The translations under genes and the position numbers were made by a program. From Candidatus Micrarchaeota archaeon (GTDB lineage Archaea; Micrarchaeota; Micrarchaeia; Anstonellales; Bilamarchaeaceae), in the NCBI GenBank assembly GCA_964434735.1, contig CAYSWK010000002.1:634-64633 (forward strand): a stretch of DNA of 64,000 bases. Direction: 5' to 3'. This document shows positions 1 to 64,000 of this stretch, piece by piece. The notes beneath the pieces are model-generated. The model was not told the DNA's origin. It did no database searches and saw nothing but the letters and a program-made list of their open reading frames with translations. Numbering within the stretch: position 1 is the stretch's first letter; each line of letters starts with the position of its first letter.

Positions 1-37
1 AGGCGTCAAACGTTCGCTTGAACAAATAAAACAAAGC

Positions 38-295
38 GTGGAGATGCTTAAAAATTCAAAAATAAACTATGAGTTCAGGACAACCGTTATCCCCCAGATC
101 CACACTGCTGCTGAAATGAATTTGATAGGCAACTGGATACGCGGGGCACAGAAGTATTACATCCAAAACTTCAGAAAGGCGCCAACGTGCATTGACCCGA
201 AATTTTCAGAATGGCCCTCGTTTTCTTTAGAGGAATTGCAAAACTTAAAGAAAATAATGGAACCGTACGTTGAAAACGTTTCAATACGGTCATAA
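38..295 (+). CDS. hypothetical protein, C-terminal part (5' end probably outside window)
   Basis: ORF at window edge, first of three + strand ORFs whose stops/starts overlap (38-295, 270-581, 578-1219); no confident family assignment from sequence. Confidence 0.3.
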   Translation: MEMLKNSKINYEFRTTVIPQIHTAAEMNLIGNWIRGAQKYYIQNFRKAPTCIDPKFSEWPSFSLEELQNLKKIMEPYVENVSIRS

Positions 296-581
296 ACAGA
301 TTATTAAACAAAACCGAAGAGATAGGTGCATGGAAGTACATGAAGATCCGCTTGCAAAAGCGTATTTTTCAATCTGCCACAGGATAGGGCAACCGTACGA
401 TTTATCCGTTGTCAAAGGACTGCAAACGCTCATCCCTGCAAGCTTCATAGAAATACCCTTTGATACGCCTGGCCATGCACAAAAATTTGCGCAGGAATTC
501 CACCGCTCATGCCATGAATTCGGAATTGATGCACAATCCCATAACGAAGTCGTATTCATAAGAAAAAAGGTGAACGAATGA
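270..581 (+). CDS. hypothetical protein
   Basis: 103-aa ORF translationally coupled (start overlaps upstream stop, stop overlaps downstream start); competing antisense ORF 290-694 judged less likely. Confidence 0.3.
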   Translation: MKTFQYGHKQIIKQNRRDRCMEVHEDPLAKAYFSICHRIGQPYDLSVVKGLQTLIPASFIEIPFDTPGHAQKFAQEFHRSCHEFGIDAQSHNEVVFIRKKVNE

Positions 582-1219
582 GAAAAATATGCTTTCATGG
601 CCACACAAGCCATTCTCCCGATTCGCTCATTGATCCGTTGCACTTGGTAAAAAGGTGCCACGCGCTCGGCTTGACGCCGTGTGTTACGGACCATAATTCA
701 ATTGCGTCATTTGGTGTTTTGAAAAAACATTTAGAATTCATACCTGGTGAGGAAATCCGTACTGACAAAGGCGACTTGATCGGCCTTTACCTTACCGAAT
801 GCATTCCCAAGCACACGCCGTTCCTTGAGGCCTTGGACTCGATAAAGGAACAGGGCGGAGTAAGCTACCTTCCCCACATGTACGATATTTCACGAAAAGG
901 CGTTCCCGACCCGAAACTAGCATCAAAAGTAGATATTATTGAAGTGTTCAACTCGCGCTGCCCGCTTAATTCAATGAACGAAAAGGCAGATGCGTTTGCA
1001 AAAAAGCACAAGCTTCTTCGTGCAGTTGGCAGCGATTCGCACTTTTCAATGGAGATAGGAAATGCATACGTATTGCTTGAGGATTTTGACATCTCAAACC
1101 CAAAAGCACTCCTTCGTGCACTCAAAAAACCGAAAGGATTCCACATGCAAAAAGCGCCCTTTTATGTGCGTGGACCCACAAAACTTGTTTCCATGATACG
1201 AAAACCGTTCATGAAGTGA
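578..1219 (+). CDS. PHP-domain metal-dependent phosphoesterase
   Basis: N-terminal CFHGHTSHSPDS and later VTDHNS histidine motifs typical of PHP (polymerase/histidinol-phosphatase) fold. Confidence 0.55.
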   Translation: MRKICFHGHTSHSPDSLIDPLHLVKRCHALGLTPCVTDHNSIASFGVLKKHLEFIPGEEIRTDKGDLIGLYLTECIPKHTPFLEALDSIKEQGGVSYLPHMYDISRKGVPDPKLASKVDIIEVFNSRCPLNSMNEKADAFAKKHKLLRAVGSDSHFSMEIGNAYVLLEDFDISNPKALLRALKKPKGFHMQKAPFYVRGPTKLVSMIRKPFMK

Positions 1220-1223
1220 TATA

Positions 1224-1538
1224 ATGGAACAGGCAGAACCTCCCAATGGAATTTTTGGAATGCTTAAGCAATTATTCAAAGGGATATTCGGATTAATCCT
1301 TACCCTCCTCAGTTTAGGGGTCTGCGCCATTATCGGACTTGTAGGCATTTTTATCTCACCGCTCATTATCATCATAATGATACTAGGAATCGTCCTCTTC
1401 ATCGCATGGGCAATGAAGAATATCCCAAAAACTACGCAAAAAAGCAAGGAAAACAATGTTGTTGATGGCTCTGCCGAATATGCAACCCCTGACGAATTCC
1501 AATCTACACAACTACCTCAGGCAAGAAAAAGGAAATAA
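1224..1538 (+). CDS. small membrane protein
   Basis: 104 aa with long hydrophobic stretch (LILTLLSLGVCAIIGLVGIFISPLIIIIMILGIVLFIAWA). Confidence 0.4.
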   Translation: MEQAEPPNGIFGMLKQLFKGIFGLILTLLSLGVCAIIGLVGIFISPLIIIIMILGIVLFIAWAMKNIPKTTQKSKENNVVDGSAEYATPDEFQSTQLPQARKRK

Positions 1539-1590
1539 CCAAAATACGTCAAATAAAAACATATTAAAACCTCAAGTTTGAATTGAAACC

Positions 1591-2496
1591 ATGGCAGATA
1601 CGTACGAGTCGCCGCTCTCAAAAGTCGGCAAATTTATCATAGGGATATTCGCGCTCTTTTTTATCATCTTGATGCTGTTTGCGTTCTTCCCTATACAGAT
1701 AATTAATACGGGTGAAGTCGGAGTTCTTTTGGAATTTGGAAAAGTAAAGGAGATCTGGAAACCAGGTATTCACCTTATGATTCCATTCATGAACTCAGTT
1801 GATATCATGTCAACACAGATCGAAAAGTTCGAAGCTGAAGCATCTGCCGCTTCCTCAGACTTACAGATCGTACGAACCACCATAACGGTAAATTATAGGC
1901 TTCCTGAAACCGACGCAAGTGTCCAAAGCTTATATGAAAATTTCAAAGGAAACCACGAATCAAGAATCATCGAACCATTGGTGCAAGAAGTAGTCAAGGC
2001 AAACACGGCCAAGTATTCGGCCGCTGAATTGATTGCAAAACGTGAGCAGCTCAAAACCGTAATAGGTGCAAACCTCAAGGAAAAACTCAGGCAATACGAT
2101 ATCAACGTCGTTGAAGTTTCCATCACCAACTTTGACTTCTCACCTGAATTTAACCGGGCAATTGAGGAAAAGGTCGTTGTTGAGCAGGAACTTTTAAAGG
2201 AACAGTACGAATTGCAGAAAAAGCAAATTGAAGTGCAACGCATCATTGCAGAAAAGAATGCAAGCGCAATAGGTGCAATACTTGAAGCACAAGGTGCGGC
2301 AGAAGCGCAACTCATACGTGCAGAAGCGGATGCGAGGTCAATACAAAGGATAACTCAAAGCCTCACAGACCCCTACATCAAGTATTACTACATACAACGA
2401 TGGAACGGCCAGATGCCAAAAGTTTTGGGTTCGCAGGATATGATTATTGACGTAAGCACGTTTGTTGAGGAACCAAAGCCCGCGGCAAATAAATAA
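1591..2496 (+). CDS. SPFH/band-7 family protein (prohibitin/stomatin-like)
   Basis: N-terminal TM anchor followed by INTGEVGVLLEFGKV...PGIHLMIPF and coiled-coil rich C-terminus characteristic of SPFH domain proteins. Confidence 0.7.
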   Translation: MADTYESPLSKVGKFIIGIFALFFIILMLFAFFPIQIINTGEVGVLLEFGKVKEIWKPGIHLMIPFMNSVDIMSTQIEKFEAEASAASSDLQIVRTTITVNYRLPETDASVQSLYENFKGNHESRIIEPLVQEVVKANTAKYSAAELIAKREQLKTVIGANLKEKLRQYDINVVEVSITNFDFSPEFNRAIEEKVVVEQELLKEQYELQKKQIEVQRIIAEKNASAIGAILEAQGAAEAQLIRAEADARSIQRITQSLTDPYIKYYYIQRWNGQMPKVLGSQDMIIDVSTFVEEPKPAANK

Positions 2497-2525
2497 TTTT
2501 TTTACTTCTTTTTTCATCTGAAGGA
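2497..2525 (+). terminator. T-rich tract downstream of SPFH gene (putative archaeal intrinsic terminator)
   Basis: aataatttttttacttcttttttcatc immediately after stop codon. Confidence 0.3.
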
Positions 2526-2558
2526 AGCCCTTAAGAATCAGGGCTATGAAACAAAAAT

Positions 2559-2822
2559 ATGTTAGACCCGGAATTCAAGATACTCAACGTCTTTTTAGAG
2601 CCTCAAAACCAATCAAAGGCACTAACTAGCAAAGAAATTCAAAAACTTGTAAAGTTTACGCATGAAAAAACAATCAACTGCCTCAAAAAACTCATTACTG
2701 ATGAAGTACTCATTGAAAAGAAAAAAGGGGACGAACTTTTATTTTCACTCAATAAGAAAAACGGCCTGGTAAAAATGTGCCTTTCTGTTGGCTCCCAACC
2801 TGACTTTAAAATGGAGAAATAA
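2559..2822 (+). CDS. small putative winged-helix DNA-binding protein
   Basis: 87-aa ORF, charged, size and pattern (LTSKEIQKLV...INCLKKLITDEVLIE) resembles small archaeal wHTH regulators; weak. Confidence 0.3.
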   Translation: MLDPEFKILNVFLEPQNQSKALTSKEIQKLVKFTHEKTINCLKKLITDEVLIEKKKGDELLFSLNKKNGLVKMCLSVGSQPDFKMEK

Positions 2823-3863
2823 TTACCCAAACCACGTTTCCAATTTTCGTTGCGCACCCTTCTCTTTTACGTTCTTTTTGAGATTTGCAAGCACGTTTTC
2901 TATCCTATCATTGGAAAAGTCATGCTCATCGCACATTAACCGAATGACTGAAGAATCATCAGGCGACGTAAAGCGAAACGTCGGTTTCTCAACCGCTTCC
3001 TGGGACTTGAAAAAAAGAATCACTGTTTCAATGTAATCTTCAAACTCATACGCGTACTTTTCCTTTACAAATTTCTTAATGGAATCAAACGTCAAATGCT
3101 CCTTTGCAACTTTGAGCGCCGTCTTAGGGCCGACTCGTGGAACCCCTTCATTAAAATCAGTCCCTACCAAAATGCCGATATGAATAAGCTGCTCTTGGGT
3201 GATGTTTACCGAATCAAGGCATTCTGAAAGCTTAATCTCTTCCGGTTCTATAGTAATGTACGTATTTTGCCTTGGAACTTTCCTACGTCCGGTAATTGAA
3301 ATATTACGGATAAGAACAGGCGAACCGAACAAAAGGGAATCATAGTCCTGCGAAGCGGATGCATGGACTGCGCCGTTTTTGACAAGTGCTGCGGCATATG
3401 CCTCCCCTTCGGTTGGTGCCTGAATAAACGGGATGCCCATTGCAGTAAGCAACTGCTTGCTTTCCTCAATCATTTCCGAAGTCAAACGAGATGTGCCTTG
3501 TGCAAAAGAACGCGCATCCTCATAACGCTCCTCTTCAAGCGCTTTTTTCCATTTCTCTTCTGCTTCCTTCTTTGTTTTTGCACGCTCCTCAATCGTTCGA
3601 AGCTTAAAGGGCGGCGGCGGGCCGTCAAATACGTACACGGGCTTTATGCCGTTTTCAATCAAACGAGAAGAACGGTACAAAAGACCGGAAAGATGCGCCG
3701 TTATCCTTCCCTTATAATCCATAAGCGGAGTGCCATCTTCCTGCCTGATTGATGCAAGGAACTGGTACAATACGTTGAAAGCATCAATTGCAATGATCTT
3801 TCCTGAAAGGGATGCAAGTGTGGTGGGGTGCCTAACCGTAATGTCTCCAAGATCTACACCCAC
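2823..3863 (-). CDS. fen: flap endonuclease 1 (FEN-1)
   Basis: MGVDLGDI...IAIDAFNVLYQFL...GRITAHLSGL...VYVFDGPPPPFK and C-terminal PCNA-binding-like tail QRKLETWF; canonical archaeal FEN-1 N and I domains. Confidence 0.9.
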   Translation of the reverse strand: MGVDLGDITVRHPTTLASLSGKIIAIDAFNVLYQFLASIRQEDGTPLMDYKGRITAHLSGLLYRSSRLIENGIKPVYVFDGPPPPFKLRTIEERAKTKKEAEEKWKKALEEERYEDARSFAQGTSRLTSEMIEESKQLLTAMGIPFIQAPTEGEAYAAALVKNGAVHASASQDYDSLLFGSPVLIRNISITGRRKVPRQNTYITIEPEEIKLSECLDSVNITQEQLIHIGILVGTDFNEGVPRVGPKTALKVAKEHLTFDSIKKFVKEKYAYEFEDYIETVILFFKSQEAVEKPTFRFTSPDDSSVIRLMCDEHDFSNDRIENVLANLKKNVKEKGAQRKLETWFG

Positions 3864-3874
3864 TTACGCCACCG

Positions 3875-4396
3875 TTATTGGCATCTGCCCGTATTGCATT
3901 TCTTGCCATCGGAACAGGTTTTAACTTCAGTAACAAGTTCCTGCGAAGCAGAACAACCGAATTCTTTTATGGTATTTACATCCACGCACGTGTCAGTGAA
4001 ATACTTCTCATTCACTGTCGTGGTGCCTCTCACATCAGTATTCAAACCACGGTCGCTGTCTGAACAAACGTTAACACACCTGCCGCCTGCACAGGTGCCG
4101 CCGCAATCATACCGAAGCTCAAAAAGAACGCCCTTAGGATCACAATAATATTTCTGCATAGTTCCCGGACGAGGGCAATAATCCCTTACTTGTTTTACTG
4201 AACCATCTGAATAGGTGAGTTTGACTATGCTGCGCGTATAGTAATCAACTTTCTGCTGAACGGGGGAGCACGAAACAAGCTTAACCGGCTCATTTTGAGC
4301 AAACGGGGTTGCTGCAAAAGAAACCAAAAGGTACGACCCCATCAAAATAACCAATGTAAGAAACGCGATTTCCTTTAACTCAGATGCGACCGTCAT
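3875..4396 (-). CDS. secreted cysteine-rich protein
   Basis: N-terminal hydrophobic signal/anchor (IAFLTLVILMGSYLLVSFAATPFA) then ~12 Cys in 120 aa. Confidence 0.4.
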   Translation of the reverse strand: MTVASELKEIAFLTLVILMGSYLLVSFAATPFAQNEPVKLVSCSPVQQKVDYYTRSIVKLTYSDGSVKQVRDYCPRPGTMQKYYCDPKGVLFELRYDCGGTCAGGRCVNVCSDSDRGLNTDVRGTTTVNEKYFTDTCVDVNTIKEFGCSASQELVTEVKTCSDGKKCNTGRCQ

Positions 4397-4420
4397 GGTG
4401 CATACATGCTCTTGATGTTT

Positions 4421-5983
4421 TTAACCCTTCTCCTTAAAGTCAAAAAGTGTGCGTTGCGAAGAATCTGCACCTGCCGGTCCATTGCCCGTGTCCTGTGCTC
4501 GGCGTTGTGTTTTAGAGGTTAGGGCTTGCATCTTGGATTGCGAACTTGTAGCAAGAGTGTCCTTCTTATGCTTAAGCCTCATTTGGCCTTGGATTTCAAG
4601 GAGAAGCTCCTTCATTTTCTTCTCCTTTTTGTTGGCGCTCCAATAATAATATTCATCACGAGTCTTCTTGGTCATGAAAATATGGATTTCCCCTTCACGA
4701 AAACGGCCTGCCCTTCCACGACGCTGGATAGCACGGATTTCAGAAGCAACAGGCTCATAGAAAATAACTGCATCAACTGCCGGGATGTCTAAACCTTCTT
4801 CACCGATTGAACTTGCAATAAGCGCTTGGAACTCCTCATTCCTGAACTTTTGAAGCGTCTCCTCCTGCTCCTTTTTGGTGACCCCATCCTTTTTACCGAC
4901 AAACACGTGCGAACGGATTCCGTGTTCATTTAAGGTCTGTGCAATTTTCTGGATCTGGTCACGGTACTGGGCAAACACAATCATTTTCTTGTTCCCCATT
5001 GTTTTTACCAGATTCACAAGCGCTTCAAGCTTAGGATGCTCTTCTTGCGTTTCCAATTGCGTTTCCAAACGTTGCATGTTCGGTTTTTTCAAAAGCACCG
5101 CAACACTCTTGCCGTCTTTTGTTTTTAATTTCTCAACGTATTTCCTCAATGCATGGACTCCTTGTGTTTCCGCCAATTCAAGCATGTGGAGCAAATGCAA
5201 AAGAATAGTATATTGAACAATTGCTGGGAATTTCAAAGGTGAGTCCATATTAAAAATCCGGTTTCTTAGCTGCATGAACTGCCCCTTATGATTAAGAGGC
5301 GGAGGAAATCCCATGCTTGAAAGAAGCTCTGCATGCTCACGAATCATTGAATCAAGCGTGTATTTTATCCCGGCCATGGATGCGGAAAGCGCAATAGGGT
5401 GCCAATGGATATTTTGCTTATGAATATAAGGTGCCACGTCAGGGTCTGAATGCGTCCTGATTTCAATGTTTGCGATATGCAAATTGTCAAGCACTTCCAT
5501 GATACGCTCCTTTTTTCCTCCCGGCGATGCAGTAAGCCCGACAATCAATGCGTTTGGAGCGTGTTTTGCGACGGTAACGTACGCATAATCCCCCACCGCG
5601 CGATGCGCCTCATCAACAATCACCAATGAAAAACGTGCAACCAAATTGCCGTTTTCGATATCATTCTGGATTGTCTGGGGGGTGCTAATGATAACGGGTT
5701 TTACGTACTCGGTCTTGCGTTTGGAAGGAGGCATTTCGCCCGTAACGAGCGAAACCTCATCATCCGAAAGCCCAAGAACGCTTTGGATTGAAAGAAGATG
5801 CTGCTTTGCCAAAGGCTTGGTTGGCGTCACCATCACGCACTGACCAAGCTTCATTTTTTCCTTGATAAGCATAAGCGCAATGAGTGTTTTTCCCAACCCC
5901 GTTGGGAGCACAACTAAGGTGTTTCCATATTCCATAATTGAATGGAAAATGGACAGTTGGTACGCCCGGGGAGTAAGATTCAT
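4421..5983 (-). CDS. Hef/ERCC4-family superfamily-2 helicase (helicase domains only)
   Basis: RAYQLSIFHSIMEYGNTLVVLPTGLGKT (motif I), VIVDEAH (DEAH, motif II), GLTASPG (motif III), helicase C motifs QRRGRAGR; no C-terminal ERCC4 nuclease, Lys-rich tail. Confidence 0.65.
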   Translation of the reverse strand: MNLTPRAYQLSIFHSIMEYGNTLVVLPTGLGKTLIALMLIKEKMKLGQCVMVTPTKPLAKQHLLSIQSVLGLSDDEVSLVTGEMPPSKRKTEYVKPVIISTPQTIQNDIENGNLVARFSLVIVDEAHRAVGDYAYVTVAKHAPNALIVGLTASPGGKKERIMEVLDNLHIANIEIRTHSDPDVAPYIHKQNIHWHPIALSASMAGIKYTLDSMIREHAELLSSMGFPPPLNHKGQFMQLRNRIFNMDSPLKFPAIVQYTILLHLLHMLELAETQGVHALRKYVEKLKTKDGKSVAVLLKKPNMQRLETQLETQEEHPKLEALVNLVKTMGNKKMIVFAQYRDQIQKIAQTLNEHGIRSHVFVGKKDGVTKKEQEETLQKFRNEEFQALIASSIGEEGLDIPAVDAVIFYEPVASEIRAIQRRGRAGRFREGEIHIFMTKKTRDEYYYWSANKKEKKMKELLLEIQGQMRLKHKKDTLATSSQSKMQALTSKTQRRAQDTGNGPAGADSSQRTLFDFKEKG

Positions 5984-6007
5984 CTCATCACGTTTGAATT
6001 TGTTTAG

Positions 6008-7003
6008 ATGTTGAGGTTTAAGATTCTTCTACGCACATATGATACTATGGATCTTGAAGGAATACGAAAACGGATTGCGGCATCGCGCGAGGAAATTACC
6101 CGTGCGTGCAATGAACTTCTTCTTAAGAATCCTTCAATAGTCCTTCCTTTAGAAAAAAAGCCTTTTTCGGGAACCGTTGCCGCAATTGATTCAGGCTTTG
6201 CATCAATTCCGCTTTATGGAATGGATGTTCTTGTATTTCGCGCAAGCGGCGTCTTGTTCCCCTACGAAAACTCAAAACGTACCGGATGCACATACTTTCC
6301 AAAATACCGAACTGCTCCAAACGTTGAAACGTTCATTTCCGATGATGCGCCGCAAGCAGGAACCTTAATGCAACTTTCACGCCTTAAGGCCGAAATAATG
6401 CAGGCAATTGAAATCGTAAAAGCGCATTCACCGGCCATTATTCTGCTCGATGGCTCCATTGCGCCTCTTGCATCAGATAAGCCGTTTGAAGCGCATGAAT
6501 TGTACGCGCAAACAATTCAAGCATATAAGGAACTCTATGAATTATGCAAAGGAAAAACAATCCTTGCGAGCGTGGTAAAGGATGCACGCGGAAAACGGTT
6601 TTCAAACGAATTTTTAGAGCACTGCCAAACAAGCGATTCGTTTTTCATGTCAATACTTCTTAAAGAGGGACAGCGAACGTGCGATATCCCGACAAACTCA
6701 AAAGCAAATGCAATAACAAAAGACCTTGGAATCTCCCATGAGGAATTACGTTGTATGTATGTGCGACCAAGCGAGGACACGCCAATACGCGTCGAATTCC
6801 TTTCAGGAAACGACTCTTCATACGTTGCTTGCGTACTTTGCGAATTGTGCGGCCCGTCAAAAATACATACCTACCCGCCCGTACTTATTGAAGCAGATTT
6901 GCGTGCAAAGCTTGAACCAAACGAAATTGAACAAGTTACTTATGAGCTTGAATTTGGCGCAGGAATAAAAAAGTTGAAACGAGATTCACGTCCGTTTAGA
7001 TAA
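6008..7003 (+). CDS. NurA-like 5'-3' nuclease (putative)
   Basis: AAIDSGF and IILLDGSIAPL motifs resemble the two Asp-containing motifs of archaeal NurA; divergent to Hef-like helicase. Confidence 0.4.
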   Translation: MLRFKILLRTYDTMDLEGIRKRIAASREEITRACNELLLKNPSIVLPLEKKPFSGTVAAIDSGFASIPLYGMDVLVFRASGVLFPYENSKRTGCTYFPKYRTAPNVETFISDDAPQAGTLMQLSRLKAEIMQAIEIVKAHSPAIILLDGSIAPLASDKPFEAHELYAQTIQAYKELYELCKGKTILASVVKDARGKRFSNEFLEHCQTSDSFFMSILLKEGQRTCDIPTNSKANAITKDLGISHEELRCMYVRPSEDTPIRVEFLSGNDSSYVACVLCELCGPSKIHTYPPVLIEADLRAKLEPNEIEQVTYELEFGAGIKKLKRDSRPFR

Positions 7004-7009
7004 GGAGGA

Positions 7010-7513
7010 TTATTTTGAACCGATTACGGTTGCTTTAGCACAGCCAGATGAATCACATGAAAGCGTCACGGGGCCGTCATTATCAAGAAACTCATGCGTA
7101 CTGCCTGCAACTTTTGAAAGAAAATGAACTGGGGTTCCTGAAGGACTAATATATACAATCCCGACGTTTCCAAGGCCAGTTACAAACCAAACAGAATCAG
7201 AATCTATAGGCCCCGCAATTCGTATACCTGAATCAAACGAAACGCCCTCACCTAAAACACCGTCAAAAGAAAACGAGTTTATTGGATACTGAATAACGCT
7301 GCATGAATCAACAAGCAATGCGGCCTGAGCCGTGCATGCAAATGCACGCACGGTTTCCGGTTTGCGTCGTTTTGAAATAACCGTTCCGTCCTTTGAAAGA
7401 AGAACGGTTGCACTAGCATCAGAATGCAACGAGCACTCTGGAACGGGTTTTGGAGTTGAATAGCTTATTGCAGGTGTTGCCAATAAAAAAAGAGAAAATG
7501 CTACCCTTTTCAT
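7010..7513 (-). CDS. secreted hypothetical protein
   Basis: signal peptide MKRVAFSLFLLATPAISYS; overlaps start of upstream gene by 4 nt (operon). Confidence 0.4.
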   Translation of the reverse strand: MKRVAFSLFLLATPAISYSTPKPVPECSLHSDASATVLLSKDGTVISKRRKPETVRAFACTAQAALLVDSCSVIQYPINSFSFDGVLGEGVSFDSGIRIAGPIDSDSVWFVTGLGNVGIVYISPSGTPVHFLSKVAGSTHEFLDNDGPVTLSCDSSGCAKATVIGSK

Positions 7514-8454
7514 GACTCATTAACCTTCTTTTTATCCTTAAGGAATACGATTTTTGCACCGCCTTTCTGATGATACAAATCGTAAATGAGGGCGTACCTG
7601 TCAACCTGATCAAGCACGTCTCCTTTCTCATCACGAATAACATATTTTGAAAGAGACTGCGCAAATATTTTTTCCTCCCCCGTACGCGCAATAGCAATAA
7701 ACTGGTCTCGTGTTATGCCTTCAATGCGGTATTCGGAATTAGCAAACTTAAAAGCGAGTACGGGTTTTGCGGCCTCTTTTTGTCTTTCAAGCTCTGCCGC
7801 CTGTGCCGCCTTTTCCTTGTTTCTTGCCACTATGCGTGCAATTTTCTGGTCGACAGGATCAACAACCCGTTTCTGCGCAGTAATTTCTTGAGGTTTAGGT
7901 ACGCGAGTTTCACGTTCATAACTGCGGGTCTTGCCACGATCATTACGAGTGGTGACTGCAACGTCTAAAGACTCGGGACGTGTGAGATACGGGACCAGTT
8001 TTTCAACATCCGGCCTCTCAAGCTTAACGGGCTTGAGTTTATCAAGCGCAATGGCTGCCGAATCACTTAAAAGAGGAGAAGTGTCCTTTTGTACGCCTAT
8101 ACTTGGAGTCATTTTTGTTGGATACCGATTATAAGTAACATATTTTACATCCTCAATCCTATTTCGAAGCTTAAACGCCGCATACTTATCTGCGTCGGTA
8201 CCACCTCCGGCAGAATATCTGCCCGTATGGTAATCCTCAAGCGGCGCACCCTTGTATGCCGCCATATAAACCTCAACTTTACCTGAAGTTATAAGTGAGG
8301 GATCTTTCTTGAGACGATCGAACATCTCACGACCCGTAAGCTTTTCATTCGGAAAAACAACAAGGTATGAAATCTTCGACGGGTCCGTAACATACAAAAA
8401 CGAATTGAATTCCTTTTCTTTTTTTTCTGGCGCGGCAAATGCCATAATTATCAC
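7510..8454 (-). CDS. hypothetical protein
   Basis: 314-aa ORF, charged, no recognised motif; upstream of and translationally coupled with 7010-7513. Confidence 0.4.
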   Translation of the reverse strand: MIIMAFAAPEKKEKEFNSFLYVTDPSKISYLVVFPNEKLTGREMFDRLKKDPSLITSGKVEVYMAAYKGAPLEDYHTGRYSAGGGTDADKYAAFKLRNRIEDVKYVTYNRYPTKMTPSIGVQKDTSPLLSDSAAIALDKLKPVKLERPDVEKLVPYLTRPESLDVAVTTRNDRGKTRSYERETRVPKPQEITAQKRVVDPVDQKIARIVARNKEKAAQAAELERQKEAAKPVLAFKFANSEYRIEGITRDQFIAIARTGEEKIFAQSLSKYVIRDEKGDVLDQVDRYALIYDLYHQKGGAKIVFLKDKKKVNES

Positions 8455-8493
8455 AAATTATAACAACAAGAAAATATAAAAAGGGAATGGAAA

Positions 8494-9855
8494 CTACACA
8501 TTGTAGTATTTTTCCATTTCCCACGCGCTCACGGCACGAAGACTGTCCTTATGCTCATTAAGCTTCATCTCAAGGTATTCGCCAACCAATTCCTTTGGAA
8601 TGGTTCCTTGAATGAACTTCCAATCGGAATCGAAAAGTTGAAGCGCATCAAACAACGAAAGAGGCAATGCCTTGAATGATCTTTTTGCGTTCTCCTTAAG
8701 GTTTTCAAGCGCATCACCTGGTTCAGTCTTGTGCTTAATGCCATCAATACCTGCTGCCAAAACGGCCGCATATGCAAGGTACGGATTTGCGGACGGGTCT
8801 GCCCCGCCGTACGAAATCATCTTTGAATCCTTTTCGCCTTTGCGTGTTTGTGAAACCCTTACAAGTGCGTTTGAATCATTGGCGCTCCATCCTACTGTTT
8901 TTTGCGATGCCCGATGATAACTATTTGTGGTAGGCATGCAGAATAACGAAAGTGATGCCGCATGATCAAGAAGCCCACCGACATAATACCTTCCTGTTTG
9001 CGAAAGCTGCGCGTAGGAGTCCTCACTGTCAAAGAACATGTTTGAGGATCCTTTCCACAAACTTTGCATGATTGATAATGTGCTTCCTTCCTCGCCCCTC
9101 ATGGGGAAAGGCATAAACGTGCTTGAACCATTAACTGCATTTGCAAGGTTTCGTACCACGAATTTAAGGGTTGAAAGCGCATCTGCCGCCGTTTTTACCG
9201 ATGCCTCGTGGAGCACCATGCATTGCTGTGCGGTTGGCGCGCGGCCATGGAAATGCCTGTCGACGCTAAACCCGAAATTCTCTTCGAGCGTTTCGGAAAT
9301 CTGCGTGCGTGCTGCATAAAATGAATCATACGGCTGTGCGACAAACGCACCCTTCTTTACTGCTGAAAGGGGCGATGCACTCCACCATGCTTCACGGGTG
9401 TCAATGTTGGTTCCCACTCCACGGCCAGGTGCGGTCCTGTCTTGTGCTGCCGCATCAAAAATGAAGAACTCGACTTCGGTTGCAACACGTGCGCCCTTTA
9501 TCTGAAGAGCATCGAGGTTCGTTTCAACCCGTTCTGCCGCATAACGGCAATCCCGAAGGAACCGCTCGTCACTTGCATTTATCACGCTGCAAATAAACCT
9601 CAACGTGCTTGGCTCCCAAGGGAGTCGTGCCATGGTCTCGGGGTCGGGCTTAAGAAGAAGTGCCCCTTGTTCGCTTTTGCCAAAAACAGGAGAAAGGTCA
9701 GCGCACTGTATGCCTTCCTCAAACGTTTTTTCATCAATCTGCTTGCTTGCAAGCGTAATGCGATGCATAAACCCGCTTGCGTCAAAAAATTGTAAATCAA
9801 CCCACTTTATTTCATTCGAAGCGATATACTTGAGTACTTCTTCCACATCAGACAT
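8494..9855 (-). CDS. glnA: glutamine synthetase
   Basis: GS beta-grasp and catalytic motifs (KPDPETMARLPWEP, GSSTFMPFPM, YGGADPSANPYLAYAAVLAAG); start placed at MSDVEEVL (ATG at 9853-9855) rather than the longest ORF. Confidence 0.85.
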   Translation of the reverse strand: MSDVEEVLKYIASNEIKWVDLQFFDASGFMHRITLASKQIDEKTFEEGIQCADLSPVFGKSEQGALLLKPDPETMARLPWEPSTLRFICSVINASDERFLRDCRYAAERVETNLDALQIKGARVATEVEFFIFDAAAQDRTAPGRGVGTNIDTREAWWSASPLSAVKKGAFVAQPYDSFYAARTQISETLEENFGFSVDRHFHGRAPTAQQCMVLHEASVKTAADALSTLKFVVRNLANAVNGSSTFMPFPMRGEEGSTLSIMQSLWKGSSNMFFDSEDSYAQLSQTGRYYVGGLLDHAASLSLFCMPTTNSYHRASQKTVGWSANDSNALVRVSQTRKGEKDSKMISYGGADPSANPYLAYAAVLAAGIDGIKHKTEPGDALENLKENAKRSFKALPLSLFDALQLFDSDWKFIQGTIPKELVGEYLEMKLNEHKDSLRAVSAWEMEKYYNV

Positions 9856-9969
9856 AATGACACCAATTAAACATCCGAAGAACAGATATATAAATCCGTG
9901 TAAAATGAGGACGAAAAGGCACGCGCAACAGACTTTTATTTTTATGCAACGAAAATTGATGGTGAGCAT

Positions 9970-10647
9970 ATGAAATACCGAATTGATGGAACAACATTAC
10001 AGACAGTTACCGTTGAACTCTCAAAAGGAGAACTTGTGTATTCTGAATCAGGTGCAATGGCTTGGATGAGCGATAATATTGACATGCAAAGCGAAATGAA
10101 AGGCGGCATGGGCGGAGCGCTTGGAAGGATGTTTACGGGCGAATCATTATTCTTAGTCAATTTCACGTGCTTAGGCGAGCAGGGCGTAGTTACCTTCGCA
10201 AGCGATTTTCCAGGAAAAATACTCGCACTTGACCTCAAAGCAGGACAAAGCATGATCTGCCAAAAGGACGCATTCTTGTTTGCAGAAAAAAACGTGCAGG
10301 TAAAGACACATTTCAGGAAAAAATTAGGTGTTGGGCTTATGGGCGGCGAAGGATTTTTCCTTCAGGAATTATCAGGCCCCGGGCTTGCATTCGTATCACT
10401 TGACGGTGAAATTACCGAAATGGAATTGAAACCCGGACAAAAACTAAAGGTAGACACTGGGTGCCTTGCCATGTACGAACCAAGCGTGAAATTCGAAGTT
10501 GAAATGGTCAAGGGAGTAAAAAACATGATCTTTGGCGGCGAAGGATTGTTCCTGGCAACCGTAGAAGGCCCAGGAAAAGTTTGGCTTCAAAGCATGCCTG
10601 CATCAAGCCTGGCGGCAGTAGTTGCGCAGTACATACCTCGGGGCTAA
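9970..10647 (+). CDS. AIM24/DUF124 (TIGR00266) family protein
   Basis: [34 protein letters not shown]... matches the conserved N-terminus of the AIM24/DUF124 family. Confidence 0.55.
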
Positions 10648-10927
10648 GCCCTTTTTTGGTTTTTTAATGAATACGGCACTCAAAATCGGACTTGCGCTTT
10701 TTGCTTCATTAGTGCTTGGTGCACTTTTGATGGGGCTTGTGCTAATGCTTGGGATAGTCTCGCTTCCGTTTTGGGTAATAGGCATCGTCCTTGGAATTGT
10801 TGTTTTTGTCATATTTGCAATCCTTCATTTTACGTACGCAGTGTATGCATTCATTGATGAGATAACAAAAGAAAAAACACAGGTAAGCGACGGATATTCA
10901 ATAGGCCAAAGCAAGGAGTCAAAATAG
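10622..10927 (+). CDS. small membrane protein
   Basis: 101 aa, three hydrophobic helices. Confidence 0.35.
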
Positions 10928-10928
10928 C

Positions 10929-11267
10929 CTATTTTCGAGAACGGCCTTGAACGACTTCAATCTCCTTGTGCAATGACCACCAGAGGATAGTTCGGATTAT
11001 GACGATAAGAAAAATGCTTACAATCTCGTAAAAAGAAGTATTAAGCATAAGCCTCAAAAGGTCGGAAGCGACAAAAAAATCAAGAGAAAGAATGATTTTT
11101 TTAATGAAGAACCGTTTTGCAGAAATATCCTCAGGGATCTTCAGTATGTCTACCTTGATAAATTTAAACAATGAAAAAAAAGCCCCATATAAGACAAGAA
11201 CGGTTGCAATAATATCGAGTGCAAATACGGCACTACCAACAAAGAATTGCCATGCTTCAAAATACAT
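10929..11267 (-). CDS. small membrane protein
   Basis: 112 aa, hydrophobic helices. Confidence 0.35.
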   Translation of the reverse strand: MYFEAWQFFVGSAVFALDIIATVLVLYGAFFSLFKFIKVDILKIPEDISAKRFFIKKIILSLDFFVASDLLRLMLNTSFYEIVSIFLIVIIRTILWWSLHKEIEVVQGRSRK

Positions 11268-11364
11268 GAAGGGAATTCCGTGGGAGGATTTTTATTCATG
11301 GCGGAACAAGGATAGGGTAAGAAACAACTGGCAGGAATAGGGGGGTTAACAACAGGGAACGAAC

Positions 11365-12696
11365 GTGCTTGGTTGGACCATAACTAAGGAAGGGGACTAT
11401 CTCATCAAATTGCCTACCCTAAGCAAGGAAGAGGAAGAACTCATTTCGCTTCTTGAAGGCAAATTCCTTGAATCTGTGCGTTCCGCAAAGGCGCACGGGC
11501 CTGAAGACATCAAAAAAATAATACTTGCCATTCTTGACGACTATGCAAAAACGAACGGATTCTATCTTGAACGAGACCAACGCAACTACCTTGGAACAAT
11601 TGCGCATATGCACCTCTATGGTGCCGCATTCCTTGACCCGCTTCTTGAAGACTCATCCATTGAAGAAATAAGCATTATTGGCCTCAACAAACCTGCATAT
11701 GTCTATATCCGCAACAAAGGATGGCTTGGGGTAAATGCACAATTTACAAACGAGTCAACCCTTGCAGAAACAATCAATAAAATTTCTCAAACACACGGAA
11801 GACGGATTACGCTTCAAAACCCCAAGCTCAACGCATCACTCCAGGATGGCTCACGACTCCATGCAACCCTCCATCCTATTTCAGAAGGGGAAATAACCAT
11901 ACGAAAATTCAAGGAACGCCCCTTTTCAATCCCGGAACTTGCACAAAACCAAACGCTCAACCCAGAAATTGCAGCGTTCCTGTGGATTGTCATGCAAAGC
12001 GATTCAAGCGTCCTTGTATGCGGCAACACCGCAAGCGGGAAAACAACCTTGCTCAACGCCTTGTTTGCATATGTCCCAGCAAACGAACGAATCGTTATTA
12101 CGGAAGAGACGCCGGAAATAAACGTCCTGCACACGCACCAAGTACGCCTTGTTGCAAACAAAGAAATGAACGTTTCACTCCTTGATTTATTGCATGACTC
12201 ATTACGTATGAGGCCCGACCGGCTCATTATCGGAGAAGTGCGCACTCCCGAAGAAACGCATGCACTTTTTGACGCGCTCCTTGCAGGACAAGCGCGCGGA
12301 TGCTACGCAACGTTTCATGCACAATCTGTTGAAGAGGCAAAAAGGCGCATCATCCATGCAGGAATCCCCAAAGAGGACATTTCAACAATAAATTGCATCA
12401 TCATTCAAAGAAGGATACTCAAGTACGATCAGAAAACAAAAACAAACACCGAACTCAGGCGGCTTGTTGAAGTTGAATGTTTTGGTGAACAGATTGCAGT
12501 GTATGATATAACCAAAGGAACCTACGAAATAAACATTTCAAATAACGTATATGAGCTGCTTTGTAAAAAACTTGGAGTAAGTGCGCTTGAAGTGAAAAAG
12601 GAGCAGGAAAAAAGGCGCGCGTTCATTGAAAAAGCGCCGGAAAACCATAGGGAATTCTTTGGCGGATTGCAGAAAAAATGGTACGGGGTTGCATGA
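11365..12696 (+). CDS. type IV filament assembly ATPase (FlaI/TadA/VirB11 family)
   Basis: Walker A VLVCGNTASGKTTLLNAL, Asp box, Walker B LIIGEVR, His box ATFHA; GTG start in ORF track. Confidence 0.8.
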   Translation: MLGWTITKEGDYLIKLPTLSKEEEELISLLEGKFLESVRSAKAHGPEDIKKIILAILDDYAKTNGFYLERDQRNYLGTIAHMHLYGAAFLDPLLEDSSIEEISIIGLNKPAYVYIRNKGWLGVNAQFTNESTLAETINKISQTHGRRITLQNPKLNASLQDGSRLHATLHPISEGEITIRKFKERPFSIPELAQNQTLNPEIAAFLWIVMQSDSSVLVCGNTASGKTTLLNALFAYVPANERIVITEETPEINVLHTHQVRLVANKEMNVSLLDLLHDSLRMRPDRLIIGEVRTPEETHALFDALLAGQARGCYATFHAQSVEEAKRRIIHAGIPKEDISTINCIIIQRRILKYDQKTKTNTELRRLVEVECFGEQIAVYDITKGTYEINISNNVYELLCKKLGVSALEVKKEQEKRRAFIEKAPENHREFFGGLQKKWYGVA

Positions 12697-14237
12697 AAAC
12701 GCTCTTTGATATAGCAAAACGCATGCCTGCACTGATTGATTATATCGACCCTTCGCTTGAAAAAATCGAGCCCACACTTCACCCTTCAAAATATGCCTCG
12801 TTAGTTATCATAAGCACGCTTCTTTCATTTGCAATCGGATATGCTGTGCTTGGTGTCCCGGGCGCAGTAGGGTTTGGAATTTGTGCGGCCTTGTTTTTCA
12901 TTCTTCTTCCAAAACTTGAGGAACGTTCGCAAGTTGCGACAATGGAAGCAGAACTGCCGTACATGCTTCAAACAATTGCGCTTTTTATGAACTTGAAAAT
13001 CCCTTTTGGTCAGGCGCTTGAACTTACCAAAAGCGACTCGCCCCTTGGATTGCAGCTTGGAATACTTCATTCTGAAACGATGCGGGGAGTGCCGTTTTCA
13101 AAAGCAATACTTGAACGGGTAAAGGCGATCAATTCAGAAAAAATCACGCGCGTGTTCTCACAATTGATAAGCATTCACCGCTCAGGAGCGACTGCGGATT
13201 CGCTTGAGCACCTTGCACAGGACCTTATGTTCCAAAAAAGACTTGATATGAAAGAGCATGCGGCACGCGCCTCGGTTTTTGGAATGACATTCATCATCCT
13301 TTCCGCAGTGCTTCCGACCTTTCTTGTAGTTATGGGAATCGTGGGTCCTGCAACGGGATTTGGACTTGGAATGCTTGAAATAACACTTGCGCTGCTCGTA
13401 GGAATTCCACTCATTGACGGACTTTTGGTTATTTTGATGCACAAAAGCGCACCCATCGATGTTTTCACAAAAAAGAATGATGGAAAACTCATAGGAATTG
13501 GGATCGGATGCGGGATTGCGGGTGCCCTTGCTGCCCTTGTGTTCCCCCAATATGTATGGCATGTTCTTCTCGTACTTTTTGCACTAGCAAGCATCTATGC
13601 AATACCCTTTTACAAAAAGGAAAACCACGAAGAAAAAATTCATGACCAAATGCCAAACGCACTTATGGGTGCATCATCACTTTCGCCGCTTGCACGCCCG
13701 AACGATTTTTTTGAAGCATTGAAAAATTCCTCAGGAAAGGAGCTTGCAGGCGAATGCGACATTTCCCAAAAGCAGCTGCTTTCAAAGGCATCGCTTGAAT
13801 CGGTGCTGGAGGATTGGCATTCACGAATACCTGCAAAATGGATGAAACATTTTGTTGATGTTTCACTTCAGGTGTTCAACACGAACTCATTCTCAAAACT
13901 GCATACGCTTGCAGAGGATATGCTTTGGAAAAAGGAACAGGCACGCGAACGAAAGGCATTGCTTTCGACCCAAAAATATACGCTCGTGCTTGGATCGTTC
14001 ATCGTTCCCTTAATACTGGGGCAAGTCATCGTGCTTGCAGGAAGCCTTTCTGAAAACTTTGGAAAAAGTGCGATTGAATTTGAAACGCTGCATGATTCCA
14101 TAATCCCTGCATACCTTATCCTTTACGCACTCTTGTGCGGGATATACCTTTCCTGGCTTGATGATGCGCCCTACCGGTCAGTTGCGTATGGTGCTGCCAT
14201 CGCACTCTTTTCACTTGCCGTTTTCTGGTTCTTATAA
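12678..14237 (+). CDS. FlaJ/TadC-like polytopic membrane platform protein (T2SS-F domain)
   Basis: 519 aa, multiple TM helices with cytoplasmic loops; ATG overlaps stop of upstream ATPase by 19 nt (coupled). Confidence 0.55.
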   Translation: MVRGCMKTLFDIAKRMPALIDYIDPSLEKIEPTLHPSKYASLVIISTLLSFAIGYAVLGVPGAVGFGICAALFFILLPKLEERSQVATMEAELPYMLQTIALFMNLKIPFGQALELTKSDSPLGLQLGILHSETMRGVPFSKAILERVKAINSEKITRVFSQLISIHRSGATADSLEHLAQDLMFQKRLDMKEHAARASVFGMTFIILSAVLPTFLVVMGIVGPATGFGLGMLEITLALLVGIPLIDGLLVILMHKSAPIDVFTKKNDGKLIGIGIGCGIAGALAALVFPQYVWHVLLVLFALASIYAIPFYKKENHEEKIHDQMPNALMGASSLSPLARPNDFFEALKNSSGKELAGECDISQKQLLSKASLESVLEDWHSRIPAKWMKHFVDVSLQVFNTNSFSKLHTLAEDMLWKKEQARERKALLSTQKYTLVLGSFIVPLILGQVIVLAGSLSENFGKSAIEFETLHDSIIPAYLILYALLCGIYLSWLDDAPYRSVAYGAAIALFSLAVFWFL

Positions 14238-14837
14238 TTTTTTAATAAGAAAAAGCGCTTGTTTTACAAAATGCTCATGAAATACGGTTGACGTAAGTTC
14301 CGGATGAAACGAACAGGCAAGAAAATACCTTCCTTTGGTTTTTTCCTCAAGCGCAATAGGCTCCTTCTCGTACGTAGCTAAGACAGTTACGTCTTTTTCA
14401 TATGAAAGGACTTTAGGTGCCCGGATAAAAATGGCATGAATAGAACCAAGCGTGGTTTGGATGTCGGTCTCAAAACTTTCCCCTTGCGAACCATATGCGT
14501 TCCTATCAACTAAAATGTTCATCAATTCAAGCGTTTCCTGGTCTGGTAGGCCATGTTCAATATGTTTTGCAAGCATGATCATACCTGCACACGTTCCAAA
14601 AATGGCAGGAACTTGTTTTAATTTTTCAAACATACCCTCGCGAACAGTAAGCTTATGAAGAACGGTGCTTTCCCCGCCGGGAATAATAATGCCTAACAAA
14701 CCATCAAGATCTTCGCTGTAACGAACCTCACGTATTTCTGCATCCACTTTAAGGGTTATGCACGCACGCGTAATCGCACTAATATGCTCTGCAACTCCGC
14801 CCTGAATTGCAAGAACTCCAAAAACAGGTTTTTTCAT
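14232..14837 (-). CDS. pdxT: pyridoxal 5'-phosphate synthase glutaminase subunit PdxT
   Basis: VLAIQGGVAEHISAI...IIPGGESTV...GTCAGMIMLA...FHPE class-I glutamine amidotransferase triad region. Confidence 0.85.
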   Translation of the reverse strand: MKKPVFGVLAIQGGVAEHISAITRACITLKVDAEIREVRYSEDLDGLLGIIIPGGESTVLHKLTVREGMFEKLKQVPAIFGTCAGMIMLAKHIEHGLPDQETLELMNILVDRNAYGSQGESFETDIQTTLGSIHAIFIRAPKVLSYEKDVTVLATYEKEPIALEEKTKGRYFLACSFHPELTSTVFHEHFVKQALFLIKKL

Positions 14838-14876
14838 GTATATCCCTATGGGAACGGAATAATTAATTCATTTGCA

Positions 14877-16418
14877 TTAGTCGGATAATCGTATTTCCCC
14901 AACAGTAACCCGTTCATCAACGCTGATAGTAATTGGGCGTTCAACAACTACTTGTCCAACTGCGTTTTGTACGGACAATACGTTAATGTCAGTCAATGCC
15001 AATAAACGTTCAGGGTTTAACGCAAGGCTTATCAAAAGAATTCCTGAATCTGCCAAAAGTCCGCGGGCGTGCCCATCTAACGTCCGCATATCGCTGCGCC
15101 ACCCGCCAGGATTATTTTCAATTATTGCCGCAGCATTGCAAATATGGTGGAATGAAAGGCACCCTCCTCTTCTTGCAGGATTATACAGAAGGTCGGGAGT
15201 TGCAACAAGCACGTATCCTTTATTTTCCCGATTGAATTTTTCAACAAGTTGTACGTCATCGCCGTTAACAGATGCACCTATAAAAAGTATTTTTTGGGAC
15301 GTTATTTTTCCGATTCCAATAACTTCATCACTAAAACCGATTTGAGAAAAATCATCACATCGTTGTTTTATATCAAAAACAGGCTGATCAAACTCAAGTG
15401 CTCTTGAAAGCTGCAGAATAACAGGGACGGGAACACTCGCATCTTCAGTTGCAAATTCCATATAAAAGGTATTTCCAAGTTGATCTCCAAGCTGAAGAAG
15501 TGTGGGTGCAGTTGACCTAAATAAATGACCTGCATCATATTCGGCAGATACAAGGCCAGAATTCAAATAACAGTCTCTTTCAGAAAACGCAGCACGTCTT
15601 CTACGAAGAACCTCGGCTGAACTATCATAAGCGTCTAAATCCCTATACTGCGCACGTATGGCCCCTAAGGTTTGCATATCAAAAAGAATCGGCCTAACAA
15701 CTCCATCAACTGCACGGCTTCCAAAACCATTTGCAACTGCCATCTTTGCCTGAGCGTCCAAATACCGCGTATACCCGCATCCTGAAATTTCGGGGTAAAA
15801 AAATTGGCCTGTGATCGTTTGAGAAAACCCGTCAAATACCTCACGAATCCGTTCCCTGCCGACTACGGGCAGAATCCAAAGCGCGGCCTGTAAATCAATT
15901 CCTTTGCGCTCAAGATAACTTTGAGTATTTTTTGAAAAAGTTGAAAAAAATGCTTTTTGTACTGCTCTTTGCAATTTTTGTAAATCCTGCTCAAACGTTC
16001 CGTTTAGGTACACAAGCTCGGTTTGTGTTACCCCGACTCCTCGCGATTCGCCAACTAAAGAAGGCCTAATTGCAATAACTTTTCCGCGCAATTGTTTTGC
16101 AATAATTGAAAGAAAAGACATCTGTTCAGAAGTAAAATCAATGGATAATTGCAAAAGAAATTGATCGTGCCCATCTTGGCTTAAAGCCCTAAGCTCAGGC
16201 AATTTTGTCCGCATACCGTAAGGCCCTTCCATAAAACGATCAAAAAATCCCGTTTGAAGCACAAACCCGTTTGGTGGAAGACGAGCACCGGCAGCGCAAA
16301 TCTCATCTGCATGGGAATAAACCGTAGTTACTTTATCCCCGTCTTGTCCTCCGCCATATTGTGTAGGAAATTTTTCCCTGCGTAAAGCTGAACGTAAAAA
16401 AATACCCAATCTCTGCAT
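14877..16418 (-). CDS. hypothetical protein (513 aa)
   Basis: long ORF, no motif I can assign; downstream of pdxT. Confidence 0.4.
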   Translation of the reverse strand: MQRLGIFLRSALRREKFPTQYGGGQDGDKVTTVYSHADEICAAGARLPPNGFVLQTGFFDRFMEGPYGMRTKLPELRALSQDGHDQFLLQLSIDFTSEQMSFLSIIAKQLRGKVIAIRPSLVGESRGVGVTQTELVYLNGTFEQDLQKLQRAVQKAFFSTFSKNTQSYLERKGIDLQAALWILPVVGRERIREVFDGFSQTITGQFFYPEISGCGYTRYLDAQAKMAVANGFGSRAVDGVVRPILFDMQTLGAIRAQYRDLDAYDSSAEVLRRRRAAFSERDCYLNSGLVSAEYDAGHLFRSTAPTLLQLGDQLGNTFYMEFATEDASVPVPVILQLSRALEFDQPVFDIKQRCDDFSQIGFSDEVIGIGKITSQKILFIGASVNGDDVQLVEKFNRENKGYVLVATPDLLYNPARRGGCLSFHHICNAAAIIENNPGGWRSDMRTLDGHARGLLADSGILLISLALNPERLLALTDINVLSVQNAVGQVVVERPITISVDERVTVGEIRLSD

Positions 16419-16506
16419 ATTATTTATTTTGGTTAAATATGTTTATAAATGATTATTTTCGTAGTTTTTGTGCAAGACAGACAGTTTATTCTAAAAAGTA
16501 AAAAAA

Positions 16507-16917
16507 TCAATGACTTCGCATGCGCCCTGGTTTTGGTTGAGGTCCCGCAAGAAGTTTTGCCGCATCTGATTTTGGCTTAACCATTACTTTAGTATCAGTG
16601 CTATACAGGTGCCTTGAAGCAGCGCCACCTTGAACGAGAGGTATGAGTTGCGTAGGGTCGCCTTGTTTACGCTCTTTTTTCCCAGTTGTAAGTTCAACTA
16701 CCTCTATGTGCGTACGTTCAGCATTTGAGCGTGGAACCAAATACAATTTTGGAACCGAAGGTGCACTACCACGGATAGTAACCTGTTCAGTGGTGGTAAA
16801 ATATATGCCCAATCCTCGAAGTTTCTTTCTACACGGCCCATCAGGACAAAAAAGAACACCAATATGGTGAATTCCATTAACTGTTGCTTCCAAAACAAAT
16901 GCTTTCATATCGCCCAT
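16507..16917 (-). CDS. hypothetical protein
   Basis: 136-aa ORF. Confidence 0.3.
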   Translation of the reverse strand: MGDMKAFVLEATVNGIHHIGVLFCPDGPCRKKLRGLGIYFTTTEQVTIRGSAPSVPKLYLVPRSNAERTHIEVVELTTGKKERKQGDPTQLIPLVQGGAASRHLYSTDTKVMVKPKSDAAKLLAGPQPKPGRMRSH

Positions 16918-16955
16918 ACTAACCCACTCTCAAAACGAATAAGAAAGAAAAGGAT

Positions 16956-17339
16956 TTAGAAATTGAGCTGTTGAGCAACTGCTGCTGCCTTTTCGTTTGT
17001 AATCATCATAAATGAAATGCAGTCCCAGGTACGCTTAGTTTCATCAAACTTGATAGTTGCAACGAGCGGATAGGGCAATTTCTTTTCGATGTGCTTTCCT
17101 GCGCTCACAACATCAAGAATAGGGAATAATTTCATAGTGACGTTAAAGTATGCGCTCCAGCCATTTGTACGGTCCTGAACGACGACTTCTGTCGGATCCG
17201 GGAACCCTTCACCTACGATATCCTTGACACGAAATTGCATTGTTGAATGCTTTGAAAGTTCTTGGGTAACTCGAGGGATGATGATGCTTTTTGCCTCATC
17301 CCAGGTAAGCTTTGGAATTTTTACTGTTTCTTTAATCAT
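16956..17339 (-). CDS. hypothetical protein
   Basis: 127-aa ORF. Confidence 0.3.
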   Translation of the reverse strand: MIKETVKIPKLTWDEAKSIIIPRVTQELSKHSTMQFRVKDIVGEGFPDPTEVVVQDRTNGWSAYFNVTMKLFPILDVVSAGKHIEKKLPYPLVATIKFDETKRTWDCISFMMITNEKAAAVAQQLNF

Positions 17340-17460
17340 TCATACCACGTCCGGGCTACTACACAATAGTCAAATGTTTATAATGCTTCTTGCAAAGAGG
17401 ATAAAAACAAATGCACTGATTTGCACGCTCTTTTTAAGCCTCTCACTTCTCAAGTTATCT

Positions 17461-18684
17461 ATGAAAGCAGTCATACTTGCAGCCGGGGAAGGAACGCGCA
17501 TGCGCCCCTTTACGTATTCAAGGCCAAAGGCGCTTGTCCAGGTGGCGGGAAAACCTATACTTTCCCATATCCTTGCCGCGTGCAAAAAAGCAGGAGTAAC
17601 TCAGGTGTGCATAGTGGTGCGCCATCTTGAGGAACAGATCCGCTCATATGTTAAAGAGGAATCTCAAGGCCTTTCAATCACGTGCGTCAGCCAAGGAAAA
17701 GAGAACGGGACTGCTGCCGCACTTTTGGCAGCATCCAACTTTTTAGATGATGATACGCTCGTGCTCGCTGGCGACGGGCTTGTGGATTCTTCAGTGCTTA
17801 CGCAACTTATTGAATCACACAAAAAAGGAATCACCTGCGGATTAACTGAGGTGAAAAACCCTTCTGCATACGGCGTTGCAATAGTGAAAAATGAATTGAT
17901 TGAACGCTTTGAGGAAAAACCCGCACACCCAAAGTCAAACCTTGCAAACACGGCAATGTATGTTTTCGATGCCGAATCGGCCCAACGCGCAAAACAGGTG
18001 AAAAAAAGCCCTCGCGGCGAGTTTGAAATGACTGACCTGCTTGTAGGCGCACGTGCAGTAACCATCAAAGGCATGTGGTTTGACGTTGGAAACTCATGGA
18101 ATTTATTTGAAGCAAACGAACTTCTCTTAAAATCGATGAAAGCAAAAACGGCTGGAAAAGTCGAGAACTGCCGCATTGACGGAAAGCTCATTATCGAAAA
18201 GGGCGCGACCATTGTTGACAGCACTATTGAAGGAATGGTATACGTTGGTGCGGATACGCACATCGGACCGCACTCGTTTTTGAAAGGTGCAACTTCAATT
18301 GGAAAAAACTGCGCCATTGGCGATTCCACGTCAATCAAGAACAGCATCCTTTTTGACCACGTGAACGCAAAACACCTTTCGTACATTGGCGATTCGGTGA
18401 TTGGTTCAAACGTCAATTTTGGTGCCGGAACGCAAATTGCAAATTACCGCTTTGATTCAGGGCAAATCAGTGCCCAAACAGAAAAAGGCCTCATCCCTAC
18501 GGGAAGGAACAAGCTTGGCTGCTTTGTTGGCGACAACGTCAAATTCGGCGTGCTTTCCTGCACGTTCCCCGGCATCTCTATAGGGGATAATGCATGGATT
18601 GGCCCGGGAACAGTCGTTTCAAAAAACGTTGAGCGCAACACGCACGTATACGTAAAACAAACGCTGCAGGTTGACAGGGTTTGA
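17461..18684 (+). CDS. sugar-1-phosphate nucleotidyltransferase with C-terminal left-handed beta-helix (GlmU/RmlA-like bifunctional enzyme)
   Basis: MKAVILAAGEGTRMRPFTYSRPKALVQVAGKPIL (nucleotidyltransferase G-loop) and hexapeptide repeats (IGDSVIGSNVNFGAGTQIAN...) in C-terminal half; start moved to ATG at 17461. Confidence 0.75.
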   Translation: MKAVILAAGEGTRMRPFTYSRPKALVQVAGKPILSHILAACKKAGVTQVCIVVRHLEEQIRSYVKEESQGLSITCVSQGKENGTAAALLAASNFLDDDTLVLAGDGLVDSSVLTQLIESHKKGITCGLTEVKNPSAYGVAIVKNELIERFEEKPAHPKSNLANTAMYVFDAESAQRAKQVKKSPRGEFEMTDLLVGARAVTIKGMWFDVGNSWNLFEANELLLKSMKAKTAGKVENCRIDGKLIIEKGATIVDSTIEGMVYVGADTHIGPHSFLKGATSIGKNCAIGDSTSIKNSILFDHVNAKHLSYIGDSVIGSNVNFGAGTQIANYRFDSGQISAQTEKGLIPTGRNKLGCFVGDNVKFGVLSCTFPGISIGDNAWIGPGTVVSKNVERNTHVYVKQTLQVDRV

Positions 18685-19549
18685 TTACGTGGATCCCGGA
18701 ATCGTCTTTGCGCTCCTCTCACTCATTGCGTGGGGAACCTCTGACTTTTTGATAGGGTACGCAAGCAAAAAAATCGATGAAATTACTACGCTTTTGTATG
18801 GTAAGGTGGCTGGTCTTCTTGTTGTTCTTTCATTTGCATTTGGCCTGGAAGTACCACTTGTTGCGCCTTCTGATTTTAATGGATATGTCTTTCTTTTTAG
18901 CGCCGCACTCACCACAACGGTTGCGTGGTTTTTGTTTGCGCAAGCATTCAAAAAAGGCCTTATCTCAATTTTAAGCCCCATTGGAAATGCATGGGGAATT
19001 GTAACGATTGCACTTGGCGTTATGTTCCTTGGCCAATCAATCAATGAAAAAATACTTCTTGGAATGGTGCTTGTCCTAGGGGGAATGATTGTAACTTCAA
19101 TTAATTTCAAGGAAATCGGAAAACACGCGCGAACATCAGCACTTTTTTTTAACGGAGTTCCTCAAACAATTGTTGCGATGTTTTTATGGGGGATTTTTTT
19201 TGTTTTTGTTGACTTGAGCGTGCATGCAACGTCATGGATTTCATTCGTTGTTTTCTCAGAACTAATTTCCATAGTTTTGATTCTTATATATGGAATAGGC
19301 AAAAAAATTGAATCTATAAAAAACGTCCCATTGCGCGTGTTTGGATTTGGAGTCGCAAACGCACTTGGTTCAAGCTTCTACGGGCTTGCACTGCTAACGC
19401 TTCCCACCACGGTTGCGGCACCCATTGTAAGTGCGTTGCCCTTGGTCGCAGTAATGCTTGCACATTTTGTGCTTAAGGAAAAACTTGCAAAAATTCAGTA
19501 TCTTGGAATCATTGCCGTTGTTTGCGGGATTATCATTCTTTCCTTATAA
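18671..19549 (+). CDS. EamA/DMT-family transporter
   Basis: ~10 TM helices in two repeated halves; overlaps upstream stop. Confidence 0.55.
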   Translation: MTGFDYVDPGIVFALLSLIAWGTSDFLIGYASKKIDEITTLLYGKVAGLLVVLSFAFGLEVPLVAPSDFNGYVFLFSAALTTTVAWFLFAQAFKKGLISILSPIGNAWGIVTIALGVMFLGQSINEKILLGMVLVLGGMIVTSINFKEIGKHARTSALFFNGVPQTIVAMFLWGIFFVFVDLSVHATSWISFVVFSELISIVLILIYGIGKKIESIKNVPLRVFGFGVANALGSSFYGLALLTLPTTVAAPIVSALPLVAVMLAHFVLKEKLAKIQYLGIIAVVCGIIILSL

Positions 19550-20689
19550 TCAATAGTTTCCTCTTAATACTAATTCGACCTGTTCAAGAGCCCCCAGTAA
19601 AAGAAGCTCCTCTGATACAAATCCGTATTTACGGACAGTTTCATAACTACCAAGGTAATTTGAGCCATGGTTAACGTCTAGCTCTACAATTGAATTAAGA
19701 GAGGCAAGAAGCACGTCGTAAAGGCCATGAGCATCTGCGATGGCTAGAACATCAAGAAGCGCAGATTTGTCTTTAGATAGGCATTCGCACAATTTTCGTG
19801 CAAGCTCCCCTGCCTGTTCAGGAGCATATTCTCCTGCAAGGACATATGCTCGTTCAAGGAACACCTTTCCCTCCTTTTGGGCAAGTTGTTCAATTGCACG
19901 AATGATGCGGGGTGCGAGTTCAGTATCTGGGGCACCATCATGATTGATTAATATGCCCTTGATTCTTAACTCGAAAATCCTCCTGGCTAAATGATATGGA
20001 GAAGTATAGGGGGGGTCAAGAAGAATACGATCTATTGCTTCTATCGAACTTGTAGGTATGTGCGTAATTGGCGCATGTTCTTCTTCGTAAGGAGCTTCCA
20101 CAGGGGATTTTCTTTTTGCAACGCGTGCCAAAAGAGCTGTAGATCCATTGTTGATAATTGAGATAAGCGCTTCATGCACCTCAGGATTATACTTTTTTTC
20201 TTGTTCATAAAGTGTGCAAAGGCTTTTACGTGCAAATGCGACGAGAGCATTTTGTATTTCATATAATTGTGTAAGAATATGCCCCATCTCAAGAGTCATG
20301 GCAATTGAAAACGAATAGTCCTGTTGCGGATAACGGGATATTCCTATTTGCAATTCTCTTGCCCTGAATTCAAGAACATGAGCCGCCGCATCACGTACTG
20401 GATTTTTTCCAAAACGCCCAAGCCATTCCTTGAAATTTTTCCCCTCAAGAACGGCCCGCTGTAATTCCTGTGAAAGGTAAGGATATACCATTAATAGTTG
20501 AGGATATGCGCAGGGAATTTCAGATTTTCCAATCCATTTTTGTGCAACGCTTTGGGCAGGTTCGTGCATATCAGGATCGCGCATAAGTACTTTTCTAAAA
20601 ACAGTATGTAACTCTCTGTCAGGACATTTTGCCATTAATCTTTCTAAAGAAAATTGACCGTGGTTAGCAGTAAGAACGATTGGTTTCAT
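19550..20689 (-). CDS. hypothetical protein (379 aa)
   Basis: long soluble ORF without recognisable motif. Confidence 0.4.
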   Translation of the reverse strand: MKPIVLTANHGQFSLERLMAKCPDRELHTVFRKVLMRDPDMHEPAQSVAQKWIGKSEIPCAYPQLLMVYPYLSQELQRAVLEGKNFKEWLGRFGKNPVRDAAAHVLEFRARELQIGISRYPQQDYSFSIAMTLEMGHILTQLYEIQNALVAFARKSLCTLYEQEKKYNPEVHEALISIINNGSTALLARVAKRKSPVEAPYEEEHAPITHIPTSSIEAIDRILLDPPYTSPYHLARRIFELRIKGILINHDGAPDTELAPRIIRAIEQLAQKEGKVFLERAYVLAGEYAPEQAGELARKLCECLSKDKSALLDVLAIADAHGLYDVLLASLNSIVELDVNHGSNYLGSYETVRKYGFVSEELLLLGALEQVELVLRGNY

Positions 20690-20713
20690 GTTGTTTCTGA
20701 TGTATAGATAAGT

Positions 20714-21196
20714 TTAAACTCCTTTTCCAAGGTAATTACCGATTGCCTGCACGATGAGGATACGCATAAGGACGATAGTGAGGAACATCGAGCCGAACAC
20801 GGCAAAATCAAGGTTTGCAACCGGATTGATGAATATGTTCCACAAAAATACGAAGCCCATAAGAATAAGCAGGAAAACAAATGCGTTGCTTGCGGCCAAG
20901 GCACTGTTTGCCGCTTGAGTTTTATCTGAAAGATAATCAGTCTTATTTGAACTCAACCCAATTGAAAGAAGCATAACTATCGTCAACCCGACAGCGCTTG
21001 CCTTCATGCTTTGGCGGTCTGCGAACGTGCCATACACAAAGAAAAGCACGGCAAGGCTAAAAAGAAGAATAAGATAATGCTGCTTTTTCATACCATGCCA
21101 TCTTCTTGCAAATTTAAAAATAAAACTATTAGCGTTTTTTGAATTAAGAAAAAAACTGTTTTGAAATATGCCCAGGATAAAGCTTTTTAAATACAA
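20714..21196 (-). CDS. membrane protein
   Basis: 160 aa, 4 predicted TM helices. Confidence 0.35.
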   Translation of the reverse strand: MYLKSFILGIFQNSFFLNSKNANSFIFKFARRWHGMKKQHYLILLFSLAVLFFVYGTFADRQSMKASAVGLTIVMLLSIGLSSNKTDYLSDKTQAANSALAASNAFVFLLILMGFVFLWNIFINPVANLDFAVFGSMFLTIVLMRILIVQAIGNYLGKGV

Positions 21197-21221
21197 GAGA
21201 GTAAGTTCCCCCGGTGAATTT

Positions 21222-21674
21222 ATGATTAAGAAAGGACAAGTATCTACGGAATACCTGATTATTCTGGCCGTAGTATTAGTTATTGCATTAGTGGTTGTCT
21301 TCTTGGTAACCCAAAGCAGCGGCGGAGCATCAGCAACTTTGCAAACACAAAGTCAAACAGCATGGCAAAGCGCACAGCCCTTGGCAGTTACGGCAGTCAG
21401 TGCTTCAGGAACAACGTTTGGAGTTACTATGAAAAACAATGACCTCCAAAAAGTCACTGTAACCGGAGTCACAACTGATTCAACGGATGATTACGCAGTT
21501 TCAACAACCTTCAACCCTGGCGAAGAAAAATCAGTCACGTTAACACTCTCGTCAGATTGTGGTGCATTGGGAACACAGCTTCGTGTCCAAAACGTATCGA
21601 TTACCTACACGAAAGGATCAACCGCAGGCCTTAAGGAAACAAGCGGCTCACCCTTAATCGTAACGTGTGGATAA
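21222..21674 (+). CDS. archaeal type IV pilin-like protein (class III signal peptide, DUF361-like)
   Basis: MIKKGQVSTEYLIILAVVLVIALVVVFLV: KG-Q processing motif with acidic residue at +5 and hydrophobic helix, then Thr/Ser-rich beta-rich domain. Confidence 0.55.
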   Translation: MIKKGQVSTEYLIILAVVLVIALVVVFLVTQSSGGASATLQTQSQTAWQSAQPLAVTAVSASGTTFGVTMKNNDLQKVTVTGVTTDSTDDYAVSTTFNPGEEKSVTLTLSSDCGALGTQLRVQNVSITYTKGSTAGLKETSGSPLIVTCG

Positions 21675-22191
21675 ACTCTTTAATTTTTTCTTTCTTATTT
21701 TTATCATGGAAGACGCACAAGAAATCCCCCGCGCAAACAGGTTCTCATTCTTAGGCTTTGAAGCTCCAAAAACAAAAAACGGGCAGCCAGGCATAGAAGC
21801 CATCCTTAAAAAATCAAAAACAATCGCAATCGTTGGCCTTTCAGACAAGCGCACGCGCGACAGTTTTATGGTGGCAGAATACCTTCTAGGGGCAGGGTAC
21901 ATGATTATTCCCGTAAATCCTATGATCAAGCAATGGGAAGGAATTGAAAGCTACCCGAGCCTTTCTGCAATTCCTGAGGAAATACGCATTGACATTATTG
22001 ACATCTTTCGTACGTCCGATGCAGTGCCTGGAATTGTGGATGAGGCGCTTTTACTTAAGCAAAAACCCGCATGCATTTGGATGCAATTAGGTGTTGAACA
22101 TAATGAGGCAGCGCAAAAGGCAGAGGCTGTGGGAATCACAGTTATCCAGAATCGCTGCTTAAAAATTGAACACCTGAAGCTTGGATTTTAA
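21667..22191 (+). CDS. CoA-binding domain protein
   Basis: KSKTIAIVGLSDKRTRDSFMVAEYLLGAGYMIIPVNP matches CoA-binding (succinyl-CoA synthetase-like) Rossmann motif. Confidence 0.6.
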   Translation: MDKLFNFFFLIFIMEDAQEIPRANRFSFLGFEAPKTKNGQPGIEAILKKSKTIAIVGLSDKRTRDSFMVAEYLLGAGYMIIPVNPMIKQWEGIESYPSLSAIPEEIRIDIIDIFRTSDAVPGIVDEALLLKQKPACIWMQLGVEHNEAAQKAEAVGITVIQNRCLKIEHLKLGF

Positions 22192-22211
22192 CATAGTAAT
22201 TAATAAAAAAA

Positions 22212-22469
22212 CTAACCCGTCGTATTGACGGCAAAATCGTCAAGCTTTGAGGTTGGCAAATCCTCATCAACAAACGGCGTATCCTCAAGCGGAGTTTGAG
22301 TGGGCACAAACTTTGGAGCTTCTTGAGTTGGTTTAGGATTTATCTCCACTGTATTTATGGGTGAATCTGTTTTGGAATCCGCGTCTTTTTGCGATTTTGA
22401 CTTTACCGACAGTTCAAGGCACCCGAAAAGAAGCAGCAGTATGCAAAATATGGCACATATCGTTTTCAT
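22212..22469 (-). CDS. small secreted lipoprotein-like protein
   Basis: MKTICAIFCILLLLFGCLE lipobox-like LLFGC, acidic/Pro-rich tail. Confidence 0.35.
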   Translation of the reverse strand: MKTICAIFCILLLLFGCLELSVKSKSQKDADSKTDSPINTVEINPKPTQEAPKFVPTQTPLEDTPFVDEDLPTSKLDDFAVNTTG

Positions 22470-23260
22470 TGTATCTCACCCATAACCTGTTCACGGACAG
22501 ATTGAAGCTCCTGCTGATAATATGCAAGATAATGCTCGTCTTCACTTAAAACGTCCTCACGGACACGCGCAATGCGTGCAAAAACTTCCTCGTTTTTTAC
22601 CCCATATCCTTTCAAAAGGGATTCCATATCCGCAAGCTCAAAAAGAACCCATGCCCTCTTTTTTACCTCCCTTAATTCAGAACGTGAGAGCTGGCCGCTT
22701 ACAAACTGGGTTCGCATGGATTGCATTTCAAGAAGCCTCGTTTTCATCTCGTTAGTTGGATAACCGTGCGAAGACAGATAATCGATTCTGCCTTGTGCAG
22801 ATTGTTCCCACTTTTGAATTCGCTCGATGTGGAGTGCGTTAAGCCTGCGTGATGCATCTGCAATGCACGAACCATACGTATGGTCTACGGCGTCAACATT
22901 CGTTGAGATTTCGGCCTTCGCGTCGCCCAAATCTTTGTAGGTATCCTCGTGTTTAAGATGATTAAACTGGTGCGCAAGAAGCTGCACTTCGCGTACAAAT
23001 AAAAGTCCAACGTCGATAAACTGCTGACGGTTTCTTGATGCCGCCGCCACATGAAGTGCATCAAGCGTCTTTTGACCTTGCGGAGTTACCTCATCAAACG
23101 TAATGTTTCGTTCATGAATGACGGTAAAAATAGGGTCAACAATGCCCAATGCACACTTTGCAATGCCCGTATGGTATTCCAACTCATCCTGGCTAAAAAC
23201 AAGGCAAGCTAAAAGCATAAAAACAACAAAGGATTTAGAGATGCGAGACATAATGAACAC
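22466..23260 (-). CDS. secreted hypothetical protein
   Basis: signal peptide MFIMSRISKSFVVFMLLACLVFSQ, coiled/charged body. Confidence 0.4.
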   Translation of the reverse strand: MFIMSRISKSFVVFMLLACLVFSQDELEYHTGIAKCALGIVDPIFTVIHERNITFDEVTPQGQKTLDALHVAAASRNRQQFIDVGLLFVREVQLLAHQFNHLKHEDTYKDLGDAKAEISTNVDAVDHTYGSCIADASRRLNALHIERIQKWEQSAQGRIDYLSSHGYPTNEMKTRLLEMQSMRTQFVSGQLSRSELREVKKRAWVLFELADMESLLKGYGVKNEEVFARIARVREDVLSEDEHYLAYYQQELQSVREQVMGEIQ

Positions 23261-23666
23261 AAAACGGCGAACTTTAAATCAGTTGCGGGTACGCGGGCAA
23301 AGCCAGGCCGAATTCCTCATCATATTTTCCCTTGCAATTTTCATGGTGTTTATCTTAAGCGTCCTGTACAATGCATGGAATCTGACGGTAACCCAAACAA
23401 AACAGTCTTTTCGGGCCGCGGAAATAGCAAACACCGTTGCGTTCGCAATAAACAATGCGTACTTCTCAGGCAATGGAACCGGAGTAAACATCAGTATACC
23501 CTCCCAGGAAGGGCTGACAATAGTAATTGATGAAAAAACCGTAACCGTAAATTCATCAGGCGCAGTAAGCCAATCCCAAATAATCGCAGGACCCGTTGAT
23601 GCGACACGCATTTCTTCAGGCCAACGGTTTTTCTACAACAGGGACGGGACAATAGAGGTGTCATGA
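23241..23666 (+). CDS. pilin-like protein (class III signal peptide)
   Basis: LRVRGQSQAEFLIIFSLAIFMVFILSVL: RG-Q motif, E at +5, hydrophobic helix; start moved to ATG 23241 to avoid overlap with 22466-23260. Confidence 0.5.
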   Translation: MRDIMNTKRRTLNQLRVRGQSQAEFLIIFSLAIFMVFILSVLYNAWNLTVTQTKQSFRAAEIANTVAFAINNAYFSGNGTGVNISIPSQEGLTIVIDEKTVTVNSSGAVSQSQIIAGPVDATRISSGQRFFYNRDGTIEVS

Positions 23667-24266
23667 GTGGATCCGTTAAAAGTTTTGAGTCGCGAATTTT
23701 GGGTTTCGTGTGTTAAACTTCCGCATAAGGATTCAAAATGCAAAAAACAGAACGCAAGATACAAAACTGAAAACATTCACAGATCAACTCGCGGCCAAAT
23801 GTGGTCAACGGATTTTGCAGTATCATTAACCATTTTTTCCATTTCGTTATTGCTTTTTTTCGGCCTTTTCCAACAGGTGACAACCCGTTTTGACAACTGG
23901 TACACCTACCAGGTTATCCAGTACCATGCGCATATTTTTTCAAATCAGCTTCTCCTTACGCCTGGAACGCCTGCAAATTGGGAAACAAGAGGGATCAATT
24001 CAAGCACCCACCTTGGCCTTGTAAATGAAAGAAATGTGCTCGTGCCTTCAAAACTTGATTCCTTTTTCAACGAAAGCGCATATGACATAATACGGGAGAA
24101 AAACAACTTCCCCTACCAATTTACCATCAACGTGACTTCGCTTTCACGCAATGAAACAATCCTTGTTCTTGGCAATGAGACTGACAGCAACAACTCGGCG
24201 CCCGTGCAACGGATGGCGCTTTTGAATGACACCCCTGTATGGGTAATCATAAAGGTGTGGAAATGA
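23667..24266 (+). CDS. pilin-like protein
   Basis: GTG start abutting upstream stop; STRGQMWSTDFAVSLTIFSISLLLFFGLF motif (RG-Q, D at +6). Confidence 0.4.
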   Translation: MDPLKVLSREFWVSCVKLPHKDSKCKKQNARYKTENIHRSTRGQMWSTDFAVSLTIFSISLLLFFGLFQQVTTRFDNWYTYQVIQYHAHIFSNQLLLTPGTPANWETRGINSSTHLGLVNERNVLVPSKLDSFFNESAYDIIREKNNFPYQFTINVTSLSRNETILVLGNETDSNNSAPVQRMALLNDTPVWVIIKVWK

Positions 24267-24685
24267 CTGATCCGTGGAACGTTTTGAGAGTACCCCGGCA
24301 CAAGGGAATCATTTTCAGCATCGACAGCATCATAAGCCTACTCCTTTTCCTTATTGCGCTTGTCATCATCTCCGGTTCATTGGTTCCGAATACTCCTCGA
24401 ACTACGAGTATCAAGGATCTTGCATACGACATCCTCAGCGTACTGGATGCAAGCGATAGGTACGAACAATACATTGAAGGGGACTCAAGCGCAATTCGCG
24501 ACCTCCTCACCAATACCCCGTCAAACGTATGTATGGATATACAAATTACTGAATATTTAGGAAACACGAGCGTCGTAAGCAAGCCAAACTGCGGAGGATT
24601 TACGCGTGAACTCCAGTCTACGTACAGCTCATTCGCGTATGGCGGAAAATATTATACCGTGCAATTGTTAGGGTGGGAACGATGA
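24239..24685 (+). CDS. pilin-like protein
   Basis: RHKGIIFSIDSIISLLLFLIALVIISG (KG then hydrophobic helix); overlaps neighbours (operon). Confidence 0.4.
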   Translation: MGNHKGVEMTDPWNVLRVPRHKGIIFSIDSIISLLLFLIALVIISGSLVPNTPRTTSIKDLAYDILSVLDASDRYEQYIEGDSSAIRDLLTNTPSNVCMDIQITEYLGNTSVVSKPNCGGFTRELQSTYSSFAYGGKYYTVQLLGWER

Positions 24686-25476
24686 GCACCAAAAAAGGAT
24701 TTTTCTATTCAGTTATGATGATTGCGATCATCTCCATCCTTGCAGGGTTGTGGCTTGATTCCCAGCACGCAAGCAACCGGCTTGAACGCGCCTTTGAATC
24801 GCAGGAAGGCGCACTCTTTTTGGCATATACAAAAAATGAGCTGTTTCAGGACCTCGCAGAAGTTACGCAAGTACGCGTACATTCTGACGGCACCCGGATA
24901 AAAATAAACGGCTCGCTGCCAGCATACAACCCTTCGCAGGCACTTGAAGATTATAACACCTTTATCCAAAACTGGACTTCAAAAAGCCACATAAACCTGA
25001 CCCTTGACACGTCAGCACTGGAAGACGGAGATACGGACATAATGATATACAACACAACCGTGCGGGCAAACTACAGCGATACGCCTTCGAACATATCCCT
25101 TTCAAACCTGACAACCGACTACCTTGTCATAAACATAAGTGCGCCCTACGAACGGCTTGAGGTAGATGATTTTTCATTTGGCGCAGGCAGCACCAACCTT
25201 ACGTTTGTATATACTGATTCAAACGGAACGGTTGAAGAAAACGGAATGGTGAACCTTGCAAATTCAAACACGGCAGAAGTGACGTACGTGAACCACAAAT
25301 CAATAATTATACGCATCATACCTCAAAAAAGGCTTGAGATACTCAGCAATGTTTCAGATGGAACGTGGGAAATCGAATACAACAAAAGCCCCGATGATAT
25401 AGGCGTTATGGGATACCCTGTCGAACTAGAAATGTTCTATACCCAGGTAACCTATAATGGCGGAGTCTACAAATAA
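24673..25476 (+). CDS. pilin-like protein with N-glycosylation-sequon-rich domain
   Basis: MSTKKGFFYSVMMIAIISILAGLWL; body has many N-x-S/T sequons (NYSD, NISL, NLTT, NISA, NLTF, NGTV). Confidence 0.4.
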   Translation: MGTMSTKKGFFYSVMMIAIISILAGLWLDSQHASNRLERAFESQEGALFLAYTKNELFQDLAEVTQVRVHSDGTRIKINGSLPAYNPSQALEDYNTFIQNWTSKSHINLTLDTSALEDGDTDIMIYNTTVRANYSDTPSNISLSNLTTDYLVINISAPYERLEVDDFSFGAGSTNLTFVYTDSNGTVEENGMVNLANSNTAEVTYVNHKSIIIRIIPQKRLEILSNVSDGTWEIEYNKSPDDIGVMGYPVELEMFYTQVTYNGGVYK

Positions 25477-25521
25477 CCCGTAAGATTACGTTTTTAAGCA
25501 TCGCCTTCCACTATAAGATAC

Positions 25522-26085
25522 ATGAAACGGGAGGAACTCCTTGTGCTTGGGTTAGTTTGTCTTATCCTGGTACTCCTAAGCATAGTGTCATTTTTCACAA
25601 ATAATGTGGATGAAGGTAGCGCACGCCAATTTGTCCTTGAAGACCTCAAATCCCGTTTTCCGTATGCGGATGTTGAAATCATAGAGTCAAAATCTGCAGT
25701 AAATAACGAAGGCAAAGAATACTTCTCGATAAAAGCAAAAGTAACTACTGAGGCACAAAGCGCATGCCCGCTTCGAAGCCATTACTATTACAGCTATCCT
25801 GAGCAAAATTTTGTACCGGCACCCGCAGACCACATAACAACCCCCGAATGCAAAGTATGCAAGGAAACGCCCTGCATCATCGCATTCCCTGAAGAAGCGA
25901 CAATCGCATCACACACGTTGAGCGGAACGGAACAAGTAAAGGAGTTTGTAAACTCCCATCCCTACTCCAATCATTCGGTTACGAACAACGGCTCGGTTTT
26001 CATAGTTTCCTGGTTTGATACGGAACAAGGATATAATGTAACAATAAGCCGTTCAGGAAAAGTATTGTCCGTTTTACCAAGGTGA
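25522..26085 (+). CDS. membrane-anchored hypothetical protein
   Basis: N-terminal TM (LLVLGLVCLILVLLSIVSFF), Cys-containing extracellular domain. Confidence 0.35.
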   Translation: MKREELLVLGLVCLILVLLSIVSFFTNNVDEGSARQFVLEDLKSRFPYADVEIIESKSAVNNEGKEYFSIKAKVTTEAQSACPLRSHYYYSYPEQNFVPAPADHITTPECKVCKETPCIIAFPEEATIASHTLSGTEQVKEFVNSHPYSNHSVTNNGSVFIVSWFDTEQGYNVTISRSGKVLSVLPR

Positions 26086-26089
26086 ATGG

Positions 26090-26947
26090 TTGCTTGAGGA
26101 ACTTGCATCCTACTGCCCGCTGGATTCAATCACCGAAGGAATGGCAACGATATCAAATTCATTCCGTATAAACTCACTTAAAGTCTCACCGCTTGCGTTT
26201 GAAACGATAAGCGCCATCGAAAGAAAACAGGTTCCTTGGTACCCTCATGCATATACGTGCAGCAAAAAAATTGAACTTGGCAAAACATTTGAATTTTTTC
26301 TTGGCTATATTCATCCCCAAAGCCTTGGCTCAATGGTTCCTCCATTAGTACTACATCCTAAACCTGCAGATAAAGTGCTTGACCTCACGGCAAGCCCGGG
26401 AAGCAAAACCTCTCAGCTTGCCATGATGATGGAAAATAAAGGAATCCTCATTGCCAATGATGTACGCGAACGCGAGGCCGGGCTCATCGGAACGCTTACG
26501 CGCCTTGGAGTATTCAACGTAGTTGTTTCAACAAAAGATGCACGGACCTGGCCAATCAAGCATGAATTTGACCGGGTGCTTCTTGATGCCCCCTGTTCTG
26601 CGCTTGGTTCAACACTCAAATCATGGAAACGGTTTTCGCTTGAATACTCCCAAAAACTTTCAACCATCCAATCAACAATGCTCATACGCGCATTCGATGC
26701 GCTTAAGGACGGGGGGACGCTCGTGTATTCAACTTGTACCTTTTCCCCCTTTGAAAATGAAGTGGTGATTGCAAACCTGCTCAAAGCACGCGACCATGCG
26801 CGTATAGAAAAAATCCCTCTTGAAATACCGCATGAAAACGGATTGAAGGAATTCGGCGAAGGGCTTGAAAAAACATGGAGGATATACCCCCACCATCTTC
26901 AAAGCGAGGGATTCTTCGTAGCAAAAATAAGCAAGGTGCAGCCATGA
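26090..26947 (+). CDS. NOL1/NOP2/Sun-family RNA (cytosine-C5)-methyltransferase
   Basis: SAM motif VLDLTASPGSKTSQL, catalytic DAPCSALGS and TCT(F)SP motifs. Confidence 0.8.
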   Translation: MLEELASYCPLDSITEGMATISNSFRINSLKVSPLAFETISAIERKQVPWYPHAYTCSKKIELGKTFEFFLGYIHPQSLGSMVPPLVLHPKPADKVLDLTASPGSKTSQLAMMMENKGILIANDVREREAGLIGTLTRLGVFNVVVSTKDARTWPIKHEFDRVLLDAPCSALGSTLKSWKRFSLEYSQKLSTIQSTMLIRAFDALKDGGTLVYSTCTFSPFENEVVIANLLKARDHARIEKIPLEIPHENGLKEFGEGLEKTWRIYPHHLQSEGFFVAKISKVQP

Positions 26948-27393
26948 AAATAACAAAACCTGCAGAACTTGAAGAATATTTGCGCGTACGATTCAACTTA
27001 ACGCTTCCGACGTACCTTGAACTATCCTCAACAGAACAGCACGGCATCCGCGTACACACCAAGCACGTTCATGGCTCAAAGGCATGGGGCCTCAAAGGAA
27101 TCCGTGCCTATTCAAAAAAAGACGGCCTAAGCACCTGGCTTATCCAGGCAATAGGAATGCATGCGACAAAAAATATGGTTGCGGCGAATAAGGAAGAGGC
27201 GCTTCTTTTCTGCGAGGGAAAAGAATTCAAGAAAAAACTGAAAATGGAAGACGGCGACGTCATTGTTTCTTACAAGGGACATATTCTTGGCCTAGGGATC
27301 TTCAAAAAAGGAATAATTACGAGTAAAGTGCAGGGGAAACGTGCTCGTGCCATTTCAAACGACCTTCGGGCCTATCCAGGTAGGAATGTGTAA
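26944..27393 (+). CDS. PUA-domain protein
   Basis: start ATG at 26944 overlapping upstream stop; C-terminal GDVIVSYKGHILGLGIFKKG...KRARAISNDLRAY is PUA-like. Confidence 0.45.
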   Translation: MKITKPAELEEYLRVRFNLTLPTYLELSSTEQHGIRVHTKHVHGSKAWGLKGIRAYSKKDGLSTWLIQAIGMHATKNMVAANKEEALLFCEGKEFKKKLKMEDGDVIVSYKGHILGLGIFKKGIITSKVQGKRARAISNDLRAYPGRNV

Positions 27394-27404
27394 ACGATTA
27401 GCTA

Positions 27405-28379
27405 TTATGTTATCGAAACCATGCTTCCTACTACCAAAAGTGCAAACCAGAATGCCGCCAGCGCAAACGCAGCAACAAGCGGGAAATACTTCAACCCATA
27501 CAACGGCTTACCTGTTGAAATGACGCCGTTAAGTATGCTTGAAAGGAGGGCAGTTATGATAAGTGAAATGATTGCCGCAAACCTCATCTCTTCAACCGTA
27601 ACGGGCAATTTCCCAGCAAAAATAGGAACCGACTTGCTGATGGAACCGATGCTGCTTATACCTGATTGCTCCTGAATGGAAGAAAAAAGGTTTAAGAAAC
27701 TCACTGAAACCGCAAGCAAGAAAGGCATGACGATAATGACAATAAATGCAAGGAAAATAGTGTATGATTGAGTCTGCATAACCAGCTCCTGCTTGAGCTC
27801 GCGGATTCTTCGTATTTCCTCCGCGTTTGCGAGCAAAAGCTTTGCAAGCTGTCCGCCGCTTCGTGATGCTTTTGAGAACAAATCAATAGAGCGCTTGAAA
27901 ACTACGGAATCAAACCTACCTTCAAGCATGCGCAACACTTCCACGAGTGAGGTACGCGCACTGACCATAGCACCAACCGAATGAATCTCATAGTACAATC
28001 CCTTAAATTCCTCACGGTTGGCACGCATAAATGCATCATAGGGAGTCATACCTGCACGTAAATTCGATGCAGTAATAGTGAGGAATTCAGGAAGCACCTT
28101 TTCAACCTGTTCCGTACGGGAAACCTGCTTGAAGAAAAGAGAAACGTATTGAAGGAAGGTAAGGAATAAAAGTGCGGCAACAAACATTCCTGCTGCAATT
28201 AGGAGCGTTTTTGTTACAAGATATGCCCCAAGAGAGATAAGGAGGGAAAAGAAGGGAATGAAAAAAATCCGCTTGCCGATCCACTGGTCGGCATCCTCAT
28301 ATATACCCAAACGGACAAAACGGGCCGACGTGCTTGCAAGGAATTTTTTATTGATTCGGCCAAGGTTTCTAAACGCCAT
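27405..28379 (-). CDS. FlaJ/TadC-like membrane protein (T2SS-F domain)
   Basis: 324 aa, TM helices flanking cytoplasmic helical domain; in operon with FlaI-like ATPase. Confidence 0.5.
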   Translation of the reverse strand: MAFRNLGRINKKFLASTSARFVRLGIYEDADQWIGKRIFFIPFFSLLISLGAYLVTKTLLIAAGMFVAALLFLTFLQYVSLFFKQVSRTEQVEKVLPEFLTITASNLRAGMTPYDAFMRANREEFKGLYYEIHSVGAMVSARTSLVEVLRMLEGRFDSVVFKRSIDLFSKASRSGGQLAKLLLANAEEIRRIRELKQELVMQTQSYTIFLAFIVIIVMPFLLAVSVSFLNLFSSIQEQSGISSIGSISKSVPIFAGKLPVTVEEMRFAAIISLIITALLSSILNGVISTGKPLYGLKYFPLVAAFALAAFWFALLVVGSMVSIT

Positions 28380-28380
28380 A

Positions 28381-29358
28381 TTATCCCCCTATTACCTCAG
28401 GCCTGCTTGTTGAAACAAAGCCGATGATCGCAATTTGCATAAATACGCTGCCGCCAAGCAACAAATAGATAGTCGTTGCATCAATCCCAACTCCGCTAAA
28501 TGAAGAAAGCAAAATCAAAAACGTAATTCCTAATGAAGGTACGGCTGCCGCAATCATCATGTAAATGAGCATGATGAAATTAAGGCTTGCCGAATAAGCC
28601 TTGATGTCTGCAAGAAGCTTTTTTTCAAGGGCGTCTATGACGCTTACCAATGAAACATTTACCTTTGCACCACTTTCAAGCGAATTGACAACCTGCCACA
28701 GACTACGCTTAAGGAATTCATTCTTGCTTTCGATGGCAAGATGCTTAAGGCTTGCTTTTTCCGAGTATCCCGACTCAATTTTTCTTACCGCAGTGTTAAA
28801 GTCACGTGAAACATACCCGTAATCGCCAATGCTGATGTTGCGTATTGCCTCGAAAAGGGTAAGGCCGCTTTCAATCCCCATCGTGACCTCACGCAATGCA
28901 AAAAGAAGATCCTTGTTCTGCTTTGCAATAATTTGATTGGCAATAATCATAGGGTATACTAGGTGAAGTAAGAAAAAAAGAAAAATGAACCCTGCTGAAA
29001 AAAGAATGCTTCGTAAAACCAAAAATTGCAAAGGGTTAAGCTGCAATTCAAAAAATGACGTTTCTGCAACAGATACAAAACCCGCATTTTTGCTTACAAG
29101 CGAAAGCACAACTGGCTCCGAAGTAAGGGGAGTTATGACAAAAAGAACAAGAAAAATAAGAATGGCAAAAAAGAACCCGTAAAGGCAGGATGAAAGAAAC
29201 GAAGCAGCGGCATACTGCTTTGCAGTAGTATGAATTTCAAGGTACTCAAGCTGGAAATCAAGTTCGGGGAAAAACTTAAGAAGACGATTAAACGGAAGGC
29301 GCATCACCCAGGTTCCCTTAAGCCGGGCAGGGTCAACCAAAAGAAAGGGTATTTTCAT
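28381..29358 (-). CDS. FlaJ/TadB-like membrane protein (T2SS-F domain)
   Basis: second paralogous platform protein; start placed at MKIPFLL (ATG 29356-29358) directly after ATPase stop. Confidence 0.5.
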   Translation of the reverse strand: MKIPFLLVDPARLKGTWVMRLPFNRLLKFFPELDFQLEYLEIHTTAKQYAAASFLSSCLYGFFFAILIFLVLFVITPLTSEPVVLSLVSKNAGFVSVAETSFFELQLNPLQFLVLRSILFSAGFIFLFFLLHLVYPMIIANQIIAKQNKDLLFALREVTMGIESGLTLFEAIRNISIGDYGYVSRDFNTAVRKIESGYSEKASLKHLAIESKNEFLKRSLWQVVNSLESGAKVNVSLVSVIDALEKKLLADIKAYSASLNFIMLIYMMIAAAVPSLGITFLILLSSFSGVGIDATTIYLLLGGSVFMQIAIIGFVSTSRPEVIGG

Positions 29359-29359
29359 A

Positions 29360-31066
29360 TTATACCAGCTTCTTTGCGCTCTGGTTCTTGCGGGCGGCCT
29401 CGATAACCTCATCGGGGGAAAGATAGTACTTCTTTATGATTTCACCGACCTGGTTGATGTCCTCAATCTTATTTTTCACCATCCATTCAAGAATGCCCTT
29501 TTTCTCCTTCTGGTCATCATAAATTTCCTTCTCAGTCATACCTGTGTGAAGGTTTATGTTTTCAATATAACGATGAGGAGGTTTTACCATTTGGAACTCG
29601 TCCTGCCTTGCACGCCAGACAAACACACGATTTATTTCCGGGCCGTTTGCGCCAGGTATAACTTCAGAAATTTCAAGCGTCCTTCTTAAGTTTCTTCTTC
29701 GGTCACGGAACTGCACCATGACCAAGTGGATGTCTTCAACTTCAGCAGGAGGGATTTCTATTGGAGGCTCAGTGAGACGCTTAAGCATCTGGCTTCCCGT
29801 ATCGGCGTGCATGGTCGCGTAAACTGAATGCCCCGTGTGCATTGCCTCGAACAGGACCTCGGCTTCGCGTTTTCTTCGCACTTCGCCCATGATAATGCGG
29901 TCAGGGCGCATACGTAATGCATTAACTACCAAGTCAAGCATCGAAACCTCACCCAAACCTTCAGAATTTGCCGCACGAGTTGCCATAGGAACCCAGTTCC
30001 ATTGATAATCTGGAAGAAGCAGTTCACGCGTATCCTCAATGGTTACAATACGCTGCTGAGGAGGGATAAGCGCCAATACACCGTTAAGTGCCGACGTCTT
30101 GCCGCTTGCGGTGCCTCCCCCTACGAGGACGTTTGCTTCATAATGTATTGCCTGCCATAAAAGCGCCGCCATATCGGTTGACATGGTTTTTTGCAAACCG
30201 ATCATGTGAATAATCGTCCAGGGGTTTCGCGCAAAAAGACGCAACGTAATCGTATTGCCTGCGGTTGAAATGGGAAACAACGTTGCATTGACACGGTCAC
30301 CAGTTTGAAGGTGCGCATCTAAAATAGGATTAAGAGTATTGATCTGCTTTCCGACCCTTCGAGCGATCTGTGCGGAATAATTCTCGATTTCATCCTCGTT
30401 TTCCGCCTTGAGGCTTGTCTGCATCCACCCCAATTTACGGTGGTACACTGCAAGCGTGTTCTTGCTTGAATTGGCAACGATTTCTTCAAGCCAATTATCT
30501 GCAATAAGCAAGTCCAATTTTCCAAGCCCGTACATGTCACGGAAAAGCCATGACGCGCATGCGCTCAATGCGTCCCCTTGCGCAAGCGGTTTAAGTGCAT
30601 CAAGGATTGTTGCAAATTTTTCCTTTTTTGAATCCTGACCCTTTCGTGCACGTTCCTCGTTTAAAATAGCAATTTGCTTTTTGAGCGAATTAAGGTAAAG
30701 TCTCGTATAGTATGAGATGCTTGGCAACTCAACAAAATAACGCTTTGCGCCTTCTGCCTCATACAGGTGCGCCTTGGCAACAGGGACACCTTCGTCTTTT
30801 ACATCATACGTATCGATTGCCTTGGTCTTTGCGGGCAAGGCGGAATCGTCCTCAACAGGCGGCTTGATATTACGTATAAAGGGGCGCGAAAAAAAATTAA
30901 GCGGATACACAAGTTCAAGTGCGCCTTCTTTTTCAAGCACACGCGCAATTGATTCAACAAGTGAAAAAGGAGTCTTGGTTTGCTTTGCAATGGCGACAAG
31001 CGTGATGCGCTTTTGCCCTTTACAGGCGGTTATAACTTCATCAACCTTGGTTTTGTAGTCTGCCAT
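29360..31066 (-). CDS. type IV filament assembly ATPase (FlaI/TadA family), second copy
   Basis: Walker A VLVGGGTASGKTSALNGVLALIPP, Walker B RIIMGEVRR, His box VYATMHAD; long N-terminal extension. Confidence 0.8.
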   Translation of the reverse strand: MADYKTKVDEVITACKGQKRITLVAIAKQTKTPFSLVESIARVLEKEGALELVYPLNFFSRPFIRNIKPPVEDDSALPAKTKAIDTYDVKDEGVPVAKAHLYEAEGAKRYFVELPSISYYTRLYLNSLKKQIAILNEERARKGQDSKKEKFATILDALKPLAQGDALSACASWLFRDMYGLGKLDLLIADNWLEEIVANSSKNTLAVYHRKLGWMQTSLKAENEDEIENYSAQIARRVGKQINTLNPILDAHLQTGDRVNATLFPISTAGNTITLRLFARNPWTIIHMIGLQKTMSTDMAALLWQAIHYEANVLVGGGTASGKTSALNGVLALIPPQQRIVTIEDTRELLLPDYQWNWVPMATRAANSEGLGEVSMLDLVVNALRMRPDRIIMGEVRRKREAEVLFEAMHTGHSVYATMHADTGSQMLKRLTEPPIEIPPAEVEDIHLVMVQFRDRRRNLRRTLEISEVIPGANGPEINRVFVWRARQDEFQMVKPPHRYIENINLHTGMTEKEIYDDQKEKKGILEWMVKNKIEDINQVGEIIKKYYLSPDEVIEAARKNQSAKKLV

Positions 31067-31727
31067 CGAATGTGCTTGCTGTTGTGATGTTTATATTTGT
31101 TACGCATTCTTGAAAATTAAAAAAATACAAGTCTGATTGCACTAGGTGTACAATAGCCAGCAATTTCAAAAAGAAATTGCAAGTTCAAGTTAACTTTGTT
31201 AACAGTCCTTTCATTTTTTATAAGCAAAAATGCAAGAGTAATTGAACTTCGTTCAAAACCCTTCCATTTTTGTGAGCAAAAATGCAAGAGGCAGGATATT
31301 CACTGTTTCCCGCACCCTGCAGTCTGCATCCAGAAATTACTGGAAACAGGTAACTGGCTGCTGGAAACTGATTTGAACCTGCGTAGTCACTAAGACACCA
31401 AACATCTCCGGCAATTTGACAACGTCAAAAAGCCTCCTGAATCTGGCACGTTTGACCGGGCTCCGCCACTCTTGCGTTTACTTATGTTTTCCGAATACAA
31501 CGTAGCGGCCTATTCCAAGAAAGTACTTAGAGTTGGCCTTGCTCGCACTTTCGTGCGAGAGCTTTTGCAAGAGCTTGGGTTCCGAAGGAACCTGGCGGGC
31601 ATTGACGCGCACGTCAACCAAACCGCCACTCTTGCGTGGTATTATGTTCTTCTTATGCAACATCCGTTGATTGAACATGCTACTCTTGCCTCGTTACTCT
31701 TATAAATATGACAAGTGAGAGAAACGC
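31067..31727. repeat. repeat-dense divergent intergenic region (7-mer GCAAGAG/CTCTTGC x6, tandem 30-mers, duplicated 14-mer ccgccactcttgcg)
   Basis: gcaagag at 31232, 31284, 31567; ctcttgc at 31469, 31629, 31684; tandem repeat tc(c/a)ttttt.t.agcaaaaatgcaagag at 31205-31237 and 31259-31290; ccgccactcttgcg at 31463-31476 and 31623-31636. Confidence 0.6.
31436..31476 (-). pseudogene. tRNA-like 5' segment (acceptor + D-arm + anticodon stem/loop of a tRNA-Leu-like sequence, anticodon CAG) without a contiguous 3' half
   Basis: minus strand GCAAGAG TG GCG GAGCCCGGTCAAA CGT G CCAGA TTCAGGA mirrors the 5' half of the tRNA-Leu at 48714-48839; a T-arm-like GCAGGTTCAAATC lies 54 nt further downstream on the same (minus) strand (plus coords 31370-31382) and a CTCTTGCA acceptor-3'-like element at 31283-31290. 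Confidence 0.35.
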
Positions 31728-32468
31728 ATGGCATCCCGTGATACAACTCCCGCATATGTACCAAAAACCATCGAAAGAATCAAAAGCGGAATTCCCGGAT
31801 TTGACCAATTGATCCAGGGGGGATTTGTAAATCATTCAACAACGCTTGTACGCGGTGGAACGGGAACGGGGAAAACCCTTTTTTGCCTCCAGTATTTATA
31901 CAAGGGAATACGTGAACATAATGAACCGGGCGTATTCATCTCATTTGCAGAAACTGAGGAAGAAATCATACAGCACGGCAACAGCTTTGGCTGGGATCTT
32001 GAAGAATTAATAAAAAAGAAACAATTTGCGATCATACAATATGCGCCGCACGAAATCGCCCACGTCATGGAAGAGGGGGGCGGAAGCGTCCGTGACACCA
32101 TCGAGTCCCTTGGCGCAAAACGCCTTGTCATCGATTCCATAACTGCATACTCACTTTTATTTGAAAATGAATACAAGGCAGATGAATCAATATTGGACCT
32201 CTTCCAGCTGCTCAAAAAATGGGGATGTACTTCATTAGTAACTTCAGAATATCCTGTATATGTGGATCAAAGCACCCCGGAAAGGCTTGGGTTTCTTACC
32301 GATGGAATACTTAACCTCTATTATTTTAGGGTAAACAACAAAAGAATACGTGGGCTTGAAGTGCTCAAAATGCGGGATACGCACCAGGAGAATACCATCC
32401 GTTCGATGGAAGTAAGTAAGACGGGAATTATAATTGGCAAACCGCTTTCATTAAGAGGTCAAGCATGA
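31728..32468 (+). CDS. FlaH/ArlH-like KaiC/RecA-superfamily ATPase
   Basis: GIPGFDQLIQGGFVNHSTTLVRGGTGTGKTLFCLQYLYKG Walker A in KaiC-like fold, ~246 aa, as in archaellum FlaH. Confidence 0.6.
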   Translation: MASRDTTPAYVPKTIERIKSGIPGFDQLIQGGFVNHSTTLVRGGTGTGKTLFCLQYLYKGIREHNEPGVFISFAETEEEIIQHGNSFGWDLEELIKKKQFAIIQYAPHEIAHVMEEGGGSVRDTIESLGAKRLVIDSITAYSLLFENEYKADESILDLFQLLKKWGCTSLVTSEYPVYVDQSTPERLGFLTDGILNLYYFRVNNKRIRGLEVLKMRDTHQENTIRSMEVSKTGIIIGKPLSLRGQA

Positions 32469-34489
32469 AAAAAGGACAAACCGCGGTTGAATTTCTTTTG
32501 ATATTTGCAGCCGTGCTTCTATTGGTGTTTATAGCAACCTCGGTAAACCGCGAACAAATTTCTACCATCAATACTCAAAAAATAAACACACAAGCGCAAA
32601 GCGCAGTTGAGGAAATTGCTGCGGCTTCCCAGCAAGTCTATGCACAAGGGGAAGGCGCAAAAAAAAGAATATTCATCATTGTCCCTGAAGGATATGATCC
32701 TGAAAGTTCTTCCCTTTCGAATCGGACGATTAAGATGAGGGTCCGTGAAACCGATTATACGTACGCAACGGATTTTGATATTTACGGATCAGTCCCACGG
32801 TACTACGGCGGCCAATGGCTCTGGGTTATCTCTGAAGGCACGTCAGTACGAATTAGCGATGCCCTCTTCAGGGTCGTTCCCGTTTCCATAAACAATATCA
32901 TGTCACAAAATGCAACCGACCAAGAAACGTTTACGGTTGAAAGCCTCTCAAACACGCCAATCAACGTCACGCTTGACCCTGTATGGAGCAATTCTGTCAG
33001 CCTGGATCTAAGCACTAATTCCTTTTCGCTCAATGCGTCAGAAACGCAAGTAGTTACTGTTACATTTGAATCCCCCGTGAACGCAATCGGCTTCCAATCA
33101 GGAAGCATTTTTGCACAAGCAACAAACGGAACAACAAATGACAGTCTTTCCCTTCCCATAACCATCGAAGTAGTCGGAACATACCAGGATAATTCGCCCG
33201 CACTTACGGTTGACCCTTCCATCTGGGAGGAGAGCCTCAATTTAAATGAAAGCAAAACGGCAACATTTACGGTGTGCACAAACACCGTTACAACTGTTCC
33301 TTCAGTCCAATTCATACCCTCTTCGGGAAACCCCGGGTCGTGGATAAGCGGCACAAGCGCACTTGGACCTTTGATTGAATCAGAATGCCAAGACAAGGAA
33401 CTTACCGTTACGGGCGCATCAAACGCAAGTTCAGGAATTTACATAGGATACATTAATGTGTCAGGAAGCGAAAATGCCTCGGACATCATTGTTACTATTA
33501 TGCAATTGACAGGGGCAAACGATTCACTAGGCCCCATTGTCACAGGGATCAGTTTAAGCGACTCAGATATCCTTGCAGGTGAAAACTTCAGCATCACCGC
33601 AACGGGCGATGATTCAACAACGGGCAATTCAAGCATTGCAAGCTGCGAAATACAAATGAACGGCGGTAGCTGGCAAGCTATGGAAGCACAGGACGGAAAT
33701 TATAATGAAGTGAGTGAAGGAGTCGAACTTAGTTTCATCATGAACACTGCTTCAAGCAACACTGCAGGAATCAGGTGCACGGATACAGCTGGAAATACCG
33801 GCAGCATATATGAGTATGAATTCAGTATAATGAAAAATATCCTCTTCATACGAAAAACGAGCGCAACTCAAACCTCCGAAGAACAATGGATGACGTTCCT
33901 TAATACGTACGTTTCCGGCCTGGGGTATTCCTGGGATTATGACGATTATGAAGAAGCGGACCTTGATGGAGATCTTGAAACAATCGAACTTTACAAAGTA
34001 GTTATTATGTCAGAATGGCAGCACCCGTCTGCAGTTGAAAATGAACTTGAAGACTATATGCAAGCGGGCGGAAGAGTTATCCATTTTGGGGGCGCACTGC
34101 AGCATGGAGTTGCAGATCTTGGGTTTGCATCAGGAAACTATAACCCTACTACTGAACGAAGAATATACGTCCATGAGGATTTGGCACACTACGTAACAAG
34201 CGGATTTTCATACGGCAGTATCCAGGTCCTTTCAAGCAATGACCAAATGTACCGCGGAGCAAACGGCGATTTCATAAGCGGAAGAGCCTCAGGGCAAGGG
34301 TACTACTTTATTTCACTCTCAAGCGGACAAACCGGATACCAGCATGAAACAATAGGAAGCGAGGCATTACGCGGGTCTGGAGGTTATTGGTGCTGGGGAG
34401 TTACGCGTCCGGACAAATTGAATTCAAACGGGCGAACGTTCGTAACCCGCATTATAGACTGGAGCATCCAGCAATCACAAATAGAATAA
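32465..34489 (+). CDS. giant pilin-like surface protein (674 aa) with class III signal peptide
   Basis: MKKGQTAVEFLLIFAAVLLLVFIATSV (KG-Q, E at +5) overlapping FlaH-like stop; Thr/Ser/Asn-rich body with many N-x-S/T sequons. Confidence 0.55.
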   Translation: MKKGQTAVEFLLIFAAVLLLVFIATSVNREQISTINTQKINTQAQSAVEEIAAASQQVYAQGEGAKKRIFIIVPEGYDPESSSLSNRTIKMRVRETDYTYATDFDIYGSVPRYYGGQWLWVISEGTSVRISDALFRVVPVSINNIMSQNATDQETFTVESLSNTPINVTLDPVWSNSVSLDLSTNSFSLNASETQVVTVTFESPVNAIGFQSGSIFAQATNGTTNDSLSLPITIEVVGTYQDNSPALTVDPSIWEESLNLNESKTATFTVCTNTVTTVPSVQFIPSSGNPGSWISGTSALGPLIESECQDKELTVTGASNASSGIYIGYINVSGSENASDIIVTIMQLTGANDSLGPIVTGISLSDSDILAGENFSITATGDDSTTGNSSIASCEIQMNGGSWQAMEAQDGNYNEVSEGVELSFIMNTASSNTAGIRCTDTAGNTGSIYEYEFSIMKNILFIRKTSATQTSEEQWMTFLNTYVSGLGYSWDYDDYEEADLDGDLETIELYKVVIMSEWQHPSAVENELEDYMQAGGRVIHFGGALQHGVADLGFASGNYNPTTERRIYVHEDLAHYVTSGFSYGSIQVLSSNDQMYRGANGDFISGRASGQGYYFISLSSGQTGYQHETIGSEALRGSGGYWCWGVTRPDKLNSNGRTFVTRIIDWSIQQSQIE

Positions 34490-34494
34490 AAAAA

Positions 34495-36243
34495 TTAGCG
34501 GGCAATTGCCTTTTTCTGACAATCGAATGGAAGACGTTTACACGTCGTAGTACCTCGAATGCAGGCACTTTTGCCTGATATGATAAGGGTCTTGCTCGCA
34601 CCGAATCTTCCAAGAACAGCATTAAGGTTTGCATCCGTGCACGTTTTCCCTGCAAGGGATTCTTTGGGCTTTGGTTTTTCCTTAACAGTTTTTATGGCTT
34701 TAGCGAGTGTAGGCACGGAAATAGAAACGGGCGGCGGTGCCACGGTTCCTGCATCTGGTTTTGCAGGAAGCACTTGTGCATCAACTTGTCGAGGCATTTC
34801 CGTAGGAACCTCCTTAGCAACATGCGTGCCTGAATCAACCGTAACAACAACGGGAGTTAAAACTGGGATAACCACTTCGTTCTTTGAAGAACGTAAAGAA
34901 CTAATTCCTAACCCTATTACCGTTCCAAGTAAAACAACTCCTGCAACAAGGCCTACGTTTACAAGCGTATTTTGAGGTTGAGGCTTTGCATGGAAAATTA
35001 AGGGTTCGCCTAAAACAATATTCGCTAAATTGCCTGCATTTACCAAAGCAATACGTAATTGAGCTAATTCACTTGCAGTTTTTTTACCATTCAGACCTAA
35101 AAAGCCGTAAGTAAGTTCGCTAAGTGCCTTATTGCCTTTTCCTACAAAATCGATAGCGATAGTATTATCGTCATTATTTTGCGAAATTGCAACGTATGAT
35201 ACATTTCGTGCTTCAAGAACTCCTGAACGATTAAGCACGTCATAAAGTTTTTGTTCGCACCTCTTTTTTTGCCGTTGTCGCCTCATACCTTTTGCAATTG
35301 CTCTCTGATCGATAGTAAGTCCAAGCTCTGCGTCAAGCGCTGCATCAAGTGAGACGTGCACACCAATCGAATCGCGATCTAAAATTTTACTTTGTTTTTT
35401 ATTTAATTCTTTAATCTCCGCTTCTTTTTCTTTCGATGAAAGAACAGCGTTTGATGAGATTTCCGCTTTCTTTTGATCAAAATATGCGTTAACTTTTTGA
35501 CGAAGTTCTTCCTCATTCATGGAAAATAATTCCCCAAGACGATTCTGATATGCGTACTCTTGTTGAAAAAATGCGCGCATTTGATAGATAGAAACTTTTT
35601 TTTGCGAAGAAACAGGTATTGTTTCCAAAATTTCATAAGCAGCATCGAGAACCGCTTCAGCAAATACCTCATCAACTTTATTTGAGACTAATTTAAGAAC
35701 GGTTATTGCTGCCCGTTTTTTTTCACTCAAAGATGATGAATCAGACGTCATGATTTCATATAGTGCATCGACATACTCCTTGTTTGTAAGTACTGGAGTA
35801 AAATCAACTGATACAATGGGAACATCGGGATCTTCAATACCGTCTCCGTCCTCAGTATCGAAACCGGCAGGCAAATCAGAGGTACGTAGAACTAATGCAG
35901 GCTGCCCGAAAGTAAGCGTCTTTGCATTTTCATCTGCAGGTCCGAAAAGCGGATCTACAGTTCCACCAATAAGCTCGACCGCGTCATCATCAACTTCGTG
36001 TTCAGGATCTGGAATGGTAGGTTGCGCATCAAGTGATAATTCAGGTACATCCTTACCTGGAACTGGCAACGACTCACTGAGAACTGACTGCTGGGAACCG
36101 GAAACCGGCTGCTGTGCACTGGGTGCTGACTGCTCGGTACCTGATGCCGGCTGCCCGGTGCTGGCTGCACCCGGAGTAACCTTAGGCTTAGGGGGCACTT
36201 CCCCGAAAGGATCATCTTCAAGGTCTGATTGAGCTATTGCCAT
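34495..36243 (-). CDS. ORFan membrane protein, paralog A (582 aa): acidic N-terminal domain, single TM, C-terminal 4-Cys module
   Basis: N-term MAIAQSDLEDDPFGEVPPKPKV and C-term KTCTDANLNAVLGRFGASKTLIISGKSACIRGTTTCKRLPFDCQKKAIAR shared with 36322-39258; TM VGLVAGVVLLGTVIGLGISSL. Confidence 0.6.
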   Translation of the reverse strand: MAIAQSDLEDDPFGEVPPKPKVTPGAASTGQPASGTEQSAPSAQQPVSGSQQSVLSESLPVPGKDVPELSLDAQPTIPDPEHEVDDDAVELIGGTVDPLFGPADENAKTLTFGQPALVLRTSDLPAGFDTEDGDGIEDPDVPIVSVDFTPVLTNKEYVDALYEIMTSDSSSLSEKKRAAITVLKLVSNKVDEVFAEAVLDAAYEILETIPVSSQKKVSIYQMRAFFQQEYAYQNRLGELFSMNEEELRQKVNAYFDQKKAEISSNAVLSSKEKEAEIKELNKKQSKILDRDSIGVHVSLDAALDAELGLTIDQRAIAKGMRRQRQKKRCEQKLYDVLNRSGVLEARNVSYVAISQNNDDNTIAIDFVGKGNKALSELTYGFLGLNGKKTASELAQLRIALVNAGNLANIVLGEPLIFHAKPQPQNTLVNVGLVAGVVLLGTVIGLGISSLRSSKNEVVIPVLTPVVVTVDSGTHVAKEVPTEMPRQVDAQVLPAKPDAGTVAPPPVSISVPTLAKAIKTVKEKPKPKESLAGKTCTDANLNAVLGRFGASKTLIISGKSACIRGTTTCKRLPFDCQKKAIAR

Positions 36244-36290
36244 CGGATTACCTGTTATATATTATGGTATTTCGTATATTTAAACATATG
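36244..36290 (-). promoter_or_regulatory. TATA-box promoter of paralog A (duplicated block)
   Basis: coding-strand tttaaatatacgaaataccataatatataacaggtaatccgATG; near-identical 45-nt block at 39259-39305. Confidence 0.55.
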
Positions 36291-36321
36291 CATAACTCGT
36301 AATTTAGGAAAAAAATAAAAA

Positions 36322-39258
36322 TTAGCGGGCAATTACCTGTCTTGGGCAACTAAACGGGAGACGTTTACACGTCGTAGTACCTCGAATACATGCGTTTTTG
36401 TCTAATACCATGAGGGTCTTGCCCGCACCGAATCCTCCAAGGGCGCGATTAAGATTTGCATCAGTACACGTTTTCCCTGCAAGGGGTTCTTCGGGCTTTG
36501 GTTTTTCCACAACCGATTTTACGACCTTTTTAGGAGCAGGTTTAGATGAATCTTCATCACATTTTGATGAATCAAGCCTAACTCGTTTTGCAAGTTCTGC
36601 CACCTCATAATTGTCAGCCATGTTTCCCTTAGGACACGTTTCATCAATGAGTTTTTTGATAACGCGTTTTGCGCCTTCAGTATCTTTTGCTTCAAGGTAC
36701 TTTTCAGCTGCAGTGAACATATTTCCCGCGTTTTCTGCTTTTTTTGCAGCCGTTAAAACAGGATCTTCTTTTATTCCTGCATCCGCAGAACCGGAAACTG
36801 GAGACTGAGAATCCGCAACGGGTCGCGAGGAGTCTATTGCTACTCCCGCATCACGTACGGATGCATCTTGCGCTTGACGCACTTGTTGAACTGCTGCAAC
36901 TGCTTGCTCTTGTTGTGAAGATTCATTGTTTCCAAAATACTTGACCACTCCAATCACAAGACTTGCTGCAAGCGCAAGGCCAGAAAGCACGGCAAGCGGG
37001 CCAGTCAATGATATTTTTGGTTTTTGGCGAGGGCGCGACCCCATGCGCTCTGCAAGCTCCCTGAATTCCAAAGCGTCAATTTCAACATCAGAACTTTCGC
37101 CCATCCGCTGCGCAAGCCTTCTTTGACTGTCATCGGTAACAACCTCAAGTACCCGTTTATTCGCAGCATCGACAACTGCGTATCGTTCACGATCGGTATC
37201 AACTCGTACGACCCGTACTCGCCGGGTTCCTTCCGATAGGGAACTTGCCGCATCTCGAAGCGGCCTGACAGGAACTTCTTCATCGCCAATTTGTGCAACG
37301 TGCGCGTCCTTTTCTTCAAACAACCGTTTAACCTGGGCACGCATTTCAGGATATTCTTCACCAAATAAATCCTCAAAATATCGATTCATTATTCTAAGAA
37401 CTGCAAGCGGGAAGGTTTCAGGATTGAACTTTGGTAAAAGTGCAGCACGAATGAATGCTTTTTGAACAGAAATTGGAAGATCGCCCCCTTCAACAAATGA
37501 ACTGAATAAAGGGTCTCGTTCGCTCTTCCTCCATGAAGCAAGTTGAGTGAATACGGTTTCAGGAACCAAAACGGCTGCTTCTGTAGGTTGCCCTGAACCA
37601 ACAAGATAGGTATAAACTTCACCTTCAATGGCCGCATTAAGAACATCATCACCAAAGGATGAGGCTGATAACTTTTCAAGAACCGCCCTGCCGAACCTCA
37701 CGCGAATGTCGTTTGCCTCACCTTTCAAACCTTCAGAAACAAGGTTCGCGATTTTAACGCCCATGTAATGAAGAAGCTGCGTTTGCTCATCTGATGAAAG
37801 CTGTGTGGGAGCCGTATCTGATGAAAGCGTTCTAGGAGCAAGATAGATGCTCCTAAAAGACTCAATCAAATGATCTACGATAGTTTCAAGTTCTTCTGGA
37901 GTTCTTTGTACATGCGAAATTCGTTGTGAAACACGTAAATCAACCTCACTTTTTGCAAGTCTAAGGTAAGAAGAGTCTCGATTTACTAAAAGCCGTGAAG
38001 CATCAACGGCTTCTGGTCTTAAATCAAGAATAGCAGAAATTGTTGCACCCAATGTGGTTGGATCGGCAACCCTACGAAGTGCAATCAGCTGCTCGCTGGA
38101 AAGGGCTTCAAGAAGATTATCTTTTAAAGGATGCGACTGCAATCCGTCTGCAACCCCCATCTGCTCTTCACCGGTCAGATGTAAAAGTACATCAACAAGA
38201 AATGCGGCATTGCGCGTAGTCTGGAATTGCTCAAGTGCAAGAATAAGTTCAGGAGAAACAGTAAGGCCAGAAGGAAGTTCAAGACCCAATGAAACGGCCA
38301 GCCTGATGGGAGTGCGTGCCATCAAAGGCGACGTCGTTTGAGGCGGCTCAGGGATAGGACGTTTTACGGTTGTTGCATCATCACGTGGGGGTGCCCGTGC
38401 AGCAGGAACAGTCTCGGCGGTTGGACTGACTGCCCGAGGGTTAGTAGGTTCGCCATCAAGTTCAACATCATCCCATTCAAGGGTTTGCGTCCCCTCGTGT
38501 GATGGAAATGCAGCGATATCATCTTCATCTGCAGGTTCTATCCCATCACCGTCAGCATCAACTTCCAGAATAGGAGTTACACCTGTAACTTCCGACCTGC
38601 TGGGTTCACGGCCTGCAAGTGCATCCGCCAGTTCATCTTGAGGCAAAGATACAATGACATTAGGAGCTTCATCGCTTGCGCCCTCAGGAATGCTATGAGT
38701 GGAAGTCGTTGCGCGTGGATCATTGCCATATTCGATAGTATCTGCTCTGGAAGCTGCGGGAGCTTCGACTGCAGCGGGTTCTTCTTCATCATTAAAATCA
38801 AATGGATTTCTTGCAAGTCCGACTGATGATTCTGATACTACTAATATAGGTTGTCCTCGAACAAGCGTCTTTGCATTTTGATCAGCAGGTCCGGAAGATG
38901 GAGTATGCTCACCACCAACAACATGTTCATCTGCTTCGTGTTCAAGACCTTCATCTGTTTCTCCTAAAACCTGACTGGGGGTTACGGGTAAAGTGCTTTG
39001 AGAAGGAAGTGGGGCAGATGCCGGTGTTTTAACTGAAGAACTTTCAGAATCATCTATGTCAGTACGTTGCGCATCAAGTAATGGTTCAGGTGCATCCTTA
39101 CCAGGAACTGACAACGGGGAATCGGAAACCGGCTGCACTGTGTCCGATGCTGAAACGGGTGCTTGAGCTACAGGCTTAGCTGCTGCGCGGGTAACTTTAG
39201 GCTTAGGGGGTACTTCCCCGAAAAGATCATCTTCAAGTTCTGAGTTTTTTATTGCCAT
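36322..39258 (-). CDS. ORFan membrane protein, paralog B (978 aa)
   Basis: N-term MAIKNSELEDDLFGEVPPKPKV; TM LAVLSGLALAASLVIGVVKYF; C-term KTCTDANLNRALGGFGAGKTLMVLDKNACIRGTTTCKRLPFSCPRQVIAR; 3' coding DNA ~85% identical to paralog A. Confidence 0.6.
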   Translation of the reverse strand: MAIKNSELEDDLFGEVPPKPKVTRAAAKPVAQAPVSASDTVQPVSDSPLSVPGKDAPEPLLDAQRTDIDDSESSSVKTPASAPLPSQSTLPVTPSQVLGETDEGLEHEADEHVVGGEHTPSSGPADQNAKTLVRGQPILVVSESSVGLARNPFDFNDEEEPAAVEAPAASRADTIEYGNDPRATTSTHSIPEGASDEAPNVIVSLPQDELADALAGREPSRSEVTGVTPILEVDADGDGIEPADEDDIAAFPSHEGTQTLEWDDVELDGEPTNPRAVSPTAETVPAARAPPRDDATTVKRPIPEPPQTTSPLMARTPIRLAVSLGLELPSGLTVSPELILALEQFQTTRNAAFLVDVLLHLTGEEQMGVADGLQSHPLKDNLLEALSSEQLIALRRVADPTTLGATISAILDLRPEAVDASRLLVNRDSSYLRLAKSEVDLRVSQRISHVQRTPEELETIVDHLIESFRSIYLAPRTLSSDTAPTQLSSDEQTQLLHYMGVKIANLVSEGLKGEANDIRVRFGRAVLEKLSASSFGDDVLNAAIEGEVYTYLVGSGQPTEAAVLVPETVFTQLASWRKSERDPLFSSFVEGGDLPISVQKAFIRAALLPKFNPETFPLAVLRIMNRYFEDLFGEEYPEMRAQVKRLFEEKDAHVAQIGDEEVPVRPLRDAASSLSEGTRRVRVVRVDTDRERYAVVDAANKRVLEVVTDDSQRRLAQRMGESSDVEIDALEFRELAERMGSRPRQKPKISLTGPLAVLSGLALAASLVIGVVKYFGNNESSQQEQAVAAVQQVRQAQDASVRDAGVAIDSSRPVADSQSPVSGSADAGIKEDPVLTAAKKAENAGNMFTAAEKYLEAKDTEGAKRVIKKLIDETCPKGNMADNYEVAELAKRVRLDSSKCDEDSSKPAPKKVVKSVVEKPKPEEPLAGKTCTDANLNRALGGFGAGKTLMVLDKNACIRGTTTCKRLPFSCPRQVIAR

Positions 39259-39305
39259 CGGATTACCTGTTATATATTATGGTATTTCGTATATTTAAAT
39301 ACATG
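39259..39305 (-). promoter_or_regulatory. TATA-box promoter of paralog B (duplicate of 36244-36290)
   Basis: cggattacctgttatatattatggtatttcgtatatttaaa block identical to that upstream of paralog A. Confidence 0.55.
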
Positions 39306-39306
39306 T

Positions 39307-42300
39307 TTACATCTTTGCTTTAAGACCTAACTTTTCCCTAAGCGCAGACACGTCCGTACGATGTGGCGCTGCTGGAAGCGATCCTTGGTCTGCACAAGAT
39401 ACGCTAAAGCCCTTGGCTGTTGCGCTTGATTTGAATTTATCAAGAAGCTTTTGCCAGGTTGTGTCTCCCTCCTGTGCCTTAACGTCTTTGCATGCGCCAA
39501 GCTGTTCCTTAAGCGCTACTGCTACTTTCTGTCCCGGGGTAGGCGTAATGTCGGGCGTGTTCTCTACATAATATTTAGTTTCTGCGGGTCCGAGTCGTTC
39601 AAGTGCATTCAACGCATTAACAACTGCCCGTGAATCATCGGTACCGTCGTTTGGTGTTGCACCATTGAAAAGTGCAAGGAGACCATTAACTAAAACTGAC
39701 CGTGAAGGAGGCGTAGGATTAAGAATCGAAGAAAGTCTTGCTTCCACATAAGAACTGAATTCAGCGTACCAATCTTGAGAATCAAATAACGGAGGTGCTG
39801 CATTTACTGCGGTTTTTTGAACTTTAGTTCCGGTAAACCGTGAAACGAAAAAGTCAACTCGTGCTTCGTTTGAAGACAATTCCCGTATCATATCTGCAAG
39901 TACGCTTGGTCCATCACGTTCATACGTGCTTGTCGTAACTTTCCAGAATACGCGCGTGTCCTTATGAGTTTCAAGTGTTCCAATTGTGTTTGGGCTTTCC
40001 GCCACAATCGTATCGTAAAGAAGAACGTGTGCACGTGCAAACATCTCTTCAAAAGTATCCTTAGGTAACCTGTTGATCGAACGAACTGCTTCGCGGTATC
40101 CTTCTATGTCCCAGACACCATCAATGTTTCGTGAACGTCCCCGTACAATTGCATCTTCAGGAATGTTCACATCGGGTGCTTTGCCAGCAGCAAGCATTTC
40201 GGATGTTGGTGGAACCGTGGCAGTAGTTGCCCCCTCTTGAAGCATCCACTCTGCGTGTGCAACTTCTATCCTGCCCCACAAGACGCCCCTGCGATGCCTT
40301 TGAATTTCAGGAACAATGCCTGATGCCTCACGAGTTACTTGTTCGTATAATTCCGAATCATACCTTGCAAATTCTGCCGATCCAATAGCGTGGGGATTGC
40401 TTGTAATTCTATCAAACACCATCTCAACCGTCCATGGTACGAGTGTACGGTCAATCGGAGTAAGCATTGGTGCAATTTCCCCGCGTACTGCCTCTGATGC
40501 ACGTTCAAGTGCACCTTCAAGCCATGCCGGTTTTGGACCGTGCAATTCCGACGTGTTAGTTACGAGTAAATCAAAAACTTCCTGACCCCAGGTGGTACGA
40601 ATCGTATCAAGCATTGATACGTATTTCTCATAAGGTGCACGATCGAGTTGGTCTGACTTTTCAAGCACAACCTGCATGAAAAAATCCCTACGTGCTGCTA
40701 CAAACGCTTTTACCTGAGCAGGGTTAGGTGATGCTGGCTCGCAATCACGTACTTCTGAGATAGAAGTGCATGCGAGTAATTGTGTTTGATAAACAGATGC
40801 CCAGTAGATAGTAACTACCTCTTCGATTCGTTGCCATTGCATTGCTGCATTAGCGTTCTTTTTGATTTCGACTACGGCGTCTGGTGATTTACTAAAATCC
40901 CCATATACTTCCCGTTCGTAACGTGTTACGTGATTTGAACCGCGGGGATTCGGGTTTTCACGCATAGCTCGAAGGAAGGAACCAACAGAATATGCTGAAA
41001 TGGAAGGTGGAATATACTCTGGTTCTTCAGGTGCTGGAGCAACAGATCCTTGTCCACCTGTTACGGCAACTGAACGAAGTGCTTCTGCACGTGCACGATC
41101 ACGATCCGCATCATGATTTCCCGGATGGATCGCTTCTCTATCGACACGTTGCGCGGCTGCAGAGGCGCGGTTTGCAACTTCACGTTCCCGATCTAATCGT
41201 TCAAACTCGGCCTGTTCGAAGGGTGAAAGATCATCTCCGCCAGAACGGGATGCTGAAGGCTTAGGGCTAAAAGATGCCCGTGCAGGTTGTGGTGCAAGAG
41301 GTTGCGGCAATTCACGTGGAGTAGACGTACCTGCGGGACCCCGTCCAGGAACAGTATCTCCTAAAATAGGTCTTTCGGGTGCACCAGGTGCTACTGAACC
41401 ATCTCCATGGCGTGGAGGGATCAGAACAGGAATTACTCCGGGACGCGCCGTAGCATGAAGTGGTGAACGTGGTGCGGGTTGAGGCGATGGAAGACCGCCA
41501 AGAAGGCCTTGCTGCGTAGAACCATCTGCACTGACATCTGCAGAAGAAATCACAAGTTTTGGCATTTCACTTCTTCGTGTAACCGGTGCACCTTCAGATG
41601 CGATTCCTTCACCAAGAAGCGCGCTTGGAACCGATGCTCCGGGTGATTGGGAAAGGTTAATGCCTCGTTCTTCTGCAACGACACGTACCGTTTCACGAAT
41701 AGGGTTCCAGTTTTCAGCTGAATCCGCTTCAATCTGGCGAAGAACAGATTCGGGCGATTGTGCAAGAATGGTTCGAACGTTCGGCAGGAACTGTGCATCG
41801 TTTGCAAGCAATGCTGCCGCATTTGTTCCTATAGATGGGTCAACGGCTCCAGGAGAATTACGAATTCGCTGTGCAGTGAAACGTCCAACTGATAAAACAC
41901 GAAGTGCTTCAAGTGCTTCACCTTCATCAAGAGAATTTCCGGCACGTGCCTTTGCAAGAGTAAGAAGAATATTTGAGGCCGGTTGATGTACAAGTTCCGG
42001 CTCAGGACCTTCTTCAACTACAGCTACGGGTTGCGCAGTACCGTTTGCTCGGTCTACAGGTTGCAATAAAGCAAGTGCGCCTGCATCAAATTCAAATGCA
42101 CGAGAATCATCAACACGAATGACAGCTTCTGCAATCGCATCGCTAGCAGCAGATTCAGGTGAAAGTACCGCATCGGGCGTTCCAACTACTATAGGTCCCG
42201 TAGGACGCTCGGGTTTTTCAGATGATTCTGGCGCTTCTGCTGGAGAAGCTACTACAGGAGGAAGCCCCACATCTTCACCAAGATCCGCAAAAGAAGTTTC

Positions 42301-42759
42301 ACTAGAACCAAACGGAGATTCGCTTTGAGGAGTTTCATTGACAAATATCTCTAAAGGATCATCCTCAGCTACTGCACTTGCGCGTGCCGCTTTTGCGCCT
42401 GGAGTAAGTGGGCCATCATATTCGTCACCAACATCTGGAATCTCCTCATCCGCAGTCATTTGTGCAATTTTCTTAAGATCTTTCTCGACACTCTCTCTTG
42501 TAAGTGGCGGAGGTTCAACTCCGGCAGGCGGAGGCGTTAATGGTGATTTTTGTGGAGATGCAACAGGTGGTGCTGCGGGTTCCGCTTGAACTTCAGGTGC
42601 TTCTTGAGCAGCTTCAACAACAGGTGCAGGAACTTCCGCTTGAGCTACAACTGGCGCAAGGGTTTGCGCGACTGCCTTTTTTGCCTTCATTCTTTCAAGA
42701 AGTGCCCTTGCCTTTTCCGCTGCGGTTTGTGCGTTTGTTGGTTCTGCCATAAACATCAT
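39307..42759 (-). CDS. ORFan protein (1150 aa) with Pro/Ala-rich low-complexity N-terminus
   Basis: uninterrupted 3.45-kb ORF; N-terminal AEKARALLERMKAKKAVAQTLAPVVAQAEVPAPVVEAAQEAPEVQAEPAAPPVASP; no recognisable catalytic motif; 9 nt downstream of 42769-44139 (operon). Confidence 0.55.
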   Translation of the reverse strand: MMFMAEPTNAQTAAEKARALLERMKAKKAVAQTLAPVVAQAEVPAPVVEAAQEAPEVQAEPAAPPVASPQKSPLTPPPAGVEPPPLTRESVEKDLKKIAQMTADEEIPDVGDEYDGPLTPGAKAARASAVAEDDPLEIFVNETPQSESPFGSSETSFADLGEDVGLPPVVASPAEAPESSEKPERPTGPIVVGTPDAVLSPESAASDAIAEAVIRVDDSRAFEFDAGALALLQPVDRANGTAQPVAVVEEGPEPELVHQPASNILLTLAKARAGNSLDEGEALEALRVLSVGRFTAQRIRNSPGAVDPSIGTNAAALLANDAQFLPNVRTILAQSPESVLRQIEADSAENWNPIRETVRVVAEERGINLSQSPGASVPSALLGEGIASEGAPVTRRSEMPKLVISSADVSADGSTQQGLLGGLPSPQPAPRSPLHATARPGVIPVLIPPRHGDGSVAPGAPERPILGDTVPGRGPAGTSTPRELPQPLAPQPARASFSPKPSASRSGGDDLSPFEQAEFERLDREREVANRASAAAQRVDREAIHPGNHDADRDRARAEALRSVAVTGGQGSVAPAPEEPEYIPPSISAYSVGSFLRAMRENPNPRGSNHVTRYEREVYGDFSKSPDAVVEIKKNANAAMQWQRIEEVVTIYWASVYQTQLLACTSISEVRDCEPASPNPAQVKAFVAARRDFFMQVVLEKSDQLDRAPYEKYVSMLDTIRTTWGQEVFDLLVTNTSELHGPKPAWLEGALERASEAVRGEIAPMLTPIDRTLVPWTVEMVFDRITSNPHAIGSAEFARYDSELYEQVTREASGIVPEIQRHRRGVLWGRIEVAHAEWMLQEGATTATVPPTSEMLAAGKAPDVNIPEDAIVRGRSRNIDGVWDIEGYREAVRSINRLPKDTFEEMFARAHVLLYDTIVAESPNTIGTLETHKDTRVFWKVTTSTYERDGPSVLADMIRELSSNEARVDFFVSRFTGTKVQKTAVNAAPPLFDSQDWYAEFSSYVEARLSSILNPTPPSRSVLVNGLLALFNGATPNDGTDDSRAVVNALNALERLGPAETKYYVENTPDITPTPGQKVAVALKEQLGACKDVKAQEGDTTWQKLLDKFKSSATAKGFSVSCADQGSLPAAPHRTDVSALREKLGLKAKM

Positions 42760-42768
42760 CTATTGAAA

Positions 42769-44139
42769 TTATGCTTCAGTCTCAAGTACCTGAGCGATTG
42801 CGTTGACCGTCTCAAGCAATTCGATTACACTTACATCGGTTGACCCGTTTGAATTTGCCTTAATTTCTGCAATTATTGCGCGTGCGCCTGCAGGATCAGA
42901 GTCAACCAATTCCGTAAGCTGCTCAACTGCCCGTGCAAGATCATATGCTTTTTCAGCAGGTGTTTCAACCTCTGCTGGTGCGCGAGCTCCTAACTCTTCT
43001 GGTTCTTCTTCTACAGCTTCTGGCCCTACCCTGACAGGCGCAACAGGTGCCAATACTTTCGATTCGGCTTCTTCAACAGAAACCTCGCCAGGTGCGGATT
43101 TAGGAGTTAGTGAATTCCCCCAAATTCCCGCAATATCGATAATGCCATCATCATCTTCACGTGTAAGTCTGGATACGACGGGAACCGAGTCGCCTGACAA
43201 CTCATCAAGATCAAAAAGAACAATGTCATCGTCGCGTGCATTAACCTGAGGTTGTGAATAATCAATTGCCGCATTAAGGCTTTTCAAAAACTCTCCTACG
43301 CCCGTTGCCAATGCAACATGCGCTTGTGCAACAGAATTGATTTGTGTAAACAACGCCGTTGCAGAAGAAACGTACTCATCAACTGAATGAAGGAACGCAT
43401 TGATCCGTTCAATCGATTCATTCATTGCACTAAGTTGTGTGCCGACTTCACCTGTTTTGTACGTGCCACGTGCAGAATCAAAAACAGAAGTAAATTCTCC
43501 AAGTACTTCACGAAGGCACGAAGCATGCGCCTCATAGGTTAAAATGATGTTGAATGTTCTGCCTGTTTGCCCTTCCATTGAAACCCGAGCCAAGTCTCCA
43601 GCTGCAAGTCCAATCGAACCGTTACGCAAAGTTTCAGCAGTATTAATAAATCGTGCAAGAGGCTCTTTTGCCAAATCAAGCATGCCAAAAAATGCTTCAA
43701 GATTTTCCTGGGGAGTTGAAATATCGCCTACAAGCCGAGACGTGCCTTCCATAAGAGAAAGCCTGTTTGCATCCATTGCTAAAAGTGCCTCAGTCACAGG
43801 AGCAAACGAACCTTTCAAAAGACGGTTGGAAACGTCAGCTGAAACCTCATTTAAAACCAGGTCAAGCGCCTCAACTTGCGCATAAAAAGGAAGAAGAGGC
43901 GCAAAATCCTCACCCAACGCCCTCTTGATAGGGGCAACAAGTTCTGAAAATAAAGCAACGCCCTCAAGCTTTGGGCGGGCATCAAGCCCTTCGGTTGAAA
44001 CAGAAGAAGGGAATACTCGATCCCTATGTAAAACGAACGCATCCCGTGCACGGGCAGCTTCTGCCGTAACGGTTTGCTGGTATCTGAGGACTTTGCCATA
44101 CTCGGATCGTGCGTGTGCGAGACTCATAGTATCAACCAA
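42769..44139 (-). CDS. ORFan acidic protein (456 aa)
   Basis: first gene of the four-gene same-strand block; Asp/Glu-rich C-terminal third; no motif recognised. Confidence 0.5.
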   Translation of the reverse strand: MVDTMSLAHARSEYGKVLRYQQTVTAEAARARDAFVLHRDRVFPSSVSTEGLDARPKLEGVALFSELVAPIKRALGEDFAPLLPFYAQVEALDLVLNEVSADVSNRLLKGSFAPVTEALLAMDANRLSLMEGTSRLVGDISTPQENLEAFFGMLDLAKEPLARFINTAETLRNGSIGLAAGDLARVSMEGQTGRTFNIILTYEAHASCLREVLGEFTSVFDSARGTYKTGEVGTQLSAMNESIERINAFLHSVDEYVSSATALFTQINSVAQAHVALATGVGEFLKSLNAAIDYSQPQVNARDDDIVLFDLDELSGDSVPVVSRLTREDDDGIIDIAGIWGNSLTPKSAPGEVSVEEAESKVLAPVAPVRVGPEAVEEEPEELGARAPAEVETPAEKAYDLARAVEQLTELVDSDPAGARAIIAEIKANSNGSTDVSVIELLETVNAIAQVLETEA

Positions 44140-44300
44140 TAATTATTAGTTATGGATATTTGTGTATAAACATCTATTTAAATGTTTGTACAAGAGACAA
44201 GAAGTGGTTTTGCTAGAACTAGGCCCTCCCTCTCTCTCATAAAAATGAATGTATAAAAGCGTTTAAAAGTGTGTGTCTCTGGGCTAAAAATGAGTAGGGG

Positions 44301-44774
44301 TTATCTCCCGATTCCAATATTCCCATGATTGCGGACAACAATGGTCCGAAGATGGTATGCCTGGAGCCTGCGCTTAAGGTCGATATCGTTCGTTGCAACA
44401 AACGCACGGTGCGCTGCTGCATATTCAACAATCCAGTCATCGGCATTCTTAAGCGTTTTTTCATACTTAATATTTTTTGAATGAATTTCGATGAGTTTAA
44501 GCCCAAACCTGGCAGCAATCCCGTTCTTACTCGGGCGCTTTGCAAGCCGTGTGAGTTCCCTTTTGATAGGTGTTGAAATGACGAAAATATGCGCCTCGTT
44601 AAGCAATCGCTCAATGCTTGCAAAAATATCCATCTTGAACTGTACGGGTACAAGCCAAAAATTAGTATCTATGATGACAAGCTTGCGTGCGCCCGTCTCT
44701 CCTTCAAACCATTGCGTCTTTTCCACATAAAAAAGATGCCTCAAAGGGCTTTTAATAAGAGCTGTCGCAATCAA
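44301..44774 (-). CDS. PIN-domain protein
   Basis: KLVIIDTNFWLVPVQF ... VATNDIDLKRRL: acidic residues in PIN-like positions. Confidence 0.45.
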   Translation of the reverse strand: MIATALIKSPLRHLFYVEKTQWFEGETGARKLVIIDTNFWLVPVQFKMDIFASIERLLNEAHIFVISTPIKRELTRLAKRPSKNGIAARFGLKLIEIHSKNIKYEKTLKNADDWIVEYAAAHRAFVATNDIDLKRRLQAYHLRTIVVRNHGNIGIGR

Positions 44775-44777
44775 ACC

Positions 44778-45725
44778 ATGCGTGCATTATACCGTGGTGA
44801 GGAATTCGACCCCAATTTCTATTATTACTCCCAGGTAGATATCGATCATTCCTGGTACCTTGAAAGCAAAGGCGAACGGATACTTCTCACCTCAGAAATG
44901 AACAAGGAGCGTGCACATGAGGAATTCAAGGGAAAAATTATTACCTACAAAACGCGCGCTGAAATTGAAAAAATATTCAAGGGAAAAACGATAGAAGTTG
45001 ATTTGCAATCCTTAAGCGCGTCAACATATCTTGCACTTTCAAAATGGGGCAAAGTAAAAGACGTTTCAAAAGAACTTGAAAACCAACGAAGAGTCAAAAC
45101 GCAAACAGAACAAAAAATAATAAAAAAGGCAGCGATTGTATCTCAAAAAATCCTTGACAAGCTGGACCCGTTCCAATTCAAAACGGAAAAAGAAGTCCAC
45201 AACTGGCTTTTGATGGAAACGCTTAAGGTTGGGGCAAAACCTGCGTATGATCCGATTGTTGCTGCCGACAAAAATTCTCGTTTCCCGCATTACCATGCGC
45301 AAGATACGCCGATAAAGGATTGGGTGCTTATAGATTATGCCGTTGCGATAGACTATTATGCAAGCGATTTGACCCGATGCTATTCACGTAAAGAACGCTC
45401 AAAGGAACAGGAAAGCTATGAAACGATGAAAAGAATTTTCAACGAACTAGTGGACACAATCCCTTCCTGCAAGACGGGGGCAGAACTTGCGGAAATACAA
45501 GAACAAGTATATAGAAAGCACAAGCTGCCCCCCCTTATCCATTCAGTAGGCCACGGAGTAGGCCTTGAAGTGCATGAACTCCCACGATTATCAAAGCGGT
45601 TCAACGACCCATTGGCAGGCTCAATACTTGCGATCGAACCTGCAACATACACCAAACAATTTGGCGTACGCTTTGAAAATACGCTATACGTCGGCAAAAC
45701 AATTGAGATATACGCAACCAACTAA
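44778..45725 (+). CDS. M24-family metallopeptidase (Xaa-Pro dipeptidase/aminopeptidase-like)
   Basis: pita-bread fold motifs IDYAVAIDYYASDLTR, HSVGHGVGLEVHELP, ILAIEP; start moved to ATG 44778 (MRALYRG). Confidence 0.75.
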   Translation: MRALYRGEEFDPNFYYYSQVDIDHSWYLESKGERILLTSEMNKERAHEEFKGKIITYKTRAEIEKIFKGKTIEVDLQSLSASTYLALSKWGKVKDVSKELENQRRVKTQTEQKIIKKAAIVSQKILDKLDPFQFKTEKEVHNWLLMETLKVGAKPAYDPIVAADKNSRFPHYHAQDTPIKDWVLIDYAVAIDYYASDLTRCYSRKERSKEQESYETMKRIFNELVDTIPSCKTGAELAEIQEQVYRKHKLPPLIHSVGHGVGLEVHELPRLSKRFNDPLAGSILAIEPATYTKQFGVRFENTLYVGKTIEIYATN

Positions 45726-45784
45726 AGATCAAACTTTTTACCGGATCTGGATATGTTCATAAATAACACGGGTGTAGGAATAGT

Positions 45785-46255
45785 ATGGAACTAATTGGAG
45801 TAGGAATTATGGCCGGCGCGTTAATCGGCCTTGGCATCTACGGAATTATTGTCCATAAAAATATCGTCGCTGGGAAAAAAGAGCTTGAAAAAATCACTGA
45901 AGAAATTGAACAATCGCTTTCACATGAAGAATCCCAGTGGGTTTCCCTTATGCCCATTCTTCGAAGGAACAGCTCCAATGCAATAATTATTGAGAACGTC
46001 ACGAAAGCACGGGCAAACCTGCACGGAGGGGAAGAATCAACCCGCGTTGCCCAAACCTATGCTTTCTTTGAAGCGGCATACGCGTTTTTTTCAACACAAT
46101 CAGGATTTGAAACGGCAGTAAAGAAAAAAATCACGGATTCCCATGAAAAAGTAAGGCTTCTAAAAACAAAGTATGATGCTGTGCTTAAACAGTACGAGCG
46201 CAATACGAATACCCCTCTTGGTAAACTTATGCAAGCAAAAACCAGTACCAAATAG
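45785..46255 (+). CDS. membrane-anchored coiled-coil protein
   Basis: N-terminal TM LIGVGIMAGALIGLGIYGIIV then charged helical region. Confidence 0.35.
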   Translation: MELIGVGIMAGALIGLGIYGIIVHKNIVAGKKELEKITEEIEQSLSHEESQWVSLMPILRRNSSNAIIIENVTKARANLHGGEESTRVAQTYAFFEAAYAFFSTQSGFETAVKKKITDSHEKVRLLKTKYDAVLKQYERNTNTPLGKLMQAKTSTK

Positions 46256-46306
46256 GAAAAAATAAAATCAAAACCTTCTTATAGTTTGCAAATCACATAA
46301 AATTGC

Positions 46307-47191
46307 ATGGTTGCCGCGCCAGAAAAACAAGAGTCTTTTTCACTAACTGATGAGTTATACTACCGGCTAGTTTGCAACGGGTTTGAACCTGCATTTGAAT
46401 GGTATGCCTCACAAGCAAACCGCTGTCCGCTTTTTCCCCTATTTAAGGTCGATGAAATACTCAAGCGGGCCATGAACAGCACGGAAAATAAAGTAGTGCA
46501 TGGCAATTTCCAAATAACCAAGGAACGTAGAATGGAGCTTGCAGGAAAACTGCATGAATACGTTGCAGCGCTCCCAAAACAAAAACAAAGCCAATTTGAG
46601 GAGATGCTCATACGCACTCCTGACCCCCACCGTTTGCAGTTCCTCAAAGGAACTATTTCAAAGCAGTATCTTTTACTTATTACAAATGCGCCTCTAGAAA
46701 ACTGCTGCCCCGGATGCGATGCGCTTCTTAAAGAGCCGGCAAATGAAAGTACGCCTGTTGAATTCAGGCAATCCGCCCCTATTTCTGAATCGCTCCTTAT
46801 GGAAAACACCGAATCGGAGCACAATAATAATTTGGTGGAAAACGTTGCGGAATTGCCACGCACCCCAAGCCTTGGATTTTTCAGATTCAACGAATCTCAA
46901 GAAAAACAAGCTAAAATACCTGTAATGCAAACAGATGCACCTCGCGTTCAAATGGAAAAAAACGAACCAATCCGCCAACAAACAAACCATTCCCTCCCCA
47001 ATACGATGAATACTCCCTTTGGGAACGCATATACGACGGGCGCATATGCCGGATCACGCATGAAAAAAAATAAAATAACCGTACAGAAAAAAAATGCTAC
47101 AAAAAGAAAAACGATACCTAAGGCAAAAATACGCACAAACACCACGAAAAAAAATACGCCAAAAAAAACAAGATTCAAAAAACGAAAATAG
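46307..47191 (+). CDS. hypothetical protein with extremely Lys-rich C-terminal tail
   Basis: C-terminus KKNKITVQKKNATKRKTIPKAKIRTNTTKKNTPKKTRFKKRK encoded by A-rich tract 47070-47190. Confidence 0.4.
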   Translation: MVAAPEKQESFSLTDELYYRLVCNGFEPAFEWYASQANRCPLFPLFKVDEILKRAMNSTENKVVHGNFQITKERRMELAGKLHEYVAALPKQKQSQFEEMLIRTPDPHRLQFLKGTISKQYLLLITNAPLENCCPGCDALLKEPANESTPVEFRQSAPISESLLMENTESEHNNNLVENVAELPRTPSLGFFRFNESQEKQAKIPVMQTDAPRVQMEKNEPIRQQTNHSLPNTMNTPFGNAYTTGAYAGSRMKKNKITVQKKNATKRKTIPKAKIRTNTTKKNTPKKTRFKKRK

Positions 47192-48199
47192 TTATTTCAT
47201 GAATCCGTCAAGCCGCCTCCTGTGCTTTACCTTTTCCTTTTTTGAAAGAAATGACGATTCAAACGAATTTCTTGAAATCAAAACTAACTGCTCATGCGTA
47301 AGATGAAGTGCCTTGGAAATTGCGTAGTAGTTGTCGCCAATATATCCGCCAAAATATGCAGGGTCATCTGAATTGATCGTCACGTTAAGCCCGTTTGCAA
47401 GCATGCGTACAAGAGGGTGTTGCTTAAGATCAGTTACAACACATAAGCGAAGGTTTGAAAGCGGGCAAATGGTAAGCGGAATTTTTTCTTTTGCCAATCT
47501 AGACACTAATTTTTTATCGTCCAATGCATGATTTCCATGGTCAATGCGACTTACCTTAAGCATATCAAGCGCTTCGTACACGTAACGAGCAGGACCTTCT
47601 TCTCCTGCATGTGCAACGGTTTTGAAACCTAATGCGCGTGCCTTTGCAAAAACCCGTTTGAATTTTGAAGGCGGGTTTCCTTTTTCCGATGAGTCAAGTC
47701 CCACGGCACAAATGAACTTCCTATAAGGCAAGGCTTCCTTAAGCGTTTCTAGTGCATCTTTTTCGTCAAGATGCCTCAAAAAGCACAAAATGAGTTTTGA
47801 AGAAATGCCAAATGACTTTTGCGCCTTTTTGCATGCACGCAAAATCCCCTTAATTGCCGTTTTGAAACTGACCCCGCGTGCCGTGTGGGTTTGGGGATCA
47901 AAGAAAATTTCCGCATGCATAACTCCTTGGGATTTTACTTTCTTAAAATACGCAAACGTCAAATCATAAAAATCCTGTTCCTTCAAAAGTACGGCACAAC
48001 CTGCGTAATACAAGTCAAGGAATTCCTGAAGATTTTTGAAATTGTATGCTTTTTTCAACGCAGAAACCGACGAATAAACAACCCGTACCTTATTTCTTTT
48101 TGCAAGTTTGAAAAGAAGTTCAGGCTCAAGCGTACCTTCAATATGGAGATGAAGCTCGGCCTTTGGAATTCGGTATGCAAACGATTTGGAAACGGCCAT
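47192..48199 (-). CDS. add: adenosine deaminase
   Basis: IPKAELHLHIEGTLEPELLFKLAKRN metal-binding HxH motif, INSDDPAYFGG C-terminal motif. Confidence 0.8.
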   Translation of the reverse strand: MAVSKSFAYRIPKAELHLHIEGTLEPELLFKLAKRNKVRVVYSSVSALKKAYNFKNLQEFLDLYYAGCAVLLKEQDFYDLTFAYFKKVKSQGVMHAEIFFDPQTHTARGVSFKTAIKGILRACKKAQKSFGISSKLILCFLRHLDEKDALETLKEALPYRKFICAVGLDSSEKGNPPSKFKRVFAKARALGFKTVAHAGEEGPARYVYEALDMLKVSRIDHGNHALDDKKLVSRLAKEKIPLTICPLSNLRLCVVTDLKQHPLVRMLANGLNVTINSDDPAYFGGYIGDNYYAISKALHLTHEQLVLISRNSFESSFLSKKEKVKHRRRLDGFMK

Positions 48200-48249
48200 A
48201 TCAACCCTAAGAAACGAATACTTATATTCCCTTTGCGAGTGAATAATCC

Positions 48250-48690
48250 ATGGCAGAAAAAGTACTCATTCTTTCAGGAAGCAAGTCAGATGCTGCAATT
48301 TGCGAGAAGGCACTTGCAACACTCAAGGAATTCGGCGTCGATGCAAAATACGAGGTTGCTTCGGCCCACCGACAGCCAGACAAAGTTGAAAAGTTGGTAC
48401 GAGAAAGTCCTGCAGATGTATTCATCTGTGCTGCAGGATTGTCCGCTGCACTCCCGGGAGTTGTTGCCGCACGAACCATCAAGCCCGTTATTGGGTTACC
48501 GATCAATGCAGCACTTGACGGGATGGATGCGTTGCTTTCGATTGCCCAAATGCCCCCTAATGTCCCAGTTGCGTGCGTAGGGATAGATAATGCAAAAAAC
48601 GCCGCCGTTTTGGCAGTCCAGATATTGGCAGTCAAAGACAAGGAACTTGCAAAGAAGCTCCATGATTTCAAGGAGAAAATGGCACTTTAA
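48250..48690 (+). CDS. purE: PurE-family N5-CAIR mutase
   Basis: KVLILSGSKSDAAICEKA...SAHRQPDKV...FICAAGLSAALPGVVAARTIKPVIGLP. Confidence 0.85.
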   Translation: MAEKVLILSGSKSDAAICEKALATLKEFGVDAKYEVASAHRQPDKVEKLVRESPADVFICAAGLSAALPGVVAARTIKPVIGLPINAALDGMDALLSIAQMPPNVPVACVGIDNAKNAAVLAVQILAVKDKELAKKLHDFKEKMAL

Positions 48691-48713
48691 TTTTCATTTT
48701 TATAAATAAAAAT

Positions 48714-48839
48714 TGCAAGGAGGCGGATTTGAACCGCCGAACACACTAAGTGACAGGATATCTTCGACTTTTTGATTAAACTTTTTTTCAAAAAGTTTAC
48801 TTAAGTCCTGCGCATTTAACCGGGCTTTGCTATCCTTGC
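48714..48839 (-). tRNA. tRNA-Leu(UAA) with ~41-nt intron between positions 37/38
   Basis: minus strand GCAAGGA TA GCA AAGCCCGGTTAAA TGC G CAGGA CTTAAG[intron TAAACTTTTTGAAAAAAAGTTTAATCAAAAAGTCGAAGAT]A TCCTG + 15-nt variable arm + GGCGG TTCAAAT CCGCC + TCCTTGC A; D-loop and long variable arm typical of class-II Leu tRNA. Confidence 0.65.
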
Positions 48840-49060
48840 GTTGTCTTGTGCTCTTCTTATGCAACGTAGGGAAACCTATTCTTCTCTTCTTCTTGAAGAG
48901 GGTTTCCTGCTCGTAGGCTTTCGCCTCCGAGTGCATTCTCCTATTGCCATATGCTTCGTATATGCAACGAGGGAAACCGGTTCTAAGAAAGTACTTAGAA
49001 CGGGCAAGTATAATGGAAATAAATCCCATTAACGTACGCAATGTATTGCGTACGTATGTG
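48840..49060. repeat. tRNA-upstream region sharing motifs with 31.5-kb region plus a 22-bp palindrome
   Basis: tcttcttatgcaac (48852-48865 vs 31648-31661), hairpin-forming aagaaagtacttaga (48985-48999 vs 31517-31531), caacg(t)agggaaacc x2; palindrome cgtacgcaat-gt-attgcgtacg 49033-49054. Confidence 0.45.
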
Positions 49061-49243
49061 CCAATATGGCACAGGATATAAAAATCAGACGCTGTTGACG
49101 TCATCACGAGGAATGCGGGCATTGTAGGAATGTATCCCGCAACCTTCAGCGGTTGTTCAGGTCATCATGTAAAAAGTATTACGCAGCCGAACTTTAAAAA
49201 ACAATCAGATACGTTTTTATATAGAATTAGACACAATAATACC

Positions 49244-50332
49244 ATGCAAAAACCACGATTCTCACGAATACAAACCACCATATGTGCTGCTGCACTCGCA
49301 TTCTCATTCCAGAGAGCCCCTGCACTTGCCGAAACACCGCAGCAATCGATAAAAACTACAGTTGAACAATTAACAAATACAAACGGCATAGACCTATTTC
49401 TTGCTAGTGCGCCTCGTGAACCGGCCTCCCTTGTGCAAGCAGTATTTGAACACGTGCGAACTGATGGAAAGGGAGGTTTCAAAACGATTCCAACCGACCA
49501 AGCCAAAGGTGCACTTACCGTAAAAGAATATGCAAAAATAAAAGAAGGAGATTGCACTGATACGGACCTATATGCGACAGCTATATTTGCACGCGCAAAA
49601 GCACAAAGAAATCTTCCTAAGGATATGATTATTGGAACGATTGTATATTCACCATATGCGCATCCGGATATCGGCCATGTGGTAACCTTCGTTTCACATT
49701 CTTCACTTACACCTTCAACTAGCCCGCTTGCGCAAGAAGTCTCACAAAAACTTGAAGGCAAACCAATTACTATTATCGATCCTGCAACCGAAACTCTTGG
49801 GAACTTAAAATACCCAGGCAAACTTTCCTACGTAATTACGGAAGAAGAACGAAACGGGCTTTTCTTTATGGAGCAAGGGGATGCGGCATTGAGAGCACAC
49901 AATGCTAAACTTGCACAAGCATTATACGAACGGGCATTTGAATTCTTAAAAAATAATGCAGACGCATCAAAGGAAATCCGTGAAAAACTGGGAACATTTT
50001 CATTCAATGAAGGGATTGAAGCATTGCAAGGGCAAAACGTCACAAACGCACTTACCGCAATGAAAAAGGCAAAGAGATACAATACAAAACCATTATACGT
50101 AGCATTCGCACTTCATGTTGAAGGGTTGATTGCAGCAACCCAAACACAAGATTCAGAACTTGCAAAGAAAAAGTTCGCTGAATCAAATGAAATAATTTTA
50201 AATTATTTTATAGAACTTTTGAAAAGAGATAAAAATGAAATAATTTCAAATATTACGGGCACAGATGCAAAAATGGCAAGAGAACTTAAGGCAAACAACG
50301 ACCAATTTATTCAAGCGCTTTCCCAACAGTAA
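49244..50332 (+). CDS. secreted hypothetical protein
   Basis: start at MQKPRFSRIQTTICAAALAFSFQRAPALA signal peptide (ATG 49244); helical-repeat-like C-terminal half. Confidence 0.4.
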   Translation: MQKPRFSRIQTTICAAALAFSFQRAPALAETPQQSIKTTVEQLTNTNGIDLFLASAPREPASLVQAVFEHVRTDGKGGFKTIPTDQAKGALTVKEYAKIKEGDCTDTDLYATAIFARAKAQRNLPKDMIIGTIVYSPYAHPDIGHVVTFVSHSSLTPSTSPLAQEVSQKLEGKPITIIDPATETLGNLKYPGKLSYVITEEERNGLFFMEQGDAALRAHNAKLAQALYERAFEFLKNNADASKEIREKLGTFSFNEGIEALQGQNVTNALTAMKKAKRYNTKPLYVAFALHVEGLIAATQTQDSELAKKKFAESNEIILNYFIELLKRDKNEIISNITGTDAKMARELKANNDQFIQALSQQ

Positions 50333-50918
50333 TACAATATAACATTTCATCCCCCATTTTTTCTTCTTCGAGGATTTTTAATTTCAGCTTTTTATTTTCA
50401 AGTGTCTTTTTTGTCTTTTCAAGATCCTGGTACGAGCTATGGATCAACATTGCTTTTCCGGTGGGTGCAAGATGCTTTTCAAACGAATCCAAAAACCTAT
50501 TCAAAAATTCACGTCCGTCTTTTCCTGAATTAAGTGCCGCATCTAACACGCCTTTCACATGCTCATCCTCGTTTGCAGGAAGATACGGCGGATTGCAAAT
50601 GATCCAGTCAAACATCTCTCCCTTTTTTATTGATAAAAACATATCGCCTTTACGGATTTCGATTGTCGTCAGTTTATTCGCAACCGTATTCATATATGCG
50701 CATGCAACGGCTTCGTCCGTAATATCAACTGCAACAACTGAATTGGCAGGATTCTCCTTCGCATTCACAAGCGAAACAATTCCCGTTCCCGTACATACCT
50801 CAAGTAGTTTTCCCGTACACGTTTTTGCGTGCTTTGCTAAAAGAAAGGAATCCTCTGCCGGCTCATACACGTCGTCGCAAACCGCAATCATGAGACCGTT
50901 AAATGGAAAACGATGCAT
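50307..50918 (-). CDS. HemK/Mtq2-like protein N5-glutamine methyltransferase
   Basis: VYEPAEDSFLL, VLEVCTGTGIVS (SAM motif I) and ICNPPYLP (NPPY motif); start set to ATG 50916-50918 instead of longest ORF. Confidence 0.65.
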   Translation of the reverse strand: MHRFPFNGLMIAVCDDVYEPAEDSFLLAKHAKTCTGKLLEVCTGTGIVSLVNAKENPANSVVAVDITDEAVACAYMNTVANKLTTIEIRKGDMFLSIKKGEMFDWIICNPPYLPANEDEHVKGVLDAALNSGKDGREFLNRFLDSFEKHLAPTGKAMLIHSSYQDLEKTKKTLENKKLKLKILEEEKMGDEMLYCITVGKALE

Positions 50919-50993
50919 AGGAAGAAACACACATATGAGGCTTTTTAAACACAACGGGAGAATATCCTTCCAGAAGCGAGGCGTTGTACAGGG

Positions 50994-51617
50994 ATGGTTT
51001 TCGCACAAGCAACAAGCCAACCGGAAAGAGGAAATGCATTAGCCAGAAGTTCTCATTTTAGACAAAAATTACCAAAAACAGACGTACTCCATCCTCCGCA
51101 AGAATTCCCGTTTACTCTTGTAAACGGCCATATTATCCATTTTTCAAGAAGAGGCAGAGCCCTCTTAAGACATCCCGAGGATGCATTAAAAGAGTACCAT
51201 GCATGCTGCATGGCAACGCTCCGTATTATTTCAGAAGGATATCTTCTTGCAAGAACGGCAGGACTAAAAATCGATTTCAAAGAATCGCGAGTACGAAGAA
51301 CACGCGGCCCAATACCATTGTATCTTCAAGGACACTTACGGCCAAAAAAAGAGATTGCATTACCGAGTGACTTGGAACATCTTGAACTCATCGAACGTGT
51401 ACTCGCACAAACAATCGCAAAAGTCACGCCGCATTATGTATACGGGGCGTATATAGGAAGAATTATGCAAGGAATTACCGAACATTCGGATATTGCCGAA
51501 AAAATTAACAGGCATCCCCTTGAAGACCTTTCCCTTTTTGGCCTCATTCATATAGTACAGGAACTGATAGTAATGAAACGTGTACTCGAATTAGATGAAC
51601 TCAGGGCAACCATTTAA
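50994..51617 (+). CDS. hypothetical protein
   Basis: 207-aa ORF, no motif assigned. Confidence 0.3.
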   Translation: MVFAQATSQPERGNALARSSHFRQKLPKTDVLHPPQEFPFTLVNGHIIHFSRRGRALLRHPEDALKEYHACCMATLRIISEGYLLARTAGLKIDFKESRVRRTRGPIPLYLQGHLRPKKEIALPSDLEHLELIERVLAQTIAKVTPHYVYGAYIGRIMQGITEHSDIAEKINRHPLEDLSLFGLIHIVQELIVMKRVLELDELRATI

Positions 51618-51702
51618 GCAGGAACCCATTTCAAGACACTTCTTTAAAAATAAACCTGCATTAGTATTTTCATCAAAACTATGAGGTGAATGTACATGCA
51701 AA

Positions 51703-52266
51703 ATGAAACACAACAAACAGGAAACACGAAACTCGCAACCAGCACACAAGGGTGGTTGGGCGTCCAGTCAAGGACAAAGTAATTTACAAACAACGCAGCA
51801 ACTTAGAGCCAGCCAAACAAGTGCTGAAACTGATTTTAGGGCTGAATTAGATCGAATTAAGGAACGTAAGAGTCATGGGCTTCTTGCACGATTTATTGGT
51901 CAAAGCATACATATTGAACCTAACCTTTTGAAAGAAGCGTGTGCAGAGTTAGGTAAACTGAGTCCACAGACGCTCACGGGACTTTTAAAACGATCCGCAG
52001 AGGAAACGTGGAAATTTACAAGCACTGCACAAAGGCATATGATAGACGCGTTCTTAGCATTACCGGATTCAAGAGCGCGTGAAGCTGCCAAAAATGATAT
52101 GCAAAAATCTCTTGCACGGATTTTAGGTGAACCGCTTTCTCTTGAAACAAAAGATCACTACCTGCAGGCGCTTAGTGCAATTCATATCCGTACTAAAGAA
52201 AAGCAACGGGCCGCTTCTTTGCGAAGATATGTATTACCAAGAACCTTGCGATCAGGAAGGGGGTAA
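51703..52266 (+). CDS. hypothetical basic protein
   Basis: 187-aa ORF, Arg/Lys-rich. Confidence 0.3.
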   Translation: MKHNKQETRNSQPAHKGGWASSQGQSNLQTTQQLRASQTSAETDFRAELDRIKERKSHGLLARFIGQSIHIEPNLLKEACAELGKLSPQTLTGLLKRSAEETWKFTSTAQRHMIDAFLALPDSRAREAAKNDMQKSLARILGEPLSLETKDHYLQALSAIHIRTKEKQRAASLRRYVLPRTLRSGRG

Positions 52267-52268
52267 TT

Positions 52269-52448
52269 ATGAAATCCTCTACGAACTCAAGAATTGGAAG
52301 ACCGCTCTCATTGACTCACGAGCAATTAGGACTTTTGCAAAAACTTTACTACACTGAACCGTATTCCATACGAAGACTTGCTAAAGTCCTAGGAACGTCA
52401 AGATCCGCAATTGAACGCGCAATAAAGGCGGATTTTTACGGATATTGA
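52269..52448 (+). CDS. stand-alone Hin/resolvase-type helix-turn-helix protein (59 aa; below ORF-track size cut-off)
   Basis: hand translation MKSSTNSRIGRPLSLTHEQLGLLQKLYYTEPYSIRRLAKVLGTSRSAIERAIKADFYGY: GRP..L..EQ...L....G.S...LA..LG.SRS.I.R pattern of HTH_7/HTH_23 domains. Confidence 0.45.
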   Translation: MKSSTNSRIGRPLSLTHEQLGLLQKLYYTEPYSIRRLAKVLGTSRSAIERAIKADFYGY

Positions 52449-52520
52449 ATTCGGTCTTTTTTTTCTTTTTTTTAAGATACTATCAGCATATTCTTAAACC
52501 TACAAACGTACAATTTACCT

Positions 52521-54224
52521 ATGTGCGGCATAGCGGGATTCTTTGGCCTTGACGACCGTGCGCTTCTTAAGCGTATGGCGGGCGCAATAGCACACCGTGG
52601 GCCGGATCATGAAGGCCTGTACACAAGCAAAGGAATAGGTCTCGCCAACAGGCGTTTAAGCATTATCGATTTATCAGGCGGCAACCAGCCAATATATGAT
52701 GACACAAGAAGGTACGTCATCGTTTTCAACGGTGAAATATACAACTACAAGAAGCTTCGAACACTGCTTGAGAAAAAAGGCGTGAAATTTGAAACTTCAA
52801 GCGATACGGAAGTCATCCTTCAATTGCTCATCAATTATGGGGTTGGGGGGATTGGAAAACTCAACGGCATGTTCGCATTTGCATTCTACGATTCAAAAGA
52901 ACGAAAACTCATCATTGCGCGAGACCGGGCAGGAATCAAACCGTTATATTATACGGTGCACAAGGGACTCTTTTTCTTTGCGTCAGAAATCAAATCTATT
53001 TTAGAATATGAAGAGATCCCAAAACAGGTTGACCAGGAGGCAAAATCTTCATTTTTGACATTTGGAACTGTCTTGGCTGCAAAAACATTATTCAGAGGAA
53101 TTTCAAAACTGCTCCCTGGAAATTATCTTGAAGTAACTCCACATTCCATTTCAATAAAACCGTATCAACAAGAAACCGAAGATGTATCCGCAACCTCTTT
53201 ACGCCACGTGCTTGAGCATGCCGTCAAGTCACAAATGGTTGCTGATGTTCCCTTAGGTGCATTCCTTTCCGGAGGATTGGACTCAAGTACCATCGTTGGA
53301 TTAATGGCAAAATCCCATGACCAACCTGTAAAAACATTTACCGTAGGATTCGGTGAGGAAAGCGATGAGGTATATTACGCACGCGCAGTAAGCGAACACA
53401 CGGGCACCGAGCATTATGAACGCATCGTCGAGCCAAAGGAAGTGCAAAAAACCGTTGAAAAGCTTGTGTGGCATTTTGACGACTTGACCTGGGATTCTGC
53501 AAGCATCCCGTTATTCTTGGTTTCCGAGCTCGCACGAAAACACGTAAAAGTCGTATTAAGCGGCGAGGGGGCAGATGAATTGTTTGCAGGATATGAACGG
53601 TACCGCCCCTTTTCACCCGCAATCCCCCTTGTGCCCTGGAACATCCGCACGCACGTATACAAGAGATATATCACCATGTTTGACGATGCAACAAAAGCAC
53701 GCCTAGGAATTGGAAAAAGTTATGCGGAAATCGTGCTTGACTCATACCTTTCACGCACTCCACGAAACCTGCAGAATGTTCTTGATTTTGAATATAATGA
53801 GTTTCTTCCGCACCAATTGCTCAACAAGGCAGACAAGGCAACCATGGCAGCATCCATAGAAGGTCGCGTGCCGTTCCTTGACAATTCAGTCATAGAAAAA
53901 GCAAAGCATATTCCACTTCATGAAAAAATGCTTTTATTTAAGGGAAAGGCAGTGCTTCGCGCGGCGGTAAAAGATATAACACCTACAGTTGCACGCGCAC
54001 GGGCAAAACAAGGGTTTGGCGCAAAACCGATATTTTGGCTTTCGCATACGCCCTTTTTGGAGTACACCAAAAGCATGCTTGCTGACGGTCACGCGAAGGA
54101 GCTTGGTATTGATTTGTCATACGCAAAAACAATGATTGAGGAACGCACAAAACCAAAGCGAGCATACCAAATTTGGAGTTTATTACTCCTTGAATTATGG
54201 TACAGGAAATTTTTCGGTGAATGA
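52521..54224 (+). CDS. asnB: asparagine synthase (glutamine-hydrolysing)
   Basis: MCGIAGFFG N-terminal nucleophile, SGGLDSS PP-loop. Confidence 0.9.
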   Translation: MCGIAGFFGLDDRALLKRMAGAIAHRGPDHEGLYTSKGIGLANRRLSIIDLSGGNQPIYDDTRRYVIVFNGEIYNYKKLRTLLEKKGVKFETSSDTEVILQLLINYGVGGIGKLNGMFAFAFYDSKERKLIIARDRAGIKPLYYTVHKGLFFFASEIKSILEYEEIPKQVDQEAKSSFLTFGTVLAAKTLFRGISKLLPGNYLEVTPHSISIKPYQQETEDVSATSLRHVLEHAVKSQMVADVPLGAFLSGGLDSSTIVGLMAKSHDQPVKTFTVGFGEESDEVYYARAVSEHTGTEHYERIVEPKEVQKTVEKLVWHFDDLTWDSASIPLFLVSELARKHVKVVLSGEGADELFAGYERYRPFSPAIPLVPWNIRTHVYKRYITMFDDATKARLGIGKSYAEIVLDSYLSRTPRNLQNVLDFEYNEFLPHQLLNKADKATMAASIEGRVPFLDNSVIEKAKHIPLHEKMLLFKGKAVLRAAVKDITPTVARARAKQGFGAKPIFWLSHTPFLEYTKSMLADGHAKELGIDLSYAKTMIEERTKPKRAYQIWSLLLLELWYRKFFGE

Positions 54225-54254
54225 GTTAATAAATATCCGGTCCAAAAAAGATCT

Positions 54255-54758
54255 GTGGAATGGATTATCCCTGCAAAAATTTCCCTTTTCGACCCACCAT
54301 ACTCACTTGAATTCCATAAAAAGTATGATGGGCGACTAGGATTCCACGCATACATGCCAAATTCAATACGAAACGGAAAAGTAGTTGGGCTCCATGAAGG
54401 GCGTGACGTAACACTCCCGAAAGGAACCCCAATACTTGCACCATCTGATTGTACGATTGTTGCTTGGATGAAAGGAAACAAAAAAAACGGCGGATGGATA
54501 AAACTTGCATTTGAAACTCCGAAAGGAAAATATTTTATGGAACTTACTCATGTAAACGGGCAGGAGTTCAAATCCGGACAAATCGTCTCAAAAGGAACCG
54601 AACTTGGAACGGTTTATGTAGTTCCTAGAATCGGAAGAGCAACACTTTGCATTAAGATATATACTGACAAAGGCAAGCCAATTGATTTTCTTAAAGTAAT
54701 TGGCCAACCTGCAACACCAATAGAAGTTAAGCAAGAGCCAAAAAAACTTTTGCGCTAG
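54255..54758 (+). CDS. M23/LytM-like peptidase domain protein
   Basis: HEGRDVTLPKGTPILAPSDCTIV pattern (H.G.D ... GTPI.A..DG.V). Confidence 0.4.
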   Translation: MEWIIPAKISLFDPPYSLEFHKKYDGRLGFHAYMPNSIRNGKVVGLHEGRDVTLPKGTPILAPSDCTIVAWMKGNKKNGGWIKLAFETPKGKYFMELTHVNGQEFKSGQIVSKGTELGTVYVVPRIGRATLCIKIYTDKGKPIDFLKVIGQPATPIEVKQEPKKLLR

Positions 54759-54836
54759 AATGCTCGTTGTAAAAGACAGACCTCTAAAAGTACACAAAAC
54801 AAGAAAGTTAAAAACGTAAAGTAGTAAACTAGGGTT

Positions 54837-56924
54837 ATGAAAAAATTGATCGTTCTTTTTATAATAGGAATTTTGATTTTTGGCTGCACTGCACAAAAAA
54901 CAGATGATAAAACAACAAGCGCAACCAACAGCAATACTCTAGAAAAAAATGAGATTGAAAAAACCTTCAAAACCTCACTTAACAAGCTTGATGATGAATA
55001 TGTAGGTGGGAACCTTTCAAAAGAGGAATACATATTCTATTCTTTACAAGCAATCTATGAACCTGCAGAGTTGCCTTCTAAGTATGCAGGTGTCCCTATT
55101 GTTGAATATGATGTATCAGATGAAATAATGCGCGCAATGGAAAACTGGGATAGTTTAAGTAAAGAGCACAAGCAAAAAATCCTTGAATGGACTGCAATTC
55201 CAGATGTTTCAAATGCACAAACCGTATCTTTAATGGGAAAACACGCATCATTATCAGGAGGTACATTGCAAACCTCCCAAACATACACTGCTGATGCGGC
55301 AAATGGGAACGTCAAAGTATATGCAACGCTTTCAGCAGGCCATTCTGAAGTTGATGTACAGCAACTTAAGCGAAAGATGAAAATGCTCAAAGAAGCTGCT
55401 GATGACTCATACCAAAAATTCAAGGACCTTCTTGGAATCGAACCAACTTACGCTGCACACATGTTTATTCAGCAATCACCCGGAGGAATACTTGGTGGAA
55501 CAACGCTTTATTCCACTCCAGATGATCCTTATGAACGATGCAAAATCACTGTTGATGTTGATCAAATCCAGGATGAGAAAAAAATAAAGTCAACGACAGT
55601 GCATGAGTTGTTCCATTGTTTTCAGTATCACATCCCTTTACGTGACTGGAATAACCCTGACCAAAAATGGCTGCGTGAGGCAACTGCAACCTGGTCTGAA
55701 AATTATATTTATCCGGATACTAATAGAGAACAATTCTACGTACCATTATTCTTTGAAACCAGGTACCTGCCATTAGTCAAACGGGAAGGCAACAAGGAAT
55801 ATTCAGACTATTTATTTTTCAAATTCCTTGAACAAACTGCTAGCAAGGAGGTAGTTGGAAAAATACTGCTTGATGCAAAAACAAAGGGTACGCGAAATGC
55901 AATTACTTCAATTAATGAGTACGATGAAAAGTTTGCGGAATTCAGCGTCTGGAACTGGAACAAGGATCCTATATTAAAATACACTGATACGCCTTCATTC
56001 CCGCAAGTAGGTGTAAGTGGGAGTGCAGTAATATCAAGGCAAATTAATGCAAAGGAAGAAACAACAATCACTGATTTTTTCCCCCACAATGGAGCAGCAT
56101 ACCATGTTTACAAAATTGATCCTAATAGCGATGTGAAAGAGATAAAGATTAAATTTAGCAATGAGGGGGACGCAAAAAACCAGCGCAGGGCGTTAGTAAA
56201 AATAGGCAATTCCTGGACAGAGGAGTATTGGACAGGAACGCTTGAAAAAACATTCTGCTTAACAAAACCAAATGAAAAGTTGAGTGAACTTGTAATTGTT
56301 TTTTCCAATTCGCAGATGGACAACGAGCTTGAAGTAGTAAAATATGACGTTGACACTACTGGCGAGTGCCCATTTGAAATATCTGGAATAACAAAAATAA
56401 CATCCAACATGCACGTAACAGATGCTACAGGAACAATGGATTCAACAGGAACATATATTTCAAATGACGTTTTGCAATTCAATTCAGAGGAAAATCAGTA
56501 CGAATTAAAATCAAGGACTGCAACTTGTACGTATACTGATAACAAAAACCTCCAAGATGAAATTTATACGATCATAGCACACGAAAGCGGCTCAGGCACT
56601 ATTACTGAAGAATATACAACTGATGCGCCTATGAAGATGCATTTTGATTATGATGATAAGGAAATTGACTTTATTACCTCACCAAGTTACAAAAATCCAA
56701 ACTGGGTTAAGATTACTGGCAATATGCTGATTAAAACTGCATACAGCTCAAGCGATACGCCAGTAACCAAAAACGACGGATGCAGTGTCTTCTCAAGCCT
56801 TGCAGGAAACACGCCATTGAAAATGAGTGAGTATTTGGATGGTAACCGGCTTCATGGAACAAAAACCATAAGCAATGCAGGGATTACTGCAACGGTTGAG
56901 TTTGATTATATTATTTCAAGATAA
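54837..56924 (+). CDS. secreted lipoprotein with HExxH zinc-metallopeptidase motif (695 aa)
   Basis: MKKLIVLFIIGILIFGCTAQ lipobox-like signal; TTVHELFHCFQYH zincin motif. Confidence 0.55.
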   Translation: MKKLIVLFIIGILIFGCTAQKTDDKTTSATNSNTLEKNEIEKTFKTSLNKLDDEYVGGNLSKEEYIFYSLQAIYEPAELPSKYAGVPIVEYDVSDEIMRAMENWDSLSKEHKQKILEWTAIPDVSNAQTVSLMGKHASLSGGTLQTSQTYTADAANGNVKVYATLSAGHSEVDVQQLKRKMKMLKEAADDSYQKFKDLLGIEPTYAAHMFIQQSPGGILGGTTLYSTPDDPYERCKITVDVDQIQDEKKIKSTTVHELFHCFQYHIPLRDWNNPDQKWLREATATWSENYIYPDTNREQFYVPLFFETRYLPLVKREGNKEYSDYLFFKFLEQTASKEVVGKILLDAKTKGTRNAITSINEYDEKFAEFSVWNWNKDPILKYTDTPSFPQVGVSGSAVISRQINAKEETTITDFFPHNGAAYHVYKIDPNSDVKEIKIKFSNEGDAKNQRRALVKIGNSWTEEYWTGTLEKTFCLTKPNEKLSELVIVFSNSQMDNELEVVKYDVDTTGECPFEISGITKITSNMHVTDATGTMDSTGTYISNDVLQFNSEENQYELKSRTATCTYTDNKNLQDEIYTIIAHESGSGTITEEYTTDAPMKMHFDYDDKEIDFITSPSYKNPNWVKITGNMLIKTAYSSSDTPVTKNDGCSVFSSLAGNTPLKMSEYLDGNRLHGTKTISNAGITATVEFDYIISR

Positions 56925-57091
56925 AATAGAGGATTAAGGTGGAAGTAATAGTTCCATGTTACTCTCAAAATTCGTTTTGAATACTTCAGGTGCACGCGCA
57001 TCATTAGTACTCAAACAAGCTTAGATCCTTTCTTTTAACACTTTTAGTAACTATAAGTAAGAATTTAACCCCTTTATTGATTGGATATACT

Positions 57092-58204
57092 ATGAAAATC
57101 CTTCATTTCATAGGCTCCCTTGAGATAGGCGGAACTGAAAAAATGCTCCTCACCTACCTTTCAACTACAAAAGAAAAGGAGCTCACCCATGTAGTATGCA
57201 CTCTTTTTGATAAGGGTGCGCTTAGGGAAGAACTTGCAAAAAAAAATATTCATGTCAAAACACTGGATATAAAGGGAAAACTTGGGCTTTTGGATGCTAT
57301 CGGTAAATTTGTAAAAGTCCTTGAAAATGAAAAACCCAGCATCGTTCATTCATATTTATTACAGGAAAACCTCGTTGCGCGATATGCGATTGAAAAATAC
57401 AACAAAAAATACCAACAAAAAATAGTGCTTATCAACGGAAAACGCGACACTGACCGCGGTAAAGCGTTCTGGAAAGTATGGCTTGACAAGCAAAGCCTCC
57501 ACAAGGCAAACCTGCATGTCTCAAACTCAAAAGCAGGAGTTGAGGAACTCAAAGGATATGGCGTACCGGCCGATAATATCCTCTACATACCAAACGGCAA
57601 GGAACTGCACATACAAAAAATAACCAAACAAAAGGCAAAAGAAGGCCTTTCGCTCCCACAAGATACGTTCGTCATTTCATGCGTTGCACGGCTCTACTCC
57701 TTCAAGGGGCACCAGTACCTTCTTCAAGCAATGAAAAAGGCGCAAGAGCACCTCAAAGGGCTTGACTGGAAACTATTATTAGTCGGAGACGGAGAAATGA
57801 AAACGGCACTTGAACAATATGTTGCATCACATGGGCTTCAAAAGTACGTGGTTTTCCTTGGCGAACGAAATGACGTGCCCCTTATCCTGCGTGCAACCGA
57901 CTTATTCGTGCTCCCGACGTTACGCGAAGGAATGCCCGGTGCTTTAATGGAAGCAATGGCTGCAGGACTTCCCTGCATCGCAACGGAAATTGACGGATGC
58001 AAGGAACTCATTGAAAATGAAAAAAATGGGCTTTTAGTACCCGCCAAAAATACAGATGCGCTTTCTACGGCAATTATTTCACTTATCCTTGATCCTATTC
58101 TTTGTGCACGGCTTGGAAAAGAAGCAAAAAGAACCATTGAGGAAGAGTTCTCACTAAGCAAAATGATTACACAAATTGATGAGTTATATATGCGCTTTGC
58201 ATAA
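57092..58204 (+). CDS. glycosyltransferase family 4 (GT-B)
   Basis: MKILHFIGSLEIGGTEKMLL N-term and C-terminal LPTLREGMPGALMEAMAAGLPCIAT E-x7-E region. Confidence 0.75.
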   Translation: MKILHFIGSLEIGGTEKMLLTYLSTTKEKELTHVVCTLFDKGALREELAKKNIHVKTLDIKGKLGLLDAIGKFVKVLENEKPSIVHSYLLQENLVARYAIEKYNKKYQQKIVLINGKRDTDRGKAFWKVWLDKQSLHKANLHVSNSKAGVEELKGYGVPADNILYIPNGKELHIQKITKQKAKEGLSLPQDTFVISCVARLYSFKGHQYLLQAMKKAQEHLKGLDWKLLLVGDGEMKTALEQYVASHGLQKYVVFLGERNDVPLILRATDLFVLPTLREGMPGALMEAMAAGLPCIATEIDGCKELIENEKNGLLVPAKNTDALSTAIISLILDPILCARLGKEAKRTIEEEFSLSKMITQIDELYMRFA

Positions 58205-58250
58205 AGCCAAGCTCTTAAACCTTTAAGCAAAAAAAGCCATAGGTATTTGT

Positions 58251-58799
58251 ATGAACTTCGTCCCCAAAAAAATATTCTTTACCAAAGGAGCAGGAAAACA
58301 CAAGGACCAGCTTGCCTCATTTGAAGTTGCACTCCGGGATGCAGGAATCTCACAATTTAACCTCGTAACCGTTTCAAGCATCCTTCCACCCAACACAAAA
58401 TTCGTTTCACGTGAAGAAGGGCTCAAAGACCTTAACCCGGGACAAATCGTATTTGTAGTACTTGCACGCATGGCAACAAACGAACCGAACCGTCTTGTTG
58501 TTTCTTCAGTAGGTGCAGCAATACCTGCTGACAATTCCCAATACGGATATTTGAGCGAACACCATGCATACGGTGAAACGGCTGAAAAAGCAGGAGATTA
58601 TGCGGAAGATTTAGCCGCAAGCATGCTCGCATCAACCCTTGGCATTCCTTTTGACCCTGAAGACGCATGGAATGAACGCGAGGAACATTTCAAGCTCAGC
58701 GGCAAAATCGTAAAAACAAGAAACATCACCCAAAGTGCTGAGGGTGACAAGGACGGTAAATGGACAACGGTCATATCTGCGGCAGTATTGATACTTTAG
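58251..58799 (+). CDS. pdaD: pyruvoyl-dependent arginine decarboxylase
   Basis: [14 protein letters not shown]...[25 protein letters not shown] including the self-cleavage Ser region. Confidence 0.85.
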
Positions 58800-58801
58800 T
58801 C

Positions 58802-59797
58802 TTATCTAACAAATCTTTTTACCAAACGATTAACCAATTCCCTAAAATACGGCCCGTCAAGCTCAAGCTTTCCGTCAACAAATGCTTTTCGCGCAAGCGT
58901 ACGCGCTTTTGATTCGTCTTCGCAAATAGATTCAATGGCGTTTTGCCACTTCAACGTGTCAAATGAGTCAATGACCCAGCCCTTAGGAAGATAATCTGAC
59001 GTACCTGCTAAAGAGGTAGTAACTACAGGGGTGCCGCAGGATAATGCCTCAAGAACGCAATACCCGATAGGGTCGGCTTCGCTTGGAAGAAGAAGCATGC
59101 GCGCGGTTGCATACAACTCAAGAAGTTTTTCATACGGGAGCTTCTCATACACTGTAACGTTTGGAAGCGACTTTGCGTCGCGCATTATCTGTTCATACAA
59201 TGAAGAATCGCCCGGGGGTTTTGTTGCAACGATTACGAACTGCTGGGAAGGAATTTGTTTTGCAAGCGAAACGATAACCTCGGGGTGTTTTATATCAACA
59301 AGGCGCGCAACATACAGAATGTGCTTTCCCTTTTGGTAGGAAAAACGTTTAGGAAGAAAACAAGGAACGTAAAACGTCTCAAACCCTTTTGACTCGAGGA
59401 ACTTTTGAACGCGCGGAATATGCGCAATGAACGGCTGGCCCTTAAGGAGCATACCAAGCGTAGAAAACGCAAGCCGCTTATGGCTTTTCTCACCCCAAGA
59501 CTCCTCGCAAATGAATGACTTAATTCCCTTCAATGAATAGGAAAACCCTTGTGCGCTTAAAAAAATACTGCGAGCGATAATAATATCTTCCTTTGACGGA
59601 CGAATTTCCTTTCCCTTATGCATGATCCTAAAACGATGAAGGTATTTTTTGCTTGCAAACGTAAGCGCCCGATGGTAATTTTCATCAATATCGTCAGCAC
59701 GTATATACTCTGCATTCGTTTTCCTTGCAACCTCCTCAAACAAGGAATGCAACCCGTCATACACCGGATGCTTGAAAAGAGTGTTGATTATGCGCAT
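58802..59797 (-). CDS. glycosyltransferase group 1
   Basis: C-terminal LLLPSEADPIGYCVLEALSCGTPVVTT GT-B nucleotide-sugar binding motif. Confidence 0.6.
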   Translation of the reverse strand: MRIINTLFKHPVYDGLHSLFEEVARKTNAEYIRADDIDENYHRALTFASKKYLHRFRIMHKGKEIRPSKEDIIIARSIFLSAQGFSYSLKGIKSFICEESWGEKSHKRLAFSTLGMLLKGQPFIAHIPRVQKFLESKGFETFYVPCFLPKRFSYQKGKHILYVARLVDIKHPEVIVSLAKQIPSQQFVIVATKPPGDSSLYEQIMRDAKSLPNVTVYEKLPYEKLLELYATARMLLLPSEADPIGYCVLEALSCGTPVVTTSLAGTSDYLPKGWVIDSFDTLKWQNAIESICEDESKARTLARKAFVDGKLELDGPYFRELVNRLVKRFVR

Positions 59798-59808
59798 AAT
59801 GATCAGTT

Positions 59809-60153
59809 TTATGGTTGAGTTCGAAGCCGAATTCTCTTTTCCTTCCCATCAATTTCAGCAACCGAAATAATCATGGAATCGGTATCGTGCACCGTAAATG
59901 AATCATTTTTTTTAACAACATACGTTTTTTCTTCTTGAATTTTTCCAAGAGGAGGTTTGATTGTACCTTCACGTACTGCCTCGGCCCACTCTTTAGTGTA
60001 TTCATGCCATGCAATACTAAGTGTCGCAGTCATGCCGGATATGCCCTTAAGACATATACGCAAACGGACCTGTCCAAAATAACCGCATTCCCCTTCCTTA
60101 AGGGATAATTCCGTATAACGCCCATCATGTGCAATCCTACTTGACCCATTCAT
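59809..60153 (-). CDS. hypothetical protein
   Basis: 114-aa ORF overlapping downstream epimerase start. Confidence 0.3.
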   Translation of the reverse strand: MNGSSRIAHDGRYTELSLKEGECGYFGQVRLRICLKGISGMTATLSIAWHEYTKEWAEAVREGTIKPPLGKIQEEKTYVVKKNDSFTVHDTDSMIISVAEIDGKEKRIRLRTQP

Positions 60154-61090
60154 AGTATTTTTTCAACCCTTCATCGATCCCGATTTTTGGGCTCCATCCA
60201 AGCTCTTTCTTGGCTTTTGAAAAGTCCGCCTGAGTATGATCAACATCCCCTTGCACTGAATCTGCATAGGTTATTTTGGATCTTGATCCGGTGATTCGAA
60301 TTATTTTTTGAGCAAGTTCCTTAATGGTAATGGTCTCCTTTGCGCCGATATTATATACATTACTTGAACAGTCCCGTTTAAGCGCAAGAAGAAGCGAATC
60401 AACAACATCATCAACGTATGTGAACGACCTCGATTTGCTGCCGTCCCCAAGTATGAGAATATCCTCGTTTTTCATCGCTTTTTGAAAGAAAATATTAACG
60501 GCCAAATCGGGGCGTACGCGCGGGCCGTACACGGTGAAATACCGAAATGAAGGAATGGACATTCCATACGACTGTGAATACGTACGTGCAAGGTACTCGC
60601 ACGCAACCTTGCTTACGGCATACGGGGAAATGGGGGCATAGGGGGTGTCTTCAGTAGTAGGAAGTTTTTTTGCGTTCCCCACAACCGATGAGGATGAAGC
60701 AAAGTAAACACGCTTGATTCCGCCTGCACGAGCCGCCTCAAACACGTTTGTAGTTCCTACGACGTTTACGTCCATCGTCTTTACCGGTTCCTTCATGGAA
60801 ATACGAACGCCCGCTTGGGCGGCCTGATGGAATACGACATCAACGTCATGCATTGCCTTACGAACCGTTTCCTTATCACGGATATCCCCTTCAAGAAGTT
60901 CACATTGCTTATTTTTGAGTGCCTCCTTAAGATTGCCCTTTTTGATCGATGGGGCATAATAAATGTCAAGATTATCAAGAACCCGAACCTGGTGGCCTTC
61001 GCCCAAAAGACGGTCGACAAGGTGCGAGCCGATAAATCCAGCGCCTCCTGTTACCAAGATATTCATAAGTGAACTGTACCCAAGAACCAT
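60137..61090 (-). CDS. NAD-dependent nucleotide-sugar epimerase/dehydratase (GalE-like)
   Basis: MNILVTGGAGFIGSHLV Rossmann motif, YxxxK (YAVSKVACE). Confidence 0.85.
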   Translation of the reverse strand: MVLGYSSLMNILVTGGAGFIGSHLVDRLLGEGHQVRVLDNLDIYYAPSIKKGNLKEALKNKQCELLEGDIRDKETVRKAMHDVDVVFHQAAQAGVRISMKEPVKTMDVNVVGTTNVFEAARAGGIKRVYFASSSSVVGNAKKLPTTEDTPYAPISPYAVSKVACEYLARTYSQSYGMSIPSFRYFTVYGPRVRPDLAVNIFFQKAMKNEDILILGDGSKSRSFTYVDDVVDSLLLALKRDCSSNVYNIGAKETITIKELAQKIIRITGSRSKITYADSVQGDVDHTQADFSKAKKELGWSPKIGIDEGLKKYYEWVK

Positions 61091-61119
61091 TTAAAACATG
61101 TTTATTACCTATTCGATTT

Positions 61120-62919
61120 ATGGAATTGCCGTTTCGTATGGAAAAAGGACTCATTGCGATACTCATCGTATCCTTAGTATATATGGGAATAAGCGGTTCC
61201 TTCCTTTCTACATTCAACGGCCTACCCTCACCGCTTTTTGGAGGGGACTACTACTACCAGCTTGGGCAAATATACCACATGTATGAATCAGATTTTGTTT
61301 CATGGTTTGGCACAAGCAACGGAATCGGCACGCTTCCGGCATATCTTCCCGTGTATGGGGTATTCGTAACGATCATCGGAAAAATTGCGTTCCTCAAGCC
61401 CTTGGAAGCCATGCTTTGGGCGAATATGGTTTTCATACCCCTTTCACTCATACTTTTCTATAAACTGCTTCGCGAACTTTTTGATGAATGGACTGCCGTT
61501 TTTTCAATCGTTATCGGAATATGGGCATACCTTTTTCCCCTTTTCAAATACACGGAATTCGCAAAACTAGTTATAGTGCCCTTATTTCTTTGGATGATGA
61601 TCCGATTTTACAAGGAAAAAACAACGAAAAATGCGGCGTTATTTGGAATTTCGTTTGGCCTGCTTGCAATTTCACATACAACGGGTCTTGTTTTTGCAAG
61701 TGCGGTTTTAGCAGTTACAACCCTCTATGAATTGTATCCCCTCTACTCAAAAAAACTTCCCTCTTTAAACAAGTTAGTCGAAGAAAACAAGTCCCTTCTC
61801 GTAATGATGGGGATTGGAGCGTTGGTTTCGCTCATCTACTGGTTTACTCCTCTTTTCACGTATCACCTTTCTTCAGGATTAAAAAGTTATATATGGAGTT
61901 TCTTGCCCAATCAAATATACGTAGGAATTGATCCTATCTTATGGCAAATTCTAGACTTTGGAAGCATACGAGGAATACTCTTTGGCTTGGGAATGATCGC
62001 GGGGGCATTCTGTATTATACAAAATAGAATTCAGGAAAAGCAATACCATCTCCCTCTCATGGTTTGGGGAACCGCAATGATTCTGGTTTATTCTGCATAC
62101 ATTACTATGCCGCTCTTGAACCTTCACTTTGCGCCGGGGTATATATACGATATGTATGTGCTTCCCTCCTGCCTTTTCATCATCGGAATTGGGCTTACGA
62201 ACATTTTCACGGCTCTCGATGCCCAAAAACGTAAAACGGCAGGAATGGTACTTCTTGCAATCCTTATCATGACAAGCACCTTTGTGTCATATGATTCTTG
62301 GCTCAACAGGGACAGTTTCAAAAATGCACGAAACGGAATTCCGCCTGTGTATATAAGCCTACAAGCGGCCCTTCTTAAAAATACGAATGTAAACGACGTT
62401 ATCCTTACGACAAATGAACATAGTTTCATGGTCAATGCCTTGAGTGGACGTAAGGTTCTTGTTTCAAGACGGGCCCATAACGATGCGTTTACGCAAGATT
62501 TCGATGACCGACAACGAGATGCTGCAATCATATTATATGGAAAAAATACTCAGCAAAAACAAGAATTGCTCAATAAATACTCCGTAGACTACGTATACAT
62601 TGATAGTGGCTGGGGTTCTTTTGAATTCAGCCCAAACGGGCCTAATGATCCGCTTATGGTTTTTGATACGCCCCAAATGCGCAAAGATTTTGCAGACGCG
62701 GGCGTAATGGTTGCACCTCTCTATTGGTATGTGGACCCCTCAGTACGCGCAAGCGGGGTGAAAATGTATGACCTGCTCATCGTTTCACCTGAAAATTATG
62801 AGGAAACAGGAAAAGGCCTTTGGGAAAACGGAATAGACTCGCTTCTCACGCCTGTTTGGACGTATGAGCAAAACGGGCAAACTCTTGCAGTACTGTACAA
62901 AGTAAATTCCAAAAACTAA
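61120..62919 (+). CDS. large polytopic membrane protein (possible glycosyltransferase-C/ArnT/PMT-like)
   Basis: ~12 N-terminal TM helices then soluble C-terminal domain; located in glycosylation gene cluster; start set to ATG 61120. Confidence 0.35.
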   Translation: MELPFRMEKGLIAILIVSLVYMGISGSFLSTFNGLPSPLFGGDYYYQLGQIYHMYESDFVSWFGTSNGIGTLPAYLPVYGVFVTIIGKIAFLKPLEAMLWANMVFIPLSLILFYKLLRELFDEWTAVFSIVIGIWAYLFPLFKYTEFAKLVIVPLFLWMMIRFYKEKTTKNAALFGISFGLLAISHTTGLVFASAVLAVTTLYELYPLYSKKLPSLNKLVEENKSLLVMMGIGALVSLIYWFTPLFTYHLSSGLKSYIWSFLPNQIYVGIDPILWQILDFGSIRGILFGLGMIAGAFCIIQNRIQEKQYHLPLMVWGTAMILVYSAYITMPLLNLHFAPGYIYDMYVLPSCLFIIGIGLTNIFTALDAQKRKTAGMVLLAILIMTSTFVSYDSWLNRDSFKNARNGIPPVYISLQAALLKNTNVNDVILTTNEHSFMVNALSGRKVLVSRRAHNDAFTQDFDDRQRDAAIILYGKNTQQKQELLNKYSVDYVYIDSGWGSFEFSPNGPNDPLMVFDTPQMRKDFADAGVMVAPLYWYVDPSVRASGVKMYDLLIVSPENYEETGKGLWENGIDSLLTPVWTYEQNGQTLAVLYKVNSKN

Positions 62920-62972
62920 ATTCCAAGAAAGCAGTGAATAAAAAGGTTTAGAATTACACTTAGTAGTATTTA

Positions 62973-63257
62973 TTGGTGAAATCAATGGCAAAAGTAGTAG
63001 TCAAAAATGACAGCGTAACAGTCGATGTTCCGGATGGATCACTTCTTGCAGAAATAGATGGAAAGGCCTCCGTACTTTTTGCATGCAAAAGCGGCACCTG
63101 CGGATCGTGCTTGGTAAAGGTAGTTGAAGGAATGAACAACCTTGAAGCACCTAACGACATTGAAGCGGTCGGCCTTCAGGCATTCGGCTCAGATCCTGCA
63201 CACCGGCTTATGTGCCAGGCAAAAATAAAGAAAGGATCCATTACCGTCGAATATTAA
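62973..63257 (+). CDS. 2Fe-2S ferredoxin-like protein
   Basis: CKSGTCGSCLVKV ... MCQAKI four-Cys pattern of plant-type ferredoxin fold. Confidence 0.55.
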   Translation: MVKSMAKVVVKNDSVTVDVPDGSLLAEIDGKASVLFACKSGTCGSCLVKVVEGMNNLEAPNDIEAVGLQAFGSDPAHRLMCQAKIKKGSITVEY

Positions 63258-63297
63258 TGTATTTTATCATTTTTCTTTTTAAAAATAAAAACAAAAA

Positions 63298-63546
63298 TTA
63301 CGTCAAAAGCGTACTTGAGGTTTCACGGATTCGTGTTGCGGCAAAGCTTATTGCGGCTACGACAACACCGCCTACAAAAAGCCCAATTGCGATTGTTTGC
63401 CACTTACCGCGATTTTCAGGCGTTTGGGTAAAAGAAAGACCATATACAATTCCTGAAAGAATAATGAGAATAACTGAGATGGTTGGAGCAAGCGTTTCAA
63501 GAAGCCCTTGTATGTTCGAAAGCACAACCTCAATGCCAAGTGCCAT
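63298..63546 (-). CDS. small membrane protein
   Basis: 82 aa, two hydrophobic helices. Confidence 0.3.
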   Translation of the reverse strand: MALGIEVVLSNIQGLLETLAPTISVILIILSGIVYGLSFTQTPENRGKWQTIAIGLFVGGVVVAAISFAATRIRETSSTLLT

Positions 63547-63599
63547 AACTACAGTTGACGACTAAGGTTTATAACTGTTTTCAGAAGACTCCTAAAAGC

Positions 63600-63980
63600 T
63601 TACTTTACAACAACGGTCGCTTTTGCTGGTTTCCCGGGTAACGTTACGTAATACGTGCCTGCTGCAAGTGATTGCTCAAACGACTCCCCGGGTTTAAGGT
63701 ATTTTGAAACAATATGGGCACCCGTTTTCGAACTAATTCGAACCGTATATGCCTTTTGCCCCTCATTTGTAAGCACAAGAGGCTGGTCTGTTGCACTGGT
63801 TATTTGAGCGGGCTTAAGCGTATCCGAACCGATCATAAGGGTAGACTGGCTTCCTTGAGGATACTGCGCTTGCACTTCAAAAGAAACAGATTTGAAAAGT
63901 TTTGGTTCGTAGGAAGTAAAATCATTATTGACAAATTCAACCGTAAGGGTGTGTTTTCCGGTTTTAAGGTTTTCAAACAA
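63600..63980 (-). CDS. hypothetical beta-rich protein (possibly truncated at window end)
   Basis: ORF reaches near window edge. Confidence 0.25.
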   Translation of the reverse strand: MFENLKTGKHTLTVEFVNNDFTSYEPKLFKSVSFEVQAQYPQGSQSTLMIGSDTLKPAQITSATDQPLVLTNEGQKAYTVRISSKTGAHIVSKYLKPGESFEQSLAAGTYYVTLPGKPAKATVVVK

Positions 63981-64000
63981 GTACGCACGTTCCTTCGTAT

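Follow-up and report, generated by a model that had tools for sequence, protein, structure and literature searches.

A block of four orphan genes, including two mosaic paralogs with a predicted transmembrane helix, next to a type IV pilus locus of a Micrarchaeota-like archaeon

Results

Layout of the locus

The DNA analysed is a stretch of 64,000 nucleotides (the window). Between positions 34,495 and 44,139 its minus strand carries four intact ORFs of 452/456, 1150, 978 and 582 aa, free of frameshifts and internal stops, designated here genes A to D (Table 1). A preliminary description of this DNA had reported the same four ORFs and a spacing of 9 nt between the first two, and both were recovered. 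It had listed gene A with 456 codons; the ORF stands, but ATG 44127 is the more likely start, because it gives the 452 aa of the public call (P0006) and is closely preceded by a Shine-Dalgarno-like GGTTGAT. Family searches of the flanking genes returned two T2SSF genes, a T2SSE ATPase, a KaiC/FlaH-like ATPase and a 674-aa protein with a class III signal peptide (Pfam PF04021, 2.6e-7), together with the PIN_9 gene, in agreement with the filament-assembly locus, giant pilin-like protein and PIN gene described earlier. The block is convergent with the KaiC-pilin operon, not co-oriented with it. The block flanks are ordinary housekeeping genes.

Table 1 Features of the four-gene block and its surroundings (positions in the window)
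Feature	Positions	Strand	Remarks
Gene A, 452 aa	42769..44127	-	ORF reaches TTG 44139 (456 aa)
Gene B, 1150 aa	39307..42759	-	Soluble, acidic (predicted)
Gene C, 978 aa	36322..39258	-	Predicted bitopic membrane protein
Gene D, 582 aa	34495..36243	-	Architecture as gene C; central helical domain non-homologous
Gene C TM helix, residues 749-776	36931..37014	-	Kyte-Doolittle 19-residue window maximum 2.29
Gene C C-terminal four-Cys module, residues 905-978	36325..36546	-	
Gene D TM helix, residues 425-451	34891..34971	-	Kyte-Doolittle maximum 2.35
Gene D C-terminal four-Cys module, residues 509-582	34498..34719	-	
TATA box TTTAAATA, gene A/B unit	44175..44182	-	47 nt upstream of ATG 44127
50-nt promoter/5'UTR/start element, gene C	39250..39299	-	100% identical to 36235-36284
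50-nt promoter/5'UTR/start element, copy 2, gene D	36235..36284	-	
Oligo-T tract TTTTTATTTTTTT	36305..36321	-	Directly 3' of gene C stop; archaeal-type terminator
Oligo-T tract after gene D stop	34476..34494	-	Runs into 3' end of convergent 674-aa pilin-like gene, 5 nt away
54-nt tandem duplication, 70% identity	42542..42649	-	In Pro/Ala/Glu-rich low-complexity region of gene B; repeat family D8
Gene B internal repeat, copy 1, residues 582-646	40822..41016	-	Motif NPxxxGSxxxxRYxxExY...EI...WxRIE
Gene B internal repeat, copy 2, residues 768-832	40264..40458	-	
PIN_9 gene	44301-44774		Neighbour of block

The block forms three transcription units (A with B, C, and D), and its genes look expressed. 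The exact octamer TTTAAATA occurs five times in the 64-kb window, three of them upstream of these units. Genes C and D share a longer element of 50 nt, consisting of the TATA octamer, a spacer, a Shine-Dalgarno-like AGGTAATCC, the ATG and the next two codons. It has two matches in the window (none expected by chance), upstream of C and D and nowhere else, and the copies are 100% identical whereas adjacent synonymous sites have diverged by ~33%. The identical TATA promoters previously ascribed to these two genes are thus real, and the identity extends well beyond the TATA box. A promoter-motif search did not find the element in the pilus genes of the window. A further post-TATA motif, tentatively shared by gene A and C/D, did not hold up.

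Coding capacity and composition

Period-3 composition is pronounced in the block genes (GC1 0.59-0.66, GC2 0.40-0.50, GC3 0.30-0.34), and their GC3 lies below that of all 20 conserved genes of the window (0.37-0.48). Low GC3 is not specific to the block, as other Pfam-less ORFs scattered in the window have equally low values. The raised G+C of the block DNA (43-49%) stems from codon positions 1 and 2 and so reflects amino-acid composition. Between the ends of C and D, dN/dS is 0.35-0.46 at an unsaturated dS of ~0.43. Independent Logan assemblies contain the gene D protein exactly and the gene C protein with one substitution; being identical or one residue apart, these copies are uninformative for population dN/dS. 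About 28% of the block residues look disordered, falling in the top 2.5% of disorder propensity as calibrated on the conserved proteins of the same window. Proline makes up 6.5-9.2% of the block proteins versus 3.8% of the window's conserved proteins, and this content explains the PxxP motifs, whose counts equal those of shuffled sequences; the PxxP-rich linkers proposed earlier are therefore not a specific feature.

Judged on these properties, the four ORFs are real genes. Were they instead spurious long ORFs or decaying pseudogenes, the lack of homologs (below) and two low-confidence structure predictions would be accounted for, but this is highly improbable: four uninterrupted ORFs of 452-1150 codons persist in DNA of 43-49% G+C, codon-position asymmetry is strong, omega between the C/D ends is 0.35-0.46, the promoter/5'UTR is perfectly conserved, terminators are present, and frameshifts and internal stops are absent.

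Genes A and B

The gene A protein is acidic (73 D+E, 36 K+R). AlphaFold2 secondary structure, at a pLDDT of only 45.6, suggests that residues 1-290 are all-helical and are followed by an acidic disordered linker (~291-389) and a small three-helix C-terminal domain. The gene B protein has two long disordered stretches rich in Pro/Ala/Glu, at residues 36-198 and 402-516, and after them a helical C-terminal half (residues 576-1150) that contains Trp and harbours an internal repeat. The repeat scores 65, whereas shuffled sequences average 26.8 +/- 4.8 (z about 8; none of 300 shuffles reached 65). Single-sequence AlphaFold2 models were unusable, with pLDDT values of 45.6 for the gene A protein and 35.0 for gene B residues 576-1150. 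A sequence scan found no TM helix, signal peptide or other membrane or secretion feature in either protein. The A/B pair is tied to C/D solely by adjacency, strand and the same TATA octamer.

Genes C and D are mosaic paralogs

The gene C protein starts with a conserved N-terminal peptide, followed by an acidic disordered region (~14-318), a helical domain (~320-745), the TM helix and a ~200-aa part that is probably outside. In the gene D protein the central helical domain spans residues 146-424 and the putative outside part ~130 aa. Two segments are common to both: a 24-aa N-terminal peptide (MAIxxSxLEDDxFGEVPPKPKVT) and a 74-aa C-terminal module of 68% identity (dS 0.44-0.52, omega 0.35-0.39). 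In gene C, the module consists of a Lys/Pro/Glu-rich spacer and, after it, the sequence LAGKTCTDANLN...ACIRGTTTCKRLPFxC...IAR, with four conserved Cys. The central 280-430 aa of the two proteins are unalignable (z = 0.8), and outside the C/D ends no similarity was detected among the four proteins (all z < 1.4). Genes C and D are thus mosaics, sharing promoter/5'UTR, N-terminal peptide and Cys module around unrelated middles. The paralogs with one TM helix and a C-terminal four-Cys module had been described before; helix and module stand, but homology is restricted to the ends and does not include the middles. A tblastn search of the 64-kb window returned only the known pair.

An N-in/C-out topology is predicted for both TM helices. 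The basic stretch RPRQKPK directly precedes the gene C helix, and the flanking charges of the gene D helix are ambiguous. None of the four proteins has an N-terminal hydrophobic segment or a PF04021 match, consistent with the reported lack of signal peptides and pilin motifs. Given this lack and the basic residues on the N-side of the gene C helix, the N-terminal parts of C and D would be cytoplasmic. The four conserved Cys are confined to the post-TM module, and the 748 pre-TM residues of gene C contain no Cys at all. The gene D protein has a strongly basic post-TM tail, its final 130 aa carrying a charge of +11.

Family and database searches

Searches of Pfam, NCBIfam, PHROGs and PADLOC with the four whole proteins gave noise only, as did Pfam with eight domain-sized pieces; the best PHROGs values were E >= 0.04, and no PADLOC defence model matched at E <= 0.1. 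None of the four proteins rose above noise with the FlaX/ArlX, ArlC/D/E, ArlF/G, FlaH, FlaI and FlaJ profiles of Pfam and NCBIfam, and Pfam TonB_C had no match. PDB sequences, compared with the four proteins and a Cys-module profile, gave nothing below E = 0.039, a value reached by the NemR repressor for the gene D protein, which is not a real match. In three word-indexed searches of 5.8 billion proteins, the block proteins found only themselves or their paralog. An exhaustive HMMER search of 1.84 billion cluster representatives with gene B found only itself; for the 452-, 978- and 582-aa proteins the large-database test was the word-indexed one, which is less sensitive than HMMER. Neither the Cys module nor the KaiC-like gene had a match in scans of JGI metagenomes. 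The earlier statement that the proteins have no recognisable domains is thereby confirmed by family, PDB and billion-scale protein searches, and the profile searches it had suggested as a check assigned none of the four to a known family. At the level of sequence, no function is assignable to them by homology, and they are predicted to have no catalytic activity.

Searches of IMG/VR and, by tblastn, of GenBank phages and PLSDB plasmids found nothing for the block. No integrase, tRNA, att-like flanking direct repeat or capsid/replication gene was found, tRNAs being absent window-wide and repeats absent around the block. We consider it distinctly improbable that a degraded, integrated mobile element (virus, plasmid or other) brought the block as its cargo, with products acting for example in entry, attachment or exclusion rather than as core cell components. 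Such an origin would fit the orphan status, the absence from relatives, the strong duplicated consensus promoters and a GC3 (0.30-0.34) below that of 20 of 20 conserved window genes (0.37-0.48). Against this stand the empty viral and plasmid searches, the missing mobile-element hallmarks and PHROGs/PADLOC matches, the low GC3 of scattered Pfam-less window ORFs and the ordinary housekeeping genes on the flanks.

Host and related pilus loci

All of the nearest pilus ATPases belong to Micrarchaeota MAGs, the best match being 49% identical, which identifies the host as a Micrarchaeota-like DPANN archaeon without a close sequenced relative. The orphan status of the block is thus in part a sampling effect, and missing homologs are to be expected for fast-evolving disordered proteins of such an organism. 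In DPANN genomes in general, a large proportion of the genes are orphans.

When GTDB genomes were scanned with the KaiC-like neighbour, there was no match. A further scan, for which the two ATPases of the window were aligned, yielded four Micrarchaeota loci, none of which contains the block; the co-occurrence in related archaeal genomes that the preliminary description had proposed to check was thus not seen. In MAGs L004 and L007 the orthologous core of ATPase, two T2SSF genes and giant adhesin is flanked by housekeeping genes, and none of the four block proteins has a detectable relative there. The giant proteins of these two MAGs contain DUF2341 and Laminin_G domains and correspond to the 674-aa pilin-like gene rather than to the block.

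The filament association suggested earlier for the block is unsupported, because the orthologous pilus loci of two Micrarchaeota MAGs lack it; the convergent orientation and a promoter element not shared with the pilus genes also speak against it. The suggested envelope association is reasonable for C and D, given the TM helix and a Cys module that is most likely outside; A and B have no membrane or secretion feature.

Discussion

The neighbourhoods of archaeal type IV pili contain extremely fast-evolving, lineage-specific, Cys-containing large accessory proteins, and KaiC-like ATPases with unidentified alpha-helical partners (PMC4858521). Of this kind are two large proteins from the loci of Thermoproteales, one having a C-terminal TM segment, and also DUF2341/PilY-like adhesins (Makarova, Koonin & Albers 2016, PMC4858521). 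The block resembles such accessory proteins in its position beside an ATPase/TadC/KaiC-like/pilin locus, large size, conserved Cys, extreme divergence and, in C and D, a TM helix near the C-terminus; unlike them, it lacks a signal peptide or class III signal and DUF2341 or Laminin_G domains, and is not conserved with the locus. FlaX (ArlX) and ArlC/D/E of the archaellum, which are likewise helical or coiled, act as scaffolds between an ATPase complex of the FlaI/FlaH type and the membrane or other systems; the block proteins differ from these in size and architecture and in matching neither FlaC_arch nor Arch_fla_DE nor related Pfam families, and the locus is of the pilus, not the archaellum, type.

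These precedents suggest that the block proteins could be accessory parts of the adjacent pilus machine, either a stator/alignment complex or partners of the KaiC/FlaH-like ATPase with a role like that of FlaX or ArlCDE, the C/D N-terminal peptide docking on the ATPase/KaiC ring. The block does adjoin the locus, 5 nt separating it from where the 674-aa pilin-like gene stops, and the fast-evolving Cys proteins and helical partners known from such loci (PMC4858521) would match it. However, block and pilus genes converge and have separate promoters, the orthologous L004/L007 loci are flanked by housekeeping genes and hold no detectable relative, Pfam gives no match to archaellum or pilus accessory families, and none of the four proteins has a class III signal peptide. 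A pilus role of this kind therefore seems improbable.

Archaeal type IV pilins need an N-terminal class III signal peptide (a short basic leader, prepilin peptidase site and hydrophobic helix), which none of the four has. Large S-layer-like proteins need an N-terminal secretion signal and a C-terminal TM anchor; C and D have the TM helix without the signal, and A and B have neither. Lacking signal peptide and class III signal, the bulk of the block proteins cannot be outside in the manner of an S-layer-like protein or adhesin.

An architectural likeness, by analogy only, is to bacterial bitopic connectors such as TonB and ZipA, with a single TM helix, a long Pro/Lys/Glu spacer (EKPKPKE / EKPKPEEP) and a small distant terminal domain. 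Proteins of the TonB family have an N-terminal TM anchor and a C-terminal TonB_C domain. C and D differ in that their TM helix lies near the C-terminus with a large part in the cytoplasm, they have no TonB_C or ZipA_C, and an archaeon has no outer membrane.

As a tentative explanation, we propose that the block provides its Micrarchaeota-like (DPANN) host with a non-enzymatic envelope module restricted to this lineage, either a scaffold spanning the envelope or a module for surface contact. In C and D the N-terminal part, which is large, acidic and partly disordered, would stay cytoplasmic and the C-terminal 130-200 aa would cross the membrane, where a Pro/Lys-rich stalk may hold a small knob, stabilised by disulfides, within the pseudo-periplasm or at the S-layer. 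This knob could bind a surface partner on the cell's own envelope, a pilus or a host cell. On the cytoplasmic side, docking sites may be provided by the N-terminal peptide common to C and D and by the disordered acidic tails, most likely for the soluble, acidic, helical/disordered proteins A (452 aa) and B (1150 aa), giving a membrane-tethered scaffold in which the variable C/D middles would be two versions of one connector. A scaffold would be in keeping with the disorder and proline content and with the lack of any enzyme-family match. Each functional step here is inferred from composition and topology. Counting against an envelope module, the basic post-TM tail would also fit a cytoplasmic, metal-binding tail, and other Micrarchaeota lack the block beside their orthologous pilus loci.

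ZipA, FtsK-linker and PopZ-type proteins use long Pro-rich disordered linkers. The block could likewise be a lineage-specific cytoplasmic or membrane scaffold unrelated to surface or host contact, for instance a tether for division, chromosome or cytoskeleton, with the pilus adjacency a coincidence. All of A and B and 75% of C/D are predicted to be cytoplasmic, acidic, helical and disordered, and synteny with pilus loci is absent in relatives. We nevertheless regard a purely internal role as rather unlikely, since the post-TM four-Cys module is better conserved than any other protein segment, a sign of an important interaction outside the cytoplasm, and since no similarity to any division or cytoskeletal family was found.

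Cultivated members of Micrarchaeota live attached to host archaea (PMC11329633, PMC5498576); Nanoarchaeota have diversified membrane proteins (PMC6142677), and unidentified docking structures occur in the envelope of Microcaldus ARM-1 (PMC11329633). With DPANN surface and host-interaction proteins the block shares the DPANN host, orphan or fast-diversifying sequence, membrane association and paralog variation, a likeness seen here in sequence. Those proteins are, however, mostly ectoproteins with a signal peptide and adhesin, protease or lectin domains, none of which the block proteins have. To our knowledge, no component of the DPANN-side attachment machinery has so far been identified in Micrarchaeota. 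If the block does serve the envelope or host contact, its proteins would be candidate parts of that machinery. More specifically, and quite unlikely in our estimate, it may constitute a previously unseen envelope-spanning contact apparatus, in which exchangeable single-pass connectors, alike in an internal docking peptide and an external disulfide knob but with swappable middles, couple an acidic disordered cytoplasmic scaffold to the symbiont's surface, a pilus or a host; its proteins would then be molecular candidates for the still unidentified DPANN-side structures at host contact sites. The practical value of the block is as a target list for metaproteomics and cryo-ET of the source community rather than as a demonstrated new system. 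The C/D pair is a clean natural case of modular gene construction in a reduced genome.

Gene organization and assembly support

The block consists of four long ORFs, here called genes A to D, arranged head-to-tail on the minus strand of the window, as the preliminary description had it apart from small corrections. For gene A, translation most likely begins at ATG 44127, giving 452 aa; this codon is the start in the public gene call P0006, and a GGTTGAT Shine-Dalgarno-like site lies ahead of it, as does, 47 nt upstream, a TTTAAATA box. Gene B follows A after a gap of 9 nt, in agreement with the spacing first reported. A 50-nt element, TTTAAATATACGAAATACCATAATATATAACAGGTAATCCGATGGCAATA, comprising a TATA box, a spacer, a Shine-Dalgarno-like AGGTAATCC and the start codon plus the next two codons, lies ahead of both C and D. 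The two copies are 100% identical, with no further copy in the window, consistent with the identical TATA promoters initially assigned to these two genes. The exact octamer TTTAAATA occurs only five times in the 64 kb, including once ahead of each of the block's three transcription units. An oligo-T tract follows the stop codon in both C and D.

Coordinates of the block genes, transmembrane (TM) helices and other features of the window
Feature	Position	Strand	Remark
Gene A	42769-44139	-	456 aa counted from TTG
Gene B	39307-42759	-	1150 aa
Gene C	36322-39258	-	978 aa
Gene D	34495-36243	-	582 aa
TM helix of C	residues 749-776		one strong TM helix per protein
TM helix of D	residues 425-451		one strong TM helix per protein
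Short-read contig breaks	36235-36284; 39250-39299		corresponding window positions
PIN_9 gene	44301-44774	-	maximal ORF
M24 peptidase gene	44589-45725	+	maximal ORF
Low-GC3 ORFs (examples)	14877-16418; 19550-20689; 49130-50332; 54837-56924
Pfam-less ORF	61069-62919		616 aa, GC3 0.43
Second T2SSE/T2SSF pair	11365-14237		443 aa and 519 aa
Run of small genes	23118-25476
T2SSE/KaiC-like spacer	31067-31727		660 nt, gene-free
Tested stretch of spacer	31280-31720
Direct repeat of spacer	31463-31501 / 31623-31661
Direct repeat of spacer	31207-31238 / 31259-31290

The block ORFs are real genes. Their codon-position G+C is strongly asymmetric (GC1 0.59-0.66, GC2 0.40-0.50, GC3 0.30-0.34), and the alignable ends of C and D show an unsaturated dS of 0.43 with dN/dS of 0.35-0.46, which indicates purifying, if relaxed, selection on these ends. 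The 582-aa protein recurs without change, and the 978-aa protein with a single substitution, in two independent Logan short-read assemblies (SRR32910794 and SRR32910799). That the block is a set of non-functional ORFs is highly improbable. The short-read contigs (L002, a contig end from SRR32910794, and L008, 3025 bp) stop within the 50-nt repeat, 21 nt before the start codons of the 582-aa and 978-aa genes, and the order 1150-978-582 is therefore provided solely by the 103-kb NCBI contig.

The PIN_9 and M24 peptidase genes lie on opposite strands, and the 5' ends of their maximal ORFs share 186 nt. Since the Pfam match to PIN_9 starts at residue 33 of the maximal ORF, PIN translation may in fact begin downstream of the first codon of that ORF, in which case the two genes would be divergent with a very short common promoter region.

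Composition of the block proteins

Neither A nor B contains a TM segment. In the secondary structure taken from a low-confidence model, A is helical over residues 1-290, followed by an acidic coil and a small three-helix end domain. The Pro/Ala/Glu-rich low complexity originally noted in B is present as two long stretches, one of which contains a 54-nt tandem duplication, while the C-terminal half is helical and internally duplicated (residues 582-646 versus 768-832, z about 8). On a disorder-propensity scale calibrated on conserved proteins from the same window, about 28% of all block residues fall within the top 2.5%. Proline makes up 6.5-9.2% of B, C and D and 4.2% of A, compared with 3.8% in the conserved proteins of the window. 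The linkers had been described as PxxP-rich, a feature that did not hold, since PxxP is no more frequent than in shuffled sequences.

C and D as mosaic membrane proteins

C and D are mosaics with conserved modules at their ends. They have in common the promoter and 5'UTR, an N-terminal peptide (MAIxxSxLEDDxFGEVPPKPKVT) with a few further patches in the first ~140 residues, and the last 74 residues, which are 68% identical. This C-terminal module opens with a Lys/Pro/Glu spacer (EKPKPxE), continues as LAGKTCTDANLN...ACIRGTTTCKRLPFxC...IAR and has four conserved Cys. The central 280-430 residues are unalignable (z = 0.8); the single TM helix and C-terminal four-Cys module attributed to these paralogs are present in both, and their homology is restricted to the ends. 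A simple whole-gene duplication was rejected, as the middles are unalignable although dS at the ends is only about 0.43. Different cores may have received the ends by grafting; alternatively, selection or gene conversion has kept only the ends alike. The perfect identity of the promoter tract beside diverged coding sequence favours selection acting on the regulatory element over a conversion tract of very recent origin.

The mosaic architecture, the TM helices, the conserved modules and the orphan status are shown, as is the reality of the genes, whereas the topology, disulfides, interactions and biological role proposed here are inferred. Both C and D lack an N-terminal hydrophobic segment, and in the 978-aa protein RPRQKPK stands directly ahead of the TM helix, with zero Cys in the 748 residues before it. 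The two proteins are predicted to be N-in/C-out, with 130-200 residues outside and the Cys module at the end. The leading, though tentative, proposal is that the block encodes a non-enzymatic, lineage-specific envelope module. C and D would act as two interchangeable single-pass connectors, each carrying a small knob, probably disulfide-bonded, outside the membrane on a Pro/Lys-rich stalk, and presenting on the cytoplasmic side long acidic disordered tails with a common docking peptide at the N-terminus. The soluble, acidic, helical/disordered A and B would be their likeliest cytoplasmic partners. In a DPANN episymbiont (for background, see PMC11329633 and PMC5498576), the outside partner could be its own S-layer, its own pilus or the host surface. 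A less likely alternative is that the four proteins form a cytoplasmic or membrane scaffold unrelated to the cell surface or host contact.

Orphan status and base composition

Searches of Pfam, NCBIfam, PHROGs and PADLOC with the whole proteins and eight domain-sized pieces returned noise only, and PDB sequence searches with the block proteins gave no match, confirming the initial impression that no domain is recognisable. In word-indexed HMMER searches of 5.8 billion proteins, each query recovered only itself, plus C and D each other. For the 1150-aa protein alone, phmmer was run exhaustively against 1.84 billion representatives, standing for about 15 billion proteins, and the protein again matched only itself; the other three were covered by the word-indexed searches. 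No match to the block was detected in scans of IMG/VR, GenBank phage, PLSDB plasmids and JGI metagenomes. Judged by sequence, the block proteins are formally new, matching no known family. The host lineage is very thinly sampled, since neither the genome nor a close relative is present among GTDB species representatives or JGI metagenomes, and for this reason alone fast-evolving disordered proteins would be expected to be orphans. Elsewhere in the window, several further ORFs of considerable size likewise lack a Pfam family, and the block is typical DPANN genomic dark matter from an under-sampled lineage.

Most tested window ORFs without a clear Pfam family have a GC3 of about 0.30-0.34, with one exception (616 aa), while all 20 conserved genes tested have values of 0.37-0.48. 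The split across the window is thus between poorly conserved and conserved genes and not specific to the block, and low GC3 could be caused by expression level, relaxed selection or foreign origin. Mobile-element cargo is quite unlikely. Foreign DNA would fit the low GC3, the strong duplicated promoters and the lack of homologs, but no integrase, tRNA or flanking repeat was found, PHROGs and PADLOC yielded no viral or defence profile match, viral and plasmid collections contained no match, and unlinked orphan ORFs of the window have the same GC3.

Relationship to the adjacent pilus locus

The window is archaeal, with FEN1, NurA, class III signal peptides and TATA promoters. The pilus ATPase beside the block is closest to ATPases of Candidatus Micrarchaeota MAGs (full-length identities of 49% and 44%), compared with 32-34% for Bilamarchaeaceae ATPases; the MAGs with matching ATPases are all DPANN archaea (kingdom Nanobdellati, phylum Microcaldota). 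Its neighbourhood is type IV pilus-like: besides pilin-like genes, it contains a T2SSE ATPase (29360-31066), a KaiC/FlaH-like gene (31728-32468), a 674-aa protein with a class III signal and a pair of T2SSF genes. The pilin-like genes form a run of small genes whose N-termini resemble class III signals (e.g. ...TRGQMWSTDF..., ...KKGFFYSVMM...), with weak DUF7287 and ComGE matches, and probably encode the minor pilins of this locus.

Large accessory proteins that contain Cys and evolve extremely fast have been noted in archaeal T4P loci, as have KaiC-like ATPases whose helical partners are unidentified (PMC4858521). Given this precedent and its position next to the pilus locus, the block could be a true pilus accessory complex, but this is unlikely. 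It is convergent to the KaiC-pilin operon and has its own promoters. In the loci of two Micrarchaeota MAGs with an orthologous pilus ATPase core (L004 and L007), the conserved core comprises a giant adhesin (Laminin_G_3 or DUF2341), the ATPase and two T2SSF genes, and the flanks are housekeeping genes (e.g. ThrRS, ArgG, TIM, CDC48, topoisomerase). A phmmer search of both loci with the four block proteins gave no match, so the co-occurrence of the four genes in related archaea raised in the preliminary description was not seen there. Adjacency is thus the sole evidence for a filament role; of the envelope- or filament-associated module first suggested, the envelope part is plausible for two of the four proteins, and the filament part is unsupported.

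In L004 (728-4591) and L007 (1955-4174), the pilus ATPase is preceded by a giant Laminin_G_3 (1287 aa) or DUF2341 (739 aa) protein, domains characteristic of PilY-like adhesins. Neither domain occurs in the 674-aa pilin-like protein of the window, so the adhesin of its locus is highly diverged as well. A second, separate T2SSE ATPase and T2SSF pair is present, and the genome therefore has two or more type IV filament-like systems, which lie within 20 kb.

The spacer between the divergent T2SSE ATPase and KaiC-like genes, where a public gene caller placed a 73-aa ORF, gave nothing real with Rfam. The tested stretch is predicted to fold much more stably than shuffled sequence (z = -4.4 on the plus strand, -4.8 on the minus strand), and the spacer contains several perfect hairpins and two internal direct repeats. 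An unknown structured RNA is one possible reading of the spacer; another is a regulatory region serving the pilus operons.
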